DNA from: Planctomycetota bacterium
GTDB taxonomy: Bacteria > Planctomycetota > UBA1135 > UBA2386
DNA: 64,000 nucleotides
Reading direction: 5' to 3'
NCBI GenBank assembly: GCA_016794565.1
Contig: JAEUHQ010000103.1
Span: 14,841-78,840 of the forward strand
Below, piece by piece: positions 1-64,000 of this stretch. Within the stretch, counting starts at the first letter, position 1, and the number at the start of each line of letters is the position of its first letter. A model generated the notes under the pieces. That model was not told the origin of the DNA, did not search any database, and saw nothing but the letters and a program-made list of their open reading frames with translations. Both the position numbers and the translations under genes were made by a program.

Positions 1-1062
1 GCCGCGGACGCAGCCGCCTATGCGACGAGCCGCGACGGCGTCGGCGGCGCAGTCGTGAAGCACGAACTGCCGCGCCAGCACATCGGCCGCATGCTCGGCG
101 GCGCGCTGCAGTCGCAGGCGCTGAGCCACCTCTCGCTGCAGCAGGACCACGACGGCGTCGACCTCGCCGGCCTGCGCGATCTCACGAAGTCGGCGGCGGC
201 GACGAGCGCGCTCGAGTCCCAGATCGCGGCGGAGCGCGTGATCGGCGGGCGCGCGTTCGACCGTTCGTCGCGAGTGCACGAGGCGCGCGCCAACATGCAC
301 GTGTTCGGCGTCGTCGAGGGCGAGGACGACCTCATCCTCATGGGCATGGTGAAGGACGTCACCGACGCGTTCACGAGCCGCTACATGGCGAGCATGCTGT
401 CGGTGATCCAGTCGATCAACGAGGGGCCGGACGGCAAGCCGCTCCCGCCCGACCAGCGCATCCTGCGCCTGACTCCGAAGACGCTCTTCACGGCGCCGGG
501 CAAGCTCTGGCTCGCGACGCGACGCCTGCTCGGCAAGGGCGCGTTCTGGAAGTTGAAGGGCTGGATCGTCTGGAACGGGCTGATCGAGCTCCTGCGCCTG
601 CCCCTGCTCGTCGTGCCGACGCGCTGGATCCCGCGCTACCAGCTGCTGCCCGAAGGGCTGCGCGGCTACGCACGCTTCGCCGAGCAGCGCCTGCGCTGGC
701 TGCGGTGGGCGTACCTCGGCACCAACCTGTTCTTCCAGCTCGAGCTGACGCGCGCGCAGATCCCGCTGCAGCGGCTCGGCAAGGTGATCGAGCAGCTCGT
801 CACGATGCTGGCGCTCTGCCACCACTCGGCGCAGCGCGATGCGAGCCAGCAGAACGTCGCGGCGCTGCAGTGCGAACAGATCGCGACGCGAGTGCGCGGC
901 ACCAGGCTGCTCACCGGGCTCTTCCAGATGGACCGCCTGAGGCGTCTCGTCGGCCGCGTCGGCGACGACGTCGAGAAGCGGCAGAGCACACTGATCGCGG
1001 GTGTGCGGCCCGAGGCGATGGCGCACCCGTTCGAAGCGCGCGAGCGGAAGAAGAAGGGCTGA
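1..1062 (+). CDS. acyl-CoA dehydrogenase-like protein, C-terminal part (5' end lies outside the window)
   Basis: Frame 1 is open from base 1 to the stop at 1060-1062; the track lists it from an internal start at 55. TKSAAATSALESQIAAERVIGGRAFDRSSRVHEARANMHVFGVVEGEDDLILMGMV resembles the ACAD C-terminal helical domain. About 230 aa of extension with hydrophobic helices follows. Family call is from motif recall only. Confidence 0.45.
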   Translation, partial: AADAAAYATSRDGVGGAVVKHELPRQHIGRMLGGALQSQALSHLSLQQDHDGVDLAGLRDLTKSAAATSALESQIAAERVIGGRAFDRSSRVHEARANMHVFGVVEGEDDLILMGMVKDVTDAFTSRYMASMLSVIQSINEGPDGKPLPPDQRILRLTPKTLFTAPGKLWLATRRLLGKGAFWKLKGWIVWNGLIELLRLPLLVVPTRWIPRYQLLPEGLRGYARFAEQRLRWLRWAYLGTNLFFQLELTRAQIPLQRLGKVIEQLVTMLALCHHSAQRDASQQNVAALQCEQIATRVRGTRLLTGLFQMDRLRRLVGRVGDDVEKRQSTLIAGVRPEAMAHPFEARERKKKG

Positions 1063-1127
1063 GCACGCGGACCGATCCGCGGGATTCCCGAACCGTCGGA
1101 GCACGCGCCGGGCTCTCTTCTCGCGCG

Positions 1128-4100
1128 ATGGACGCCCCGGATCCCGACGACCTGCTGCGCGAAGTGCGGTGGCTGCACCGGCTGGCGCGCAGCCTCGCGG
1201 CAGACCCGGAGGCAGCCGCCGACGCGGCCGGCGACACGCTCGTCGCGTGGGCCCGCACGGCAGAACGCCCGCGGTCGGCACGGGCATGGCTCGCGACGGT
1301 GCTGCGTCGGGCGGCGGCGCGGCGAGGCCGCAGCGACGAACGGCGGCGGCGCGCCGAGGCAGCCGCGCGGGCCAGGAACATGCCCGCGCCGCGCGCACCG
1401 GACGAGATCCTGGCGTCCGCCGAACTGCACCGTTCGCTCGTGGACGCGGTCCTCGCGCTCGACGAACCGTACCGGTCGGCGATCGTGCTCCGGTACCTCG
1501 AAGACCTGCCGCTCGACGACGTCGCGCGGCAGCTCGGTGTGCCGGGCGAGACGGCGCGCACCCGCGTGAAGCGCGGCCTCGAACGCCTGCGCCGCGCTCT
1601 CGACCGCCGCCACGGCGACCGCGCCGCGTGGGTCGCTCTGCTGCCCGGCCGCGGCCCCGCACCCCTGGTCCCGATCCTCGGAGCGATGATGGCGACGAAA
1701 CTGCTTCTCGGTGCCGCGGCCGCGGTCGTGCTGGCCTGGCTCTTCCTCGACGACGTCCGCGACGCCCCGGCCCCGATCGGGCCGACGCGAACCGCCGCGA
1801 CGATCGAGAGCCCGGCCGGCGACCGCGCGCCCCACGATGCCGACCCCACGGGCGCAGAACGTGTCGAGCGAACCGCGCCCATCGCCGGTTCCGCGACGAC
1901 CGTCGCAGCGATGGTGCGCGGGCGTGTCGTCGACGAGGCGACGGATCTCCCGCTCGCGGGGATCACCGTGACGACGACCGCACCGCACGACGCTGCCACC
2001 GCACGCGACGAGAGTGCCGCCGACGGGACCTTCGCGCTGGCCCTGACCGCGGCTCCGGACGACGACGACACGATCGTTCTGACGCACCCGGACTACGCCC
2101 CGATCACCGTCTCCATCCGATCCGCGGATCGCGACGACGACGCGCGGTCGTTCGACTGCGGTGATCTCGCGCTCGCGCCCGGAACGCTCGTCAGCGGCGT
2201 CGTGCGGAACACCGACGGAGCACCCGTCGCCGGCGCGGGCCTGTTCGTCTGCGACACTGCGTGGAGCAGCGGCGGCCGCCGCACACGCCTTCGCGAAGCG
2301 ACCCCGGTCGGCACGAGCGCGGCCGACGGCTCGTTCGTGCTCGACCGCCGCCTCCTCCCCAATCGCCCGCCGCCGGTCCTGGTCGCCGCGAGTCCGGTCG
2401 GGATGGCGTTCGTCGAGCTCCCGGATCTGTCGCGCGCGGCGGGCGAACGGCGGATCGAACTGCGGCTCGCGCCGAACGCCAGAGTCACCGTCACCGCGGT
2501 CGACGAAGAAGATCGCCCGATCGGCGAAGCACTCGTCACTGCCGCACCGAAGTTCCATCCCCTGTGGGCGATGGAAGCACCGCTGCGGTTCGCCCACGCG
2601 TCCGCGCTCGCCGACGCGCTCTCGGCTCGCACCGACGGGGCGGGACGCGCCTCGCTGCTGCTGCCGGTCGTCGCGGCACGGCTCGTCGTGAACACGTGGT
2701 TCGTCCACTGCGAAGCGCCCGACCGGGACGCCGCCGGCGCGTCCCCGACGATCGACGCGACAAGTCGCGCCTCCGTCGAGCTGCGCCTCCGCCTGCCGCG
2801 AACGAAGCCGGTCGAGGTCCGCGGGACCGTTCGCGACCGCGCCGGGCGTGCGATCGCCGGGGCCAGCGTGACCGCGCACTGGCGCAGCGAGACGACGGCG
2901 CGAACCGACGCGAACGGCGCGTACGTGCTGCCGGTCGATCGCGGCGACGGGGACCTGATCGTCGTCGCGAACGCGCCCGATACGTTCCCCGGCCGCGAGT
3001 CCGCGCGACCCGAACCCGGCGTCGCCTCGCACGTCGTCGACTTCGTGCTCGACCCAGCGGTCGAACTGCGCGGTCGCGTGGTCGATCAGGACGGTCGGCC
3101 CGTGGTGCGCGCGAACGTGTGGCTCGCCGACCGCGACGCGGCGATCCCGACGGATGCGACGGGCATGTTCACGGCGCTGGTCTCCCCCGATCGGCCGACG
3201 GCGCTGGATGTCGCGCCGCCCGACCCGGGCACCGCGTGGAACGGCCCCGCCGCGCACCTGCTCGCTGCCGGGCAGCGCGCCGTGACGCTGACGCTGCAGC
3301 GCCTCCGCGGCGGTCGCGCATCGATGACCGTGCGGGTCCTGGACGAGTCGGGCGCGCCGCTCGACCTGCAACTCGCGCTTCTCCGCCGCGACGACGAGGG
3401 CCAGGCCCTCCATCATCCCGCGACCGCGACGATCGGCCGCGTGACCGCGAACGGCCTCGCTCTCGGCGACTGGTCCCTCCGGATCGTCCCTTCGCGCGGC
3501 CCGGAACTCTTCACGCGCTTCACGGTGCGCGGCGACGCGGAACCGATCGACCTCGTGCTGCAACAGGCGACGGCGATCACGGTGCACGGCGACGTCTTCT
3601 TCGAGCCGGACTCACTCATGCCAGGGGAACTGGAACTCGCGTTCGGCGCCGCCGGTCAGTCGGCGCACTTCGCGCCGGAAGCAGGGCAGCGCACGGACAA
3701 GGACCGCGCGACCCTCACCCTCGATGCCGGCGCGCCGCGCTCGTTCCGGGTCGAGGACGTCGATCCGTCGCGCCCCCTCGTCGTCGTCGCGGGCGGAGCA
3801 GGACTCACCGGTGAAGGATCGCTGCGCTCCGCGGACGGAACGGCGCACGTGCGGGTCGTGGTGCAACGCGCCGCGCAGGTGCGCGTGCGCAGCCGCGAGG
3901 AGTTCCAGGGCAGCCTGCTCCTGCAACTGCGGCGGCCGAACGGCGAGTGGGACGAGCCGATCCGCTACATCGGTCGGTCGCACGACGGCGAACTCTTCAC
4001 ACAGGACGTGCCGTCCGGGACGTTCGAGTGGCGCGCGCGGTCGCCGTCGCGCGGCACGGACAACGCGACCGCGGTGCGCTGGCAGACCGGCGCGTTCACG

Positions 4101-4139
4101 GTCGAGTCCGGTGCCATCGCGGACATCGAGCTGCGCTGA
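1128..4139 (+). CDS. ECF-type sigma-70 factor fused in-frame to a transmembrane helix and a large extracytoplasmic Ig-like (CarboxypepD_reg-like) repeat region
   Basis: First ATG (1128) after the upstream gene, in frame with track ORF 705..4139. Sigma-2/sigma-4-like segments are LLREVRWLHRLARSLA... and YRSAIVLRYLEDLPLDDVARQLGVPGETARTRVKRGLERLRRAL. There is no in-frame stop before the hydrophobic helix MMATKLLLGAAAAVVLAWLFL (nt 1686-1750). Repeats follow of the type VRGRVVDEATDLPLAGITV, VSGVVRNTDGAPVAGAGLFV, VRGTVRDRAGRAIAGASVTA and LRGRVVDQDGRPVVRANVWL. Confidence 0.7.
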   Translation: MDAPDPDDLLREVRWLHRLARSLAADPEAAADAAGDTLVAWARTAERPRSARAWLATVLRRAAARRGRSDERRRRAEAAARARNMPAPRAPDEILASAELHRSLVDAVLALDEPYRSAIVLRYLEDLPLDDVARQLGVPGETARTRVKRGLERLRRALDRRHGDRAAWVALLPGRGPAPLVPILGAMMATKLLLGAAAAVVLAWLFLDDVRDAPAPIGPTRTAATIESPAGDRAPHDADPTGAERVERTAPIAGSATTVAAMVRGRVVDEATDLPLAGITVTTTAPHDAATARDESAADGTFALALTAAPDDDDTIVLTHPDYAPITVSIRSADRDDDARSFDCGDLALAPGTLVSGVVRNTDGAPVAGAGLFVCDTAWSSGGRRTRLREATPVGTSAADGSFVLDRRLLPNRPPPVLVAASPVGMAFVELPDLSRAAGERRIELRLAPNARVTVTAVDEEDRPIGEALVTAAPKFHPLWAMEAPLRFAHASALADALSARTDGAGRASLLLPVVAARLVVNTWFVHCEAPDRDAAGASPTIDATSRASVELRLRLPRTKPVEVRGTVRDRAGRAIAGASVTAHWRSETTARTDANGAYVLPVDRGDGDLIVVANAPDTFPGRESARPEPGVASHVVDFVLDPAVELRGRVVDQDGRPVVRANVWLADRDAAIPTDATGMFTALVSPDRPTALDVAPPDPGTAWNGPAAHLLAAGQRAVTLTLQRLRGGRASMTVRVLDESGAPLDLQLALLRRDDEGQALHHPATATIGRVTANGLALGDWSLRIVPSRGPELFTRFTVRGDAEPIDLVLQQATAITVHGDVFFEPDSLMPGELELAFGAAGQSAHFAPEAGQRTDKDRATLTLDAGAPRSFRVEDVDPSRPLVVVAGGAGLTGEGSLRSADGTAHVRVVVQRAAQVRVRSREEFQGSLLLQLRRPNGEWDEPIRYIGRSHDGELFTQDVPSGTFEWRARSPSRGTDNATAVRWQTGAFTVESGAIADIELR

Positions 4140-4224
4140 TCCGCGCCGGTTGACACCCGGCGCCGGCGTTCCCAGAATCGCGGCCCGCCGCGCGCGCCCT
4201 CGTTCGCTCGGACAAGCCGCCTCC

Positions 4225-5250
4225 ATGACCGACGCTTCGAGCGACAAGCAGATCGCCACCTGGATCCGGGCCGACGACAGCCGCCCGTTCTGCGCGCGCC
4301 CGTGGCAGCAGATCACCGTGCTCTCCGACGGCAGCGCGGTGTGCGCATGCGTCGACGCGGCGAAGACCAACCCCCTCGGCAACTTCCGTTTCCAGACATT
4401 CGACGAAGTCTGGAACGGCAAGAGCTACGAGAAGCTGCGCCGCGCGATCGCGTCCGACATCGACCAGACGCCGATCTGCGTCGGGTGCCCGAACCGCATC
4501 GCCGAACCGCCACCCGCCGACTACTTCACCGGCGTGCAGAAGCCCGAGGCGCTGTTCATCGAGTCGTACGCCGGCTGCAACCTCGCCTGCCCCGGTTGCG
4601 ACCGCGAGAGCATCGAAGGCAACCGCGACGAGCTCGCGATGAGCCTCGACGCGTTCAAGCGCGTGATCGACGGCGTGTCCCCCACGCTGAAGTACATGGA
4701 GTTCCACCTCGGCGGCGAGAACTACATGCACAAGGACGCGCACGAGATGGTCACGTACGCGCGGAAGAACAACCCGAACTGCTTCATCCTCTCGAGCACG
4801 AACGGCCACTTCTTCCACACCGAGGAGCGCTGCCAGAAGGTGCTCGACTCGGGCATCGACGCACTGATCTTCTCGGTCGACGGCGCGCGGCAGGAGACGT
4901 ACGAGAAGTACCGCGTGAACGGCCGCTTCGACCGCGTGTTCGAGGCGATGAAGAAGATCGTCGCGATGCGCAACGCACAGGGCCTGCGCCGGCCGATCGT
5001 GATCTGGCGCTACATCCTGTTCGAGTGGAACGACAGCCGGGAGGAGATGGACCTCGCACGGCGCCTGGCTGAGGAGATCGGCGTCGACCACCTCGCGTGG
5101 CACCTGAACGCGGTCTCGATCATGCAGTCGAGCAAGCGCTACCACATCGGCTCGCCGCACCTGATGGAGATCAAGGACGAGATCTGGGACACGCTGCCCG
5201 AGCGACTCGCCGACGGGCCGAAGGACGTGAAGTTCGACCGGTACCGGTGA
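4225..5250 (+). CDS. radical SAM protein with N-terminal SPASM/twitch-like Cys-rich domain
   Basis: ATG at 4225 is the first start after the stop at 4139 (in frame with track ORF 3724..5250). The CxxxCxxC motif is in ESYAGCNLACPGCDRE, about 115 aa from the N-terminus. It is preceded by CARPW..LSDGSAVCACVD..LGNFRFQTFDEVWNG..ICVGCPNR, which reads like an auxiliary-cluster (SPASM-type) domain. Confidence 0.8.
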   Translation: MTDASSDKQIATWIRADDSRPFCARPWQQITVLSDGSAVCACVDAAKTNPLGNFRFQTFDEVWNGKSYEKLRRAIASDIDQTPICVGCPNRIAEPPPADYFTGVQKPEALFIESYAGCNLACPGCDRESIEGNRDELAMSLDAFKRVIDGVSPTLKYMEFHLGGENYMHKDAHEMVTYARKNNPNCFILSSTNGHFFHTEERCQKVLDSGIDALIFSVDGARQETYEKYRVNGRFDRVFEAMKKIVAMRNAQGLRRPIVIWRYILFEWNDSREEMDLARRLAEEIGVDHLAWHLNAVSIMQSSKRYHIGSPHLMEIKDEIWDTLPERLADGPKDVKFDRYR

Positions 5251-5266
5251 GCCGACTTTGCGCGCG

Positions 5267-5929
5267 TCAGCGCGCCGGCGCGGCCACTTCGGTGCCTTCC
5301 GGCACGTTGTTGCGGCCGACGTTCTGGCCGTCGAGGCCGGCGAGCAGCTTCTGCATGCTGAGCTGCATCGCGCGCCCGATCAGCCGGTACGGGCTCACGG
5401 GATTCACTTCGAGGGCCGACACCTGACGGTTGCTGAACGTCTGCTCCATCAGCGTCGCACGCACACCGGTGCCGTCGGCCGGGCCGAGCACCTGCAGCTT
5501 CAACGCGATCTCCGCGAACGAACGCGACCCGCTGATCGCCTCGGTCGCACCCGTGGTGAAGGAGACGAGTGTCGGCTTCACGACCACCGACTGCGGCGTC
5601 GCCTTGTCGACGACGTTCGCGAAGAGGCCGCTGTCCTGCACCTGCCGCGCCAGCACCTCACCGAGCATCTCGGGCACGGGACGCTCCCAGAACTCGTCGC
5701 TTCCGTACGAGATCGGGAACCCGCGCTCCTGGGTCGGCAGCGCGGTTCCTTCGCGCGCGTCGACGACCGGTGCGACGAAGACGTCGCGATCGCCGGGCGC
5801 CTTCGTGGCGTACGGTACATCCACGTACAGCGCCTGGTTCCTGGCGAAGTCGGCCGAGGTGTCGAAGCTCGCGCACGCGGCGGCGAAGGCGAGGAAGAGG
5901 ACGGATGCGGTCGTCCGGGGGGTGTTCAT
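5267..5929 (-). CDS. putative lipoprotein, unknown function
   Basis: Last 220 codons of track ORF 5267..8491; the upstream part is antisense to acnA and is rejected. It starts MNTPRTTASVLFLAFAAACASFD, a signal peptide with a lipobox-like AAAC. The rest has ordinary, non-low-complexity composition. Confidence 0.6.
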   Translation of the reverse strand: MNTPRTTASVLFLAFAAACASFDTSADFARNQALYVDVPYATKAPGDRDVFVAPVVDAREGTALPTQERGFPISYGSDEFWERPVPEMLGEVLARQVQDSGLFANVVDKATPQSVVVKPTLVSFTTGATEAISGSRSFAEIALKLQVLGPADGTGVRATLMEQTFSNRQVSALEVNPVSPYRLIGRAMQLSMQKLLAGLDGQNVGRNNVPEGTEVAAPAR

Positions 5930-6064
5930 GCCCCCATGCCATCGGCAGGATCGGGCGAGAACCTGAGCCTCCGGCGGACGCCCCGCGCTTTTGCCTGCGG
6001 ATCGGCGAACGGATAGAACCGTCGCCCCTCGTCCGGCGCGGTCAGCCGGCGAGAAACCACCCCG

Positions 6065-9010
<2,946 letters not shown>

Positions 9011-9016
9011 GGACTG

Positions 9017-9044
9017 CGGCGCGCCGGGCTCAGCGGGCGCGCCG
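9017..9044. terminator. GC-rich hairpin between convergent acnA and GT-C genes (candidate bidirectional terminator)
   Basis: CGGCGCGCC (9017-9025) and GGCGCGCCG (9036-9044) are reverse complements separated by a 10-nt loop. The loop contains the minus-strand stop (9030-9032). There is no U-tract. Confidence 0.3.
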
Positions 9045-10910
9045 ATTCTCGAGCGCGCGCGCGAACCACTCGGACTCGATCGTGCGCACCTGCTCCGCGC
9101 CGACGGGCACCGCGCGCGGCGTCACCTCGATGCGCGCCCCGACGAGCGTCACGTTCGGCGCGAACGCAGCGAAGTAGTCCGCCGGCGCCTGCCGATCGTG
9201 TGCCATGCGACGCAGGCCCCCGAAGAAGCGCCGCAGCGCCGCCCCGTCCTCTTCCGTCAGGACGCCGGCGGGATCGGCGAAGATCACCGCGAGCACGGGC
9301 TGCAGGAGCGCGACCCCGGCCGGATCGACGTCGGTGCGCGCCTTCGCGGCCGTCGCGATCTCCGCCGGCGTGATGCGGTGGTCGCCGTTCACGTCGGCGA
9401 CGGCGACGACGCGTTCGAACGGCGTCGGCGTCGGCTCGTTCGCGGCCGACCGGGTCGACCATCGCGCGACCACACGATCGTTGAGCCCGAGTCGGTCGAG
9501 GATCGCCACGTCGGGCAGCACCCACCCGAGTCGCCCCACGCACTCGGCGGCGAACACCGGCACGTCGTCGTCGCGCCACGCCGTGCGGGTGCGCGGCGGC
9601 AGACGGGCTGCTTCGCTCGCGAGGAACTGGCGATGCTGGTCGCAGCGCACGTTGACGGCCTGGATCGTGAGCCACGCCCTGTACCCGTCGTACCAACGCG
9701 CCATCGGCTGGACCCACGCGGGAACGTGCGGCGCGAGCGGCTGGTAGAGGAACGTCGGGGGCGGCTGGATCGCCGGGATCACCCACGCGATCGCCGCGGC
9801 GACACCGAGCCCGGCCATCGCGACCGCGGGCACGACGATGCCGCGGCACAGGCGGAGCAGCATCGCCGCGACCGCCAGGCCCGCGAGCGGAACCAGGTGC
9901 GCGAAGACGCGGAACTCGAAGTGGTCGCCGCCGACGACGAGTACGTAGTAGCCCGCGAGGGCGAGCACCGTCGCCGTGGCGATCGTCGCGGGTGCGTTGC
10001 GCAGAAGCATCCTGCCGACGGCGGCCGCGCCGACGCGCGCCTCCTCGACGAACCACCACCCCGCCACCGCGAGGACGACGACGCCGCCGTTCTCGGCGAG
10101 GAACAGGATCAGGTAGCGCAGCCCCGCCTCGGGCCACGGATCGCCCACTTTGGCGAACCACGTGTTGGGCACCCAGTCGCCGTAGAACGCACGCCGCCAC
10201 ACGAGGTGCGCGGCGACGGCCAGCAGCGGCGCCACGCCCGCCGCGAACGCACGCAGCGGGAGGCGTCGTCGTGCGACGAGCAGCGCGCCGGTCCCCGCGG
10301 TCGCGAGCGCGAGCGCCGCACCGTCGGGTCGGGTGAGCGCACTCGCGGCGGCGCACGCACTCCAGGCCGCCATCCAGCCGGCGGTCGGCGCGGGCCGGAA
10401 CGCGAGCAGCACCCACGCGACGGTCGCGAGCGAGAACAACGACGTCTCCAGTCCGCTCGACATCCACTGGAGGAACGTCCGGTTGCTGCCGATCGCAAGG
10501 AGCGTCACGAACACGACGGCGTCCGGCGCCCGCCCGCCGTCGCGGCCGACGAGGCGGAACGCGGCCCGAGCGACGATCGCGAACGTCGCGAGACCGCAGC
10601 CGATCGACAGCACGTTCGCGGCGTCGGGCGGTTCGACGCCGAACCAGCTCCACGCGGCCCACAGCACGAGAGCCCACGAGAATCCGGTGTAGCCCTCGAC
10701 CGGCGCGAACGGCGCCGGGTTCCACACGAGGCCGCGACCGTCCATCGCGTTCGACACGTAGCGGAAGGTGATGAAGGCGTCGTCGCAGAGGAACGCGAGG
10801 TGCCGGGCGCCCACCAGCACGCCGAGCAGCAGCCCGGCTGTGGCCACCGTGCGCACGATCGTCCGGCGGCGGCGCCTCGACTCGGACGGTTCGGCCACGG
10901 GCGCGGTCAT
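9030..10910 (-). CDS. polytopic GT-C-type glycosyltransferase-like membrane protein (arabinofuranosyl/mannosyl-transferase-like) with C-terminal EF-hand-like loop
   Basis: ATG at 10910, in frame with track ORF 9030..11822. N-terminal motif is LAFLCDDAFITFRYVSNA, followed by more than 10 hydrophobic helices. The C-terminal soluble part contains DVNGDHRITPAE (nt 9360-9395). Confidence 0.6.
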   Translation of the reverse strand: MTAPVAEPSESRRRRRTIVRTVATAGLLLGVLVGARHLAFLCDDAFITFRYVSNAMDGRGLVWNPAPFAPVEGYTGFSWALVLWAAWSWFGVEPPDAANVLSIGCGLATFAIVARAAFRLVGRDGGRAPDAVVFVTLLAIGSNRTFLQWMSSGLETSLFSLATVAWVLLAFRPAPTAGWMAAWSACAAASALTRPDGAALALATAGTGALLVARRRLPLRAFAAGVAPLLAVAAHLVWRRAFYGDWVPNTWFAKVGDPWPEAGLRYLILFLAENGGVVVLAVAGWWFVEEARVGAAAVGRMLLRNAPATIATATVLALAGYYVLVVGGDHFEFRVFAHLVPLAGLAVAAMLLRLCRGIVVPAVAMAGLGVAAAIAWVIPAIQPPPTFLYQPLAPHVPAWVQPMARWYDGYRAWLTIQAVNVRCDQHRQFLASEAARLPPRTRTAWRDDDVPVFAAECVGRLGWVLPDVAILDRLGLNDRVVARWSTRSAANEPTPTPFERVVAVADVNGDHRITPAEIATAAKARTDVDPAGVALLQPVLAVIFADPAGVLTEEDGAALRRFFGGLRRMAHDRQAPADYFAAFAPNVTLVGARIEVTPRAVPVGAEQVRTIESEWFARALENRRAR

Positions 10911-10979
10911 CGGCGCGCGGATGCTACCGGCGCTCCGTGCCCTCTTGAAGCCGGAGGCTCCGGCGTACGCTGGCAACCG

Positions 10980-11879
10980 ATGCGACTCCGCTGCACCCGG
11001 CTCTGCCTGCCCCTCGTCGCGGCGTGCTCCGCGACGCCGTCGCTGCACGACGATCTCGCCGCCCGCGTCGCCGCGTTCCGCGGCACGGCCGGCGTCTACG
11101 TGCGCCACCTCGGCACCGGCGAAGAGGTCGCGATCGCGGCCGACGAGACCTTCCCGACCGCGAGCCTCGTCAAGGTGCCCATTCTCGGGGCACTGCTCGC
11201 AAGGGTCGAGGCGGGCGCGCTCGACTACCATGCGAAGCTCACGTACGACGCGAGCCGGCTCTATCCGGGCGACGACCTGCTCGGCTCGTTCGCCGACGGC
11301 CGATCGCTCGAACTCGCCAAGGTGGCGATGCTGATGATCACGACCAGCGACAACACCGCGGCCCTGTGGTGCCAGGAGCTCGCCGGCACCGGCACCGCCG
11401 TGAATCGCTGGCTCGAGGACCAGGGCTTCACCGCGACTCGCGTCAACTCGCGCACGCCGGGGCGCGAGGCCGCGAAGGCCGAGTTCGGCTGGGGACAGAC
11501 GACGCCGCGCGAGATGGCGGAGATGCTCGTTCGCGCCCGCGAGGGAACCCTGCAGAGCGCCGCGGCGAGCGAAGAGATGATGCGTTGCCTCGCTCGGATC
11601 TACTGGGACGACGAGGCGCTGTCCGCGATCCCGCCGTGGGTCCACACCGCGAGCAAACAGGGTGCGGTCGATCGTTCGCGCAGCGAAGCCGTCCTGGTCA
11701 TGGCGCCGCACGGCGATTTCGTGTTCTGCGTCGTCACGAAGGACCAGGAGGACACGAGCTGGCGACGCGACAACGAAGGCTTCGTGCTGCTGCGCGAGAC
11801 GGCCGCTGCGTGCTGGCGCCACTTCGAACCCGGCCTTCCCTACACGATGCCCGCGGGCAGCGAGCGCTTCCGCTACTGA
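10980..11879 (+). CDS. class A beta-lactamase-like serine hydrolase (secreted)
   Basis: ATG at 10980, in frame with track ORF 9198..11879. Signal or lipoprotein-like start is MRLRCTRLCLPLVAACSA. SxxK motif is in FPTASLVKV, SDN is in TTSDNTAA, and a KTG-like KQG is in HTASKQGAV. Confidence 0.75.
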   Translation: MRLRCTRLCLPLVAACSATPSLHDDLAARVAAFRGTAGVYVRHLGTGEEVAIAADETFPTASLVKVPILGALLARVEAGALDYHAKLTYDASRLYPGDDLLGSFADGRSLELAKVAMLMITTSDNTAALWCQELAGTGTAVNRWLEDQGFTATRVNSRTPGREAAKAEFGWGQTTPREMAEMLVRAREGTLQSAAASEEMMRCLARIYWDDEALSAIPPWVHTASKQGAVDRSRSEAVLVMAPHGDFVFCVVTKDQEDTSWRRDNEGFVLLRETAAACWRHFEPGLPYTMPAGSERFRY

Positions 11880-11897
11880 CGCGCGGCGCTCGCGTCA
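11877..11897. terminator. inverted repeat embedding both stop codons of convergent genes
   Basis: TGACGCG (11877-11883) / loop CGGCGCT / CGCGTCA (11891-11897). The plus-strand TGA and the minus-strand TGA (tca) form the outer ends of a 7-bp stem. Confidence 0.3.
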
Positions 11898-13262
11898 GCG
11901 TCCTGCGCCCACCGGTTCGCGGGGCTCGACGACCGATGCCGCCGGCGGCGGCACCGCGGGCGGGTTCGCGGGTGCGGCCGGCGACGGTTCCCAGACCGCG
12001 CCGGTGATGAGACGGGCACCGCGAGAGAACGCGAAGTACTGGAACGCCCAGCCCATCATCACGACGAGCCGGCTGCGGTACCCGATCAGGTAGGCGATGT
12101 GCACGCACCACCAGATCCACCACGCGACGAAGCCGGACAGGCGAGCACCGCCGATCTGGCCCACCCCCGCCGCGCGGCCGATCGTCGCGAGCGAGCCCTT
12201 GTCCCGGTAGCGGAACGGGCGCGTCGCCTTGCCCGCGGCGCGCCGCGCGATGTTCGCAGCCGCGGCGCGACCGGACTGGATCGCGGCGGGCGCCACCCCG
12301 GGCACCGGCCTGCCGTCCTGCTCGCGACTCATCAGGTCGCCGACGACGAACACCTCGGGATGCCCTGGCACCGACAGATCCGGCTCGACGAGCACACGCC
12401 CCGCCCGATCGGTCGGCACTCCGATCGTCCGGCCGAGCGGCGATGCCGCGACGCCCGCGGCCCACAGCACGGTGCGCGCCGGGACGTGCACGTCGCCGAT
12501 CCACACGCCCGTGCAGTCGATGTTCGTGACCTTCGACTGGAGCAGCACCTCGACGCCGAGGCGTTCGAGCTGCGCCTTCGCCTTCGCGGACAGGCCCGGA
12601 TGGAACGGCGGCAGCACGCGGTCCGTGCCCTCGACCAGCAGCACTCGGAGACTGCGCGGGTCGAACGAACGGAAGTCGCGGGCCACGGTCTCGCGCCCGA
12701 TCTCCGACAGCGCACCGGCCAGTTCCACACCCGTCGGCCCCGCGCCGACGACGACGAACGTGAGCGCCGCGCGGAGCTTCGCCGGGTCGCTCTCGCGCTC
12801 CGCGACTTCGAACGCCGAGAGCACGCGCCGCCTCACCTCGAGCGCGTCTTCGACGGTCTTCAGGCCGGGCGCCCACGCCTCCCACTGTGGCTTCCCGAAG
12901 TAGCTGTGCGTCGCACCGGTCGCGACGAGCAGGTAGTCGTACGGGATCGCACCCTCGCGCGTCTCGACGACACGCTTCTCGACGTCGATGCGCTGGCACT
13001 CGCCGAGCAGCGTGCGCACGTTCGCCTGCCGGCTCAGCACCGAGCGGATCGGATAGGCGATGTCGCCGGGATTCAGCGCGGCGGTCGCGACCTGGTAGAG
13101 CAGCGGCTGGAAGACGTGGTGGTTCTTGCGGTCCAGCAGCGTCACGCGCACCGGAGCCTTGCCGAGCGCACGCGCCGCGGAGAGTCCGGCGAACCCTCCG
13201 CCCAGGATCACGACGTGCGGCAGTTCGTTCGCGGGGGTGCACGACGACGCGGAGATGGCCAT
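11895..13262 (-). CDS. ndh: type II NADH:quinone oxidoreductase (NDH-2)
   Basis: 455-aa ORF. HVVILGGGFAGLSAARAL dinucleotide fold, NHHVFQPLLYQVATAAL, and a second GxGxxG in FVVVGAGPTGVELAG. Confidence 0.9.
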   Translation of the reverse strand: MAISASSCTPANELPHVVILGGGFAGLSAARALGKAPVRVTLLDRKNHHVFQPLLYQVATAALNPGDIAYPIRSVLSRQANVRTLLGECQRIDVEKRVVETREGAIPYDYLLVATGATHSYFGKPQWEAWAPGLKTVEDALEVRRRVLSAFEVAERESDPAKLRAALTFVVVGAGPTGVELAGALSEIGRETVARDFRSFDPRSLRVLLVEGTDRVLPPFHPGLSAKAKAQLERLGVEVLLQSKVTNIDCTGVWIGDVHVPARTVLWAAGVAASPLGRTIGVPTDRAGRVLVEPDLSVPGHPEVFVVGDLMSREQDGRPVPGVAPAAIQSGRAAAANIARRAAGKATRPFRYRDKGSLATIGRAAGVGQIGGARLSGFVAWWIWWCVHIAYLIGYRSRLVVMMGWAFQYFAFSRGARLITGAVWEPSPAAPANPPAVPPPAASVVEPREPVGAGR

Positions 13263-13328
13263 GTGTGGCCTTCTCCATCGTCACACGTCCGGCTCCGGCA
13301 CGTCGGCGGTGAGGAACCGCCGGTGCCG

Positions 13329-14639
13329 TCACGCCATCCGGCGCAGCACGATCGAACGTCGGCGGCGCCGCTCGTCGCCCACCGGCATCGCCGCGAGCAC
13401 CCTGGGTGCCGCATCGTGAGCCGCGGTCGCCGTGCGCGCGTGCACGAAGGCCAGCACGTCCCCCGACTGCACGGCGTCGCCGAGAGTCTTCTTCAGCACG
13501 ATGCCGACGTGCGGATCGATCGGGTCGCTCGGCTGGCGCCGACCGCCGCCGAGGTCGACGACGACGTGACCCAGCGCGAGCGGATCGACATCGGCGACGA
13601 ACCCAGGGCGTGCGGCTTCGACGGGAACGACGACCGGCGCGCAGCCGAGCACGGCCGGGTCGTCCATCACGCGCAGATCGCCGCCCTGCAGTTCGAGGTT
13701 GTGGCGGAAGACCTGGCGCACGACGCCGTCGCGCCACAGACGTTCGAGGGTCGCCATCGCCGTCTCCGCATCCGGCGCGGCACCCGCCAGCAGCAGCATC
13801 TCGACACCGAGCGCGAGCGTGACGGCACGCAGGTCGTCCGGACACTGCCCTTCGAGCGCGGCGAGCACTTCGGCGACTTCGAGCGAATTGCCGAGCGCGA
13901 GCCCGAGCGGATGGTCCATGTCGGTGAGCAGCGCCGCCATGCGGATGCCCGCGGAGCGGCCCGTGGCGACGAGGCCTTCCATCAGCGCGACCGCGTCGTT
14001 CTCCTCCTTCATGAAGGCGGCGCGACCGCACTTCACGTCCATCACCAGTCCGTCGATGCCCTCGGCGAGCTTCTTCGACAGGATGGAACTCGTGATGAGC
14101 GGAATGCTCTCGACGGTCCCGCTGACGTCGCGCGTCGCGTACATGCGTCGGTCCGCGGGCGCGAGTTCGACGCTCGGCGCCATCATCGCGTAGCCGCACT
14201 GGTCGAGCACGTGCTGGAAGCGCTCGATCGTGAGGTCGGTGCGATACCCGGGCAACGACGCGAGCTTGTCGATCGTGCCGCCGGTGTGGCCGAGACCCCG
14301 CCCGCTCACCATCGGCACCGCGACGCCCGCAGCGGCGACGAGGGGCGCCAGCACCAGACTGACCTTGTCCCCGACGCCGCCGGTCGAGTGTTTGTCGATC
14401 TTCTTCCGCGGCACGTGCTCGTGCCGCAGCACCCGGCCCGAGTCGCGCATGGCGAGCGTCAGCGCGGTCGTCTCCGCCTCGGTCATGCCGTTGCAGCAGA
14501 CCGCCATCAGGAACGCTCCGAGCTGCGCGTCACCGAGCGAGCCGTCGACGACGCCGGACACGAGGTCGGCGATCTCGACCGCCGAGAGTTCCCCGCCGTC
14601 GCGCTTCTTCGCGATCAGGCGGGCTGGATGGTCGCGCAT
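13329..14639 (-). CDS. deoA: thymidine/pyrimidine-nucleoside phosphorylase
   Basis: 436-aa ORF. IAKKRDGGELS, KHSTGGVGDKVSLVLAPLVAA, SGRGLGHTGGTIDKLASLPGY. Confidence 0.9.
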   Translation of the reverse strand: MRDHPARLIAKKRDGGELSAVEIADLVSGVVDGSLGDAQLGAFLMAVCCNGMTEAETTALTLAMRDSGRVLRHEHVPRKKIDKHSTGGVGDKVSLVLAPLVAAAGVAVPMVSGRGLGHTGGTIDKLASLPGYRTDLTIERFQHVLDQCGYAMMAPSVELAPADRRMYATRDVSGTVESIPLITSSILSKKLAEGIDGLVMDVKCGRAAFMKEENDAVALMEGLVATGRSAGIRMAALLTDMDHPLGLALGNSLEVAEVLAALEGQCPDDLRAVTLALGVEMLLLAGAAPDAETAMATLERLWRDGVVRQVFRHNLELQGGDLRVMDDPAVLGCAPVVVPVEAARPGFVADVDPLALGHVVVDLGGGRRQPSDPIDPHVGIVLKKTLGDAVQSGDVLAFVHARTATAAHDAAPRVLAAMPVGDERRRRRSIVLRRMA

Positions 14640-14714
14640 GGTCTCTCCCCTACGAGGCCCCCGACGCGCCGGCCGGTCGGATCCGCGCCGCGGCCGCTTC
14701 GCGCCGCACCGCCG

Positions 14715-15563
14715 TCACCAGGCCACCGGATGCCACAGGGTCTTGCACTCGACGAACGGTTCGACGAGGGCGAGCGACCGCAGGCCTTCCGCGTTGCTCC
14801 ACTCCGCGACGCTCCGGTCGCAGTAGCGCACGCGCTTGCAGTTGTCCGCCGCGGCGACCGTCAACGCCGCGTCCGGGCGGCCGGCGACCAGCAGCCCGTC
14901 GACGTCGCGATGCGCCGCGAACTGGCTCGCGAGCTCCGCGCGGTGACCGGACAGCAGGTTGAGCGCGCCCCCGGGCACGTCGCTCGACGCACACGCTTCG
15001 CCGAGCGCGAGGCCGGCGAACGGGGCGGTCTCGCTGACGAGGGCCACGACCGCGTTGCCGGAGACGAGCAGCGGCAGCACGAGGGCCAGCACGCCGACGA
15101 GCGCCGGTGCGTCGGGCGCGATCACGCCGACGACGCCGCTCGGCTCGACGGTCGAGAAGTTGAAGAACGGGCCGTTCACCGCGTTCTGGCTGCCGAGCAG
15201 GCTCTGCACCTTGTCGCTGAGGCCCGCGTACCAGGTGACCAGGGAGATCGCGACGTCGAGCTCCTTCTTCGCGGCGGCGGCAGTCGCGCCGCCCGTGCGC
15301 AGTTCGTCCTGCATCGCCGCGCGCCGCGTCTCCAGCATCTCGGCGAGGCGGTAGAGGATCTGGCCGCGCAGGTACGCACTGTGGCCGCTCCACGCGACAA
15401 GCCCCGCGCGCGCCGCGACGACGGCGTCCCGCAGGTCCTTGCGGCTCCCGCGCGCGACGTTGATCGCGGGGTTGCCGGTCGGCTGGAACGAACGCCCCGA
15501 CTCGCTCCGGGGGAACTTGCCGCCGACGAACAGTTTGTAGGTCTTCGGGACCGGAACGGGCAT
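14715..15563 (-). CDS. truncated aldehyde-dehydrogenase-family protein (N-terminal/NAD-binding half only, probably non-catalytic)
   Basis: ATG at 15563, in frame with track ORF 14715..15758; 282 aa. ALDH-like start is YKLFVGGKFPRSESGRSF...RKDLRDAVVAARAGLVAWS...EPSGVVGVIAP. The sequence ends before any ELGGK or catalytic-Cys motif. Confidence 0.6.
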   Translation of the reverse strand: MPVPVPKTYKLFVGGKFPRSESGRSFQPTGNPAINVARGSRKDLRDAVVAARAGLVAWSGHSAYLRGQILYRLAEMLETRRAAMQDELRTGGATAAAAKKELDVAISLVTWYAGLSDKVQSLLGSQNAVNGPFFNFSTVEPSGVVGVIAPDAPALVGVLALVLPLLVSGNAVVALVSETAPFAGLALGEACASSDVPGGALNLLSGHRAELASQFAAHRDVDGLLVAGRPDAALTVAAADNCKRVRYCDRSVAEWSNAEGLRSLALVEPFVECKTLWHPVAW

Positions 15564-15682
15564 GGCAGGAGAACGGTGCCAGGAAGGCACCGGCCCCGCA
15601 AGCACGCGGGCACGGTGAAATCGCCGCGGTCGCGAACGCGACGCGGCCCCACCTCGCTGCCCAGGGGGACGGCCGTACGAAC

Positions 15683-17878
15683 ATGACCACACCGCTCTTC
15701 CGCCGGGCCGCCGCGATCGTGCTGCCCGTTCTCGCCGCGACGAGCGCGGCCCAGGCACCCGAAACCTTGGCGCGGCACCTGCGCAGTGCCGCGGCGCTGC
15801 AGCGCCTCGACGGCGAACTCTGGGGCATCGGCCCGGACTTCAAGGCCGCGTTCCGCCGCGGCGGCGTCGAGTTCACACCGGCACTCGGCCGGACGGCGGC
15901 GACGAACCACCCGCTGTCGATGCGGGTCACCGGGGCGGGGCGCGACCGCGCGACCGCCTTCGACGACCACGCGGAACCGACGCAGCGCGGCCGCGCCGCG
16001 GTGTTCGACCGCGGTGCCTTCGTCGAGCGCTACGACGTCTCCGCGACGGGCCTCGAGCAATCGTTCGTGTTCGACCGTCTGCCGGAAGGGAGCGGGGACC
16101 TCGTCGTGCGCGTCGCGATCACGACCGATCTGCAGCTCGTCCGCCAGGGTGACGACGGACTGCGGTTCGAGCTGCCGGGCCTCGGCGGCGTGGCGATCGG
16201 CGGCGTGACCGGGATCGACGCACACGGCGAACGCGTGCGCGGCACCCTCACGTACGCCGACGGCCGGATGGAACTGGGGCTGCCCGCGGCGTTCTGCGAC
16301 GCGGCCGCGCTGCCGCTCGTGCTCGACCCCCAGATCGGCGCCGTGTTCGCGGTCACCAACTCGATCGCGGACTACGAGGACCCGGAGCTGTCGGCACCGT
16401 TCGGCACGGGCTCGTACCTGTGCGCGTTCACGTTCGCCCTCAGCGCCAGCGACCAGGACATTCGCGCCATCCGCATCGACGCCAACGGCAGCGTGATCGG
16501 GAGCCTGTTCGCCGTCACGACCGGCGCAGGCCTCGACCACGACCCGACGATCGGCTTCGTGACGCTGCGCAGCGCCCACGTGATCGCCTACGAACGCGGC
16601 GGGGATCTGTTCGCGCGCTCGATCACCGCCGGCACCGTCGTCGGCAACGAGATCGCCGCGGCCACCGGGACGGACAACCAGGTCGAACCCGACCTCGGCA
16701 GCGAGACGACGACGAGCGCCGACGACGCGGTGCTCGTCTACCGCAACACGACGCAGAACACGATCCAGGGCGTGCAGATCCAGGTGTCCTCCACCGGCGC
16801 GCTGTCGTCCTTCGGCACCGTCACGCTGGCGACGCCGCCGGTCCTCACGGCCGTCGGCCGTCCCCGCATCTCGCACCACGGCGGAGCGGCGGGCCGCTTC
16901 CTCGTCGTCTATCCCCGCACTTCGCAGATCGTCGGCAGCGACACGAAGCCGCAGCTCGTGCTCGTCGACCGCAACCTCGTCGTCCTCGACTCCGCGCCGG
17001 CGACCGCCACGACGAACGACGAGGACAGTCCCGACGTCGACGGCAACGGCGACACGTGGATCGTCACGTTCGAGAGCGAACCGAACGAAGGGTCGGGCGA
17101 CAACGACATCCGCGCGGTCGCGGTGTCGTACGACGAGCACCAGGGGGCCCTGGTCGTCGACTCTCCCACCACGGTGACCGCGATCGCGAACGTCGACGAG
17201 ATCGACCCGGTCGTCGCGTGCTACCGCACGGGCTCGGCGCTGCTCGCGTGGCGCCGCCGCGCCGGGCCGGCCTCCGCCAACACGGAGGTCTTCATGAAGA
17301 CCATCGACCAGCTCTCGTGCACCGAGTGCGAACCGACCGTGCTGCTCGCGAACACTTCCGACATCGAGACCAACCTGACCGTCGCCGCGCATCCGATCCA
17401 GGACGACGGCGGCCTCGTGCTGTGGGAGACGTCGACCGTGAGCGCCGCGAACGGCGACCTGAACGCGGTCGCCTGGCAGGCCCAGGACGGCGTCCGAGTG
17501 AAGCCGTTCGGCGCGCAGGACTGCGGACTCCCTCTGCCCACGCTGGGCGGCTGCGCCCGCATCGGCAACCTGAACCACCTGATCCAGGTGCACGGACTCG
17601 ACGGCTCGACGTGGAGCACCCTCGTCCTGTCCCTGAACGCGTCCTGGCTCGTGTGCGGCAACTGCCGCCTCTACGCCGACCCGTTCGACGGCATCGTCTT
17701 CCCGTCGACGCTCGGCACCGACGGATTCGCGAGCACCCTGGTCCCGATCCCGCCGTTCACCAGCTTGCGCGGCCTGCAGTTCTTCGCGCAGTGGGTCGTG
17801 AACAACCAGACGCCGAGCGCCGCGTGTTCGTGGCTGCAGGCCGACTTCAGCAACGCCATCGCCATCACCGTCGAGTGA
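15683..17878 (+). CDS. secreted repeat protein, paralog family type A (A1): N-terminal beta-rich module + ~7 propeller-like repeats + Cys-containing C-terminal domain
   Basis: 731-aa ORF. Signal peptide is MTTPLFRRAAAIVLPVLAATSAAQA. Shared module islands are WGIGPDFKAAF, FTPALGR, YDVSATGLEQSFVFD, GDLVVRV, GGVAIGGVTGID and LPLVLDPQIG. The C-terminus reads ...CGNCRLYADP...LRGLQFFAQWVV...FSNAIAITVE. Confidence 0.8.
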   Translation: MTTPLFRRAAAIVLPVLAATSAAQAPETLARHLRSAAALQRLDGELWGIGPDFKAAFRRGGVEFTPALGRTAATNHPLSMRVTGAGRDRATAFDDHAEPTQRGRAAVFDRGAFVERYDVSATGLEQSFVFDRLPEGSGDLVVRVAITTDLQLVRQGDDGLRFELPGLGGVAIGGVTGIDAHGERVRGTLTYADGRMELGLPAAFCDAAALPLVLDPQIGAVFAVTNSIADYEDPELSAPFGTGSYLCAFTFALSASDQDIRAIRIDANGSVIGSLFAVTTGAGLDHDPTIGFVTLRSAHVIAYERGGDLFARSITAGTVVGNEIAAATGTDNQVEPDLGSETTTSADDAVLVYRNTTQNTIQGVQIQVSSTGALSSFGTVTLATPPVLTAVGRPRISHHGGAAGRFLVVYPRTSQIVGSDTKPQLVLVDRNLVVLDSAPATATTNDEDSPDVDGNGDTWIVTFESEPNEGSGDNDIRAVAVSYDEHQGALVVDSPTTVTAIANVDEIDPVVACYRTGSALLAWRRRAGPASANTEVFMKTIDQLSCTECEPTVLLANTSDIETNLTVAAHPIQDDGGLVLWETSTVSAANGDLNAVAWQAQDGVRVKPFGAQDCGLPLPTLGGCARIGNLNHLIQVHGLDGSTWSTLVLSLNASWLVCGNCRLYADPFDGIVFPSTLGTDGFASTLVPIPPFTSLRGLQFFAQWVVNNQTPSAACSWLQADFSNAIAITVE

Positions 17879-17882
17879 CGCC

Positions 17883-20069
17883 ATGAACCTCCTCCACGCC
17901 TCCCCGCTCCTGCTCGCGTTCTCGGCCACGCTGCCGGCCCAGACGTTCGACCTTCGCTCGGCGCACACCGTCGTGCGCACCGGCGACGGCGCCGTCCTGG
18001 CAATCGGCCGCGACTACAAGGCCACATTCGCCGCGGACGGTGCGACGTTCGCTCCGGCGCTCGGCCCCCGAGCGGCCGTGCGCGGAGAACTCACGCTTCG
18101 GGTCGCTCGCATCGGTCGCGACAACCGGGTGGCGTGGCAGGCCGACACCGCGCCGACCGCGGCGGCCGCACTGCGCGATCACGTCGTGACCTTCGCCCGC
18201 GGCGTGTGTACCGAGACGTACGAGTGCCGCGTCGACGGGGTCGAACAGAGCTTCGTGTTCGACCGGCGCCCCGACGGCACCGGCGACCTCGTGGTGCGTT
18301 GCGACGTGACGACCGCGCTCGAGCCGACGGTGCGCGGCGACGGCACGCTCTTCTTCCACGACGGCGCGATCGGCGGCGTGACCGTCGGCGCGATCACCGG
18401 CGTCGACGCGATCGGCCGCACGTGCCCCGGGTCGCTGCAACGGCACGACGGGGCGATCGAACTGCGCCTCCCGGCAGCGTTCGTCGACTCCGCCGCGTAT
18501 CCGCTCACGCTCGATCCGCTGCTCGCGACGGGATTCCTGATCGGCAGCGCCACGGACAACGAGGACCAGGTCGACGCGGCGTACGGCGCGTCGCCGAACA
18601 CGACGCTCGTCGTGTGGCGACGCAGCTACTCGCAGTGGAACCAGGACGTCTACGGACAGCAGGTCGCGAACGACGGTTCGCTGTCCGGCCCGCTGCTCGT
18701 CATCTCGTCCGGTGCGCACGCCGAACGTTCCCCGTCGGTGACCTACGTCCGCGGCCGGAACCGCCACGTGGTGTGCTGGCTGCAGGCGTCGTCGATGGTC
18801 GGACCGTGGACCGTCGAGGCGCGCACCGTGAACGGCGCCACGCTCGGCTCGACCGTCACGGTGTCGGGCAACACGGCGCCGAACGGCCGCTGGATCACGT
18901 CCGCGGGCGACAGCAGCGCACTCGGCACCAGCACGCTCGTCGTCTGGGCGACCGCGCTCGGCACTTCCCCGTTCGGCGAACAGACGACGATCCTGCGCAC
19001 CAACACGATCGACATCAGCGCCTTCGGCACGGTCTCGGTCGGCACCCCGGCGGACCTCACTTCGTCGCTCGCCTTCCCGACGGACGACGTGTTCGCGCTG
19101 CCGAAGAGCCGCACGCCGGGCGGCGTGACCGCGCTCGCCGCGCACGTTCCGGGCCAGACGGGCCAGCACCGCGTCCACGCCCTCGACCATCTCGGCAACT
19201 ACCTGGCCGCGTCGGTGCACGTGAGCACGACGGATCCCGCGAAGGAACCCGCGCTCGCGATCGACGGCAACGGCACCGACTTCGTCGTCGCGTGCCGCCG
19301 CTTCGACGGCGAAACCGTCGTGCGCCAGATCACGTGGAACGGAACCGCGTTCACTTCGGGCACGAACGTCACCGTGCTCGGCACGCCGCAGAGCAGCGCG
19401 TGCGCGGTCGGGTTCCTCGGCGAACGCTTCCTCGTCGCATGGTCCGAAGGCACCGCCAACCCGTTCGACAACGACCTCCGCGGCGTCGCGATCAAGCCGA
19501 ACTGCGAGGTGTGCAGCCAGAGCTTCACGCTGGCGAGCGTCGCGCGGCCGAACGCCCGCGGCCCCGCGATCGCACCGGTCGTCGCCGGCGGCGGCAGTAC
19601 GAACACCGCGCTGCTCGCTTGGGACGAGACGAACACGAGCTCGCCGTTCACCGGCAGCGTCGTCGGACGGTTCTTCGCGGCGATGGTCGGTGCGCCGCCG
19701 GTCTTCCTGAGCCCCGGCTGCGGCAACGGCGGCACGGCGAGCGCCACGGGCCCGTTCTCGCCGGGCAACGACCAGTTCGCGTTCGCCCTGTCCGGTGGCG
19801 ACCCGACCGCGCCGTTCGCCCTGATCAGCCTCAGCCTCGGCGGCTCGTCGGTCCTCTGCGGCTGCGAACTCACGAACTTCCTCGTGCTCGAGGCCACGCT
19901 CGCGCAGGCCGGCAGCTCCACCTACGCGTTCAAGCCGTGGTGCGACCCGAGCTACCTCGGCACGGACATCGAGTTCCAGTGGCTGCTGTGGCCCGCCGCG
20001 CAGAGCCCGTGCCCGATCGTGGAGAACCTCGCCGCCAGCAACCGGATGCTCGTCACGCTGCAGCCGTAG
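17883..20069 (+). CDS. secreted repeat protein, paralog family type B (B1)
   Basis: 728-aa ORF starting 4 nt after the A1 stop. Signal peptide is MNLLHASPLLLAFSATLPAQ. Module islands are AIGRDYKATF, FAPALG, VDGVEQSFVFD, GDLVVRC, GGVTVGAITGVD and YPLTLDPLLA. Repeats end LVVW, VVCW, LVVW, FLVAW and LLAW. The C-terminus reads PGCGNGG...LCGCELTNF...FQWLLWPAAQSPCPIVENLAASNRMLVTLQP. Confidence 0.8.
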   Translation: MNLLHASPLLLAFSATLPAQTFDLRSAHTVVRTGDGAVLAIGRDYKATFAADGATFAPALGPRAAVRGELTLRVARIGRDNRVAWQADTAPTAAAALRDHVVTFARGVCTETYECRVDGVEQSFVFDRRPDGTGDLVVRCDVTTALEPTVRGDGTLFFHDGAIGGVTVGAITGVDAIGRTCPGSLQRHDGAIELRLPAAFVDSAAYPLTLDPLLATGFLIGSATDNEDQVDAAYGASPNTTLVVWRRSYSQWNQDVYGQQVANDGSLSGPLLVISSGAHAERSPSVTYVRGRNRHVVCWLQASSMVGPWTVEARTVNGATLGSTVTVSGNTAPNGRWITSAGDSSALGTSTLVVWATALGTSPFGEQTTILRTNTIDISAFGTVSVGTPADLTSSLAFPTDDVFALPKSRTPGGVTALAAHVPGQTGQHRVHALDHLGNYLAASVHVSTTDPAKEPALAIDGNGTDFVVACRRFDGETVVRQITWNGTAFTSGTNVTVLGTPQSSACAVGFLGERFLVAWSEGTANPFDNDLRGVAIKPNCEVCSQSFTLASVARPNARGPAIAPVVAGGGSTNTALLAWDETNTSSPFTGSVVGRFFAAMVGAPPVFLSPGCGNGGTASATGPFSPGNDQFAFALSGGDPTAPFALISLSLGGSSVLCGCELTNFLVLEATLAQAGSSTYAFKPWCDPSYLGTDIEFQWLLWPAAQSPCPIVENLAASNRMLVTLQP
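19922..20035 (+). repeat. 114-nt run identical to 24375-24488 (3' region of B1 versus B2)
   Basis: By-eye comparison of CTACGCGTTCAAGCCGTGGTGCGACCCGAGCTACCTCGGCACGGACATCGAGTTCCAGTGGCTGCTGTGGCCCGCCGCGCAGAGCCCGTGCCCGATCGTGGAGAACCTCGCCGC in both genes. Flanking sequence back to ~19681 / ~24133 is highly similar but not identical. Confidence 0.8.
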
Positions 20070-20152
20070 GGCCGCTGCGCCGGGAACGCGAACTTCGTGC
20101 GAACGGCGCGCCCCTCCGGTTCGCTGCCCCCCGGGAGGCCTCGATCCGAGCC

Positions 20153-22339
20153 ATGAACCGCCATCTCCCCCGCTGGGCAGCCGCCGCGGCGCTGTCCCTC
20201 CTCGCTCCGTCCGTCCTCGCCCAGAACCCCGGCACGTTCCACCTGCGCCTCAGGGAACAGGCTGCGCTGCAGCAGCTCGACGGCGAACTCTGGGGCATCG
20301 GCCCCGACTTCAAGGCCGCGTTCCGCCCGGACGGTGTCGAGTTCACCCCGGCGCTCGGCCGGCGCGCGGCGCGGAACCACCCGGTGACGCTGCGCACGGT
20401 CTCGGTCGGTCGCGGCACGACCGCGGCCGCGGTCCCGGCGGCGGTACCGGAGGCGGCCGGGCAGCGGGCCCGCTACGACCGCGGCGACGTCGCGGAGCGC
20501 TACGACGTGACCCCACGCGGGCTCGAGCAGTCGTTCGTGTTCGACCGCCTTCCCGCCGGCGACGGCGACCTCGTCGTGCGCGTCGCGGTCGAGACCGATC
20601 TGCCGCTGGTGCCAGGCACGGCGGACGGCCTCCGGTTCGAACTGCCCGAGGTCGGCGGCGTCGCGATCGGCGGCGTCACGGGCATCGATGCTGCGGGCGA
20701 GAACACGCGCGGAACGATCACCTGCGACGGCCGGGTCGTCGAACTCCGACTGCCCGCGGCATTCGTCGACGGTGCAGCGCTGCCGCTCGTGCTCGATCCG
20801 CAGATCGGCGCGGTGTTCCCGGTGACGAGTTCGACGCAGGACTACCAGGATCCGGAACTGACGGCGCCCTGCGTCTCCGGCGACGTGTACCTCTGCGTCT
20901 TCGAACGTGAGTTCAGCGCGACCGACCGCGACATCCGCGGCATCCGCGTCGACGGGTCCGGCGCCGTCACTGGTTCGTTGTTCGCGCTGACGACCGGCAC
21001 GGGCGACGACCGCGATCCGACCGCCGCGGCCGTGCCGATGCGGAGCGCGTGGCTCGCGGTGTGGACGCGCGGCGGCGACCTGTTCACGCGCTCCGTCGCG
21101 TCGACGGGGACCGTGAGCAACGAGTTCACCGCGGTGTCGGGCGCCAACAACCAGATCGAACCCGACCTCGGCGGCGACGCGACGGGGACCGTGGACGACC
21201 TCGTGCTGGTGTTCCGCAACTCGTCGCTGAACGCGGTCCAGTGCAGCACGATGACGCTGTTCTCGAACGGCATCATCGCGACGTCGGCGCCGGCGACACT
21301 CGGTACGACGATCGCCGGCAACAACATCGGCCGCCCGCGCATCGCGCACGACGGCGGCGCGCTCGGCCGCTACCTGATCGTCTACCCGCTGACGCCGGGC
21401 TTCAGCGGCAACACGAAACCGCAGCTCGTGCTGATCGACCGCGACGTGAACGTTCTCGCGACCGGCGCGATCACGAACGGTGGCAACGACAACGACCGGC
21501 CCGACGTCGACGGCGACGGCCGCAACTGGGTCGTGGTCTTCGAGGACGAGTTCATCGAGGGCACTCAGGACAACGACGTCGTCGCGATCGCGGTCTGGCA
21601 TCACGAGGCCGGCGCATCGCTGCAGATCGGCGCGCCGCAGTTCGTCACGAACATCGCGAGCGTGAACGAGACGGACCCCGTCGTCGCGTGCTTCGGCAAC
21701 GGCTCCGCGCTGGTCGGCTGGCGCCGGCACAGCGGTCTCGTCGCCGCGAACACCGACCTCTTCTGCAAGACGGTCGACCAGCTCAGCTGCACGACGTGCG
21801 AACCGACCGTGCTGCTCGCGAACACCACCAACATCGAGACCAACTTCGCGATCGAGTGCCACCCGTCGACCGTGAACGAAGGGATCGTGCTGTGGGAAGT
21901 GTCGACGTCGAGCAGCGGCAACGGCGACCTCGACGCCGCGATCTGGGACGCGGAGGACGGCGACGTGGTGACCCCGTTCGGCGGCGAAGGCTGCGGTCCG
22001 AACATCTACTCCGTCGCGGGCTGCGCTCGCGTTGGCAACGCGGGGTTCCAGGTGTGGGTCCGCGGTTTGTCGATCCCGACGAGCTCCGTGTTCGTGCTGT
22101 CGCTGAGCCAGGGCTTCCTGCAGTGCGGCCCCTGCCGGATCTACCCCGACATCTACTCCGGCCTCGTGCTGTACCCCGTGGCCGGCATCAGCGGCGCGGT
22201 GGTCGGCCTCTCGATCCCGAGTGAGCCGGCGCTCAGCGGAATGCGGTTCTACACGCAGTACCTCGTGCCGGCCTCGGCCCCCCTGTGCACGTGGCTCGGT
22301 CGCGACGTCACCAACGCCCTCTCCATCACCATCCAGTGA
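20153..22339 (+). CDS. secreted repeat protein, paralog family type A (A2)
   Basis: ATG at 20153, in frame with track ORF 18134..22339; 728 aa. Signal peptide is MNRHLPRWAAAAALSLLAPSVLAQ. It has the same islands as A1 (WGIGPDFKAAF, FTPALGR, GLEQSFVFDRLP, GDLVVRVAV, LPLVLDPQIGAVF). The C-terminus reads ...CGPCRIYPD...MRFYTQYLV...VTNALSITIQ. Confidence 0.8.
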   Translation: MNRHLPRWAAAAALSLLAPSVLAQNPGTFHLRLREQAALQQLDGELWGIGPDFKAAFRPDGVEFTPALGRRAARNHPVTLRTVSVGRGTTAAAVPAAVPEAAGQRARYDRGDVAERYDVTPRGLEQSFVFDRLPAGDGDLVVRVAVETDLPLVPGTADGLRFELPEVGGVAIGGVTGIDAAGENTRGTITCDGRVVELRLPAAFVDGAALPLVLDPQIGAVFPVTSSTQDYQDPELTAPCVSGDVYLCVFEREFSATDRDIRGIRVDGSGAVTGSLFALTTGTGDDRDPTAAAVPMRSAWLAVWTRGGDLFTRSVASTGTVSNEFTAVSGANNQIEPDLGGDATGTVDDLVLVFRNSSLNAVQCSTMTLFSNGIIATSAPATLGTTIAGNNIGRPRIAHDGGALGRYLIVYPLTPGFSGNTKPQLVLIDRDVNVLATGAITNGGNDNDRPDVDGDGRNWVVVFEDEFIEGTQDNDVVAIAVWHHEAGASLQIGAPQFVTNIASVNETDPVVACFGNGSALVGWRRHSGLVAANTDLFCKTVDQLSCTTCEPTVLLANTTNIETNFAIECHPSTVNEGIVLWEVSTSSSGNGDLDAAIWDAEDGDVVTPFGGEGCGPNIYSVAGCARVGNAGFQVWVRGLSIPTSSVFVLSLSQGFLQCGPCRIYPDIYSGLVLYPVAGISGAVVGLSIPSEPALSGMRFYTQYLVPASAPLCTWLGRDVTNALSITIQ

Positions 22340-22353
22340 ACGGGATCCCGACC

Positions 22354-24522
22354 ATGCGACTCTCCTCCTTCGCGCTCCTGCTCGTTCCGTTCACGCCGCT
22401 GCTCGCCCAGGAACCGCCGCGTCCCGCCTTCGATCTCCGCGCCACGTACGGCGTGATCCGCGCCGACGATGGCACCGCGTGGACGATCGGCGAGGACTAC
22501 AAGGCGTGCTGGACCGGCCGCGGCCTCACGTTCACGCCGGCCCTCGGCGAACGGGCGCGCGCGAACCGCGACCTCTCGCTGCGCGTCGATCGCGTGCAGC
22601 GCGGCGCAGTCACCGTTCTCGCTCCCGTCGACGCCGCGGCGCCCGAGATCGGCGAGCGTCACCTCGCGGTGGTTCGTGGCGAGGTCACCGAACGCTACGA
22701 CGCGCGGCGGGACGGCGTCGAGCAGAGCTTCGTGTTCGCGACGCGGCCCGCGGGCGAAGGCGACCTCGTCGTGCGCCTCGCAGTGGAGACCACGATGACG
22801 GCCCGCACCGAGACCGACGGCACGCTGTTCTTCCACGACGGCGAAGTCGGCGGCGTCCGCATCGGCCACGTCACCGGCGTCGACCGCGACGGTCGTCGCA
22901 CCCGCGGCTCGCTGCGCACACTCGACGCGAGTGCGATCGAACTGCGGCTGCCCGCCGACTTCGTCGACGGCGCCAGCTACCCGATGACGCTCGATCCGCT
23001 GCTGGCGACGGCGTTCCTCGTCGGCAGCGGCAACGACGACCAGCACGTCGACGCGGCGCACGGCGCGTTCGACGGCAACTGGCTCGTCGTGTGGCAGACC
23101 GTCTTCTCCTACTTCGACCAGGACATCCGCGCGCAGCGCGTCGCGAGCAACGGCTCACTCGTCGGCGCCGTGATGTCGCCGTTCCCCACCTCGACGCCCG
23201 AGACCAACCCGTCGGTGTGCTACGTGCGCAGCAAGAACATGCACGTGCTGTGCTGGAACGAAGCGACCGTCCCGTTCGGCCCGTTCACGCTGCGCGCGCG
23301 CAGCGTCGGCACGTCCGCGTTCGGCGCCGTCGTGAACGTCTCCGGCAGCGGCGGCGCCAGCGGCGGCACGTTCCGCACGTGCGGCGATCGCTCCAACACC
23401 GGCAGCAAGGCCCTCGTCGTGTGGAACAGCACCGCAAACAGCGGCACGACGATCGTCGCGACGACGCTCGACCTCACCGCGACGGGTCTGCTCACCGCGA
23501 GTGCCGGCATCGACGTGTCCACCGCGACGGGCCTCTTCACCGACTCGTTCGTTCTCGGCAAGAGCCGCACCCCCACCGGCCAGGTGCTGCTCGGCGCCGC
23601 GCTGCCGTTCTTCGCGGTGCTCTTCTACGCGCAGGCGCTCAGCTACGACGGCGCGATCGCCGGCACGAAGCTCGCGGTCGGAACGATCGGCCCGAACGGC
23701 TTCCGTACGATCGCGATCGACGGCGACGGCCCGCAGAACGTCGCCGTGTGGCGCGACTCGGCGAACACGCTGCAATGCCGGACGGTGACGTGGAACGGCA
23801 CCGCGCTCTCACTCGGCACGCAGACCACACTGACGAGCAACCCCGGCGTGTCGTGCGACATCGGACTCCTGGGCGAACGCTACGTCGCGGTATGGAGCGA
23901 ACCGACCGCGAACCCGTTCGACGACGACCTCGTCGGCATCGCGCTGAAACCCGACTGCAGCGTCTGCAGCAACAAGTTCGCGTTGACACAGGTCGATCGA
24001 CCGAGCGCGATGCTGCCGTGCGTCGCCCCGACGTTCGCGAGCGGCACGTCCGGCGGACAAGCGCTGATCACGTGGGAAGAACGCGACATCACGCCGCCAT
24101 TCCGCGGCAGCATCGCGGCTCAGCGCTTCGACGCGATGGTCGGCGCACCCGCCGTGTTCCTCAGCGCCGGTTGCGGCAACGGCGGCACCGCGACCACGGT
24201 CGGCCCGTTCTCGCCGGGCAACGACGACTTCGCGTTCAGCCTGTCCGGCGGCGACCCGACCGCGCCGTTCGCGTTGATCAGCCTGAGCCTCGGCGGCTCG
24301 TCGATCCTCTGCGGCTGCGAACTCACGAACTTCCTCGTCCTCGAGGCCACCCTGGCCCAGGCCGGCGCGTCGCGCTACGCGTTCAAGCCGTGGTGCGACC
24401 CGAGCTACCTCGGCACGGACATCGAGTTCCAGTGGCTGCTGTGGCCCGCCGCGCAGAGCCCGTGCCCGATCGTGGAGAACCTCGCCGCGAGCAACCGCAG
24501 CCTCGTCACGCTGCGGCCGTGA
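22354..24522 (+). CDS. secreted repeat protein, paralog family type B (B2)
   Basis: ATG at 22354, 14 nt after the A2 stop and in frame with track ORF 22285..24522; 722 aa. Signal peptide is MRLSSFALLLVPFTPLLAQ. Islands are TIGEDYKACW, FTPALGE, RDGVEQSFVFA, GDLVVRLAV and YPMTLDPLLA. The C-terminal ~125 aa are nearly identical to B1. Confidence 0.8.
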   Translation: MRLSSFALLLVPFTPLLAQEPPRPAFDLRATYGVIRADDGTAWTIGEDYKACWTGRGLTFTPALGERARANRDLSLRVDRVQRGAVTVLAPVDAAAPEIGERHLAVVRGEVTERYDARRDGVEQSFVFATRPAGEGDLVVRLAVETTMTARTETDGTLFFHDGEVGGVRIGHVTGVDRDGRRTRGSLRTLDASAIELRLPADFVDGASYPMTLDPLLATAFLVGSGNDDQHVDAAHGAFDGNWLVVWQTVFSYFDQDIRAQRVASNGSLVGAVMSPFPTSTPETNPSVCYVRSKNMHVLCWNEATVPFGPFTLRARSVGTSAFGAVVNVSGSGGASGGTFRTCGDRSNTGSKALVVWNSTANSGTTIVATTLDLTATGLLTASAGIDVSTATGLFTDSFVLGKSRTPTGQVLLGAALPFFAVLFYAQALSYDGAIAGTKLAVGTIGPNGFRTIAIDGDGPQNVAVWRDSANTLQCRTVTWNGTALSLGTQTTLTSNPGVSCDIGLLGERYVAVWSEPTANPFDDDLVGIALKPDCSVCSNKFALTQVDRPSAMLPCVAPTFASGTSGGQALITWEERDITPPFRGSIAAQRFDAMVGAPAVFLSAGCGNGGTATTVGPFSPGNDDFAFSLSGGDPTAPFALISLSLGGSSILCGCELTNFLVLEATLAQAGASRYAFKPWCDPSYLGTDIEFQWLLWPAAQSPCPIVENLAASNRSLVTLRP
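24375..24488 (+). repeat. 114-nt run identical to 19922-20035 (3' region of B2 versus B1)
   Basis: See the partner feature. Identity was read by eye from the two sequence stretches. Confidence 0.8.
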
Positions 24523-24612
24523 CGATCACTTCGGTGAGTGGTCCACGCGCCCGCAGGGAGATCTGTCCGTGCGAGCCGCAAGCATGGCCGCGACGGTCGG
24601 ATCCTCCCGCGC

Positions 24613-26124
24613 TCAGCCCGGCAGCAACCCGCCTTCGAGCTTCACGTAGGCACGCATGCCCTGGCGGCCGCCTTCGCGGCCGAACCCACTCTCCTTGAAG
24701 CCACCGAACGGCGACGCGGCGTCGAAGCGGTTGAACGTGTTGTTCCAGACCACGCCCGCCTTCATGCGTTCGGCGCACCACAGGATGCGTGCGCCCTTGT
24801 CGGTCCAGATGCCCGCGGACAACCCGTAGCTCGTGTTGTTCGCCTTCTCGACGGCTTCTTCCGGCGTGCGGAACGTCAGCACCGCGAGCACCGGCCCGAA
24901 CACCTCTTCCCGCGCGATGCGGTGGCTCATCGAGACGCCCGTGAACATCGTCGGCGGGAACCAGAATCCCTTGCCCGGCAGATCGCACGCGGCCTGGTGC
25001 ATCGACGCTCCGCCCTCCGCGCCGGCGGCGCAGAGTTCGCGGATGCGCGCGAGCTGCGCCTTGCTGTGGATCGCGCCCATGTCCGTGTTCTTGTCGAGCG
25101 GGCTGCCGACGCGGATGCGCGCCATGCGCCGCTGCAGCTTCTCGACGAACAGATCGTGCACGCTCTCCTGCACGAGCAGGCGTGAACCGGCGCAGCAGAC
25201 GTGCCCTTGGTTGAAGAAGATGCCGCGCACGACGCCCTCGACCGCCTGGTCGAGCGCCGCGTCCTCGAACACGACGTGCGCCGCCTTGCCGCCGAGTTCG
25301 AGCGTCAGCTCGACACCACGGCCGGCGACCGCCTTCTGGATCTCCTTGCCGACTTCCGTGCTGCCCGTGAACGCGACCTTCGCGAGGCCCGGATGGCGAA
25401 CGAGCGCCTGGCCGGTGCGGCCGTCGCCGGTGATCACGTTGACGACGCCGGGCGGCAGCCCCGCCTGCTGCAACACTTCGCAGAGGCGCAGCGCGGTGAG
25501 CGGCGACGTCTCCGCGGGCTTCAGCACGACCGTGTTCCCCGCCGCGAGAGCGGGCGCGATCTTCCACGCGGCCATCAGCAGCGGGAAGTTCCACGGGATC
25601 ACCTGCCCCACCACACCGAGCGGTGCGGGAGTCTGTCCGGGGAACAGCAGGTCGAGCTTGTCGGCCCAGCCCGCGTGGTAGAAGAAGTGCTGCGCCGCGA
25701 GCGGCACGTCGACGTCGCGCGTCTCCTTGATCGGCTTGCCGTTGTCGAGCGTCTCGAGCACGGCGAACTCGCGCGCCCGCTCGAGCAGGATGCGAGCGAT
25801 GCGGAACAGGTAGCGCGCGCGGTCCTCGCCGGAGAGCGCCTTCCACTTCGGGAACGCACGCTGCGCGGCCTTCACCGCTGCGTCGACGTCCTTGTCGCCG
25901 GCTTGCGCGACCTCGGACAGCGTCTTCTCCGTCGCGGGGTCGATCGTCGCGAAGTGCTCGCCGGACTTCGGCTTCGTCCACGCGCCGTCGACGAACAGTT
26001 CGTGGCGAGGTGCGATCGTCACGTGATCGGTCGCTTCGGGTGCTTGCTCGTAACGCCACACGCGGCCGAACTCGAGCTCGGGCTTCGCCGCGGAATCCTG
26101 CGTCTTCTGGTCGTTCTTGGCCAT
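24613..26124 (-). CDS. NAD(P)-dependent aldehyde dehydrogenase
   Basis: 503-aa ORF. GVVGQVIPWNFPLLMAAWKIAPALAAGN, the Glu motif LTLELGGKAA and the catalytic Cys motif FFNQGHVCCAGSRLLV. Confidence 0.9.
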   Translation of the reverse strand: MAKNDQKTQDSAAKPELEFGRVWRYEQAPEATDHVTIAPRHELFVDGAWTKPKSGEHFATIDPATEKTLSEVAQAGDKDVDAAVKAAQRAFPKWKALSGEDRARYLFRIARILLERAREFAVLETLDNGKPIKETRDVDVPLAAQHFFYHAGWADKLDLLFPGQTPAPLGVVGQVIPWNFPLLMAAWKIAPALAAGNTVVLKPAETSPLTALRLCEVLQQAGLPPGVVNVITGDGRTGQALVRHPGLAKVAFTGSTEVGKEIQKAVAGRGVELTLELGGKAAHVVFEDAALDQAVEGVVRGIFFNQGHVCCAGSRLLVQESVHDLFVEKLQRRMARIRVGSPLDKNTDMGAIHSKAQLARIRELCAAGAEGGASMHQAACDLPGKGFWFPPTMFTGVSMSHRIAREEVFGPVLAVLTFRTPEEAVEKANNTSYGLSAGIWTDKGARILWCAERMKAGVVWNNTFNRFDAASPFGGFKESGFGREGGRQGMRAYVKLEGGLLPG

Positions 26125-26139
26125 GGCGTGTGCTCCGCG

Positions 26140-27048
26140 TCAGTCGGCGCTGAAATCGGTCGGGCGCTGGTAGCGGCCCGTGCGTTCCTTCTCGAGCTGC
26201 ATCAGCACGTCGTTCAGCAGGGAACTCGCTCCGAAGCGGAACCACTGCGGCGACAACCAGCGGTCGCCGCACGTCTCCGCGACGAGCACCAGGTACTTGA
26301 GCGCGTCCTTGCTGGTGCGGATGCCGCCCGCGGCCTTCACGCCGACCATGCGTCCGGTCTCGAGATAGTGGTCGCGCACCGCCTCGAGCATCAGCAGCAC
26401 GACCGGCAACGTGCTCGCCGGTGCCACCTTGCCGGTGCTCGTCTTCAGGAAGTCGCCGCCCGCGAGCAACGCGATGCGGCAGGCACGCCGGATGTTGTCG
26501 TACGTGCGTAGCTCGCCGGTCTCGAGGATCACCTTGAGGTGCGCGTCGCCGCAGACCTCCTTCACGGCGCAGATCTCGTCGAAGACCTGACCGTAGCGTC
26601 CGGCGAGGAAGGCGCCGCGGTCGATCACCATGTCGATCTCGGTGGCACCGGCGGCGACCGCGAGCTGCACTTCGCGCAACTTGGTCGGCCGGTCGGTGCG
26701 TCCCGACGGGAAGCCGGTCGCGACGGCGGCCACCTGCACGGTGCTGCCGCGCACCGCCGCCGCGGCGACCTCGACGAGATCCGGGTAGACGCACACTGCC
26801 GCGCACGACGGCACGTCGGCGCGGGCCGGCAACGGCCGCATCGCCTTCTGGCACAACTGCCGCACCTTGCCCGGCGAGTCCATGCCTTCGAGCGTGGTGA
26901 GGTCCATCATCGAGATGGCGAGGCAGAGACCCTGCACCTTCGCCTTCTTCTTGATGGATCGCGTGCCGAGATCGGCAGCGCGCGTCTCGAGCGCGACCGC
27001 GTCGACGGGCGGCACACGGAACTCGACGGGAGACAGCGAGTGGGACAT
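26140..27048 (-). CDS. deoC: deoxyribose-phosphate aldolase (long form)
   Basis: ATG at 27048, in frame with track ORF 26140..27861; 302 aa. MMDLTTLEG, VAAVATGFPSG, EIDMVIDRG, LKVILETGEL and the Schiff-base Lys context GDFLKTSTGK. There is a 15-nt gap to the downstream ALDH. Confidence 0.9.
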   Translation of the reverse strand: MSHSLSPVEFRVPPVDAVALETRAADLGTRSIKKKAKVQGLCLAISMMDLTTLEGMDSPGKVRQLCQKAMRPLPARADVPSCAAVCVYPDLVEVAAAAVRGSTVQVAAVATGFPSGRTDRPTKLREVQLAVAAGATEIDMVIDRGAFLAGRYGQVFDEICAVKEVCGDAHLKVILETGELRTYDNIRRACRIALLAGGDFLKTSTGKVAPASTLPVVLLMLEAVRDHYLETGRMVGVKAAGGIRTSKDALKYLVLVAETCGDRWLSPQWFRFGASSLLNDVLMQLEKERTGRYQRPTDFSAD

Positions 27049-27138
27049 CGCGGGACACGCGATCGTGCCGTATCCGCAAGGGGAAGTCACGGCCGCGGCC
27101 TCCAGTCGCCGCGGTGCCGGCGCCGATGACGCCGGGAC

Positions 27139-28020
27139 ATGATCGAAGTCCGCATTCCCCTGCACGACCAGGGTACGGGTCACCGTGGCGAACTGCGCAT
27201 CGCGGGTGGCGTGTGGGCGGGCGACGTCTGCGCCTTCGAGTTCGTCGAGACGCTGCACGGCATGTCCGGAACCGCTGTCTGCGACTGGCGCGAGCCGGAG
27301 ACGCGACTGTTCGTCGACGACGGAGCTGCGGCCGACCCGAGCGCGAACCTGCTGCTCGACCGGATCCGCACCCTGCTGCTCCCGTTCCACCGCGGCTCGT
27401 GGAAGCGCGCCGCCGCCGCGCGGATCGCGGCGCTCCACACCTGCGATCACCGGGGCACGGGGACCGGCTCGACGGAGAGCGCCCGGCAGGCCGCGTTCGA
27501 GAAGGACGTTCTCGACCAGGTCGTGCGACTCGGCGAGCCGCGCAAGGTGCTCGACGTCGCGTGCTCGGTCGGCGAAGGCGTGAGGCAGCTGCGTGCGCGC
27601 GGCGTCGAAGCGTGGGGCTGCGACCCGAGTCCCGATCTCCACCGCATCGCGCTTCCCGACGTCGCCCGATGGCTGCGTCGCGGCGCGGTCGACGCGCTCC
27701 CGTTCGGCCCCGAGGACGGATTCGACACCTTGCTCGCATTCGACGTCTTCCAGCACCTCGCCGAGGACCGCATCGCGCGGATGGTCACCGAATTCGCGCG
27801 GCTCGGCGTGCAGCGCGTCGTCGCGCGCATCGCCCTGTGCGAGTTCTCCGATCCGGGCCACGTCACGCTGCGTCCGCTGTCGTGGTGGGATCGCCAGATG
27901 GCACCCTGGTTCCAGCGACGCGCGGGGAAGGCCCTTCCCGAAATGGCGATCGCGTCCGGTCTCGATCCCGCGAACTTCCTGCGCGTCTACGAACTCTCCA
28001 AGGTGCCCGCGGCGGTGTGA
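27139..28020 (+). CDS. class I SAM-dependent methyltransferase with ~110-aa unknown N-terminal region
   Basis: 293-aa ORF. Motif I-like VLDVACSVGEGV, then the acidic-loop/post-I region WGCDPS and DTLLAFDVFQHL. Confidence 0.6.
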   Translation: MIEVRIPLHDQGTGHRGELRIAGGVWAGDVCAFEFVETLHGMSGTAVCDWREPETRLFVDDGAAADPSANLLLDRIRTLLLPFHRGSWKRAAAARIAALHTCDHRGTGTGSTESARQAAFEKDVLDQVVRLGEPRKVLDVACSVGEGVRQLRARGVEAWGCDPSPDLHRIALPDVARWLRRGAVDALPFGPEDGFDTLLAFDVFQHLAEDRIARMVTEFARLGVQRVVARIALCEFSDPGHVTLRPLSWWDRQMAPWFQRRAGKALPEMAIASGLDPANFLRVYELSKVPAAV

Positions 28021-28026
28021 CCGCGG

Positions 28027-28449
28027 TCAGCGTCGCCCGCGCTCCACGTCGGCGAACGTGAACGGGCGCGGCAGGAGCCGTCGCAGCGACGTGCGCCGCA
28101 CCGCTCCTTTCGTGCCGGCGAGCAGCACGTGCTGCCCCTTGCCGAACTCGGCGAGCACCTGGCGACAGGCCCCGCACGGACTCGCCGGCTCGGCGAGGCC
28201 CGTCACGACCGCGACCGCGAACAACTCGGTGACGCCCGCGGCGACCGCGGCGAAGACGGCGGCGCGCTCGGCACAGATCGTGAGCCCGTAGCTCGCGTTC
28301 TCGACGTTGCAGCCGACGAAGACCCGGCCGTCGCCCGCCAGCACGGCGGCGCCGACCTTGAACTTCGACGCGGGCGCGTAGGCGTTCGCCCGGACGGCGC
28401 GGGCGGCGGCGACGAGGCGGGCGGCGGTGGCGGCGTCGATCCGGCTCAC
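28027..28449 (-). CDS. cdd: cytidine deaminase
   Basis: 140-aa ORF. Zinc motifs are CAERAA and PCGACRQVLAEF. VGCNVENASYGLTICAE is typical of homotetrameric Cdd. Confidence 0.9.
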   Translation of the reverse strand: MSRIDAATAARLVAAARAVRANAYAPASKFKVGAAVLAGDGRVFVGCNVENASYGLTICAERAAVFAAVAAGVTELFAVAVVTGLAEPASPCGACRQVLAEFGKGQHVLLAGTKGAVRRTSLRRLLPRPFTFADVERGRR

Positions 28450-29000
28450 GCGTCACTCCGGTGCCGCGCACTGCGACCGGCGCCGGCGATCAGCGCCACG
28501 AGCGTCGCCACCTGGATGCCGATCTGCAGTGCACAGACCACGAACGGCAGCAGCGAACCGTGATGATCGACCGCGTGTTCGATGTCGACGAAGCCCTGGA
28601 GCAGCACGTAGCCGGCCGCCGCGGTCGCGATCGCGAGCACGACTCCGAACAGGCGCACGTCGGTCTGCAGACGATCGAGCAGGATGCCGAGGAACGCGAC
28701 GATCGGCAGACCGCCCGTGAGTGTCGGCAACAACCACGACACGGGCTCGGGGCCGACGTCGACGAACAGGCACGCCCAGATCCCGACGATCGCGCCGATG
28801 CAGAAGAGCTTGCCCGCGTGGCCCGGCCAGATCGCCGCGAGACCGCAGCCCGCCGCGAAGAGCATCGGCAGGAGCCAGGCGAAGCGCGCCTTCACGGCGG
28901 GTTGCGGCAGGGAGACGATCTCGGTCATGGCCAGCCCGGCGAACGGGCCGCGGATCATCCCACGTCGGAGGACAGCGAGGAAGACCTGCGGCGGTAGCAT
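28446..29000 (-). CDS. small polytopic membrane protein, unknown function
   Basis: 184-aa ORF with 4-5 hydrophobic helices (WLLPMLFAAGCGLAAIW, IGAIVGIWACLFV, LPIVAFLGILL, FGVVLAIATAAAGYVLL, PFVVCALQIGIQVATLVALIAG). Its stop overlaps the cdd start by 4 nt. The true start may be an internal Met at 28958 or 28928. Confidence 0.5.
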   Translation of the reverse strand: MLPPQVFLAVLRRGMIRGPFAGLAMTEIVSLPQPAVKARFAWLLPMLFAAGCGLAAIWPGHAGKLFCIGAIVGIWACLFVDVGPEPVSWLLPTLTGGLPIVAFLGILLDRLQTDVRLFGVVLAIATAAAGYVLLQGFVDIEHAVDHHGSLLPFVVCALQIGIQVATLVALIAGAGRSARHRSDA

Positions 29001-29023
29001 GCCGCGCCCCTTCCGACGACGGC

Positions 29024-30313
29024 ATGGACCAGGCCCTGCAAGACGCGCTGCGCGAACTCGGCAACGAGACCGGATCCCCCCTCCGCATCGGCGGGATCGC
29101 AGCTCGCGACCTCGTCGCCGCGCACGGGAGCCCGCTCTACGTGTTCGACGCCGACGTGCTGCGCCGGCGCGTCCGCGAAGTGCGGGCGGCGCTCGGCCCG
29201 CGCGTCGAACTGCTGTGGTCCGTGAAGGCCAACCCTTCGCTCGCCGTCACGCGCTGCCTCCGCGACGAAGGCACCGGCGCCGAGATCGCGTCCCTCGGCG
29301 AACTGCACGTCGCGACCGCCGCGGGGCACCCGGCAGCCGAACTTCGCTTCGCCGGCCCCGGCAAGACGGACGCCGAGATCGACGCGGGCGTCGCTGCCGG
29401 GCTGACGTTCCACGCGGAGTCCGCCGACGAAGTCGGCGCGATCGCCGCCGCCGCGGACCGGAGCGGCCGGGCCGCGCGCGTCGCGGTGCGGATCAATCTG
29501 CCCGGCGAACTCGGCGGCTCGCGGCTGCGCATGGGCGGCAAGAGCAGCCGCTTCGGCGTCGACGAAGACCGGGTGCCGGCCGTCGTGCGCACCATCGCCG
29601 GCCATCCGTCGCTGCGCCTCGCGGGCCTCCACGTCTACGGCGGCACCCAGGGATTCGACGCGGCGGCGTTCGTCCGCCACGCGAGCACCGTCGTCGCGAG
29701 ATCCGCGGCATGGGAACACCAACTCGGCGTCGCGTTCGACGAACTCGACCTCGGCGGCGGCTTCGGCGTCGCGGCGTATGCGGGCGACCCGCGCTTCGAC
29801 CTCGCCGCAGCGGGGCACGGCGTGCAGGAACTCGTGCACGCGAACGATCGCCCCGGGCGCCGCTGGTTCGTCGAACTCGGCCGCTACCTCTGCGCACCCG
29901 CCGGCGTCTACCTCGCGACGGTCGTGCGGACGAAGGACAGCGGCGGCGAACGCCACGTCGTGCTCGACGGCGGCCTCCACCAGCACGCCGCCGCCGCGGG
30001 CTTCGGCGCGATCCTGCGTCGACCGCCGCTGCTCGTGCACACGGACGACCCGTGTGCGATCGGTACGACAGTCACCGTCGGCGGCCCGCTGTGCACTTCG
30101 GCCGACCAGTTCGCGGAGCAGGCGGCGCTGCCGCCGCTCGCGAACGGCGACGTCGTGGCGATACTCGCCGCCGGCGCGTACGGGCTCACGTTCAGCCCGC
30201 ACTCGTTCCTGAGCCACGCGACGCCGGCAGAAGTGATGGTCGACGCCGGCCGCGCCCGCGTGGTGCGCGCACGCGGGACTCCGTCGGACTCGCTGCGCGG
30301 CCAGGCCCCCTGA
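29024..30313 (+). CDS. fold-type III PLP-dependent decarboxylase (diaminopimelate/ornithine decarboxylase family)
   Basis: ATG at 29024, in frame with track ORF 28721..30313; 429 aa. SPLYVFDADVL, the PLP-Lys context LLWSVKANP, LDLGGGFGV, ELGRYLCAPAGVY and VGGPLCTSADQF. Confidence 0.85.
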   Translation: MDQALQDALRELGNETGSPLRIGGIAARDLVAAHGSPLYVFDADVLRRRVREVRAALGPRVELLWSVKANPSLAVTRCLRDEGTGAEIASLGELHVATAAGHPAAELRFAGPGKTDAEIDAGVAAGLTFHAESADEVGAIAAAADRSGRAARVAVRINLPGELGGSRLRMGGKSSRFGVDEDRVPAVVRTIAGHPSLRLAGLHVYGGTQGFDAAAFVRHASTVVARSAAWEHQLGVAFDELDLGGGFGVAAYAGDPRFDLAAAGHGVQELVHANDRPGRRWFVELGRYLCAPAGVYLATVVRTKDSGGERHVVLDGGLHQHAAAAGFGAILRRPPLLVHTDDPCAIGTTVTVGGPLCTSADQFAEQAALPPLANGDVVAILAAGAYGLTFSPHSFLSHATPAEVMVDAGRARVVRARGTPSDSLRGQAP

Positions 30314-30328
30314 CCGGCGCGCCCGTGT

Positions 30329-32527
30329 ATGGTGCGTCGCATGCGAACTCCGATCGCCGCTGCCGCGACGCTGACGTGCATGGCCGTGCTCGCCGCCCAG
30401 GAAGGCGTGCCGCGACCCCAGGGCCTCGTGCCCGAACAGATGTGGCCCGCGCCCGGGGAAAGCGACTGGAAGAAGCCCGTCGTCATCCAGTGGCAGCGCA
30501 CGTGGGACGACGCCGTGCGCCTGTCGCAGGCGACGAAGCGCGCGATCCTCGTGTGCGTCAACATGGACGGCGAGATCGCCAGCGAGCACTACGCCGGCAT
30601 TCGCTATCGCGACCCCGAGATCGGCAAGCTGTACGAACCGTACGTCTGCGTGATCGCGTCGGTCTACCGCCACAACCCGCGCGACTACGACGACCAGGGG
30701 CGCCGCATCCCGTGCCCGCGCTTCGGCTGCGTCACGTGCGGCGAGCACATCGCCCTCGAACCGCTCGTGTACGAGAAGTTCCTGAAGGGCAAACGCATCG
30801 CGCCGCGCCACATCATGGTCGAGCTCGACGGCAGCGAGAGCTACGACATCTACTACCGGTGGGACACCGCATCGGTGTTCAAGGACATCGCGGACGGCAT
30901 CACGAACCGGAAGGTGCAGACGGTGCCCCTCGTGAAAGGCGACCGTTCGCTGCTCGAGCGCCTCGAGAGTCCCGACAGCGCCGATCGACAGCAGGTCGAG
31001 AGCGAGTTCGCCAAGGCGACTCCCGAACAGCGCCGCGCGATGGTCGCCGCCGCGATCGGCGCCGGCGAACTGGCGCCCGTCGAGATCCTGCGTCTCGCGG
31101 CGTGGGGCCTCGATCCGGCGCTGGCGCAGGAAGCGCGCAAGGGCATGGTCGTCGCCAAGGACCCGGGCACCGTCAACCTGATCGCCGAGACGCTGCGCGC
31201 GCCGCTCGAACACGAGGAGCGCAAGGAGCTGGTCGCGGCCTTGGGCCGCTTCGGTTCGACGTCGACGTACGCACAGGCGCTCGCGACCGCACATCAGGGT
31301 CTCGACGGCACGACCACCTCCATCGACACCGGCAAGTGGTCGCGCGCACTCGCCGCGCAGACCTACGCACCGCCCGCGAGCGAGGATCTCACGACGGCGC
31401 TCGAGCAGAGCGACAAGGCCCTGGCCGCCGAGCCGTCGGACCCCGCGGCCCGGCTCGACGCAGCCGAAGCGAGCCTGCTGCAGGCGCTCGACACGACATC
31501 GAGCGGCGGGCGCGGATCGGCGCGGCGAACCGCGGCGGCCCGGCAGTCCCTGCTCTCCGATGCGGAACGTCAGGCGAACCTGGCGATCGCGCAAGGTGCG
31601 ACCGGCTGGCGCCCCACCGCGTTGCGGGCGATCGCCGCGTTCCACCTCGGGCGCGTGCCGGAGGCGCACCAGCTCGCGGTCGCGGCGGCGCCCGACCTGC
31701 CCCCCGATGCGCCGGGTCGCGTCGCGATGGAAGTGCTCGCGCTGTTCGCCGTGGCCCGGCAGCACGCGATCGTCGCCGCGGTGCGCAACAAGCAGACGTG
31801 GCCGCCGCAGTGGGCCGCCGACGTGCACGCGGCCTACGCCGTGCTCGCGCACCATCCGCTCGGCCGCGACGAACACGCCGCGGATCACTACGACTTCCTG
31901 AAGTTCTTCAGCAGCCCCGAGACCGACGCGGTGCTCGACCGCGCCCTCGAGCGCTTCCCCGAGTCGGCGCTGCTGCACCAGCGGCTCCGCGACCGCATCC
32001 TCGAACGGCGCGACCCGGACGCACTCGAGGCCGAGTACGCACGCCGGTTGAACGCGCCGGAAGCGCGCCCGTCGCTGTCGTGGTTCGCCGGCTACGCGTC
32101 CCTCGTCGCAGCCGAGCAGAACCGCCGCAACCAGCGCCGCGAGAACGCTCTCGCCGCGTACCGGCGCGGCATCGAGCACTTCGAGACGTACGCGAAGCGC
32201 TCCGGCAACGAAGACGGCAACCACTACGTCGCGATGGCGAACGCCGGCATCGCGCGCCTGCAGCTCGACGCCGGCGACCTGCCCGGCGCGCTGGCCTCGC
32301 TGCAGCTCGCCTTCCGCACCGCACCGCTCGCGGCGGCCGCGGTCGACGGGCTCGGCGTCACCGCGGTGCAGACCGCGGACATGCTGCGTGCGCGCGCCGT
32401 CGAGACGAACGCGCAGGACGTCGTACAGGCCGTCGACCAGGCCCTCACGGCACTGCCCGACGAGGCGCTGATCCCGCCCGAGTACGAACGCGCCTCCGGC
32501 AACACGAAGATCCGCCGCCGGCGGTGA
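30329..32527 (+). CDS. secreted protein: thioredoxin-like N-terminal region + long alpha-helical (TPR-like) region, unknown function
   Basis: 732-aa ORF starting 15 nt after the decarboxylase. Signal peptide is MRTPIAAAATLTCMAVLAAQ. KRAILVCVNMDGEIASEHYA...CPRFGCVTCGEHI looks thioredoxin-fold-like. The rest is helix-rich with A/L/R repeats. Domain calls are weak. Confidence 0.55.
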   Translation: MVRRMRTPIAAAATLTCMAVLAAQEGVPRPQGLVPEQMWPAPGESDWKKPVVIQWQRTWDDAVRLSQATKRAILVCVNMDGEIASEHYAGIRYRDPEIGKLYEPYVCVIASVYRHNPRDYDDQGRRIPCPRFGCVTCGEHIALEPLVYEKFLKGKRIAPRHIMVELDGSESYDIYYRWDTASVFKDIADGITNRKVQTVPLVKGDRSLLERLESPDSADRQQVESEFAKATPEQRRAMVAAAIGAGELAPVEILRLAAWGLDPALAQEARKGMVVAKDPGTVNLIAETLRAPLEHEERKELVAALGRFGSTSTYAQALATAHQGLDGTTTSIDTGKWSRALAAQTYAPPASEDLTTALEQSDKALAAEPSDPAARLDAAEASLLQALDTTSSGGRGSARRTAAARQSLLSDAERQANLAIAQGATGWRPTALRAIAAFHLGRVPEAHQLAVAAAPDLPPDAPGRVAMEVLALFAVARQHAIVAAVRNKQTWPPQWAADVHAAYAVLAHHPLGRDEHAADHYDFLKFFSSPETDAVLDRALERFPESALLHQRLRDRILERRDPDALEAEYARRLNAPEARPSLSWFAGYASLVAAEQNRRNQRRENALAAYRRGIEHFETYAKRSGNEDGNHYVAMANAGIARLQLDAGDLPGALASLQLAFRTAPLAAAAVDGLGVTAVQTADMLRARAVETNAQDVVQAVDQALTALPDEALIPPEYERASGNTKIRRRR

Positions 32528-32561
32528 GCCGCGGCCGCACCGGCGCGGCTCGCATCCCGGG

Positions 32562-33374
32562 TCAGGCGTCCGCCAGCATCGCGTCGAGCGATCGCCGCGG
32601 CACGAACGCGCCGACGAGCGAGGCGTCACGCGGCCGCGCAGCGTCTTCGCACTCGACCGGCACGAGCAGCGACGCATCGAGGCCGTGGCGACCGAAGAAG
32701 CGGCACGCGAACTCCCAGCGCGAACAGCGTTCGGGCCCGGCAACGTGCACCAGCGGCGGTGCGCCGGGATCGGCGACGAGCTCGGCGAGCGCAGCCGCAG
32801 CGTCCGCCGAGTGCAGCGGCGTGCGGTACTCGTTCGTGTACATGCGCGACGGACTGCCGGCGGCCGCCGCGGCGCGCAACGACGCCGATGCGCCGCGGCC
32901 TCGGTCGTCGGGCCCGAACAGCAGCGGCAGGCGAACCACGCGCCCACCGCGGCGCAGCGCGGCTTCTTCGCCTTCGGCCTTGGTCGCGCCGTACGCCGAC
33001 AGCGGCGCCGGCGCCGAGGTCTCGGAGTACGGCGCGTGCCGGCCGTCGAACACGAGGTCGGTCGACACGTGCAGCAGCCGCGAACCGAAACGACGCGCGA
33101 ACTCCGCCGGAACGGCGACATTGATCGCACGCGCCGCATCGATGCTCCGTTCGCACTCGGGCTGGCGCGCCATCGCCGCGAGATTCAGGACGAGGTCCGG
33201 CCGCAACGCTTCCACGACCGCGGCGACCATGCCAGGAGCGGCGAGATCGACTGCCGCCTCGACACCCTTGCGCGCGGTCACGACGACCTCGTGACCCCGT
33301 TCGCGCAGCGCTTCCACCGCGGGACCGCCGAGGAAGCCGGTTGCTCCGGTGACGAGGATGCGGACGGCGGCCAT
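32562..33374 (-). CDS. NAD(P)-dependent sugar epimerase/reductase (RmlD-like)
   Basis: ATG at 33374, in frame with track ORF 32562..34295; 270 aa. RILVTGATGFLGGPAV, HVSTDLVFDG, and the YxxxK context SAYGATKAEGE. Confidence 0.75.
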   Translation of the reverse strand: MAAVRILVTGATGFLGGPAVEALRERGHEVVVTARKGVEAAVDLAAPGMVAAVVEALRPDLVLNLAAMARQPECERSIDAARAINVAVPAEFARRFGSRLLHVSTDLVFDGRHAPYSETSAPAPLSAYGATKAEGEEAALRRGGRVVRLPLLFGPDDRGRGASASLRAAAAAGSPSRMYTNEYRTPLHSADAAAALAELVADPGAPPLVHVAGPERCSRWEFACRFFGRHGLDASLLVPVECEDAARPRDASLVGAFVPRRSLDAMLADA

Positions 33375-33401
33375 GGGCGCGTATGGTTGCAGCTGCGCCC
33401 C

Positions 33402-34310
33402 GTGAAGCAAAGCCCGCCTCCCCGCCGCGTTCTCCTGATCGCGAACCCGATCTCGGGCGGTGGCCGGGCCCGCACCCTCGCCCCTCGCCTCGCCGCCGCT
33501 CTCGTGCAGCGCGGCGTGGCTGCCGAAGTCCACTTCACGTCGGCCGCTGGGGACGGCGCGGCTCGGGCGCGCGCGGCGGCGATCGAGGCCTGGGACGGCG
33601 TCGTCGCGATGGGCGGTGACGGAACCGTCAACGAGCTGTTGAACGGCATGCCCGATCCGGGCCGCTCGCTCGGTGTGTTCCCGATCGGTACCGCGAACGT
33701 GCTCGCGAAGGAACTGCGCCTGCCCCACCGCCCCGACGCGGCGGCGGCCACGATCGCCGCGGGGCACCAGCGCAGCCTCGCGATCGGCGAGTGCAACGGC
33801 CGGCGGTTCCTGCTGTTCGTCGGCGCGGGAATCGACGGCTCGGTCGTGCAGCGGCTCGCCGCCGTGCGGTCGGGGACTCTCGGCAAACACAAATGGCTCG
33901 GTCCGATCCTGCACACGGTGTGGCACTGGCCGCGCCACTCGCTGGCTGTGACCTTCGCGGACGGGACCCGGCTCGAAGGGCTGCGGTCCGTGCTCGCGAC
34001 CCGGGTCCGCAACTACGGCGGGGTGATGCAGCTCACGCCGGGCATCGATCCCGACGACGGCTTCCTGCACGTCCTGTGCTTCCGCGCGGCCAGCCGGACA
34101 CGATGGGTGTGGATGGGCGCGCGAGCGATGCTCGGCCGTTTGCGGCCGGGCCCGCTCCTCGAGGTGCGGGCGACGACCGCCGTGCGCATCGAAGGCAGCG
34201 CACCCTTCCAGATCGACGGCGACCATGGCGGTTCGTGTCCGGCGGATCTGCGCGTGCTGCCCGTGCGGGCGTCGATCTGGGCGCCCGCCGCGCACGCGCG
34301 GCGTCAGTGA
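33402..34310 (+). CDS. diacylglycerol/lipid kinase family protein (YegS/DagK-like)
   Basis: In frame with track ORF 32685..34310. RVLLIANPISGGGRA, VVAMGGDGTVNELLNG, FPIGTANVLAKEL. The start is assigned to GTG 33402; TTG 33387 is also possible and no ATG is available. Confidence 0.7.
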   Translation: MKQSPPPRRVLLIANPISGGGRARTLAPRLAAALVQRGVAAEVHFTSAAGDGAARARAAAIEAWDGVVAMGGDGTVNELLNGMPDPGRSLGVFPIGTANVLAKELRLPHRPDAAAATIAAGHQRSLAIGECNGRRFLLFVGAGIDGSVVQRLAAVRSGTLGKHKWLGPILHTVWHWPRHSLAVTFADGTRLEGLRSVLATRVRNYGGVMQLTPGIDPDDGFLHVLCFRAASRTRWVWMGARAMLGRLRPGPLLEVRATTAVRIEGSAPFQIDGDHGGSCPADLRVLPVRASIWAPAAHARRQ

Positions 34311-35500
34311 TCGCCGACGCGACTCGAGAGCCCGTTGCTGGTGACGACTCCGAGGGTGTTGGCGAGGTCCCCCACGACGAACGGCGTCACGAGCGCGATC
34401 GCCTGCGCATGGATCGTGGTACCCGGCGGCATCGCGGGCGGAAAGCTCACGTCGAACCGGATCGTCGCCGCGGGAGCGACCGCGAAGAACACGACGTCGA
34501 ACGACGCCAGGTAGGACGCGCAGCCCGGGGCTCCGAGCGCCGCGAGGTCGATCCCGCCGGCGACCTCGCTGGCGGCGAGGGCCAGGAACCCGAGCCGTAC
34601 GCCGGACCCGACGATCGCTTCGGGTGCGTCCACCATGGTGTAGTGCACGAGCGTGCCAGCCTCCGAGGTGGAGACCGGCGGCGGCGCAGCCGCGAGACCG
34701 AGTGAGCGCAGGTCCGGCGACGTGACGATGGAATCACCGACGTGCAGCGGCGGCGGCACGAGCGATGGCCCGCCCGGCGAGTAGCCGACGAGGTGCGCCG
34801 AGCCGAACGGCGAACTCGTCGCGCCATCGACCGCGACCCAGACGTAGCGCACACGGCCCGAGTCGAGACCGAACTGGAACTGGAACGTGCCGCGGTTCGG
34901 GACTCCGGCGGGGAAGTTCTCGACGTCGCGCCACGTGACGCAGAACCAGCTCTCGCCACCGGCGACGGCCTCGTGGGTCGTGATGCGACCGCTGCCCGGC
35001 TCCGCCGGGTTCCAGTCGTGCCACGCGAAGAACGCGGTGTCCGGCGCGGCGGCGAAGCGCGGGCTCGGTGTGAAGTCGTTCGGCGGCGAGTTCCACGCCC
35101 CCCCGTCGATACCCGGGCCGGTCGCGACGATGCCGTTGCTGTGCACCCAGATCGTCGACGCAGCGCCATCGAGGGTCGGGAGCGGTCGCGGCAGCGCGAC
35201 TGCAACCTGGCCGTCGTCGCTCGGCGGCAGGAGTGCCGCGTTCGCACCGGGCTGCAGGTAGCCGCCCATGCCCCACGACCCCACGTAGCCGAGGCCCGAG
35301 GGATGGAGTTCCAACGAACGCCCGGTCAACACGAGCGATGCCACAGCGGCGTCGGGCAGCAGCACGAAGAAGGAGTCGCGCGCCGACTCGTGGCAGCCCT
35401 GACCGAAGGCGAGATGCGACGCCGCGCCGCCGTTCGGGTCCTGTGCCGGCAGCATCGCCGACACGAGGCAGACGATCCCGATCGTGGGTACCGCGCGCAT
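34304..35500 (-). CDS. secreted protein, paralog type C: one NIDO-like domain + C-terminal segment of the kind seen in the D1/D2 tails
   Basis: ATG at 35500, in frame with track ORF 34304..36832; 398 aa. Signal peptide is MRAVPTIGIVCLVSAMLPAQ. FGQGCHES, DDGQVAVALPRPLPTLDGAASTIWVHSNGIV, WFCVTWRDVENF...GTFQFQFGLDSGRVRYVW. The tail reads LGAPGCASYL...IHAQAIALV...VTSNGLSSRVGDH. By eye it aligns to roughly the last two-thirds of D1 and D2. Confidence 0.7.
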   Translation of the reverse strand: MRAVPTIGIVCLVSAMLPAQDPNGGAASHLAFGQGCHESARDSFFVLLPDAAVASLVLTGRSLELHPSGLGYVGSWGMGGYLQPGANAALLPPSDDGQVAVALPRPLPTLDGAASTIWVHSNGIVATGPGIDGGAWNSPPNDFTPSPRFAAAPDTAFFAWHDWNPAEPGSGRITTHEAVAGGESWFCVTWRDVENFPAGVPNRGTFQFQFGLDSGRVRYVWVAVDGATSSPFGSAHLVGYSPGGPSLVPPPLHVGDSIVTSPDLRSLGLAAAPPPVSTSEAGTLVHYTMVDAPEAIVGSGVRLGFLALAASEVAGGIDLAALGAPGCASYLASFDVVFFAVAPAATIRFDVSFPPAMPPGTTIHAQAIALVTPFVVGDLANTLGVVTSNGLSSRVGDH

Positions 35501-35636
35501 GCCGAACGCTACCTCGCCGCCGAGGCACGGTGCCTGCAGCCCGCTCCCGGCGCCAGCGTGCGTCGCGACGGCGCCCACGGGACCGGACCTCCCGACGCGC
35601 GGGCCGCGCGGCTCAGGTCGGGACGCTGCCAACAGA

Positions 35637-35669
35637 GCGGGCCCGCACCACCGTGAGGCGCGGGCCCGC
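35637..35669. repeat. two copies of the self-complementary decamer GCGGGCCCGC separated by 13 nt
   Basis: The decamers lie at 35637-35646 and 35660-35669, between the D1 stop (35737) and the type-C gene start (35500). They could form a 10-bp hairpin or serve as a pair of palindromic protein-binding sites. Confidence 0.35.
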
Positions 35670-35707
35670 GGGATCGAGGGCAGCTCGACCCGTTCGGCTT
35701 CGACCGG

Positions 35708-35731
35708 GCGAGCGAAGCCCGGGGTTCGCTC
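35708..35731 (-). terminator. hairpin immediately downstream of the D1 stop codon
   Basis: CGAGCGAA (35708-35715) / loop GCCCGGGG / TTCGCTCG (35724-35731). It lies 6 nt from the stop at 35737-35739. There is no U-tract. Confidence 0.3.
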
Positions 35732-35736
35732 GGTCC

Positions 35737-37578
35737 TCAATAGGTATTGAAGATCGACTGCAGACCGTTGCTCAGCACGCCACCGAATGCGTTCTGGCCG
35801 TTGGGCAGGCTGAACGGCGTGAAGAGGCCCAGCACCTGACCATAGAAGCTGAGGCCCGGCGACAGCGGCTGCGGCATCGACAGCACGACCGACGACGTCG
35901 GAGCAGTGCCAGGCAGCGGGATCGTGACGTCGAGCGACAGGATGTTCAGGTTGCAGCCCGGCATGTCGAGGAAGCCCATGTCGAGGCCGCCGGGGAACGG
36001 AGCCACACTGAACATCAGGATGCCGAGGCCGATGCCGAGCGGCGGCACGAGGTCGATCATGTTCGAGGCCGTGTACGTGATCGGCACGGTCGGATTGCCG
36101 GGCGTGTAGATCGGCGCCGGGGACGCGGACAGGGCGAGGGCCTGGGTCGCGTTGTAGTCCGGCTGCGTGAGGAACGGCGGCACGGTCGCGAGGCTGATCG
36201 AACCCGGATCGAGCGACAGACCCGGCGAGTAGCCGACGACCATGTCGATACCGGCCGAGTTCTGCATCGCGTTCCACACGAACTTCACGTCGCCGTTGGC
36301 GAGGTTGAACTGCAACTGCCAGCGATCGGAGACGCCGGTCGTGTTGTAGCGGACGACGTTCTCCCACGTGATGTAGAGCACACCACCGACTTCCTGGCTC
36401 TTGATCGCTCCGCCCGCCGACGGGTCGTAGTCGGCATTGCTGCGGAAGGACGGGATCACCGCGTTGAGCAGTTCGAACACGTCGCCGTAGGCAGCGACGT
36501 TGTTGTTGCCGATGCCGCCCATGTTCACGAATCCGTTCGAGCACACCGACAGCGTGCCGACCGGACCTGCGGGCGTCGGGAAGGGGATGCTCGGCGTGAC
36601 GTCGACTTCGGAGTCGTCGGTCAGCGCGAGCGTCGAGGCGCCACCGGTCGGCGCGACGTAGGTCCCGCCGCCCCACGTGACGAAGTAGCCCTGGCCAGCG
36701 GGCGACATCGTCATCGAGTTGCCCGCCAGGGTCGCCGACCCGGCCGGCGTGCCGAAGTACTGGTAGAAGGCCTGCGACGCGCGCGGTCCGTAGCAGCCGG
36801 AGCCGTACGCGACGTGGTCGGCGCCCGTGCACACGACCGACGAGGTGTAGCCACCGAGCCCGTTCGGCGAGAAACGCAGCGTCTTGCCGGCGAGCGGGAA
36901 GGCACCGAGGTATTCACCCCAGAGGATGCCGACGTTGCCCGAGTTGGCGCCCGCGAGCAGATCGGAGGCCACCTCCGCCCCCGTGCCCGCCGCGTTGCCG
37001 GCCGACACGCCGATCCAGACCGCGTCGACGGCGTTGCCGGGGCAGTTGATGTCGTACGCGTAGTCGATGTTGCCGTTGCTGTACAGCGTGCAGCTGAAGC
37101 TGAACTGGTCGGTCGGGGTCTGGTACCGCGCGACGTTCTGCCACGTGATCGTGACCTGGTTCGCCGTCGCCGTGTTCACGAAGATCTCCCACGGGCCGAG
37201 CGTCGATTGCTGGATGTCGTCGCCGTAGACGACGAGGCGCGGCGAGCCGAACGCGGCACCGCGCAGTTCCCCGAGTGTGTCGATCAGGAACTGGATCGGA
37301 GCGACGAGGCCGTAGTTCGCGTCGGAGAGATAGACGTGCCCGTTCGAACCGACCCAGATGCGGTTGCAGACCTGGCCGGGCGCCGTGGTCGGCATCGGGA
37401 AGGTGAACCCGAGCTGGATCGGCAGGATGCTGCGGCCTTCGTCGTGGATCGGGTAGCCGCCCCACACCGAGTACATGGAACCGGATTGTGCGGCGCCGCC
37501 GATGTTGGTGAAGCACTGCGCCTGCGACACCGCGGCGAGGGCCGCCACGGCGGAGAAGGAAGCGATGAGACGATTCAT
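35737..37578 (-). CDS. secreted protein, paralog type D (D1): two NIDO-like domains + C-terminal ~130-aa tail segment
   Basis: 613-aa ORF with ATG at 37578. Signal peptide is [26 protein letters not shown]-like unit 1 is [17 protein letters not shown]...[11 protein letters not shown]...[11 protein letters not shown]...[17 protein letters not shown]. Unit 2 is [15 protein letters not shown]...[11 protein letters not shown]...[11 protein letters not shown]...[16 protein letters not shown]. The tail reads [16 protein letters not shown]...FYGQVLGLF...[12 protein letters not shown]. Confidence 0.8.
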
Positions 37579-37784
37579 GGAGTTGCCTCTGGGACTTGGG
37601 GAGATTCCTGCCAGCGGTCGGAACGACCGGGGGGAGACGAGGAAGGAACCCGGGGAGGACGGTAGTCGAGGGCCAGGAAATGTCCACCCGGGCCGCCGCG
37701 CCGCCGCGCCCGAGCCGCCGCGCCAGCGCGTGGCGGCCGACTCCGAAGGAGCGACCCCGCGCCGAGGCCGCTAGGATCGTGCCG

Positions 37785-38621
37785 ATGGATCGACCTGCTC
37801 CTCGCGAAGTCCGCGTCGGCAACGTGCCGTTCGGCGGCGGCAATCCGTTCGCCCTGATCGCCGGCCCGTGTGTCATCGAGAACCGCGACCACGCGCTGCG
37901 CCACGCCGAGGCGCTGCAGCGAATCTGCCGCGCCGCCGGCGTCCCGCTCGTGTTCAAGAGCAGCTTCGACAAGGCCAATCGCACCGCGGGAACGGCATAT
38001 CGCGGCCTCGGCATCGACGAGGGTCTCGCGATCCTCGGCGAAGTGAAGCGCTCGTTCGGCGTGCCGGTCCTCACCGACGTGCACGAACGCGAACATTGCG
38101 CCACCGCGGCGGAGGTCGTCGACTGCCTGCAGATCCCGGCTTTCCTGTGCCGCCAGACCGACCTGCTGCTCGCAGCCGCGGCCACAGGTCGAACGGTCAA
38201 CGTGAAGAAAGGTCAGTTCCTCGCGCCCGACGACGTCGGCAACGTGCTCGCGAAGGTCACCGGCGCCGGCAATCCGAACGCGATGATCACCGAACGGGGG
38301 GCGAGCTTCGGCTACCGAACGCTCGTCGTGGACTTCGCCGGGTTCCCCACGATGCGCGGGTTCGGCCAGCCCCTGGTCTTCGACGCCACGCACTCCGTGC
38401 AGCGACCGGGCGGCGCGGGCACGTCGACCGCGGGCGATCGCACGAAGGTCCCCTACCTCGCGCGCGCGGCCGTCGCCTGCGGCGTCGACGGTCTCTTCCT
38501 CGAGGTCCACGAAGACCCCGACCACGCTCCGAGCGACGGTCCCAACATGCTGCGGATGGACTCGCTCGCCGGCCTGCTCGGCGACCTCGTGCGGATCCAG
38601 TCGGCCGTGCGCGCGCGCTGA
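37785..38621 (+). CDS. kdsA: 3-deoxy-8-phosphooctulonate (KDO-8-P) synthase
   Basis: ATG at 37785, in frame with track ORF 37596..38621; 278 aa. [62 protein letters not shown] and the EVHEDPD context. Confidence 0.92.
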
Positions 38622-38725
38622 TCCGCCGTGCGGCGCGCGGGGCCGACGATCCGATGCGACGGCCGCGCGGAGCTTTCACACGCGTTTCGCTTTGTCCTCG
38701 CTGCCAGCGGTCATGGTGGTCGTCG

Positions 38726-38869
38726 ATGGCGACGTCCACTCCCCCCGACCTCTGGCTGCTCTTCACCGCCGGAGCCTCGCTCTGCCTCCTCGCCGCGGCG
38801 TGGCGCCTGCGACGCGAGCCCTCGGGACCGGACCGGACCGACGCACCCGGCGCCACTCCGCCGAACTGA
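38726..38869 (+). CDS. speculative 47-aa single-helix membrane peptide
   Basis: ATG 38726, in frame with track ORF 37868..38869. The peptide is MATSTPPDLWLLFTAGASLCLLAAAWRLRREPSGPDRTDAPGATPPN, with one hydrophobic helix followed by a basic stretch. It lies in an unusually long intergenic gap. There is no other support. Confidence 0.2.
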   Translation: MATSTPPDLWLLFTAGASLCLLAAAWRLRREPSGPDRTDAPGATPPN

Positions 38870-39085
38870 CGCAACGGGCAGAAACGGCGAACGGACGCAC
38901 CGAGGCGACTCGCGACCGGGGTGGCCACCCCACCGGGGAAAGGCCGAAGGCGGGACGGCGGCGGCGACCCGTCCATCGCAGCGCGGCGTTGCCGGAGCGC
39001 CCCGGCATCCCGCGACGACCGCCCTCGTTGCCTGCCGTCCGCGGGCTACTATTCGGTGCGCAGCACCTCGGCTGGCATCCCCCGC

Positions 39086-40204
39086 ATGCGGACCCGCGAT
39101 TTCTGGACCCTCGCCGCGACGTTGTCGCTCATCGCCAGCCTGGGACTCGTGTTCCTCGGCCAGGAGACCTGGGCCGACGGAACGCGCCCCGACGCTCACG
39201 AGCCGGCCCACGTCGCGACCTCCGAGACCCGGACCGCGAACGGCGCGCCGACCGACGCCGCCGCGGTCGTCTCCGCGCAAGGCCCCGAGGCAGCCCCGGC
39301 GATCGCTCGCAAGAGCGAAGCAGGGGTCACCGACGCGACGACGGGCGTGATCCGCGGCGACATCCCGATCGCCGTGTCGATCCTCGACCGCATCCAGTCG
39401 ATCACGATCCACGTCGAAGAGGGACGCAACGCGATCGACGGCGACGGCCAGTTCCGGCCGCGACGCACGTTCCTCGAACACGCGAAGCTCGGTCCGGGCA
39501 CGCCGACGTTCGAAGTGCGCAACGTCCCGTTCTCGGAGTATCCGTGGATCGTCACGGCCTTCGCGCCCGGCCTGAACGGCGGCCGCGCGACCGTGATGCT
39601 GAACGCCGAGCATCCCGTCGCGGACGTCGCTCTGCCCGTCACCCCGGCGGCGCCGTTCACCATCCTGCTGCGCGACCAGGACCAGGCGCCGTACGTCGGC
39701 GTCGAGATCGTGCTGCAGCCCGTCGGCGAACCCGCCGGCCGCCCGAAGAAGGTCGCGACGACGGACTCGTACGGCAGCGCGGTCTACGAGGATCTGCTCG
39801 GCGGCGAGTACCGCGCGTTCCTCTCGATCGCCGGCCAGCCTCTCGAGGATCCGCAGTCCTTCGTGGTCCCGACCGCGACGCACGTCGTCGCGAGCACGGT
39901 GCAGGGCCATGGCACTACGATCACCATCGCGCGCGGCATGCCGCTGCAGGTTCGGGTCGCGGACGTTCGCGGCTACGGACTCGCCGACGTGACGGTCACC
40001 GCCACCGCGACGGATCAGGTCCGGCACAAGGCGATCGAACTCACCACGGATGCGACCGGCGTCGTCACATTCCCGCGCCTCCTGCCCGGCACGTGGCAGA
40101 TCGACGTCCAGCGCACCGACTACCAGCGCAGCACGCGGCAGGTCACCGCCCGCGCCGGCGAACCGATCGAACCGATCGAGTTCCAGCTCGTCCGCCTGCG
40201 CTGA
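39086..40204 (+). CDS. signal-anchored/secreted protein with CarboxypepD_reg-like Ig repeats
   Basis: ATG at 39086, in frame with track ORF 38921..40204; 372 aa. N-terminal helix is FWTLAATLSLIASLGLVFL. Repeats are of the type VIRGDIPIAV..., FTILLRDQDQAPYVGVEIVLQP...TTDSYGSAVYEDLLGGEY and LQVRVADVRGYGLADVTVTATA...TTDATGVVTFPRLLPGTW. Confidence 0.6.
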   Translation: MRTRDFWTLAATLSLIASLGLVFLGQETWADGTRPDAHEPAHVATSETRTANGAPTDAAAVVSAQGPEAAPAIARKSEAGVTDATTGVIRGDIPIAVSILDRIQSITIHVEEGRNAIDGDGQFRPRRTFLEHAKLGPGTPTFEVRNVPFSEYPWIVTAFAPGLNGGRATVMLNAEHPVADVALPVTPAAPFTILLRDQDQAPYVGVEIVLQPVGEPAGRPKKVATTDSYGSAVYEDLLGGEYRAFLSIAGQPLEDPQSFVVPTATHVVASTVQGHGTTITIARGMPLQVRVADVRGYGLADVTVTATATDQVRHKAIELTTDATGVVTFPRLLPGTWQIDVQRTDYQRSTRQVTARAGEPIEPIEFQLVRLR

Positions 40205-40279
40205 TTCGTACCGCCGGCACAGATCGTCAACGGCGATCGCTTCCGACGCGTCGTTGGCTTGGGTAGATTCCGCCGGCCC

Positions 40280-40759
40280 ATGGCCCAGCCGCTCGTCGAC
40301 CTCGCCGCCCTCGACCTGAGCAGGAACGTCGTCAGCGAAGAGGATCTGCGCCAGGTGCTCCCGCATCGGGGAACTTTCCAGCTGCTCGACGGCGTGTGCC
40401 ACCTCGACCTCGAGCAAGGCGTGGCGGTCGGCTACAAGGACTGGCCGGCCGATGCCTGGTGGGCGAAGGATCACGTGCCGGGCAAGCCTCTGATGCCGGG
40501 CGTCCTGATGATCGAAGGCGCTGCCCAGATCGCGACGTTCCTCGTCAAGAAGGTCGCATCGTGGGAGATCGACCGCTTCGTCGGACTCGCCGGCGTGAAC
40601 GACGTGCGCGTGCGCGGCCAAGTCGTGCCGCCGGCGCGCGTCTACTTCGTGAGCGGCAACTGCAAGGTCTCGGGTCGCCGCATGGCGCGCATGCCGGCGC
40701 AGGTCTTCTGCAACGGGCAGATGACGATGGAACTCGAACTGCTCGGGGTGATGTTGTGA
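40280..40759 (+). CDS. FabZ/FabA-like 3-hydroxyacyl-thioester dehydratase (hot-dog fold)
   Basis: ATG at 40280, in frame with track ORF 40259..40759; 159 aa. LPHRGTFQLLDGV and WWAKDHVPGKPLMPGVLMIEGAAQ carry the catalytic His and Glu contexts. Confidence 0.8.
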   Translation: MAQPLVDLAALDLSRNVVSEEDLRQVLPHRGTFQLLDGVCHLDLEQGVAVGYKDWPADAWWAKDHVPGKPLMPGVLMIEGAAQIATFLVKKVASWEIDRFVGLAGVNDVRVRGQVVPPARVYFVSGNCKVSGRRMARMPAQVFCNGQMTMELELLGVML

Positions 40760-42660
40760 CCGCTGCCGCAGCGGCCGCACCGGCGCCGCTGCCGCGCTGG
40801 TTCCTGCTGCTGCCGCTCGTCGTCGCCGCCGCCTGGTGGCCGCTGGCGCCGTACTGGAAGAGCGACGACTTCCTGATGCTGCACCACGCGAACGACGCGG
40901 CGCGCGTGCTCGGCGACTTCGTCGGACCGCAGTACGGCGCGACCGACGTCTGGTACTTCTGGCGCCCGCTGATGACGGCGAGCTTCTGGCTCGAACTGCA
41001 GCTCGGCGGCGGGCCGTCGCCGATGCTGTCGCACACGACGAACGTGCTCGTGCACGCGGGCAGCGCGCTGCTCGTGGCCCTCCTGTGGCGGCGCTGGATC
41101 GGCGGAGCGCGCGGTTTCGTCGCCGGCCTCGTCTGGGGACTGATGCCGGGACACGAAGGCGCCATCACGTGGGCCGTGGGCCGCAGCGACGTGCACGGCA
41201 CGTTCTGGTCGCTGCTCGCGATGCTGTGGTTCTGTCGGCGTCTCGAGGGGCGCGCACCGTGGTGGCCGTCGCTCCTCGCGACGACGTGTGCGCTGATGAC
41301 GAAGGAGATCGCGTTCGTGCTGCCGGCCGCGGCGACACTGCTCGCGTACTGCCGCGATCCGGGTCGCGGTGCAGGCACCGCCCTGCGCGCGGCGGCGCCG
41401 ATCTGGGCGGTCTTCGCGGTGTGTTTCGGATGGCGATTCCTCGCGCTCGGTCGCCTCGGCGGCTACGGCGACATGCCGCTCGCGCCGCTCCCGATGCTGC
41501 TCGGCTTCGGCCACGTCGTCGCCGACCTGCTCGTACCGCTGCGCTACGCGGGAGCGACAGCGTCGCACTGGGCGTGGCTCGGCGCGGCGCCGGTCGCGCT
41601 CGTGATGCTCTGGCACTTCGCGCGCGGCGGTCCGCGGCGGCTCGCCGCGTCGACCGCGATGTTCGTCGCCGCGTGTGCGCCGATGGCGCCGTTCTTCGCC
41701 GCCTTCGCGAACACGCACAACCTCCGCTACTACTGCCTCCCCACCGCCGCGCTCGCCGGACTGTTCGCGCTGCCGCACCGCTGGTCCGCCGCCGCGCTGC
41801 TGCTGCTCGCGGCGTGGACCGCGCCGTTCGTCGCGCTGCGCAGCGCGGTGCACGACGCCGACGCGAAGGCGCGCGCAATGCACGGTGCCCTGCTGCAGCT
41901 CGCCCGCACCACGCCCACCGAACCGATCTTCGTCGCCGGTCTGCCGACCAGCGAAGGCGCCGCGGCCGTCGTCTTCCACTTCGGCGTGGACCGCATGCTG
42001 GCGCCGCCCTTCACGGAGCGGACCCACCGGTTGCTGCCGCTGCGGCCGGTCGTCGCCGGCGGATTCTCGCTCGGCGAGGATCGTGCGGACTTCGAGGCGC
42101 TGCCGGCAGGTTCGACGTGGCAGTTCGCGCGACCCGATCTGCTCGCGCAGCGGACCGCAGTGTCGCCGTTGCCCGACCTGCCGATCGCCGGTGACGACCG
42201 CGGCGTCGTCGACGTGACCTCCGGGCGTCTCGCGGCGATGGAGAAGGACGAGCGCGGCCTGTGCCTCGACACCGGCGTCGCGCGGACTCAGGCCTGCCGG
42301 CTCACGATCTTCACGGCGCTCGGCTACCTCGCATGCCTGTTCCCCGACCACGGGAAGGAAGGCGAACGGCACGGCGCCATCGACATGCTGCAGTTCTTCG
42401 CCGGCGAGCGTGCGCTCGGCCTGCCGCCCGAGACGGCACGGCCCACGTTCGCTTCGTTCGCCCCCGGCGCGTTCGCGACCTTCGCGCTCGGCATCCCGAC
42501 CACCCACGACCTCGTGCCCGAGTTCCCCGCGCTCGTCGAAGTCGGCTCGATGCAGGGCGACACGTTCGTGCCGTCGCACAGGGCCCGCCGGCTGTTGACG
42601 CTCCGCTTCGACCGCGGCTATCAGGCATGGGTCCGGCGCGCTTTCAACCTCGGCGGCTGA
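40756..42660 (+). CDS. polytopic membrane protein, GT-C-like (PMT_2/TMTC-like N-terminal region) with ~240-aa soluble C-terminal domain
   Basis: GTG at 40756 overlaps the FabZ-like stop (GTGA) and is in frame with track ORF 40396..42660. PYWKSDDFLMLHHAND, then more than 10 hydrophobic helices, then a soluble tail. The family call is tentative. Confidence 0.55.
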   Translation: MTAAAAAAPAPLPRWFLLLPLVVAAAWWPLAPYWKSDDFLMLHHANDAARVLGDFVGPQYGATDVWYFWRPLMTASFWLELQLGGGPSPMLSHTTNVLVHAGSALLVALLWRRWIGGARGFVAGLVWGLMPGHEGAITWAVGRSDVHGTFWSLLAMLWFCRRLEGRAPWWPSLLATTCALMTKEIAFVLPAAATLLAYCRDPGRGAGTALRAAAPIWAVFAVCFGWRFLALGRLGGYGDMPLAPLPMLLGFGHVVADLLVPLRYAGATASHWAWLGAAPVALVMLWHFARGGPRRLAASTAMFVAACAPMAPFFAAFANTHNLRYYCLPTAALAGLFALPHRWSAAALLLLAAWTAPFVALRSAVHDADAKARAMHGALLQLARTTPTEPIFVAGLPTSEGAAAVVFHFGVDRMLAPPFTERTHRLLPLRPVVAGGFSLGEDRADFEALPAGSTWQFARPDLLAQRTAVSPLPDLPIAGDDRGVVDVTSGRLAAMEKDERGLCLDTGVARTQACRLTIFTALGYLACLFPDHGKEGERHGAIDMLQFFAGERALGLPPETARPTFASFAPGAFATFALGIPTTHDLVPEFPALVEVGSMQGDTFVPSHRARRLLTLRFDRGYQAWVRRAFNLGG

Positions 42661-42703
42661 ACCCGCGGAGCGATTCGATATCCTGCGCCCCCCCACGGAC
42701 GGC

Positions 42704-44371
42704 ATGCACCCAGCGACCCCGATGACCACGCCGACCCCGCCCGCCGCGTTGCGTGGGTTGCCGAGCAACGTCGGGTGGACACTGACCGCGTTCGTCGTCG
42801 TCGCGCTGCTGATCCGCCTCCCCTTCCTCGACCACAGTGTGTGGTTCGACGAAGCATGCATGGCGAACCAGCGCATCGGCACCTGGCCGCAGCTGCTGGC
42901 CGTTCTGTATCGCGACATCCATCCGCCGCTGTACGTCGCGTTCATGTTCTGCTGGAACAGCGTGTTCGGCGACGGCGAGGCGTCGATGCGCATGCCGCCG
43001 CTGATCGCCGGCCTCGTGTCCATCCCGCTCACGTACTGGGCCGGGCACCGGCTCGTCGGCCGCAACGCGGCGTTGTGGGCGTCGATGTTCCTCGCCCTCT
43101 CGCCCGTGCACGTCTGGTACTCGGGGGAAGCGCGCCTCTACGCGCCCATGGTCGCATGCGCGCTCGTCGCCGTCGGCACCTTCGATCGGATCCTCGATCC
43201 GACCCTGCCGCGCCGTCGCTGGCTGTGGTGGGTGCACCTCGCGAACGTCGCGGTGATGCTCTCGCTGCACTACTACCTCGCGGTGCTGGTCGTCCTGCTG
43301 GCGGTAGCGGCCCCGCTGCTGCGCGGCTTCGACCGTACGGCGGTCGCCATCACGCTGTGGCACGGCGTCGGGCTGCTGCTGCTCGGCGCATTCGCAGCCG
43401 CGAAGATCGCGATCGGCGAGCTGGCGACCGACCAGGACTACCTCCGCGCCATGACCGCGAAGGAGCTGTACCTGTTCGTGTTCGACTGGTGCTGGACGGG
43501 GCACACGCTGCTCGCGGTCGACAACCTGCTCGACGACCTGGCCGCGTGGTCGCAGGAGGCGATCGGGATCGTGCTGATCGCAGTGGGCGTCGTCCAGCTC
43601 GTGAAGGCTCGCCGAGCTCAGCCGGCGGGGCTGCTCGTTCCAGCGTTCGCGCTCGCGATCCCGACCTTCCTGTGGGGCGCTGCTCTCGTCGGCCTCGACA
43701 AGACGTACATCGAACGCAGTGCGCTGCCGTCGCTGCCGTTCGTCTACCTTCTCGCCGGCTGCGGACTCGCGAACCTGCCTTCGACGGCGCGCCGCACGGT
43801 CGGCGGCGCCGTGCTCCTCCTCTGCATCGCATCCCTCATCGCGCTGCACGCGTTCCACCAGGAGCACTGGACGGTCTACAAGCCGCACCCCGACTGGCGA
43901 TCCGCCACCGCGTACCTGTCGCGCGAGATCGACCACGACGGCGCCGGGCGCGCGGTCTTCACGTCGACTCCGAATCCACGATCGCTGTCGTACTACGACG
44001 ACCGCATCCAGCACGTGCAGAACCTGACTTCGCCCGAGACCCCGGAGGCCGTCGGCGAGAAGGTCCGCAAGAGGCTCGGCCGGACCATCGGCGACTACGC
44101 CGAGGGCGTCTTCCGCGAGTTCGTCGCGCACGACGCCCGCCTGCTCGCGAATGCGAAGATGCTCGTGCACCGGAGCGCCAGCGACCCGGACCGGCTACGT
44201 GCGCTCGCGCCGATGCCCGACGGCATCTGCTATCTCGTGCGCGACCACTGGCACCCGAACCCGGCCGTCGACCACACGATCGAGGACCTTCTCGTGAACC
44301 CGCGGGTGCAGGTGCTCGAGAGCAGACACTTCGTCGCGGTCTCCGTGCACAAGGTGAGGCTCTTGCCGTGA
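42704..44371 (+). CDS. GT-C family glycosyltransferase (family 39/ArnT-PMT-like)
   Basis: 555-aa ORF. FLDHSVWFDEACMA, DIHPPLYVAFMFCWNSVFG, SMRMPPLIAGLVSIPLTYW and SGEARLYAPMVA, plus multiple transmembrane helices and a soluble C-terminal domain. Confidence 0.7.
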   Translation: MHPATPMTTPTPPAALRGLPSNVGWTLTAFVVVALLIRLPFLDHSVWFDEACMANQRIGTWPQLLAVLYRDIHPPLYVAFMFCWNSVFGDGEASMRMPPLIAGLVSIPLTYWAGHRLVGRNAALWASMFLALSPVHVWYSGEARLYAPMVACALVAVGTFDRILDPTLPRRRWLWWVHLANVAVMLSLHYYLAVLVVLLAVAAPLLRGFDRTAVAITLWHGVGLLLLGAFAAAKIAIGELATDQDYLRAMTAKELYLFVFDWCWTGHTLLAVDNLLDDLAAWSQEAIGIVLIAVGVVQLVKARRAQPAGLLVPAFALAIPTFLWGAALVGLDKTYIERSALPSLPFVYLLAGCGLANLPSTARRTVGGAVLLLCIASLIALHAFHQEHWTVYKPHPDWRSATAYLSREIDHDGAGRAVFTSTPNPRSLSYYDDRIQHVQNLTSPETPEAVGEKVRKRLGRTIGDYAEGVFREFVAHDARLLANAKMLVHRSASDPDRLRALAPMPDGICYLVRDHWHPNPAVDHTIEDLLVNPRVQVLESRHFVAVSVHKVRLLP

Positions 44372-45111
44372 CCGACGGCCCGACCGGCGCCATCGATCCC
44401 GAGCTGTCGGTCGTCGTCGCGTGCTATCAGGAGGAACGGCACCTCCGGGACTCGGTTCGCGAGCTGACGACCACGCTCACCGCTCTCGGCCGCGCGTTCG
44501 AGCTGATCTTCGTCGAGGATGCGAGCGAGGACGGCACCGCGTCGGTCGTGCGCGACATCGTGGCGGAGCGACCGGAAGCACGCGCGATCTTCCACTCCGC
44601 GAACGTCGGCCGCGGGGGCACGGTGACCGAGGGCTTCCTCGCCGCGCGCGGCCGGGTCGTCGGCTTCCTCGACATCGACCTCGAAGTGCACTGCCGCCAC
44701 CTGCCGGCGCTCCTCGCGGCGATCGACGCGGGCGCCGACGGGGCCACGGCGTTCCGTCACTACCGGGCGAGCCTGTGGCCGCCACACCTGCTGCGCGAAC
44801 TGCTCAGCAAGGGCTACCGGTGGCTGTTCCGCCGCATGTTCGACGTGCCGTTCCACGACCCGGAAGCAGGGTTCAAGTTCTTCGTCCGCGAGAGGATCGT
44901 GCCCGTCGTCCGCACGACGCAGGACCGCGGCTGGTTCTGGGACAGCGAGATCATGGTGCTCGCCCACCGAGCCGGCCTCCGCGTCGTGGAGGTGCCGTGC
45001 CCGTTCGAGCGACGCACCGACAAGAAGTCGACCGTGCGTCTGTTCCGCGACGTGTGGCGCTACCTCGTCGCGATGCGTGCGTTCCGCGCACGGCTGCGCG
45101 CCGGGCGCTGA
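44368..45111 (+). CDS. GT2 family glycosyltransferase (polyprenol-phosphate sugar synthase-like, DPM1/ArnC type)
   Basis: GTG at 44368 overlaps the upstream stop (GTGA) and is in frame with track ORF 42775..45111; 247 aa. LSVVVACYQEE, ELIFVEDASEDGT, GRGGTVTEGF, GFLDIDLE. Confidence 0.8.
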   Translation: MTDGPTGAIDPELSVVVACYQEERHLRDSVRELTTTLTALGRAFELIFVEDASEDGTASVVRDIVAERPEARAIFHSANVGRGGTVTEGFLAARGRVVGFLDIDLEVHCRHLPALLAAIDAGADGATAFRHYRASLWPPHLLRELLSKGYRWLFRRMFDVPFHDPEAGFKFFVRERIVPVVRTTQDRGWFWDSEIMVLAHRAGLRVVEVPCPFERRTDKKSTVRLFRDVWRYLVAMRAFRARLRAGR

Positions 45112-45114
45112 CCG

Positions 45115-45744
45115 TCACTCGGCGAACAACTGCACATCGAGCTGCAGCGACAGCCCGACCAGGTCCTCGAGGACACGCGGCTCGATCGCGAAGCCGCCCA
45201 TCCGCTCCACGCAGCCGCGCAGCTGCACGGTCACGCCCGCCCACGTGACGCCCCGCATCGCAGCGACATCGCGCCAGCCGCTGCGTGCGCGCAGCAGCGC
45301 GAGGAGCTCCGCGACCTTCTCCTCCGGCCAGTGGAAGCCGCGCGGCAGCACCTCGTGGATCCACAAGCCTTCGTCACGCACGTGCCGGCCGTGCGGGCCG
45401 GACTCGCCTTTCGCGAACGCACGCGTCGGCGCGAGGTCGAGTGCACGCGTGATGCGATCGGGCGGGACGTCGTCGAGCACGAGACGCAGGCCGACGACCG
45501 CACCCGGCACGACGGTGAGCTCGCGTTCGTCCCAGCGCTCCCCCGTGCGGCGCCACTGCACCTCGAGGAAGAACGAATCCGGCTGCAGCCGGTAGCTCGT
45601 CACGCCGCGGTCGCCGTCCTGGTGCACGCGTCCCGGCGACGCGTGGCCCCACGCCGGCTGGCGCTCGACGAGGGCGCGCACGAGGTCGTTGTTGCTGCAG
45701 CGCAGCCGCGACAGCGGCAGGTTCGGCAGCGCCCCGGCGGTCAC
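45115..45744 (-). CDS. DUF4279-like protein with unknown N-terminal half
   Basis: Track ORF 45115..45777. I prefer GTG 45744, which lies 1 nt after the Pus10-like stop. The C-terminal ~130 aa (VVGLRLVLDDVPPDRITRALDLAPTRAFAKGE...W...EEKVAELLALL...GFAIEPRVLEDLVGLSLQLDVQLF) match my recollection of the DUF4279 pattern. Confidence 0.5.
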   Translation of the reverse strand: MTAGALPNLPLSRLRCSNNDLVRALVERQPAWGHASPGRVHQDGDRGVTSYRLQPDSFFLEVQWRRTGERWDERELTVVPGAVVGLRLVLDDVPPDRITRALDLAPTRAFAKGESGPHGRHVRDEGLWIHEVLPRGFHWPEEKVAELLALLRARSGWRDVAAMRGVTWAGVTVQLRGCVERMGGFAIEPRVLEDLVGLSLQLDVQLFAE

Positions 45745-45745
45745 T

Positions 45746-46591
45746 TCACGCCTCCGTCGCCGAGCCGCCCGCAGCACCCGGCAACGGCCCTTGCACGTCG
45801 TCCGTCAGGATCTCCTCGACGTCGAGCACGGCGCAGGTGCAGGGCACCTGCAGCAGCGACGACAGCGACGGGGAGGTGCGCCCTTCGTCGCCGGAGATCC
45901 ACTCCTTCACGTACGTCCCGTGCTGGCACGACACGCGCAGTTCGAGGGAGTCGGGCGTGAGCGCGCGGAGGTCGAGAATGCGGACGTCGCGGATGCGATC
46001 GAGATCGGCCCGGCGATGCGAGACGCGTTGCGGCGTGCGCTGCACGATCGTGCCCGCGAACGTCGACGCCGCGGCGAGTGCCTCCGGCGTCGGCGCCGCG
46101 GAGCACGCGACTTCGGCGCGGTAGATCTTGTCGAAGTTGGTCTGCTTCCAGTAGACGACGCGCTCGCGCGTCACGCGCACGAACGGCGCGAGTTCGATGG
46201 CGCCTTCGGAGCGGGCGACGATGTCCTGCCGCAGCGCCTCGAGGTCGAGGTCCGGGCGCCGGGCGCCGACGACCTCGAACACGAACGGCCGGCCGCGGCC
46301 CAGCATCAGCACGTCGATGTCCTCGCGCCCCGCGCCGTGGAAGCTGCCTGCCTTCGCCTGCATCTGCGGCAGCACGCGGCGGGCGATGATCTCCTGCACC
46401 GACTCCTTCGTCAGCTTGCCGAAGCCATCGCACTGCGGGCAGTCCTTGCGACGCCGCCGATCGCCCTTGCAGCGCGGGCAGTAGAAGACCGTCTGCGGCA
46501 GTCCGCGGCGCAGCTTGCGGTAGCGCGACTCGAGCCAGACGTCGGTGCGCGGGGTCGGGAACGAGAGATCGGTCGGCAGCGGCTCTGCCAT
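45746..46591 (-). CDS. Pus10-like tRNA pseudouridine synthase (short form: Zn-ribbon + catalytic domain, no obvious THUMP)
   Basis: 281-aa ORF. CPRCKGDRRRRKDCPQCDG is a Zn ribbon. HGAGREDIDVLMLGRGRPFVFEV matches the Pus10 catalytic-Asp motif GREDxDVRMLGxGRPF. GTYVKEWISGDEGRTSPSLSSLL matches the Pus10 YxKExxSGDxGRTxPS motif. Confidence 0.7.
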   Translation of the reverse strand: MAEPLPTDLSFPTPRTDVWLESRYRKLRRGLPQTVFYCPRCKGDRRRRKDCPQCDGFGKLTKESVQEIIARRVLPQMQAKAGSFHGAGREDIDVLMLGRGRPFVFEVVGARRPDLDLEALRQDIVARSEGAIELAPFVRVTRERVVYWKQTNFDKIYRAEVACSAAPTPEALAAASTFAGTIVQRTPQRVSHRRADLDRIRDVRILDLRALTPDSLELRVSCQHGTYVKEWISGDEGRTSPSLSSLLQVPCTCAVLDVEEILTDDVQGPLPGAAGGSATEA

Positions 46592-46649
46592 GGGGCGGGC
46601 AAGTGTGCCCCTCGTTCGACCGGAGGCAAGCGCCGCGAGCCGCGCGGGG

Positions 46650-47078
46650 TCAGCTGGTCGCCGGCGCCGGGGCGGCCTGTCGGTTCTGCTTGCGCAGCGT
46701 CGAGTTCTTGCGTTCCGTCCGGCGCTCGAGGAAACGGCCCAGCAGGCCGAAGAACTCGCGCACGTCGATCGGCACCTGCAGGAACGAGTGGATGTTGCAC
46801 TTGCTCTTCTCGACGGCCATGTCGCGCACGTTGCGCGGCGCCGTCAGGACGAACAGCTCGCTGCTCGTGTCGAACGAGCGCAGGTGGTGCAACAGCTTGA
46901 CGGTGTCCTTCTCACGCGGATCGACGCCGAGGAAGACGCAGTCGAAGGCCTTGCCGCGCGCTTCATTGATGCCCGCGTAACCCGTGCCGACGGTCACGTG
47001 GAACTCGGGGAACTGCTGCAGACCGACCTTCACCTGGTCGCGCACCAGAGGATCCTTCTCGACGAGCAACACTTCCAT
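46650..47078 (-). CDS. stand-alone receiver (CheY-like) domain protein, atypical
   Basis: ATG at 47078, in frame with track ORF 46650..47285; 142 aa. MEVLLVEKDP, the phospho-acceptor context FDCVFLGVD and VLTAP. The usual K-P position reads FLQVPI, so the conserved Lys is absent. Confidence 0.65.
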   Translation of the reverse strand: MEVLLVEKDPLVRDQVKVGLQQFPEFHVTVGTGYAGINEARGKAFDCVFLGVDPREKDTVKLLHHLRSFDTSSELFVLTAPRNVRDMAVEKSKCNIHSFLQVPIDVREFFGLLGRFLERRTERKNSTLRKQNRQAAPAPATS

Positions 47079-47190
47079 GGCGGAGCCTGCTATCGGCACC
47101 TCCGGGGTCCGCCGCGCACGTTCTCGCGGTCGCGGCGATGGCATCGGGCGCTTGACCTGCTCCCTGCCGTGCAGTGTCGTGCCCGCGCCC

Positions 47191-48156
47191 ATGAACTTCC
47201 TCGCCGGCGTCGACGAAGCAGGACTCGGTCCGATCCTCGGACCGCTGGTCGTCGCCGGCGTCGCGATGACCGGTCCCGAGGGCACCGATCCGTGGAAGGC
47301 ACTCGCGCGTCACGTCGCGAAGACGAAGCACACGAAGGGCAAGGTGCGCGTCGCGGACAGCAAGCAGGTGAACCAGGGTCCACACGGCGCCTGCCGGCTC
47401 GAAGAGACCGCGCTCGTCTTCTGGACCGCCATGCACGGCGAGCTTCCCGCCTCGCTCGAGGAGCTGCTCGGGAGGATCGGCGTCGACGTCGCGCACCTGC
47501 GCCGCTGCCCCTGGTACGAGGACCTCGCACTCTGTCTGCCGCGCGCTGCCGACGCCGGATTCGTGCAACTGCACGGCGCCCTCGTGCGACGCGCGCTCGA
47601 CAAGGCCGGCATCGCACTCGTCGACCTGGCTCTCCGCCCCGTGGACGTCGAAGAGTGGAACGACCTCATCGCCGACACCGACAACAAGAGTCGAGCGCAC
47701 TTCCGCGCCTACTCCGAAGTGATCGCGCGCCTGCTGGCCCACGCTCCGGCACGATTCGAGCCGGGAGCCCACGGCCACCTCGTCGCCGACCGCTGCGGGG
47801 GTCGCATGCACTACGCCGGCGACCTCGCCCGGCTGTGTCCAGGAGCGACGGTCACCACGGTCACCGAGACGCCGGAAGTGTCGTCCTACCGCCTGCACCG
47901 CCCCGGCGGCGAGGTCGCGATCACGTTCGCGGAACGCGGCGAGAGCCGCTCCTTCCCGACCGCGCTCGCGAGCTGCTTCGCGAAATACCTGCGCGAACTG
48001 ATGGTCGAGGCGATGAACCGATGGTTCTGCGCCCGCGTGCCGGGACTGCAGCCGACCGCCGGCTACTACACCGACGGCCATCGCTTCCTCGACGACGTCG
48101 AGCCGCTCCTGCGCGATGCTTCGTTGCCGCGCGGGCGACTCGTGCGCGTGCGCTGA
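47191..48156 (+). CDS. divergent RNase HII-like protein
   Basis: ATG at 47191, in frame with track ORF 46984..48156; 321 aa. GVDEAGLGPILGPLVVAGV (compare DEAGRGxxxGPxV), VADSKQV (DSK motif) and FAERGESRSFPTALASCFAKYLRE (compare ADxxxxxVAAASIxAK). It is longer than classical RnhB. Confidence 0.55.
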   Translation: MNFLAGVDEAGLGPILGPLVVAGVAMTGPEGTDPWKALARHVAKTKHTKGKVRVADSKQVNQGPHGACRLEETALVFWTAMHGELPASLEELLGRIGVDVAHLRRCPWYEDLALCLPRAADAGFVQLHGALVRRALDKAGIALVDLALRPVDVEEWNDLIADTDNKSRAHFRAYSEVIARLLAHAPARFEPGAHGHLVADRCGGRMHYAGDLARLCPGATVTTVTETPEVSSYRLHRPGGEVAITFAERGESRSFPTALASCFAKYLRELMVEAMNRWFCARVPGLQPTAGYYTDGHRFLDDVEPLLRDASLPRGRLVRVR

Positions 48157-48173
48157 GCCCCGGCGCCCGCGGT

Positions 48174-48647
48174 TCAGCTCTCGACGAACCCGGAGTCGTC
48201 GAGGAGGTCGCCGCCCGAGGCGGCGGCCACCGCGAGCTGGTCGCAGCGTTCGTTCTCGGGATCCCCGGTGTGGCCGCGCACCCACTTCCACGTCACGTCG
48301 TGCGGCTCGAGCGCGCGCAGCAGCCGCACCCACAGATCCTGGTTCTTCACCGGCTGCTTGTTCGCGGTCTTCCACCCGCGCTTCTGCCAGCCATCGATCC
48401 AGTTCTTCGTGAAGGCGTGCACGACGTACTGCGAGTCGGACCACGCCGTCACCGCGCACGGACGCTTCAATGACTCGAAGCCGACGATCGCGCCGAGCAG
48501 CTCCATGCGGTTGTTGGTCGTGCGACGGTAGCCGGCCGACAGCTCCTTCCGGTGCCCGCCCGCGAGCAGCACCGTGCCGTACCCACCGGGGCCGGGATTG
48601 CCGAGGCACGCACCGTCGCTGTAGATCGTGACCACGGTCGCCGTCAT
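48174..48647 (-). CDS. rnhA: ribonuclease HI
   Basis: ATG at 48647, in frame with track ORF 48174..49277; 157 aa. [55 protein letters not shown]. Confidence 0.9.
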
Positions 48648-49252
48648 GGCTCCGGAATACCGGGCCGATGCGCCGCGGACAACGTCGCGGCGAATCGCTC
48701 GAGCTCCGGCCACAGTTCGTCGAAGTCCGCGGCGAATGCCGCGCGCTCCCGCCGCAGGATCTCGCCGCCCGCGGCGAGCGGCGTCGGGCGTGCGACGCGG
48801 CCCGCCATGCGCTCGAGCACGGCGTCGATGCCCGCGAGCGTCGAGTACTCGAAGAGCCAGCGTTCGCGCCGCATCCACGGCAGCACGCTCCGCAGACGCG
48901 GCGGCAGGTGCGCTTCGTTTCGCGCCAGCAGATCGTGCACGTCGTCGACGAACTGCGTCAGCGGACGGCCATCGCCGAAGCGATCCCAACCGCTCGCGAG
49001 GAAGTGGTCGAAGTACACGTCGACGAGCACTCCGGCGAAGCGACGGAACGGCGGCTCGAACCGACCGCGGGCGCGGCGCACCACCGTGTGCGCGTCGACG
49101 AAGCGGTCGATCGCCCGGTGCTGCTCGATTCCGGCGCGCACGTCGTCGTGCAGCAGCGCCGTGTCGACGCCGCGAACGAAGTCGCCGGCGAGATTGCCGA
49201 CCCGCACGAGCGGGGCAGCGGGCGCGAGTCGCAGGTGTGCCAGCCAGTTCAC
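48644..49252 (-). CDS. acpH: acyl carrier protein phosphodiesterase (AcpH-like)
   Basis: Track ORF 48644..49351. The family-typical N-terminus [10 protein letters not shown]...[10 protein letters not shown] places the start at GTG 49252. A 4-nt overlap (ATGA) joins it to rnhA. Confidence 0.7.
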
Positions 49253-49360
49253 GCCGGCAGCATCCGCCGCAGTGCACGGCGCGCCAACGTGCGACCCGGA
49301 AACGCGAACGGGCGCCCGCGGCGCCCGTTCACGATGCCGGCGAGCCGGCACACGCGCTCG

Positions 49361-51259
49361 TCAGAACAGGTTGCAGAGCGAACGGACGCCGTTGCTCAGC
49401 ACGCCGCCGAACGCGTTCTGGCCGTTCGGCAGGCTGTTCGGCGCGAAGAGCGACAGCGCCTGCGAGTAGAAGCTCACGCCGGGAGCCAGCGGCTGCGGGA
49501 TCGACAGCGTCGCCGTCGCGGTCGGCGCCGTGCCCGACATCGGGACCGTCACGTCCAGCGACAGGATGTTCAGGTTGCAGCCGGGCATGCCGAGGAAGCC
49601 CATGTCCAGGCCGCCCGGGAACGGGGCGACGCTGAACATCAGCAGCGTGATGCCTACGCCGAACGGCGGAACGACGTCGACGACGTTCGTCGCCGTGTAG
49701 GTGACCGGCACGGTCGGACCGCCGAGCGTGAACACCGGGTCCGGCGACGCCGACAGCGCGAGCGGCTGCAGGACAGTGTCCGGCGAGGTGATTGCAGGCG
49801 TTCCCGTCGCGAGGCTGATCGAGCCAGGGTCGTTGGAGGGGCCGGCCGGCGAGTAACCCACGACCGTGCCGCCGAACGGCGTCGTCGCGGTCATCAGGTC
49901 CCACACGATCAGGACCTCACCGGTGTTGAGGTTCAACTGGAACTGGAAGCGGTCCGTGTCCTGCGTCGTGAAGTAGCGGACGAGGTCGATGTAGGAGACG
50001 ACGAGCAGCGTGCCGCCGACCGTCGGAACCTCTTCCCAGCTGATCGAGCCGGTGACACCCGGGTCGTAGTCCGCGTTGCTGCGGAAGCTCGGCACGAACG
50101 CGTTGAGGAGTTCGTACACCGAGCCGTAGGCCCAGACCGGATTCGAGCCGGACGGGCCCATGTTCACGAAGCCGTTCGAGCACACCGACACCGTCGGCAC
50201 GGCGCCGCTGATGGTCGGGAAGGCGAGCGACGGGGTGATGTCCGCTTCGCTGTCGTCCGTGAGGAACAGCTGGTTCGCGCCGCCGGTGGGAGCGATCCAC
50301 GCGCCGCCGCCCCACGTCACGAGGTAGCCGGTGACGAGCGGGTTGAAGCGCACCGAGTTGCCGGTGAGGCCGGCGGACGACGACGGGCCGTCGGGGAAGT
50401 ACTCGTAGATGGCCTGCGACGCGGACACGTAGTCGTAGCAGCCGCTGCCGTACGGATCGTTGCGGGCGCCCGCGCAGATCAGGTTCGACGTGAAGCCGCC
50501 GATGCCGTTCGGCGAGAAGCGCACCGTCGTGCCGGCGAGGTCGAACGGATTGCCGAAGAACGGATCGAACGTCTGGTAGAGCAGGCCGAGCGTGCCGGAG
50601 TCGGCATTGCCGCTGAGATCGCTCTCCGGCGTGGCGAACGAACCGACGCCACCGCCGATGGACACGCCGACGATGTACGGAGTGCTGCCCGCCAGCGCAG
50701 TCGCCGAGTCGTACGAGACGTCGATCTCGCCCGACGCGTAGAGCGTGCAGCTGATGTTGAACGAGCCGGTCGGGCTGCCGCCCGAGTAGAGCCACACGTC
50801 GACCCACGTGACCCTGCACTGGCCGGGCACCGACTGGTCGATGGCAACCTGCCACGCGCTGTTCGTGCCGAAGTCGAGGTCGCTGCCGAACGCCGCGATG
50901 CGCGGCGAGGCGATCGAGCTGAAGCCGCGCAGCTCGTCGAGGTAGGTGATGCCGTAGTCGGTCGGCTGCAGCAACCCGTAGTTGCCGTCGGTCAGGTAGA
51001 TCTCGCCGTTCGACGAGACGTAGATGCGGTCGATGGTCCGCGGGGCTCCCGCCATCGGGAACACGAAGCCGAGCGGGACCGACGGCACGGTCAGGCCTTC
51101 GTCCGACACCGTGTAGAAGGATGTCGTCGGCAGCAGCGTTGCAGCAGCGCCGGAGGGAGCTCCGAGACACTGCGCCGCGGCTGCGGACGCGAGGAGAGAC
51201 GCCACGAGCACACTGGGGGCATGGAAAGACACAGGAACCTCCGTTTGGAGACGAGTCAT
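49361..51259 (-). CDS. secreted protein, paralog type D (D2): two NIDO-like domains + C-terminal ~130-aa tail segment
   Basis: ATG at 51259; these are the last 632 codons of track ORF 49361..54685, and the upstream part is antisense to valS and rejected. Signal peptide ends ...SVLVASLLASAAAAQC. It is collinear with D1: LGFVFPM...IYVSSNGEIYL...RVTWVDVW...[35 protein letters not shown] and FQFQLNLNTGEVLIVW. The tail reads [16 protein letters not shown]...FYSQALSLF...LSNGVRSLCNLF. Confidence 0.8.
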   Translation of the reverse strand: MTRLQTEVPVSFHAPSVLVASLLASAAAAQCLGAPSGAAATLLPTTSFYTVSDEGLTVPSVPLGFVFPMAGAPRTIDRIYVSSNGEIYLTDGNYGLLQPTDYGITYLDELRGFSSIASPRIAAFGSDLDFGTNSAWQVAIDQSVPGQCRVTWVDVWLYSGGSPTGSFNISCTLYASGEIDVSYDSATALAGSTPYIVGVSIGGGVGSFATPESDLSGNADSGTLGLLYQTFDPFFGNPFDLAGTTVRFSPNGIGGFTSNLICAGARNDPYGSGCYDYVSASQAIYEYFPDGPSSSAGLTGNSVRFNPLVTGYLVTWGGGAWIAPTGGANQLFLTDDSEADITPSLAFPTISGAVPTVSVCSNGFVNMGPSGSNPVWAYGSVYELLNAFVPSFRSNADYDPGVTGSISWEEVPTVGGTLLVVSYIDLVRYFTTQDTDRFQFQLNLNTGEVLIVWDLMTATTPFGGTVVGYSPAGPSNDPGSISLATGTPAITSPDTVLQPLALSASPDPVFTLGGPTVPVTYTATNVVDVVPPFGVGITLLMFSVAPFPGGLDMGFLGMPGCNLNILSLDVTVPMSGTAPTATATLSIPQPLAPGVSFYSQALSLFAPNSLPNGQNAFGGVLSNGVRSLCNLF

Positions 51260-51427
51260 GGACACCGGTCGCAACTGGGAACGAGGGCGCGCCGGTGGTG
51301 GTCGGGAACCTACTCCAACCGCGCAAGCGCGTCGACTCCGCTTGTCGGTGACGGATTTGTCCCACCGCGCGCGCGGAAGCACACGCGTGCCTCGGTCGCA
51401 GGCCGTGCCTACACTCCCCGCCCGCCG

Positions 51428-54400
51428 ATGAGCACCGAACTGCCCACGAAGTACGACCCGCAGACCCTGGAGCCGGCCGTGACGGCGCGATGGCTCGACC
51501 ACAAGGCGTTCGCCGCGCTGCCTGACGGCCGTGCGAATCGCTACGTCGTGATGATGCCGCTGCCGAACGTCACCGGCGCCCTCCACATGGGGCACGCGAT
51601 GGACAACGTCATGCAGGACCTGCTCATCCGCTGGCACCGCATGCAGGGTGACAACACCCTGTGGCAGGCCGGCACCGACCACGCCGGCATCGCGACGCAG
51701 GCCGTCGTCGAGAAGCGCCTGAAGGAGATCGAGAACAAGACGCGCCACGACGTCGGCCGCGCGGGTCTGGTGCAACGCATCCACGACTGGGCGGCCCAGA
51801 GCAAGAAACGCATCGTCGGCCAGCAGCAGGCCATGGGCTGCTCGTGCGACTGGGACCGCGCCCGCTTCACGATGGACGACGTCTGCGCCCGCTCCGTGCG
51901 CCACACGTTCTTCGCGATGTTCAAGGACGGCCTGATCTTCCGCGGCAACCGCCTCGTGAACTGGGACTGCGCGCTGCAGACCGCCGTCGCCGACGACGAG
52001 CTCTACAAGGCGACGGTGCAGGGCAAGTTCCACTACCTGCGCTACCCCGTGGTCGCTGCGGCGGCGGGCGAACCACAGCACGTGGTCGTCGCGACCACCC
52101 GCCCCGAGACGATGCTCGGCGACACAGCGGTGGCCGTGCATCCCGAGCCGACCAAGGCGCTGCGTGCGGCCGTCGAGGCGCAGCGTCGCACGGTCGCCGA
52201 CGCCCCGGCGAAGGAGCGCGCGGACGCGGAGCGCGAACTCGAACGGCTCGAGCAGCGCCTCCGCGACCTGCTGCCGACGCTCGAACGGATCGCGCAGATG
52301 GCGAAGGCGGGCCGCAAGGTGAAGCTGCCGCTCGTGGATCGAGAGATCCCGATCGTGCTCGACGCATGGGCCGACCCGTCGCTCGGCACCGGCTGCGTGA
52401 AGATCACGCCGGCGCACGACCCCAACGACTACCAGGTGTGGCAGCGCCACCCGCAGATCGGCGCGGTCAACGTGCTGAACCCGGACGGCACGATCAGCGA
52501 CCAGGGCGGCCCGTACCGCGGCCAGGATCGCTTCGTGGCACGGAAGAACGTGATGGCCGACCTCGAGCGACTGGGGCTCGTCGAACGGATCGAGGACCGC
52601 ACGATCGAGATCGACCACAGCGATCGCAGCAAGACGATCGTCGAGCCGTACCTGAGCAAACAGTGGTTCGTGCGCATGGGCGACGTCGAGGGCGGCGTCG
52701 TGATGGGCCGCGGCACGAACAAGGAGTTCCGCAGCGCCGGCTTGGCGCAGGCGGCGCTCGACGCGTCGGCCGGCACACTGCCGCCGTTCGCCGACGGCAG
52801 CGCGCGAAAGGCGGTCGCGTTCCATCCCGATCCCGAGCGCTACCGGAAGATGTACGACCAGTGGCTCGCCGAGAAGCGCGACTGGTGCATCAGCCGCCAG
52901 CTCTGGTGGGGTCACCGCATTCCGGTGTGGCGCGGTGACATGGCGACCAACCGCCTGTTGATGCTCGAGCCCATGCTCGGCTCGCAGCTCGCACGCAACG
53001 ACGTCGCCGCATGGGTGCTGCTGCCGGACGGCACACGCCTGTCGCCGAAGGACGCGTTCGCGCAGTGCAAGGGCCCGGGCGCGCCGACGTCCGTCGAAGT
53101 GCAGGTCTGCTTCCTCGATGCGAAGAACGACGAGATGCTCGGCGCGATCCTCCAGGGCGCCGGACTGCAGCTCGATCCCGACGTGCTCGACACGTGGTTC
53201 AGCAGCGCGCTGTGGCCGCACAGCACGCTCGGCTGGCCCGACCCGCAGACGGCGAAGGTCGACCCCGGCCAGACCTCGCTCGCCGCGAACGGCATCACGC
53301 CCGACGCGCTGTCGTACTGGTACCCGGGTTCGTGCCTCGTCACGGGCCGCGACATCATCACCCTGTGGGTCGCGCGCATGGTGATGACGGGCCTCTACAA
53401 CCTCGGCGACGTGCCGTTCACCAGCGTGTTCCTGCACGCGACCATCCTCGACGGCAAGGGCGAGCGGATGAGCAAGAGCAAGGGCAACGGCATCGACCCG
53501 CTCGACATCATCCAGCGCTACGGCGCCGATGCGCTGCGCTACGTCGTGTGCGAACTGCAGACGGGCACGCAGGACATCCGGCTGCCGGTGCAGGCGATCT
53601 CCCCGTTCACGAAGCCCGGCGAACCCGAGCAGCTCGTCGATCTGGCGACCGCGAAGCCGGGCCCCTACCTCGGCACCTTCCTCGATCCCGCGACGAAGCA
53701 ACCGATGGACCTCATCGGCCAGTACACGGCCGAGGGCATCACGCCGGCGAAGGCGACCAGCGAACGCTTCGCCGTCGGCGGCAACTTCTGCAACAAGCTC
53801 TTCAACGCGGCGCGCTTCGCGTTCCTGAACCTCGAAGGCACCGCTTTCCGACCGCTCGAAGTCGGCAAGCTGCCGATCGAGGACCGCTGGATCCTGTCGC
53901 GCCTGCAGGCGGCGATCGCCTCGGTGCAGAAGAGCCTCGAGGCGTACAACCCGTCGGCGGCCATCGGGACGGCGCGCGACTTCTTCTGGAACGAACTCTG
54001 CGACTGGTACCTCGAGATGGTGAAGCCGCGCTTCAAGGACGGCGCCGATGCCGCGGGGCGCGCCGACGCACAGCAGGTGCTGGCGGCGGTGATGGACCAG
54101 ACGCTGCGGCTGCTGCACCCGTTCGTGCCGTTCCTCACCGAGACGCTGTGGACGAAGCTGAACGAACTCGCTCCGCGGCGCGGCGTGGTGACGGAGTTCG
54201 TGCCGAGCGCGATGCTGGTGCAGGCGAAGTGGCCCACGGGTGACGCGCGCTGGCCCGCCCCGTCGATCGAGCGCGACATCGCGTCGATGCGAGACTGGTG
54301 CGTCGCGATCCGCGAGACCCGGGCGCGCTACCAGGTGCCGCCGCGCGATCGCCTCGTAGCCCGCTTCTCGGCGGCTGGCGACGCCGCGACGACGCTGCGA

Positions 54401-54730
54401 GCCACCGCGTCCCTGCTCGCGCACATGAGCGGCCTCGCCGAGATCACCATCGACACGAACGCCGAGCGCACGCCGGACAGCGCGACCGTCGTGCTCGGTG
54501 CCTGCAAGGCGTTCCTGCTCGGCGTCGTCGACCTCGCCAAGGAGAAGGCCAGGCTCGACAAGGAAGCCGAGAAGCTGCGCTCCCAGATCGCCGGCATCGA
54601 GAAGAAGCTGGGCAACGAGGGCTTCGTCGCGAAGGCCCCGCCCGCCGTCATCGAGAAGGAGCGCGCTGCGCTGGCGGCGCTGCAAGCGCAGCTCGCCGGT
54701 GTCGAGCAGAGTCTTCGCGACCTCGCCTGA
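51428..54730 (+). CDS. valS: valine--tRNA ligase (long form, 1100 aa)
   Basis: ATG at 51428, in frame with track ORF 48668..54730. PLPNVTGALHMGHA (HIGH), TGCVKITPAHDPNDY, DWCISRQLWWGHRIPVW, DVLDTWFSSALWP and ERMSKSKGN (KMSKS), plus a C-terminal coiled coil. Confidence 0.95.
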   Translation: MSTELPTKYDPQTLEPAVTARWLDHKAFAALPDGRANRYVVMMPLPNVTGALHMGHAMDNVMQDLLIRWHRMQGDNTLWQAGTDHAGIATQAVVEKRLKEIENKTRHDVGRAGLVQRIHDWAAQSKKRIVGQQQAMGCSCDWDRARFTMDDVCARSVRHTFFAMFKDGLIFRGNRLVNWDCALQTAVADDELYKATVQGKFHYLRYPVVAAAAGEPQHVVVATTRPETMLGDTAVAVHPEPTKALRAAVEAQRRTVADAPAKERADAERELERLEQRLRDLLPTLERIAQMAKAGRKVKLPLVDREIPIVLDAWADPSLGTGCVKITPAHDPNDYQVWQRHPQIGAVNVLNPDGTISDQGGPYRGQDRFVARKNVMADLERLGLVERIEDRTIEIDHSDRSKTIVEPYLSKQWFVRMGDVEGGVVMGRGTNKEFRSAGLAQAALDASAGTLPPFADGSARKAVAFHPDPERYRKMYDQWLAEKRDWCISRQLWWGHRIPVWRGDMATNRLLMLEPMLGSQLARNDVAAWVLLPDGTRLSPKDAFAQCKGPGAPTSVEVQVCFLDAKNDEMLGAILQGAGLQLDPDVLDTWFSSALWPHSTLGWPDPQTAKVDPGQTSLAANGITPDALSYWYPGSCLVTGRDIITLWVARMVMTGLYNLGDVPFTSVFLHATILDGKGERMSKSKGNGIDPLDIIQRYGADALRYVVCELQTGTQDIRLPVQAISPFTKPGEPEQLVDLATAKPGPYLGTFLDPATKQPMDLIGQYTAEGITPAKATSERFAVGGNFCNKLFNAARFAFLNLEGTAFRPLEVGKLPIEDRWILSRLQAAIASVQKSLEAYNPSAAIGTARDFFWNELCDWYLEMVKPRFKDGADAAGRADAQQVLAAVMDQTLRLLHPFVPFLTETLWTKLNELAPRRGVVTEFVPSAMLVQAKWPTGDARWPAPSIERDIASMRDWCVAIRETRARYQVPPRDRLVARFSAAGDAATTLRATASLLAHMSGLAEITIDTNAERTPDSATVVLGACKAFLLGVVDLAKEKARLDKEAEKLRSQIAGIEKKLGNEGFVAKAPPAVIEKERAALAALQAQLAGVEQSLRDLA

Positions 54731-54748
54731 TCCGGCGGACGGCGCCGT

Positions 54749-55786
54749 TCAGCGGATCTTGTCGTCGTAGAGCGAGGCGAGGTCCTGCAGCCGCGCGCCC
54801 TTCTCGTCGCAGACCGCGAACTGGTCCGCGTAGAGGCCCGCCGAGCCGAACTGGCCGCTCTTGTCGATCCCGTAGAACTTCACCTGGAAGGCGGGCCGCC
54901 CCTGGTCGTCGAGCAGTCGCTTCACCTTGGTCAGTCGCACCACGCGTTTCACGGCCTCCATGCACGCATCCGTCGGCGACTTGCCGAGCGCCATCTGGTG
55001 CACGACGAATGCGCCGCCGTTCGACAGGATGCACGCTTCGCCGCGGCCCGTCGAACCGCCGGTGCCGACGTCGTTGTCGCAGTAGTTGCCGCAGCCGAGC
55101 AGCGGCGAGTCGCCGACGCGCCCCGGGATCTTGAACGCGAGGCCCGACGTGGTCGTGCACGAACCGACGTCGCCGTTCGCGGCGACCGCGCCCAGGTGGA
55201 TCGTGCCGGTCTTGTGTGCGTACTTCTTGAACCACTCCTTGCCGTGCTCGCCGTTCTCCTCCGGCGACACCCACTTGTCGATCGACGACCGCTTCTCGCG
55301 CCACTCGATCCACTTCTGCCGCGACTTCTCCGTGAGCAGGTTCTCGGCGACGAAGCCGTGCGCGAGGGCAAACCGCAGCGCTCCCTCGCCGACGAGCAGC
55401 ACGTGGTCGGTGTGGCGCATCACCTTCAGCGCCACCTGCGCCGGGTTCTTGATGCTCTGCAGCGCGCCCACCGCGCCGCCGAGACCCGACGGACCGTCCA
55501 TCACGCATGCATCGAGTTCGACGACGCCCTCCTCGTTCGGCAGGCCGCCGAGACCGACGCTGTCGTCCTCGGGATCGTTCTCGACGAGTTCGACTCCGGC
55601 GACCGCGGCGTCGACCGGGCGCCATCCCTCGTTCATGCGCTGCACGGCCAGTTCGACCGCCTTCACGCCGTTCTCGCTCGCGATCGCGACGGGAGAACGC
55701 AGTCGCCGCGGAGCGACGAACGCAGGTGCGACGAACGCGCCGGCTGCCGCCGACTGGAGGAAACGACGCCGGGAGAAGTCGCTCAT
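54749..55786 (-). CDS. Ntn-hydrolase, glycosylasparaginase/isoaspartyl-peptidase family, Tat signal
   Basis: ATG at 55786, in frame with track ORF 54749..56473; 345 aa. The twin-arginine start is MSDFSRRRFLQSAAAGAF. The autoprocessing context is HKTGTIHLGAV, followed by GRVGDSPLLGCGNYCD and GSTGRGEA. Confidence 0.8.
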   Translation of the reverse strand: MSDFSRRRFLQSAAAGAFVAPAFVAPRRLRSPVAIASENGVKAVELAVQRMNEGWRPVDAAVAGVELVENDPEDDSVGLGGLPNEEGVVELDACVMDGPSGLGGAVGALQSIKNPAQVALKVMRHTDHVLLVGEGALRFALAHGFVAENLLTEKSRQKWIEWREKRSSIDKWVSPEENGEHGKEWFKKYAHKTGTIHLGAVAANGDVGSCTTTSGLAFKIPGRVGDSPLLGCGNYCDNDVGTGGSTGRGEACILSNGGAFVVHQMALGKSPTDACMEAVKRVVRLTKVKRLLDDQGRPAFQVKFYGIDKSGQFGSAGLYADQFAVCDEKGARLQDLASLYDDKIR

Positions 55787-55883
55787 CCGGGCGAAGCTAC
55801 ACCGCCGACGCCCGCCGATCACCGTTGTCGGGAACGTCGCCGCGCGATTGAACCGCCGGCAGTCGGCGCCGTTGCGCGCCCCC

Positions 55884-57113
55884 ATGCACTCGCTCCCGAC
55901 CATCGCGTTCGCGGCGTTCGTGGCCGCCCCGCCCCTCGTCGCCCAGGCTCCGTCGATCCGGAAGGACCCGCCGCAGGAACGGGCTCCGGCGTCGCCGGTG
56001 AAGCCCGTGCTCGCGCTCGGCGATGCGGGGATGGCGCGCGCTGCGCTCGCCAGGACGAAGCCGAAGGCCGCGGCGGCGATCCTGCTCGGCGTCGAGTGGC
56101 TCGTCGCGCACCAGAACAAGGATGGCCGCTGGGACTCCGACGGATTCGTGGCGCACGACGGCGACTCGCCGAGCGGCGGCCCCGGCAACCCGACGCAGGA
56201 TGTCGCGGTCACGGGACTCGCGGTCCTCGCCCTCGCCCGCGAAGGTCGCGCGCCGGCCGACGACCCCCGGCGCGAGCCGCTGCTCCGTGCGGTGCACTGG
56301 CTCGTCGAGCAGCAGGAGGACAACGGGAGGCTCGGCCCGGCCACCGTGCACGACTTCGTGTACGGCCACGCGATCGGCGCGTTCGCACTGTGCGCGGCGG
56401 TCGCGGCCACCGACAGCGACGAAGCGCGCGGTGCGGCGCAGAACGCACTCGCGCACCTCGAGGCGCACCGCAACCCGTTCGGGGTGTGGCGCTACCAGCC
56501 CCGCGACAACGACAACGACTCCTCGGTCACGACGTGGGCCACGATGGCCTTGCTCGCCGGCGCGGAGGTCGGGATCGCGCCGCCGGCCCGCGCGCTGCAG
56601 CAGGTCGCCACGTGGTTCGACCTGGTCACCGACGAAGGCGGTCGCGCGGGCTACACGAAGCGCGGCGAGGCGAGTTCGCGCCAGGTGCGGACCGCGGGCC
56701 AGTTCCCGCCCGACCGCGGCGAAGCGATGACCGCGGCCGCACTGTGGTGTCGTTCGGCCCTCGGGCAGAACGCGACCGGCAACCCGGTGATCGCGGCCGG
56801 CGCGAAGCTGCTCCTCGGCAAGCCCCCCAGGTGGGATCCGGCCAGCGGCGACGTCGACTACTGCTACTGGCTGTTCGGTACGGAGGCGATGCGACGCCTC
56901 GGCGGCGCGGACCGCGACGCGTGGAACGACGAGCTGCTCGCGGCCATCCTGCCGGGCCAACGCACCGACGCGACAGCAGCGGGCTCCTGGGATCCGGTCG
57001 ATCCGTGGGGCGGCGACGGTGGACGTCTGTACTCGACTGCGCTCGCTGTCATGGCCCTGCAGGGCCTCTACGCCTTGAACGACACGAGCAAGGCGGACGC
57101 CGAGCCCAGGTGA
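55884..57113 (+). CDS. secreted prenyltransferase/squalene-oxidase-repeat (alpha/alpha-toroid) protein
   Basis: ATG at 55884, in frame with track ORF 55086..57113; 409 aa. Signal peptide is MHSLPTIAFAAFVAAPPLVAQA. Repeats are GVEWLVAHQNKDGRWDSDG, AVHWLVEQQEDNGRLG, LEAHRNPFGVWRY and AILPGQRTDATAAGSWDP. Confidence 0.65.
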   Translation: MHSLPTIAFAAFVAAPPLVAQAPSIRKDPPQERAPASPVKPVLALGDAGMARAALARTKPKAAAAILLGVEWLVAHQNKDGRWDSDGFVAHDGDSPSGGPGNPTQDVAVTGLAVLALAREGRAPADDPRREPLLRAVHWLVEQQEDNGRLGPATVHDFVYGHAIGAFALCAAVAATDSDEARGAAQNALAHLEAHRNPFGVWRYQPRDNDNDSSVTTWATMALLAGAEVGIAPPARALQQVATWFDLVTDEGGRAGYTKRGEASSRQVRTAGQFPPDRGEAMTAAALWCRSALGQNATGNPVIAAGAKLLLGKPPRWDPASGDVDYCYWLFGTEAMRRLGGADRDAWNDELLAAILPGQRTDATAAGSWDPVDPWGGDGGRLYSTALAVMALQGLYALNDTSKADAEPR

Positions 57114-57150
57114 TCCTGGCTCCGCGCGCGAACGCACCTACGCTGCGGCG

Positions 57151-58833
57151 GTGATCCCCGACCTGCGCGCGGACTTGCAGAGGCTCTTCGGCCACGCGGC
57201 GTTCCGCGGCCCGCAGGAGCAGGTGGTGCGGCACTTCCTCGGCGGCGGCTCGGCACTCGTCCTGATGGCGACCGGCGAGGGCAAGTCCCTCTGCTACCAG
57301 CTGCCGGCGTTCACGGGCGACGGACTCACGATCGTGGTGTCGCCGCTGATCGCGTTGATGGACGACCAGGTCGCCGCGCTGCAGAAGCGCTCGCTGTCCG
57401 CGACGTGCATCCACAGCATGGTCGAGCGCGGTGAACGCGAACGCCGCCTCGCGCGCGCCGTGGCCGGCGACGTACGACTGCTCTACGTGACGCCGGAGCG
57501 CTTCCGCGTCGACGGGTTCCTCGCTTCGCTGCGAACGGCTCGCACCGCGCGCTTCGTCGTCGACGAAGCGCACTGCGTCAGCCACTGGGGTCACGACTTC
57601 CGCCCCGACTACCTGCGGCTCGGCGAAGTGCGGCACGAACTCGGCGATCCGCCGTGCCTCGCTCTCACCGCAACCGCGACGCCGGACGCGCAGCGCGACA
57701 TCCGGTCGGTGCTCGGGCTCGACGACGCGCCGCTGTTCCACACCGGGATCGCGCGCGACAACCTGTTCCTGTCGGTCGCACAGTGCGACGACGACGAGGG
57801 CAAGCGCGCGCGACTCGGAGAAGTCCTCGGGAGGACCGGCGGCCCGGCGATCGTCTACTGCGCCCTGATCAAGGACCTGCTCCACCTGGAAAGCGAACTG
57901 CAGCGCCGCGGCATGCGGCCGCTCGTCTACCACGGCGGACTGTCGGCGCACGAACGCCGCACGCAGCAGCGCGTGTTCCAGGACAGCGGCGACGCCCTGA
58001 TGCTCGCGACGAACGCGTTCGGCATGGGCGTCGACAAGGCCGACATCCGCGCGATCGTGCACTGGCAGATCCCGCGCACCCTCGAGGCGTACTACCAGGA
58101 GATCGGTCGCGCCGGGCGCGACGGGCAGGGATCGTTCTGCGAACTGCTCTACCGCGAGGACGACGTCTCGATCCAGCGCGACTTCACCGAGTGGGCGAAT
58201 CCGACCGCGGACTTCGCGGCGGCGATCGTGCACCACATGGCCGCCCTCGGCGACCGCCTGCACGCACTCGACGTGGAGACACTGCGCGAGACCTTCCTGA
58301 CGAAGAACCGCCACGACGGCCGCGTCGAGACGGTGCTGCGGCTGCTGGCCAGCGCCGGGTGCACGAACGGCGAGCCCGGTCACGACCTCGTGCTCGTGCG
58401 CGAACCCGACGAGGACGAACTGCGCGAGTGGCTGCCCGACGACAAACGCAGACGCGACCTGATGGGACTGCTCCGCATGGTGCGTTACGCGACCGAGAAT
58501 GCGTGCAGGAAGCTGACGATCCACCAGCACTTCGGCTTCGACGACGTGCCCGCGAACTGCGGCTCGTGCGACGTGTGCGCCGACGCCGCACGCTGGCGGG
58601 ATGCGCGCATGCCGCCGGCTCGCGCACTGTCCTTCGCGCGAGCAGCGGTCGGCGCCGATCCGGCGCCCGTACAGAGGGGCGAGTGGATCGACGTCGACGG
58701 CCTCGGTCCCTGCTGCGTCGTACGCGTGCACCGCCGAGGCCGCTCCTGGCGCGCCGACGTCGAAGCGGCGAGGGACCTCACGACCCGCTCGATCGAGCTG
58801 CGCCGCCGCACGTGGCGCCGCGTCGATCGGTGA
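57151..58833 (+). CDS. recQ: RecQ-family ATP-dependent DNA helicase
   Basis: 560-aa ORF with a GTG start. FRGPQEQVV, LMATGEGKSLCYQLPA, VVSPLIALMDDQV, VVDEAHCVSHWGHDFRPDY, LTATAT, ATNAFGMGVDKADIR and QEIGRAGRDG. Confidence 0.9.
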   Translation: MIPDLRADLQRLFGHAAFRGPQEQVVRHFLGGGSALVLMATGEGKSLCYQLPAFTGDGLTIVVSPLIALMDDQVAALQKRSLSATCIHSMVERGERERRLARAVAGDVRLLYVTPERFRVDGFLASLRTARTARFVVDEAHCVSHWGHDFRPDYLRLGEVRHELGDPPCLALTATATPDAQRDIRSVLGLDDAPLFHTGIARDNLFLSVAQCDDDEGKRARLGEVLGRTGGPAIVYCALIKDLLHLESELQRRGMRPLVYHGGLSAHERRTQQRVFQDSGDALMLATNAFGMGVDKADIRAIVHWQIPRTLEAYYQEIGRAGRDGQGSFCELLYREDDVSIQRDFTEWANPTADFAAAIVHHMAALGDRLHALDVETLRETFLTKNRHDGRVETVLRLLASAGCTNGEPGHDLVLVREPDEDELREWLPDDKRRRDLMGLLRMVRYATENACRKLTIHQHFGFDDVPANCGSCDVCADAARWRDARMPPARALSFARAAVGADPAPVQRGEWIDVDGLGPCCVVRVHRRGRSWRADVEAARDLTTRSIELRRRTWRRVDR

Positions 58834-58846
58834 TCCGGGGTCACCG
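58828..58846. terminator. short inverted repeat embedding both stop codons of convergent genes
   Basis: CGGTGA (58828-58833) / loop TCCGGGG / TCACCG (58841-58846). The recQ TGA and the minus-strand TGA sit in the two stems. Confidence 0.25.
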
Positions 58847-59389
58847 ACCGATGCCCGCGAGCCATGCGTCGCGCCGGGCACGGCACAAGCGCACGTGCGC
58901 CTCCACGTCCAGCGGCCGCACCCAGTCGTGACCGATGCGCGCCCAGTCCGGGTCGTTCGGATCGACTCCGATCTCCCGCACGGCGTCCGCGACGGTGACG
59001 AAGAACTGCCGCCGGTACGGCAGCAGGAAGCCGCCGTCGCGACCGCGGTCCTCAGCAGCCTCGCCGTACGTCGCGAACCAGCGGTTCACGAAAGCGCCCA
59101 TGCGATCCGTGTGCACGGGCACCGCGAGCAGTTCCGGCAAGGATCGGGTGACGAGAGTGCGCCAGTCGTCGAAGCCCCGCTCCGCGGCGATCACGTCGAG
59201 CGCCTCGGCGCGGGCCACCGACGGCTCCGCGCGCACGATCGCTTCGATGTCGTCGTTCGCGAATCTCGGCAGACGGGCGAACCGCACCGCTGCCGCGCGC
59301 GCGGCGCGCGGGTCCGGCCCGCCGAGATCGCGCTGCAGGTCGCGCGCCGAACGACGACACCGTTCGACCAGGGCCTCGTCGTCGCTCAC
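58841..59389 (-). CDS. hypothetical protein (182 aa)
   Basis: Track ORF 58841..59482. GTG 59389 overlaps the YkgJ-like stop (GTGA), so I prefer it as the start. Composition is ordinary and I recognise no motif. Confidence 0.5.
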   Translation of the reverse strand: MSDDEALVERCRRSARDLQRDLGGPDPRAARAAAVRFARLPRFANDDIEAIVRAEPSVARAEALDVIAAERGFDDWRTLVTRSLPELLAVPVHTDRMGAFVNRWFATYGEAAEDRGRDGGFLLPYRRQFFVTVADAVREIGVDPNDPDWARIGHDWVRPLDVEAHVRLCRARRDAWLAGIGR

Positions 59390-59772
59390 CCTTCCGCTCC
59401 CGTCGCTTCGATGCCGGGGCACGTGCGCATCACGAGGTCGCGCAGCGCGGCATCGGTCCTGATCTCGGGCCAGAACGGCCACGTGCGGCAGCGCGCCGGT
59501 CGCACGTCGTAGATCGAACAGCCGGCGGGCGCGCCGTCCTGCAGGAAGACGCAGCGGTTGCCGAAGCCGTCCTTCAGGCGTTGGCCGTCCTGCTGCAGGT
59601 AGCGGCTCGCGAACGCCCGTTCGTCCATGCCGAGCGCGGCCGCGATCGCCGTGCGCTCGGCGGCATCGACGCGCACGAAGCCGCCGGGGATCGCGCAGCA
59701 GTTGCCCGAGCGGCGGCAGCGGAAACGGAACGGGAAACCCGCGCGCTCGACCGGTTCGTCCATCGCGGTCAC
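59386..59772 (-). CDS. YkgJ/UPF0153-family cysteine-cluster protein
   Basis: 128-aa ORF. FRCRRSGNCC (the CxxCGxCC motif with the second Cys replaced by Ser), NRCVFLQDG...GCSIYDVRPARCRTWPFW. The start overlaps the kinase stop by 4 nt. Confidence 0.7.
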   Translation of the reverse strand: MTAMDEPVERAGFPFRFRCRRSGNCCAIPGGFVRVDAAERTAIAAALGMDERAFASRYLQQDGQRLKDGFGNRCVFLQDGAPAGCSIYDVRPARCRTWPFWPEIRTDAALRDLVMRTCPGIEATGAEG

Positions 59773-60806
59773 GAACGTCGGCGGCGGTCGCCGAGCTTCG
59801 GCACGCGGCGCTTCGCGGCCTCCTCGAGTTCGCGCTGATGCCGGCGCTGGTCGAGGAACGCGCGGATCTCGGTACGCAATTGCACGGGGTCCTGGAATCG
59901 CATCGCCGGATCCTTCGCCATCATCTTCTCGAGGAAGTAGTGCAGCTGCGGCGACAGGTCGAGCGCCCGGATGCGTTCGCCGGACAACGACTCGAGCACC
60001 TGCTTGGCGAGCACTTCTTCGCTGGTGCGCCCTTCGAACGGCAGCGATCCGGTCGTCAGGTGGTACAGGGTGGCACCGAGTGCGTAGATGTCGGCGCGCA
60101 CATCGAGCGCGCCGCTGCCGCGCGCCTGCTCCGGCGCGATGTAGTGCACGGTGCCCGCAGTCGTGTCACCGGACGCACCTCCGCCGCTGTCGATCGCGAA
60201 CCCGAGGTCGATCAGCACCGCACCGCGCGCCTCGGACCACAGGATGTTCCCCGGCTTCACGTCTCGGTGCACGAGGCCACGCGAGTGCAACGCCTCGAGC
60301 GCCCCGGCGACGTCGACGACGACCCGCAGCGCGATCTCCTCGTCGAGGCGACCGCTCTCGGCGAGCACGTCCTGCAGGCAACGCCCCTCGAGCAGTTCCA
60401 TCGCGAAGAAGATCGTCGCCCCCTCGCGCGCCACGCGCAGTCCCTTCACCACGTTCGGGTGTCCGATCTCCTGCAGCAGCTTCGCTTCGCGCACGAACCG
60501 CTCCGTCTGCACCGGATCGGTCGCGAGTTCCGGCCGCAAGACCTTCAGGGCGACGCGGCGACTGTCGATCTTGTCGACGGCGGCGAACACGCGCCCGACA
60601 CCGCCCTCGCCGATCAGCTCGCCCAGTTCGTAGCGCGACAGGCTCGGTCGCACGCCGCCTTCGGTGCGGACCCATTCGTCCCACTGCGCTTCCGTGCACG
60701 CGCCGGACCGCACGAGATGACGTCCGGGCTCACCGGAGGCCAACGCCGCGCGCGCCGCATCCGCGGACAACACGCCGCGGTGCACGAGCTGCGCGAGCAA
60801 CTTCAT
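59769..60806 (-). CDS. Ser/Thr protein kinase with short helical N-terminal domain
   Basis: ATG at 60806, in frame with track ORF 59769..60902; 345 aa. LIGEGGVGRVFAA, VALKVL, HRDVKPGNIL, IDLGFA, GTVHYIAPE. The N-terminus is MKLLAQLVHRGVLSADAARAALAS. Confidence 0.85.
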   Translation of the reverse strand: MKLLAQLVHRGVLSADAARAALASGEPGRHLVRSGACTEAQWDEWVRTEGGVRPSLSRYELGELIGEGGVGRVFAAVDKIDSRRVALKVLRPELATDPVQTERFVREAKLLQEIGHPNVVKGLRVAREGATIFFAMELLEGRCLQDVLAESGRLDEEIALRVVVDVAGALEALHSRGLVHRDVKPGNILWSEARGAVLIDLGFAIDSGGGASGDTTAGTVHYIAPEQARGSGALDVRADIYALGATLYHLTTGSLPFEGRTSEEVLAKQVLESLSGERIRALDLSPQLHYFLEKMMAKDPAMRFQDPVQLRTEIRAFLDQRRHQRELEEAAKRRVPKLGDRRRRS

Positions 60807-60931
60807 CCGCGAATTCACGAGGCTCCAGGAGCGGGCACGCAAGGCACTTCGACGTTTCGTCCGCGACTCGTCAAGTCCGGCGGGCGCACGCCCGAAAAAC
60901 ACCGCAGACAGGATCCGGACGAGGCCACGAC

Positions 60932-62284
60932 TTGAAGCATCCAGGAGCTGCGTTCGTCATCAAGTACTTCGACTTGATCGACGAGTTCATCAAAGTCCGC
61001 TGCTGCTCGGAGGACCTGCTGCAGGAGCTGCACGCGACTCCGATCACGAACAAGTCGAACTACCGCCAGCGCGTCGTGCGCTCGTGCGTGCCGACGTTCG
61101 AGGCCGAGATACTCGCCGCGGTGCGCAAGATGGACGAGGGCTACGACCTCGAGATCGTCGAGGAGCTGCTCTACCAGATCTGCATCGACGTGAACCCGTC
61201 GCTCGAGATCCACCAGGTGAGCATCCCCTCGCCCGGCGGCTCGAAGGCCGCGGTCGAGCCCGAGGACCTGTTCCTGCCGCGCCCGGGCAACGAGTCCGCG
61301 CGCCAGAACCTGTTCCGCCGCGTCACGAACCTCGAACGCAGCCTGCGCTCGCAGATCATCGGCCAGGACGATGCGATCCGAGCCCTGGTGCGCGCAGTGA
61401 AGAAGGCCGCGGTCGGGCTGAAGCGACCCACGCACCCCGTCGGCACGTTCCTGCTCGTCGGACGGACCGGGACGGGCAAGACGGAACTCGCGAAGGCGGT
61501 GGCCCGCAACCTCTTCGACGATCCGTCGGCGATGATCCGCGTCGACTGCAGCGAGTACGCGCTGCCGCACGAGTACGCGAAGCTGATCGGTTCGCCGCCG
61601 GGATACATCGGGCACAACGAGGGCGGCTTCCTCACCGAAGCGATCAAGAAGAAGCCGACGAGCGTCGTGCTCTTCGACGAGATCGAGAAGGCGCACTACA
61701 AGGTCCACAACCTCCTGCTGCAGCTCCTCGACGAAGGCATCATCACGGACAGCAAGGGCCAGACGGTCTCGTTCCACCAGGCGCTGATCCTGATGACGAG
61801 CAACCTCGGCATCGAGAAGATCGACCAGGTGCGCACGCGGATGGGTTTCTCCGCCGCCCACCGGCGGCAGAGCCTCAAGGACGTCGACCTGCGCACGGTC
61901 ACGTTCGAGGCGCTGCGCGAGTCGTTCCGCCCCGAGTTCGTGAACCGCATCGACGAAGTCGTGATGTTCAATCCGCTGGACGAGAAGGTGTGCCAGCGCA
62001 TCGCGGGCAACATGCTCCGCGAGGTCGCGGACCTGCTGAAGCGGCGCGGCATCACCGTGACGTTCTCGCCCGGCGTGCGCGTGCTGCTCGCGAAGCAGGG
62101 CTTCTCCGAGGAGTTCGGCGCCCGCGAACTGCGCCGCCTCATCAAGCGCCGGATCGAGGATCCCATCACCGAGATGATCCTCGACCACGACCTCGGGCCC
62201 GGCAGCGAAGTGACGGTCCGCGTGAAGAGCGGCGACTACGCCTTCGCGTGCAGCGAGCCCGTGCCCGCGGCGCAGCCCGCCTGA
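60932..62284 (+). CDS. single-module Clp/Hsp100 D2-type AAA+ ATPase with unknown ~120-aa N-terminal domain
   Basis: In frame with track ORF 59627..62284. IIGQDDAIRALVRAVKKAAVGL, the Walker A FLLVGRTGTGKTELAKAVA, DCSEY...LIGSPPGYIGHNEGGFLTEAI, the Walker B VVLFDEIEKAH, LLQLLDEGIITDS, LILMTSNLG and the sensor-2 context FGARELRR. No ATG precedes the coding-looking N-terminal domain (KYFDLIDEFIKVRCCSEDLLQELH), so the start is tentatively TTG 60932. The first ATG is near 61129. Confidence 0.75.
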   Translation: MKHPGAAFVIKYFDLIDEFIKVRCCSEDLLQELHATPITNKSNYRQRVVRSCVPTFEAEILAAVRKMDEGYDLEIVEELLYQICIDVNPSLEIHQVSIPSPGGSKAAVEPEDLFLPRPGNESARQNLFRRVTNLERSLRSQIIGQDDAIRALVRAVKKAAVGLKRPTHPVGTFLLVGRTGTGKTELAKAVARNLFDDPSAMIRVDCSEYALPHEYAKLIGSPPGYIGHNEGGFLTEAIKKKPTSVVLFDEIEKAHYKVHNLLLQLLDEGIITDSKGQTVSFHQALILMTSNLGIEKIDQVRTRMGFSAAHRRQSLKDVDLRTVTFEALRESFRPEFVNRIDEVVMFNPLDEKVCQRIAGNMLREVADLLKRRGITVTFSPGVRVLLAKQGFSEEFGARELRRLIKRRIEDPITEMILDHDLGPGSEVTVRVKSGDYAFACSEPVPAAQPA

Positions 62285-62377
62285 CCGGCCGAAAGCGGCT
62301 CCGCGCACGTTCGCGCGTGACGCACGGCACGGGGGGCTCTACCCTCGCGGCCGAGGGTCCCCGCCTTCGCCACCGCA

Positions 62378-63634
62378 ATGCTCCTGTTCGTCGTCGCCGT
62401 CGCCATCTCGCTGGTGGTGTCGTTTCTCTGCTCGATCTCGGAGGCGACGCTGCTGAGTGTCGGCGCGGCACGCATCGAGGGACTCGCCCACTCGGGCAGT
62501 CGGGCCGGGCACCTGCTGCGCCGCTTTCGCCGCGAGCCGGACCGGCCGATCGCGGCGATCCTCGTGCTCAACACCGTCGCGAACTCCGGCGGCGCGGCGA
62601 TCGCGACGGACCAGTTCTCGGTGGCGTTCCCCGGCGTCTCGCCCGCCTGGTTCGCGGCGGCGTTCGTCGTCACCGTGCTCGCGTTCACCGAGATCGTGCC
62701 GAAGACGATCGGCGTGATGCACGCGAACGCACTCGCGGTCCCGGTCGCGCTCGGCGTGCAGGCGGTGACCGTACTGCTCGGACCGGTGCTCTTCGTCACG
62801 CGACAGATGTCGCGGCTGCTCGCCAAGGAAGGTGCGGTGCACACGACGTCGCTCGAGGAGATCCGGGTCCTCGCGACGGCCGGGCGCAGCCAGGGCGCGT
62901 TCGGCGCGATCACCGCCGAGCTGATCGAGAACGCGACTCGCCTGCGCGACACGATGGCGCGCGACGTGATGGTGCCACGCGACCGCGTCGTGTTCCTGTC
63001 GGGCAAGGCGTCCACGGAGCAGAACCTGCAGCTCGTCCGCCGCGCCGGCCACAGCCGCTATCCGTACACGCCCGACGGCGAGCTGGACCGCGTGACCGGA
63101 TTCGTGCTGACGAAGGAACTGCTCTTCTCGCTGCGCGAGACCGTCGAGCCCGACTGGACGGAACTCCAGGTCCCGCTGCTCGTGTTTCCCGAGACCGCGA
63201 CGCTCAACCACGTGCTCCGACGCTTCCAGCGCGAGAAGCGCCACATGGCGATCGTCGTGGACGAGTACGGCTCGACCCACGGCATCATCACGCTCGAGGA
63301 CGTGCTCGAGGAGATCGTCGGCGAGATCGAGGACGAACTCGACACCGAAGAGACGCTGATCGTCGACCGTCCCGACGGTTCGCTGCTGTGTCGCGGCTTC
63401 GCCGACGTCGAGACGGTCTTCGCGCGACTCGGCATCGCCGGCGTCGAGACGGAGAGCAAGACGCTGTCGGGCTTCCTCGCGGAACGCCTCGGGAGCGTTC
63501 CGACCGCGGGATCGGAGGTCGACTGCGAGGGCTTCCGTTTCGAGGTCACGAAAGCGAACAACCGTCGGGCCGAACGCATTCGCGTGACACCGCTCACGAA
63601 CGGCGACGGCGCGGCCCGCGGAATCGGGAACTGA
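62378..63634 (+). CDS. CNNM/HlyC/CorC-family transporter-associated protein (DUF21-CBS pair-CorC_HlyC)
   Basis: 418-aa ORF. The DUF21 membrane region ends at EIVPKTIG. The CBS region covers RDVMVPRDRVV...HSRYPY...HMAIVVDEYGSTHGIITLEDVLEEIVGEIEDE. A C-terminal CorC-like beta domain follows. Confidence 0.85.
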   Translation: MLLFVVAVAISLVVSFLCSISEATLLSVGAARIEGLAHSGSRAGHLLRRFRREPDRPIAAILVLNTVANSGGAAIATDQFSVAFPGVSPAWFAAAFVVTVLAFTEIVPKTIGVMHANALAVPVALGVQAVTVLLGPVLFVTRQMSRLLAKEGAVHTTSLEEIRVLATAGRSQGAFGAITAELIENATRLRDTMARDVMVPRDRVVFLSGKASTEQNLQLVRRAGHSRYPYTPDGELDRVTGFVLTKELLFSLRETVEPDWTELQVPLLVFPETATLNHVLRRFQREKRHMAIVVDEYGSTHGIITLEDVLEEIVGEIEDELDTEETLIVDRPDGSLLCRGFADVETVFARLGIAGVETESKTLSGFLAERLGSVPTAGSEVDCEGFRFEVTKANNRRAERIRVTPLTNGDGAARGIGN

Positions 63635-63704
63635 CGCAACAGAGCGCAGATGCGCGCGGCTACAAGTTCGTGACGCCCGGCTCGTCCCGGCCGGGGAACT
63701 CACG

Positions 63705-64000
63705 ATGACCACCGTATTCCTCTACTGCGCGGCCATCGGCGGAACCTGCCTCGTTCTCCAGTTCCTGCTGCTCGTGTTCGGAGTCGGCGGCGACACCGAC
63801 GTCGACGGCGGCCACGGCGCAGGCCACGACCAGGGCGCGTTCCTCAAGTTGTTCTCGCTGCAGACGGTCTCGACGTTCGCGACGTTCTTCGGCCTCGTCG
63901 GTCTCGGCACCGACAAGCTCGGCTGGTCGCCGCTGTCCGTCGCCGCCACCGCGACGCTTGCCGGCGGCTCCGCTCTCTGGTTCGTCGCGGGCCTGATGCG
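63705..64000 (+). CDS. membrane protein, N-terminal part (3' end outside window); YqiJ/NfeD-associated-like
   Basis: ATG at 63705 with the frame open to the window end; it is not in the track because there is no stop. The sequence is MTTVFLYCAAIGGTCLVLQFLLLVFGVGGDTDVDGGHGAGHD...LQTVSTFATFFGLVGLG, two hydrophobic helices flanking an acidic/His loop. Confidence 0.45.
   Translation, partial: MTTVFLYCAAIGGTCLVLQFLLLVFGVGGDTDVDGGHGAGHDQGAFLKLFSLQTVSTFATFFGLVGLGTDKLGWSPLSVAATATLAGGSALWFVAGLM

Follow-up and report, generated by a model that had tools for sequence, protein, structure and literature searches.

The locus described here raises two questions: whether a single reading frame of a Planctomycetota bacterium genuinely joins an ECF sigma factor to a helix that crosses the membrane and to a large domain outside the cytoplasm, and how a sigma factor held in this way could be put to work. 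We analyzed the 64,000 nucleotides that contain the gene (the window) together with related loci. The identity and architecture of the product, an ECF sigma-TM-beta-sandwich protein, can be given with high confidence.

Reading frame and gene call

The frame runs from an ATG at 1128 to a TGA at 4139 on the forward strand, and its translation of 1003 aa is free of stops. The GC content of the window is 72-76%, so that ORF length by itself is no proof of a gene. GC at the third codon position lies between 0.70 and 1.0 throughout 1128-4139, and its phase is unbroken over 1600-1750; together with the translation, this bears out an earlier note on this DNA, which had read the sigma region into the helix with no in-frame stop. 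The start at 1128 agrees with the aligned N-termini of the orthologues, in which M1 is nearly invariant, and with the promoter geometry. A Shine-Dalgarno-like sequence is missing 5' of the start in the window and in the six orthologues that bear the promoter motif. An ORF of 973 aa is also present on the antisense strand. A hairpin is found 3' of the stop, at 4143-4163 (-19.5 kcal/mol); it was rejected as a terminator, having a z of only -1.84 and no T-run. From N to C terminus the protein consists of ECF sigma-2/sigma-4 (aa 1-160), a 17-aa motif, a helix, a disordered linker and about eight beta-sandwiches:

1128..4139, + strand: CDS, sigma-TM-beta-sandwich fusion, 1003 aa (GenBank MBL8749489.1)
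1161..1343, + strand: sigma-70 region 2, aa 12-72 (Pfam PF04542 Sigma70_r2, 28.1 bits, cut-off 24)
1431..1592, + strand: sigma-70 region 4, aa 102-155 (PF08281 Sigma70_r4_2, 40.6 bits, cut-off 25.7)
1599..1655, + strand: post-sigma-4 juxtamembrane motif L-D-x-x-H-G-x-R-x-x-W-x-x-x-L-x-P, aa 158-176 (conservation)
1686..1751, + strand: single transmembrane helix, aa ~187-208 (Kyte-Doolittle peak 2.05)
1752..1901, + strand: Pro/Ala/Thr-rich periplasmic linker, predicted to be disordered, aa 209-258 (low pLDDT)
1902..4136, + strand: about eight beta-sandwich domains, aa 259-1003 (Pfam and AlphaFold2 model)
Within the last: CarboxypepD_reg-type units at aa ~262-333, 355-410, 564-620 and 647-690

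Conservation and spread of the fusion

Nine colinear orthologues of 998-1012 aa, each from a separate assembly, share 40-53% identity, and sigma domain, TM helix and CarboxypepD_reg occur together in more than 200 relatives, drawn from NCBI, JGI, ENA and Logan assemblies. The fusion is therefore genuine and conserved, as the earlier note had supposed. Sigma domains are present in all of the best 120 of 245 matches, and all but one of these also have PF13620. Relatives were searched for the fusion as against a split pair, and the fusion is the rule: a query of aa 1-254 against 1.84 billion representatives returned, with few exceptions, proteins of 600-1400 aa, the short matches look truncated or frameshifted, and the sigma domains closest to this one occur almost without exception in fused form. 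At 50% identity the family falls into hundreds of clusters. Every match with an organism name is a Planctomycetes or Planctomycetota bacterium, a taxonomic spread that rests on source names only. Judged from these sequences, the fusion is the rule in a large clade that is confined to Planctomycetota among named matches. A search of genome contigs with the N-terminal protein found one distant locus, and the family HMM detected no paralogue within the 64-kb window besides the gene's own copy.

Sigma module

The complete ECF-type sigma-2/sigma-4 region reported in the earlier note is upheld by Pfam and NCBIfam scores above cut-offs, and the proposed scoring of the N-terminal region placed both sigma-70 regions over their Pfam thresholds. 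Region 4 also matches PF04545 (39.2 bits against a cut-off of 24.1), and NCBIfam TIGR02937 (sigma70-ECF) matches aa 16-158 with 59.1 bits against 42.9. The best matches among solved structures are the ECF sigmas SigW, SigE, SigL and SigK, region 4 aligning to region 4 of SigW, while Sigma70_r1 and Sigma70_r3 gave no Pfam matches at E <= 1. In the AlphaFold2 model the helices of region 2 (aa 6-79) have pLDDT ~80-92 and are followed by a short sigma-2/sigma-4 linker of low pLDDT (~aa 80-95). TIGR02984 (Sig-70_plancto1, Planctomycetaceae-specific sigma subfamily 1) scores 42 bits, under its cut-off of 183.75.

Mean identity over 10 orthologues is 65% for sigma-2 and 72% for sigma-4, the best conserved region of the whole protein, against 39-57% for the beta domains; by this measure no other part of the protein is under stronger constraint than the sigma module. 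Its omega of 0.41 indicates that it is still under purifying selection. The gene as a whole has diverged more quickly than the flanking genes (dN 0.38 versus 0.07-0.19), and the periplasmic stalk differs between paralogues in domain number and sequence. Two positions set the orthologue group apart from the family: position 35 is Gly in the group and the region-2.2 Gln in 90% of the family, and position 61 is Arg or His in the group and Asn in 58% of the family. The Pfam score of region 2 is barely over threshold. From the sequence evidence, the N-terminal module likely functions as a sigma factor.

Juxtamembrane motif, helix and topology

The juxtamembrane motif is 62% identical among orthologues, and across 120 family members its positions are kept at 93% (L158), 86% (D159), 73% (G163), 85% (R165), 87% (W168), 73% (L172) and 69% (P174). 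The hydrophobic helix noted earlier at nt 1686-1750 falls inside the sole long run of 19-aa Kyte-Doolittle windows above 1.6 (aa 180-211); two isolated windows above this value, at aa 508-528, lie within the beta-sandwich region. A comparable single hydrophobic stretch (aa ~150-260) directly follows sigma-4 in 113 of 120 relatives. With 26% Ala (14% overall), the helix is rich in this residue; it is preceded by a conserved Met-x-x-Lys, with Met in 57%, Val in 21% and Leu in 11% of the pre-helix column. The linker is only 22% identical among orthologues; in the family it has a median length of ~63 aa, of which 61% are P/A/S/T/G/E, and in the model aa 171-256 have pLDDT below 50.

The protein is predicted to be a type II membrane protein with a cytoplasmic N-terminus and a periplasmic C-terminus. 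Across 211 members the N-side flank of the helix has a net charge of +1.0 and the C-side flank one of -0.4. The plain K+R count is ambiguous and does not favour the N-side (1.20 versus 1.46 on the C-side), so the topology rests on net charge, domain logic and the single helix.

Extracytoplasmic beta-sandwich chain

The periplasmic part comprises ~795 aa, of which the chain of sandwiches makes up ~745. CarboxypepD_reg (PF13620) matches it in four stretches with 104.7 bits against a gathering threshold of 32.3 (E = 3e-30), and fragments scored one by one give 34.1 and 41.0 bits. A loose version of the repeat motif given in the earlier note has three matches in the extension and none in 2000 shuffles. 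The at least four repeats of that note thus stand as CarboxypepD_reg units; these are transthyretin-like sandwiches, and the name 'Ig-like' given to them holds in a loose sense only. In the AlphaFold2 model (mean pLDDT 82.8), aa 261-1003 consist of beta structure throughout and form about eight sandwiches, mostly at pLDDT 85-97. Pfam scores only the first five or so units, and the remaining sandwiches are known from the model only. A Foldseek search with the whole model returned generic multi-beta-sandwich matches (pilins, TEP1/alpha-2-macroglobulin, TIE) with TM-scores of at most 0.33, none of which indicates a specific function.

Upstream motif and neighbouring genes

An ECF-type motif, GATTCCTGAACCG-N13/14-GGCTCT, is common to six orthologues and ends ~11 nt 5' of the ATG. 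In the window its two elements are:

1084..1095, + strand: -35-like element ATTCCCGAACCG of a putative ECF-type autoregulated promoter (six orthologues)
1111..1116, + strand: -10-like element GGCTCT, 11 nt 5' of the ATG (conserved in orthologues)

GATTCCyGAACCG keeps a constant spacing to the ATG in six orthologues of independent assemblies, in the midst of intergenic DNA that cannot be aligned. GCTCT is found 17 nt after GAACC in all six (GGCTCT in five). The full motif has one exact match per orthologue locus, and no second copy was found in the 64-kb window or in any orthologue locus. We infer that it acts as a promoter, with a putative transcript that would have a very short leader or none. 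Near-leaderless mRNAs and positive autoregulation are typical of ECFs. Boxes of the GAACC type are typical -35 elements of ECF groups (table of ECF groups). The retention of an ECF-type motif 5' of the sigma gene itself in six orthologues suggests autoregulation. Looser matches in the window, among them 13097-13125 (-) and 19390-19415 (-), were rejected as a regulon, being at chance level (3 observed versus 0.62 expected; 4 of 100 shuffles reach 3).

The earlier note had proposed the neighbouring radical-SAM gene (4186-5295) as a regulon of the sigma factor. This is unlikely, and the gene was rejected as partner or regulon: the syntenic contig of the closest syntenic relative (L008) has no counterpart, the neighbours at six other orthologue loci are unrelated and include no adjoining radical-SAM gene, and the gene has a sigma-70-like promoter of its own (TTGACA-17-CAGAAT) and no copy of the conserved motif upstream. 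For annotation, the adjoining gene should not be taken as the regulon. The ORF adjoining on the upstream side has no Pfam or NCBIfam match. A TonB-dependent receptor is neither an adjoining gene nor listed in the six orthologue neighbourhoods, and no M50/S2P, Prc or DegS-like protease was seen among the scanned genes of the window.

Comparison with known systems

The design is not unprecedented; membrane-spanning extensions are already described for IutY, ECF52, ECF53, ECF48 and ECF57, and the fusion is a member of this recognised class of self-tethered sigma factors. The closest described groups, compared by their descriptions, are ECF57 and ECF52. Jogler 2012 is said to be the source for ECF57 as a Planctomycetes-specific group. 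This group is described as having a C-terminal extension with ~2 TM helices, and some of its members have extensions of WD40 or homeodomain-like type. A Cys pair, with one partner each in sigma-2 and sigma-4, is completely conserved, and the proposal made for the group is that the sigma is released from the membrane (Casas-Pastor 2021, Supplementary Text S2). The present fusion resembles ECF57 in its restriction to the phylum, its TM-bearing C-terminal extension, its several copies per genome and its lack of a separate anti-sigma. By Kyte-Doolittle it shows one hydrophobic stretch of ~30 aa. Unlike ECF57, it has no Cys in aa 1-165; 138 of 211 relatives likewise have none, and no Cys column is conserved.

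ECF52 (SCO4117 of Streptomyces coelicolor), ECF53 and ECF48 of Actinobacteria also have long membrane-crossing C-terminal extensions, with an extracytoplasmic region of carbohydrate-binding type and proposed proteolytic activation (PMC8999054; PMC5826349). Besides their different phylum, they differ from the planctomycetal fusion in having a cytoplasmic zinc-finger (ZAS-like) anti-sigma domain, in place of which the fusion has ~20 Cys-free residues without a Pfam match. IutY of Pseudomonas putida (ECF243) is a sigma-TM-periplasmic hybrid that is released by Prc and then RseP (PMC5411451, PMC8999054). Both proteins combine a sigma domain, a single TM and a periplasmic domain in one polypeptide, with no separate anti-sigma gene. 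IutY, however, has 374 aa and a FecR-type periplasmic domain, whereas the periplasmic part here is a much longer CarboxypepD_reg/beta-sandwich region with no Pfam match to FecR, and its sigma is not FecI-like by NCBIfam. IutY is also paired with a TonB-dependent receptor in iron cell-surface signalling, whereas the genes adjoining the fusion are not receptors. Sigma-E/RseA pairs share the membrane-held sigma, the logic of site-1/site-2 proteolysis and the Ala-rich TM helix, but they are two proteins with an anti-sigma domain of ~80 aa, and here the bond is covalent and that domain is lacking. ECF41 and ECF42 likewise have an extension fused after sigma-4 and no anti-sigma partner; their extensions (SnoaL-like, TPR) are cytoplasmic and contact the sigma core, whereas this one is membrane-spanning and extracytoplasmic. 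The literature yielded no paper in which fusions of sigma and CarboxypepD_reg are described as such.

Proposed release from the membrane and alternative explanations

The earlier note had seen a sigma, an anti-sigma and a sensor in one polypeptide. The sigma-TM-extracytoplasmic fusion stands, but an anti-sigma domain does not: aa 160-261 have no Pfam match, the stretch between sigma-4 and the helix contains no Cys/His motif of zinc-finger type, and sigma-4 ends at ~aa 160 and the helix begins at ~aa 187, so that sigma-4 lies only ~20 residues away from the membrane. Any 'anti-sigma' action would therefore come from tethering and not from a built-in inhibitor. Release by proteolysis and action from the membrane, the options named in that note, are the right alternatives. 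Overall, the best explanation is probably that of a membrane-sequestered ECF sigma which regulated proteolysis sets free. The sigma fusion would drive its own promoter, and tethered ~20 residues from the membrane the sigma would be out of reach of RNA polymerase. The trigger would be a cue from the periplasm or envelope that the beta-sandwich chain senses or that acts on this chain, and it would start trimming of the extension, which may be most accessible at the disordered linker; a site-2 protease would then cleave within the Ala-rich helix, and the freed sigma fragment of ~21 kDa would turn on the regulon. For IutY this mechanism has been demonstrated; for the present protein the release step, drawn by analogy, we consider somewhat favoured.

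Alternatively, the sigma could be active while anchored, with RNA polymerase and DNA recruited at the membrane and the periplasmic chain acting by allostery or clustering in place of proteolysis; ToxR and CadC are membrane-bound regulators of such a type. The polypeptide has no inhibitory domain and the post-sigma-4 motif could serve as a signalling hinge, both of which would suit this mode of action. We nevertheless regard it as unlikely, since in IutY, the sole tested hybrid, all membrane-tethered truncations were inactive unless RseP cleaved them (PMC5411451). With a linker of ~20 residues, a 400-kDa holoenzyme would also have scant space next to the membrane, and a disordered linker of such low identity next to a rigid beta chain would make a poor allosteric relay through one helix. 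The sigma head could instead have decayed, or merely bind polymerase, in a protein that is mainly structural or binding in the envelope or periplasm. The marginal region-2 score, the replacement of the region-2.2 Gln by Gly in the orthologue group and the high dN of the gene point in this direction, but the highest orthologue identities are those of sigma-2 and sigma-4, omega in the sigma part still indicates purifying selection, region 4 scores well and the ECF-type promoter motif is kept upstream, all of which make this very improbable.

Even less probable is a separate signal-anchored beta-sandwich protein made besides the fusion from an internal start at Met187/188, the fusion being a relic of a sigma inserted before a membrane-protein gene. 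The Met/Val/Leu column, the Lys and the hydrophobic core do resemble a signal-anchor N-terminus, GGAG lies 5 nt 5' of the second ATG in the window, and, according to a proposal by Pinto and da Fonseca, extensions in planctomycetes arose from sigma-2/sigma-4 inserted into or before other genes (PMC7671368). Against this, exchanges among Met, Val and Leu are commonplace for hydrophobic residues, and the six other relatives examined lack an SD-like sequence there, a comparison of little power because true starts also lack one. Finally, the source is a metagenome-assembled genome, and an assembly or sequencing artefact near nt 1600-1700 might have joined a sigma gene to a separate gene for a membrane anti-sigma or sensor. 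This is effectively refuted by comparative sequence data: the architecture is uninterrupted in the nine orthologues and >200 relatives from several assembly sources, codon-position GC has no phase break, and the junction at the post-sigma-4 motif is conserved in frame. Sigma-TM fusion genes should not be split or marked as frameshifted in annotation.

Wider significance

A broader proposal, which as a whole we find rather doubtful, is that these proteins form an undescribed large ECF group of uncultured Planctomycetota, a one-polypeptide signalling device regulated purely by covalent tethering. If so, a beta-sandwich rod of ~30 nm would reach across the wide periplasm of planctomycetes and signal what happens in the envelope or at the outer membrane; anti-sigma domains of any kind would be absent, expression would come from a self-activated, near-leaderless promoter, and the genes, often as tandem paralogues, would diversify much faster than their neighbours. 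Should intramembrane proteolysis be demonstrated, the IutY mechanism would be widened from one Pseudomonas oddity to a phylum-level family, and release would offer a way to learn what these cells detect in the unusual envelope of planctomycetes. The clade offers a very clean 'one-component' sigma case, with no anti-sigma domain to confound the logic of tethering and release, and the predicted autoregulated promoter is clear enough for reporter use.

An ECF sigma factor with a membrane-spanning extension

The gene at 1128-4139 on the forward strand encodes an uncharacterised ECF sigma factor of a known kind, that with a membrane-spanning C-terminal extension. It is translated from ATG 1128 to TGA 4137-4139 as a single stop-free frame of 1003 residues. 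The surrounding GC content is 70-76%, so that long stop-free frames arise by chance (an antisense ORF of 973 aa at 666-3587 overlaps the gene), and ORF length by itself is therefore no evidence for the fusion. Within the frame, codon position 3 GC stays at 0.70-1.0 throughout 1128-4139, and no phase change in codon-position GC is seen at the sigma/helix junction. The gene 5' of it stops at 1062 in another frame, and the N-terminal Met of all orthologues aligns with ATG 1128. The steady codon-position signal and the colinear orthologues described below uphold the single-frame fusion proposed in the earlier note, of which the observations stood and the interpretation survived in part.

The complete sigma-2/sigma-4 region that had been read from the sequence was recovered above curated thresholds: Sigma70_r2 (Pfam; aa 12-72, 28.1 bits, threshold 24), Sigma70_r4_2 (Pfam; aa 102-154, 40.6 bits, threshold 25.7) and TIGR02937 'sigma70-ECF' (NCBIfam; aa 16-158, 59.1 bits, threshold 42.9). 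Among proteins of solved structure, the best matches are SigW, SigE, SigL and SigK, all ECF sigmas. The hydrophobic helix noted at nt 1686-1750 lies inside the sole long run of Kyte-Doolittle windows >1.6 (aa 180-211); within the beta-sandwich region, a further two single windows (aa 508-528) also exceed this value. The extension had been described as Ig-like repeats. Its repetition is real, with 3 occurrences of a loosened repeat motif vs 0 in 2000 shuffles, and the units are of the Carboxypeptidase-regulatory-like type (PF13620, 104.7 bits over four stretches, E = 3e-30). An AlphaFold2 model built from 28 aligned relatives (mean pLDDT 82.8) divides the protein as follows.

Regions of the fusion protein in the AlphaFold2 model
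aa 6-162, sigma module, confident helices
aa 171-256, helix and Pro/Ala/Thr-rich linker, low confidence
aa 261 to C-terminus, all-beta chain of about eight sandwiches, confidently modelled
aa ~262-333, 355-410, 564-620 and 647-690, sandwiches recognised by Pfam

The single sandwich at aa ~438-558 and the last three (aa ~717-1003) have no Pfam match, and Foldseek searches of the PDB returned only generic multi-sandwich proteins (Gram-positive pilins, TEP1/alpha-2-macroglobulin, TIE protein).

One polypeptide thus joins a sigma module of cytoplasmic type to a single helix, a disordered linker and a beta-sandwich chain of secreted type, and contains no inhibitor domain. Sigma-4 extends to about aa 160, and the helix starts at about aa 187; aa 160-261 matched no Pfam family, and aa 1-165 contain zero Cys, which leaves no ZAS-type zinc finger. 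An anti-sigma domain is absent. Hence, of the sigma/anti-sigma/sensor polypeptide envisaged earlier, the fusion holds and the anti-sigma component does not. The gap instead carries a motif conserved among 120 relatives (L158, D159, G163, R165, W168 (87%), L172, P174), followed by conserved P182 and G184.

Conservation and divergence

A Planctomycetota MAG contributes the identical protein to GenBank as MBL8749489.1 ('sigma-70 family RNA polymerase sigma factor'). Other assemblies (NCBI, JGI, ENA, Logan) supply nine more proteins, 998-1012 aa long, that align colinearly from end to end at 40-53% identity. The best 120 of 245 significant matches are 645-1469 aa long; all 120 have sigma domains, all but one have PF13620, and in 113 a hydrophobic stretch directly follows sigma-4, at about aa 150-260. 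When aa 1-254 alone were searched against 1.84 billion cluster representatives, 77 matches fell below 1e-30, and nearly all of the best 150 were 600-1400 aa long. The short matches stop within the helix or carry out-of-frame-looking tails, and are thus fragments. The alternative arrangement raised in the earlier note, a split sigma and anti-sigma pair, was not seen among the nearest relatives, where only the fused form was found. Since the fusion recurs colinearly in independent assemblies with no split version, a frameshift or misassembly is ruled out for practical purposes.

Mean identity among ten orthologues
Sigma-4, 72%
Sigma-2, 65%
Post-sigma-4 motif, 62%
Helix, 41%
Periplasmic linker, 22%
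Beta domains, 39-57%

Constraint on the protein is therefore strongest in the sigma module. Against contig L008, which carries the nearest orthologue, the fusion gene has dN 0.38 (0.07-0.19 in the flanks), dS 0.78 (0.33-0.56) and omega 0.49 (0.20-0.33), with omega <1 in every segment. Amino-acid identity is 54% for the fusion protein vs 89%, 74% and 82% for the flanks at 294-1059, 5267-5929 and 6065-6349. This faster divergence suggests that selection is relaxed or diversifying, or that paralogues have exchanged alleles. Tandem or clustered paralogues of the family occur in other MAGs, on contigs L001 (3813-6932 and 7001-10039) and L007 (1-2189, 3001-6015 and, on the minus strand, 6043-8424); no second family member was found in the window.

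A conserved upstream motif

In six orthologues most synonymous sites have diverged (dS about 0.8 for the closest two), and their intergenic DNA is unalignable outside one promoter-like motif. It consists of GATTCCyGAACCG, 13-14 variable bases, GGCTCT (CGCTCT in one of the six), about 11 bases and ATG, with fixed spacing.

Motif elements in the window
1084-1095, GATTCCyGAACCG element
1111-1116, GGCTCT element

Each orthologue locus has one copy, always just 5' of the fusion gene. In P0011, which is more distantly related (32% identity), CCTGAACCG is retained with a different downstream box, and the motif is absent upstream of both paralogues examined (L001 3813, L007 8424). In a published table of ECF groups, GAACC-type -35 elements are typical for ECF promoters. 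In the window and its six motif-bearing orthologues, the start is not preceded by a Shine-Dalgarno-like sequence. The motif is a putative autoregulated ECF promoter, whose leader would be very short or absent.

Relationship to known groups and possible mechanism

Planctomycetal ECFs have already been described as gaining large, diverse C-terminal extensions (Pinto and da Fonseca, PMC7671368), and the gene will not surprise a specialist. By group description, the closest group is ECF57, which is Planctomycetes-only with a membrane-spanning extension and about 5 copies per genome, and in whose subgroup s3 a carboxypeptidase-regulatory-like domain was noted (Casas-Pastor 2021). However, the 'completely conserved' Cys pair of ECF57 in sigma-2 and sigma-4 is missing in the fusion protein and most relatives, so membership is not claimed. 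ECF52/53/48 differ in having a zinc-finger anti-sigma domain, and the score against TIGR02984 (planctomycete sigma subfamily 1) is 42 bits vs the 183.75 required. The clade is probably large and poorly classified. The closest working analogue is IutY of P. putida, which shares the sigma-TM-periplasmic layout, owes its activation to Prc and RseP, and remains RseP-dependent in all tethered truncations (PMC5411451; PMC8999054); its FecR domain and its receptor partner are absent from the present system.

We infer an N-in, C-out topology because a working sigma has to be in the cytoplasm, the helix is single and its flanks differ in net charge (N-side +1.0, C-side -0.4 over 211 members), although the K+R count on either side is indecisive in the same 211. 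By analogy with IutY, the sigma would be held at the membrane by its own helix; the periplasmic part would be trimmed, and site-2 cleavage within the Ala-rich helix would then free the sigma. Such sequestration and release, also proposed for ECF57 (Casas-Pastor 2021), is the best-supported mechanism and somewhat probable. No site-2 protease was recognisable among the window genes scanned.

The main rival, a sigma that is active while tethered, we consider unlikely; the RseP dependence of tethered IutY speaks against it. A minor alternative is a structural envelope protein whose sigma head has decayed. Here the region-2 Pfam score barely exceeds threshold (28.1 vs 24), a region-2.2 Gln conserved in 90% of the family is Gly in this orthologue group, and position 61 is Arg/His where the family has Asn; on the other side stands the sigma module's place as the most constrained part. 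Also minor is an extra product from an internal start. The family alignment has a pre-helix column (window 1686-1700, codons 187-191) with Met 57%, Val 21% and Leu 11%, Lys 2-4 residues on, and then an Ala-rich hydrophobic core with Trp at its end. This Met may be left over from the gene fusion or may serve as an internal start; GGAG precedes it in the window copy only. The Met-Lys-hydrophobic pattern is like that with which signal-anchor proteins begin. The clean tether-only design and conserved putative promoter make the gene a good experimental entry point.

Neighbouring genes

Synteny between the window and contig L008 covers the upstream ORF (89% identical), the minus-strand lipoprotein gene and the aconitase gene.

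Genes flanking the fusion gene
55-1062 (+), upstream ORF, 335 aa as listed
4225-5250 (+), radical SAM gene
5267-5929 (-), lipoprotein gene
6065-9010 (+), aconitase gene

The upstream ORF is a conserved gene without a Pfam or NCBIfam match. The proposal that the radical SAM gene forms the regulon is unsupported: window 4186-5295 has no counterpart in L008, its GC is 0.65-0.67 vs 0.70-0.76 around it, and TTGACA-17-CAGAAT at 4150-4178, the sole sigma-70-consensus promoter in 900-5400, belongs to it. Neighbours at the other five orthologue loci are unrelated, with tandem paralogues on L001 and L007. Given its absence from an otherwise syntenic contig, the gene is probably a recent insertion, or was deleted in the L008 relative. 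Its protein has an N-terminal SPASM/twitch domain (aa 23-89) ahead of the radical-SAM core (aa 113-246), and matches NF033640 'N_Twi_rSAM' below threshold. Directly after the stop codon of the fusion gene lies a GC-rich hairpin (4143-4163, GCGCCGG/CCGGCGC, -19.5 kcal/mol) that overlaps the radical SAM promoter at its -35 box. The hairpin lacks a T-run, and its z is only -1.84 vs shuffles.

Elsewhere in the window, housekeeping genes predominate, together with several large ORFs that have no Pfam match. The very large ORFs, among them 18134-22339 (1401 aa) and 48668-54730 (2020 aa), have good codon-position GC periodicity; 18134-22339 and four other large ORFs (731-930 aa) gave no match when scanned against Pfam. 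At its C-terminus (8740-9010) the aconitase has a tail of some 90 aa rich in Lys, Ala and Pro, which resembles a histone-H1 tail; AT skew is 0.40 at 8501-9000. Another gene, at 38921-40204, encodes a separate protein of 427 aa with a CarboxypepD_reg domain at its C-terminal end.
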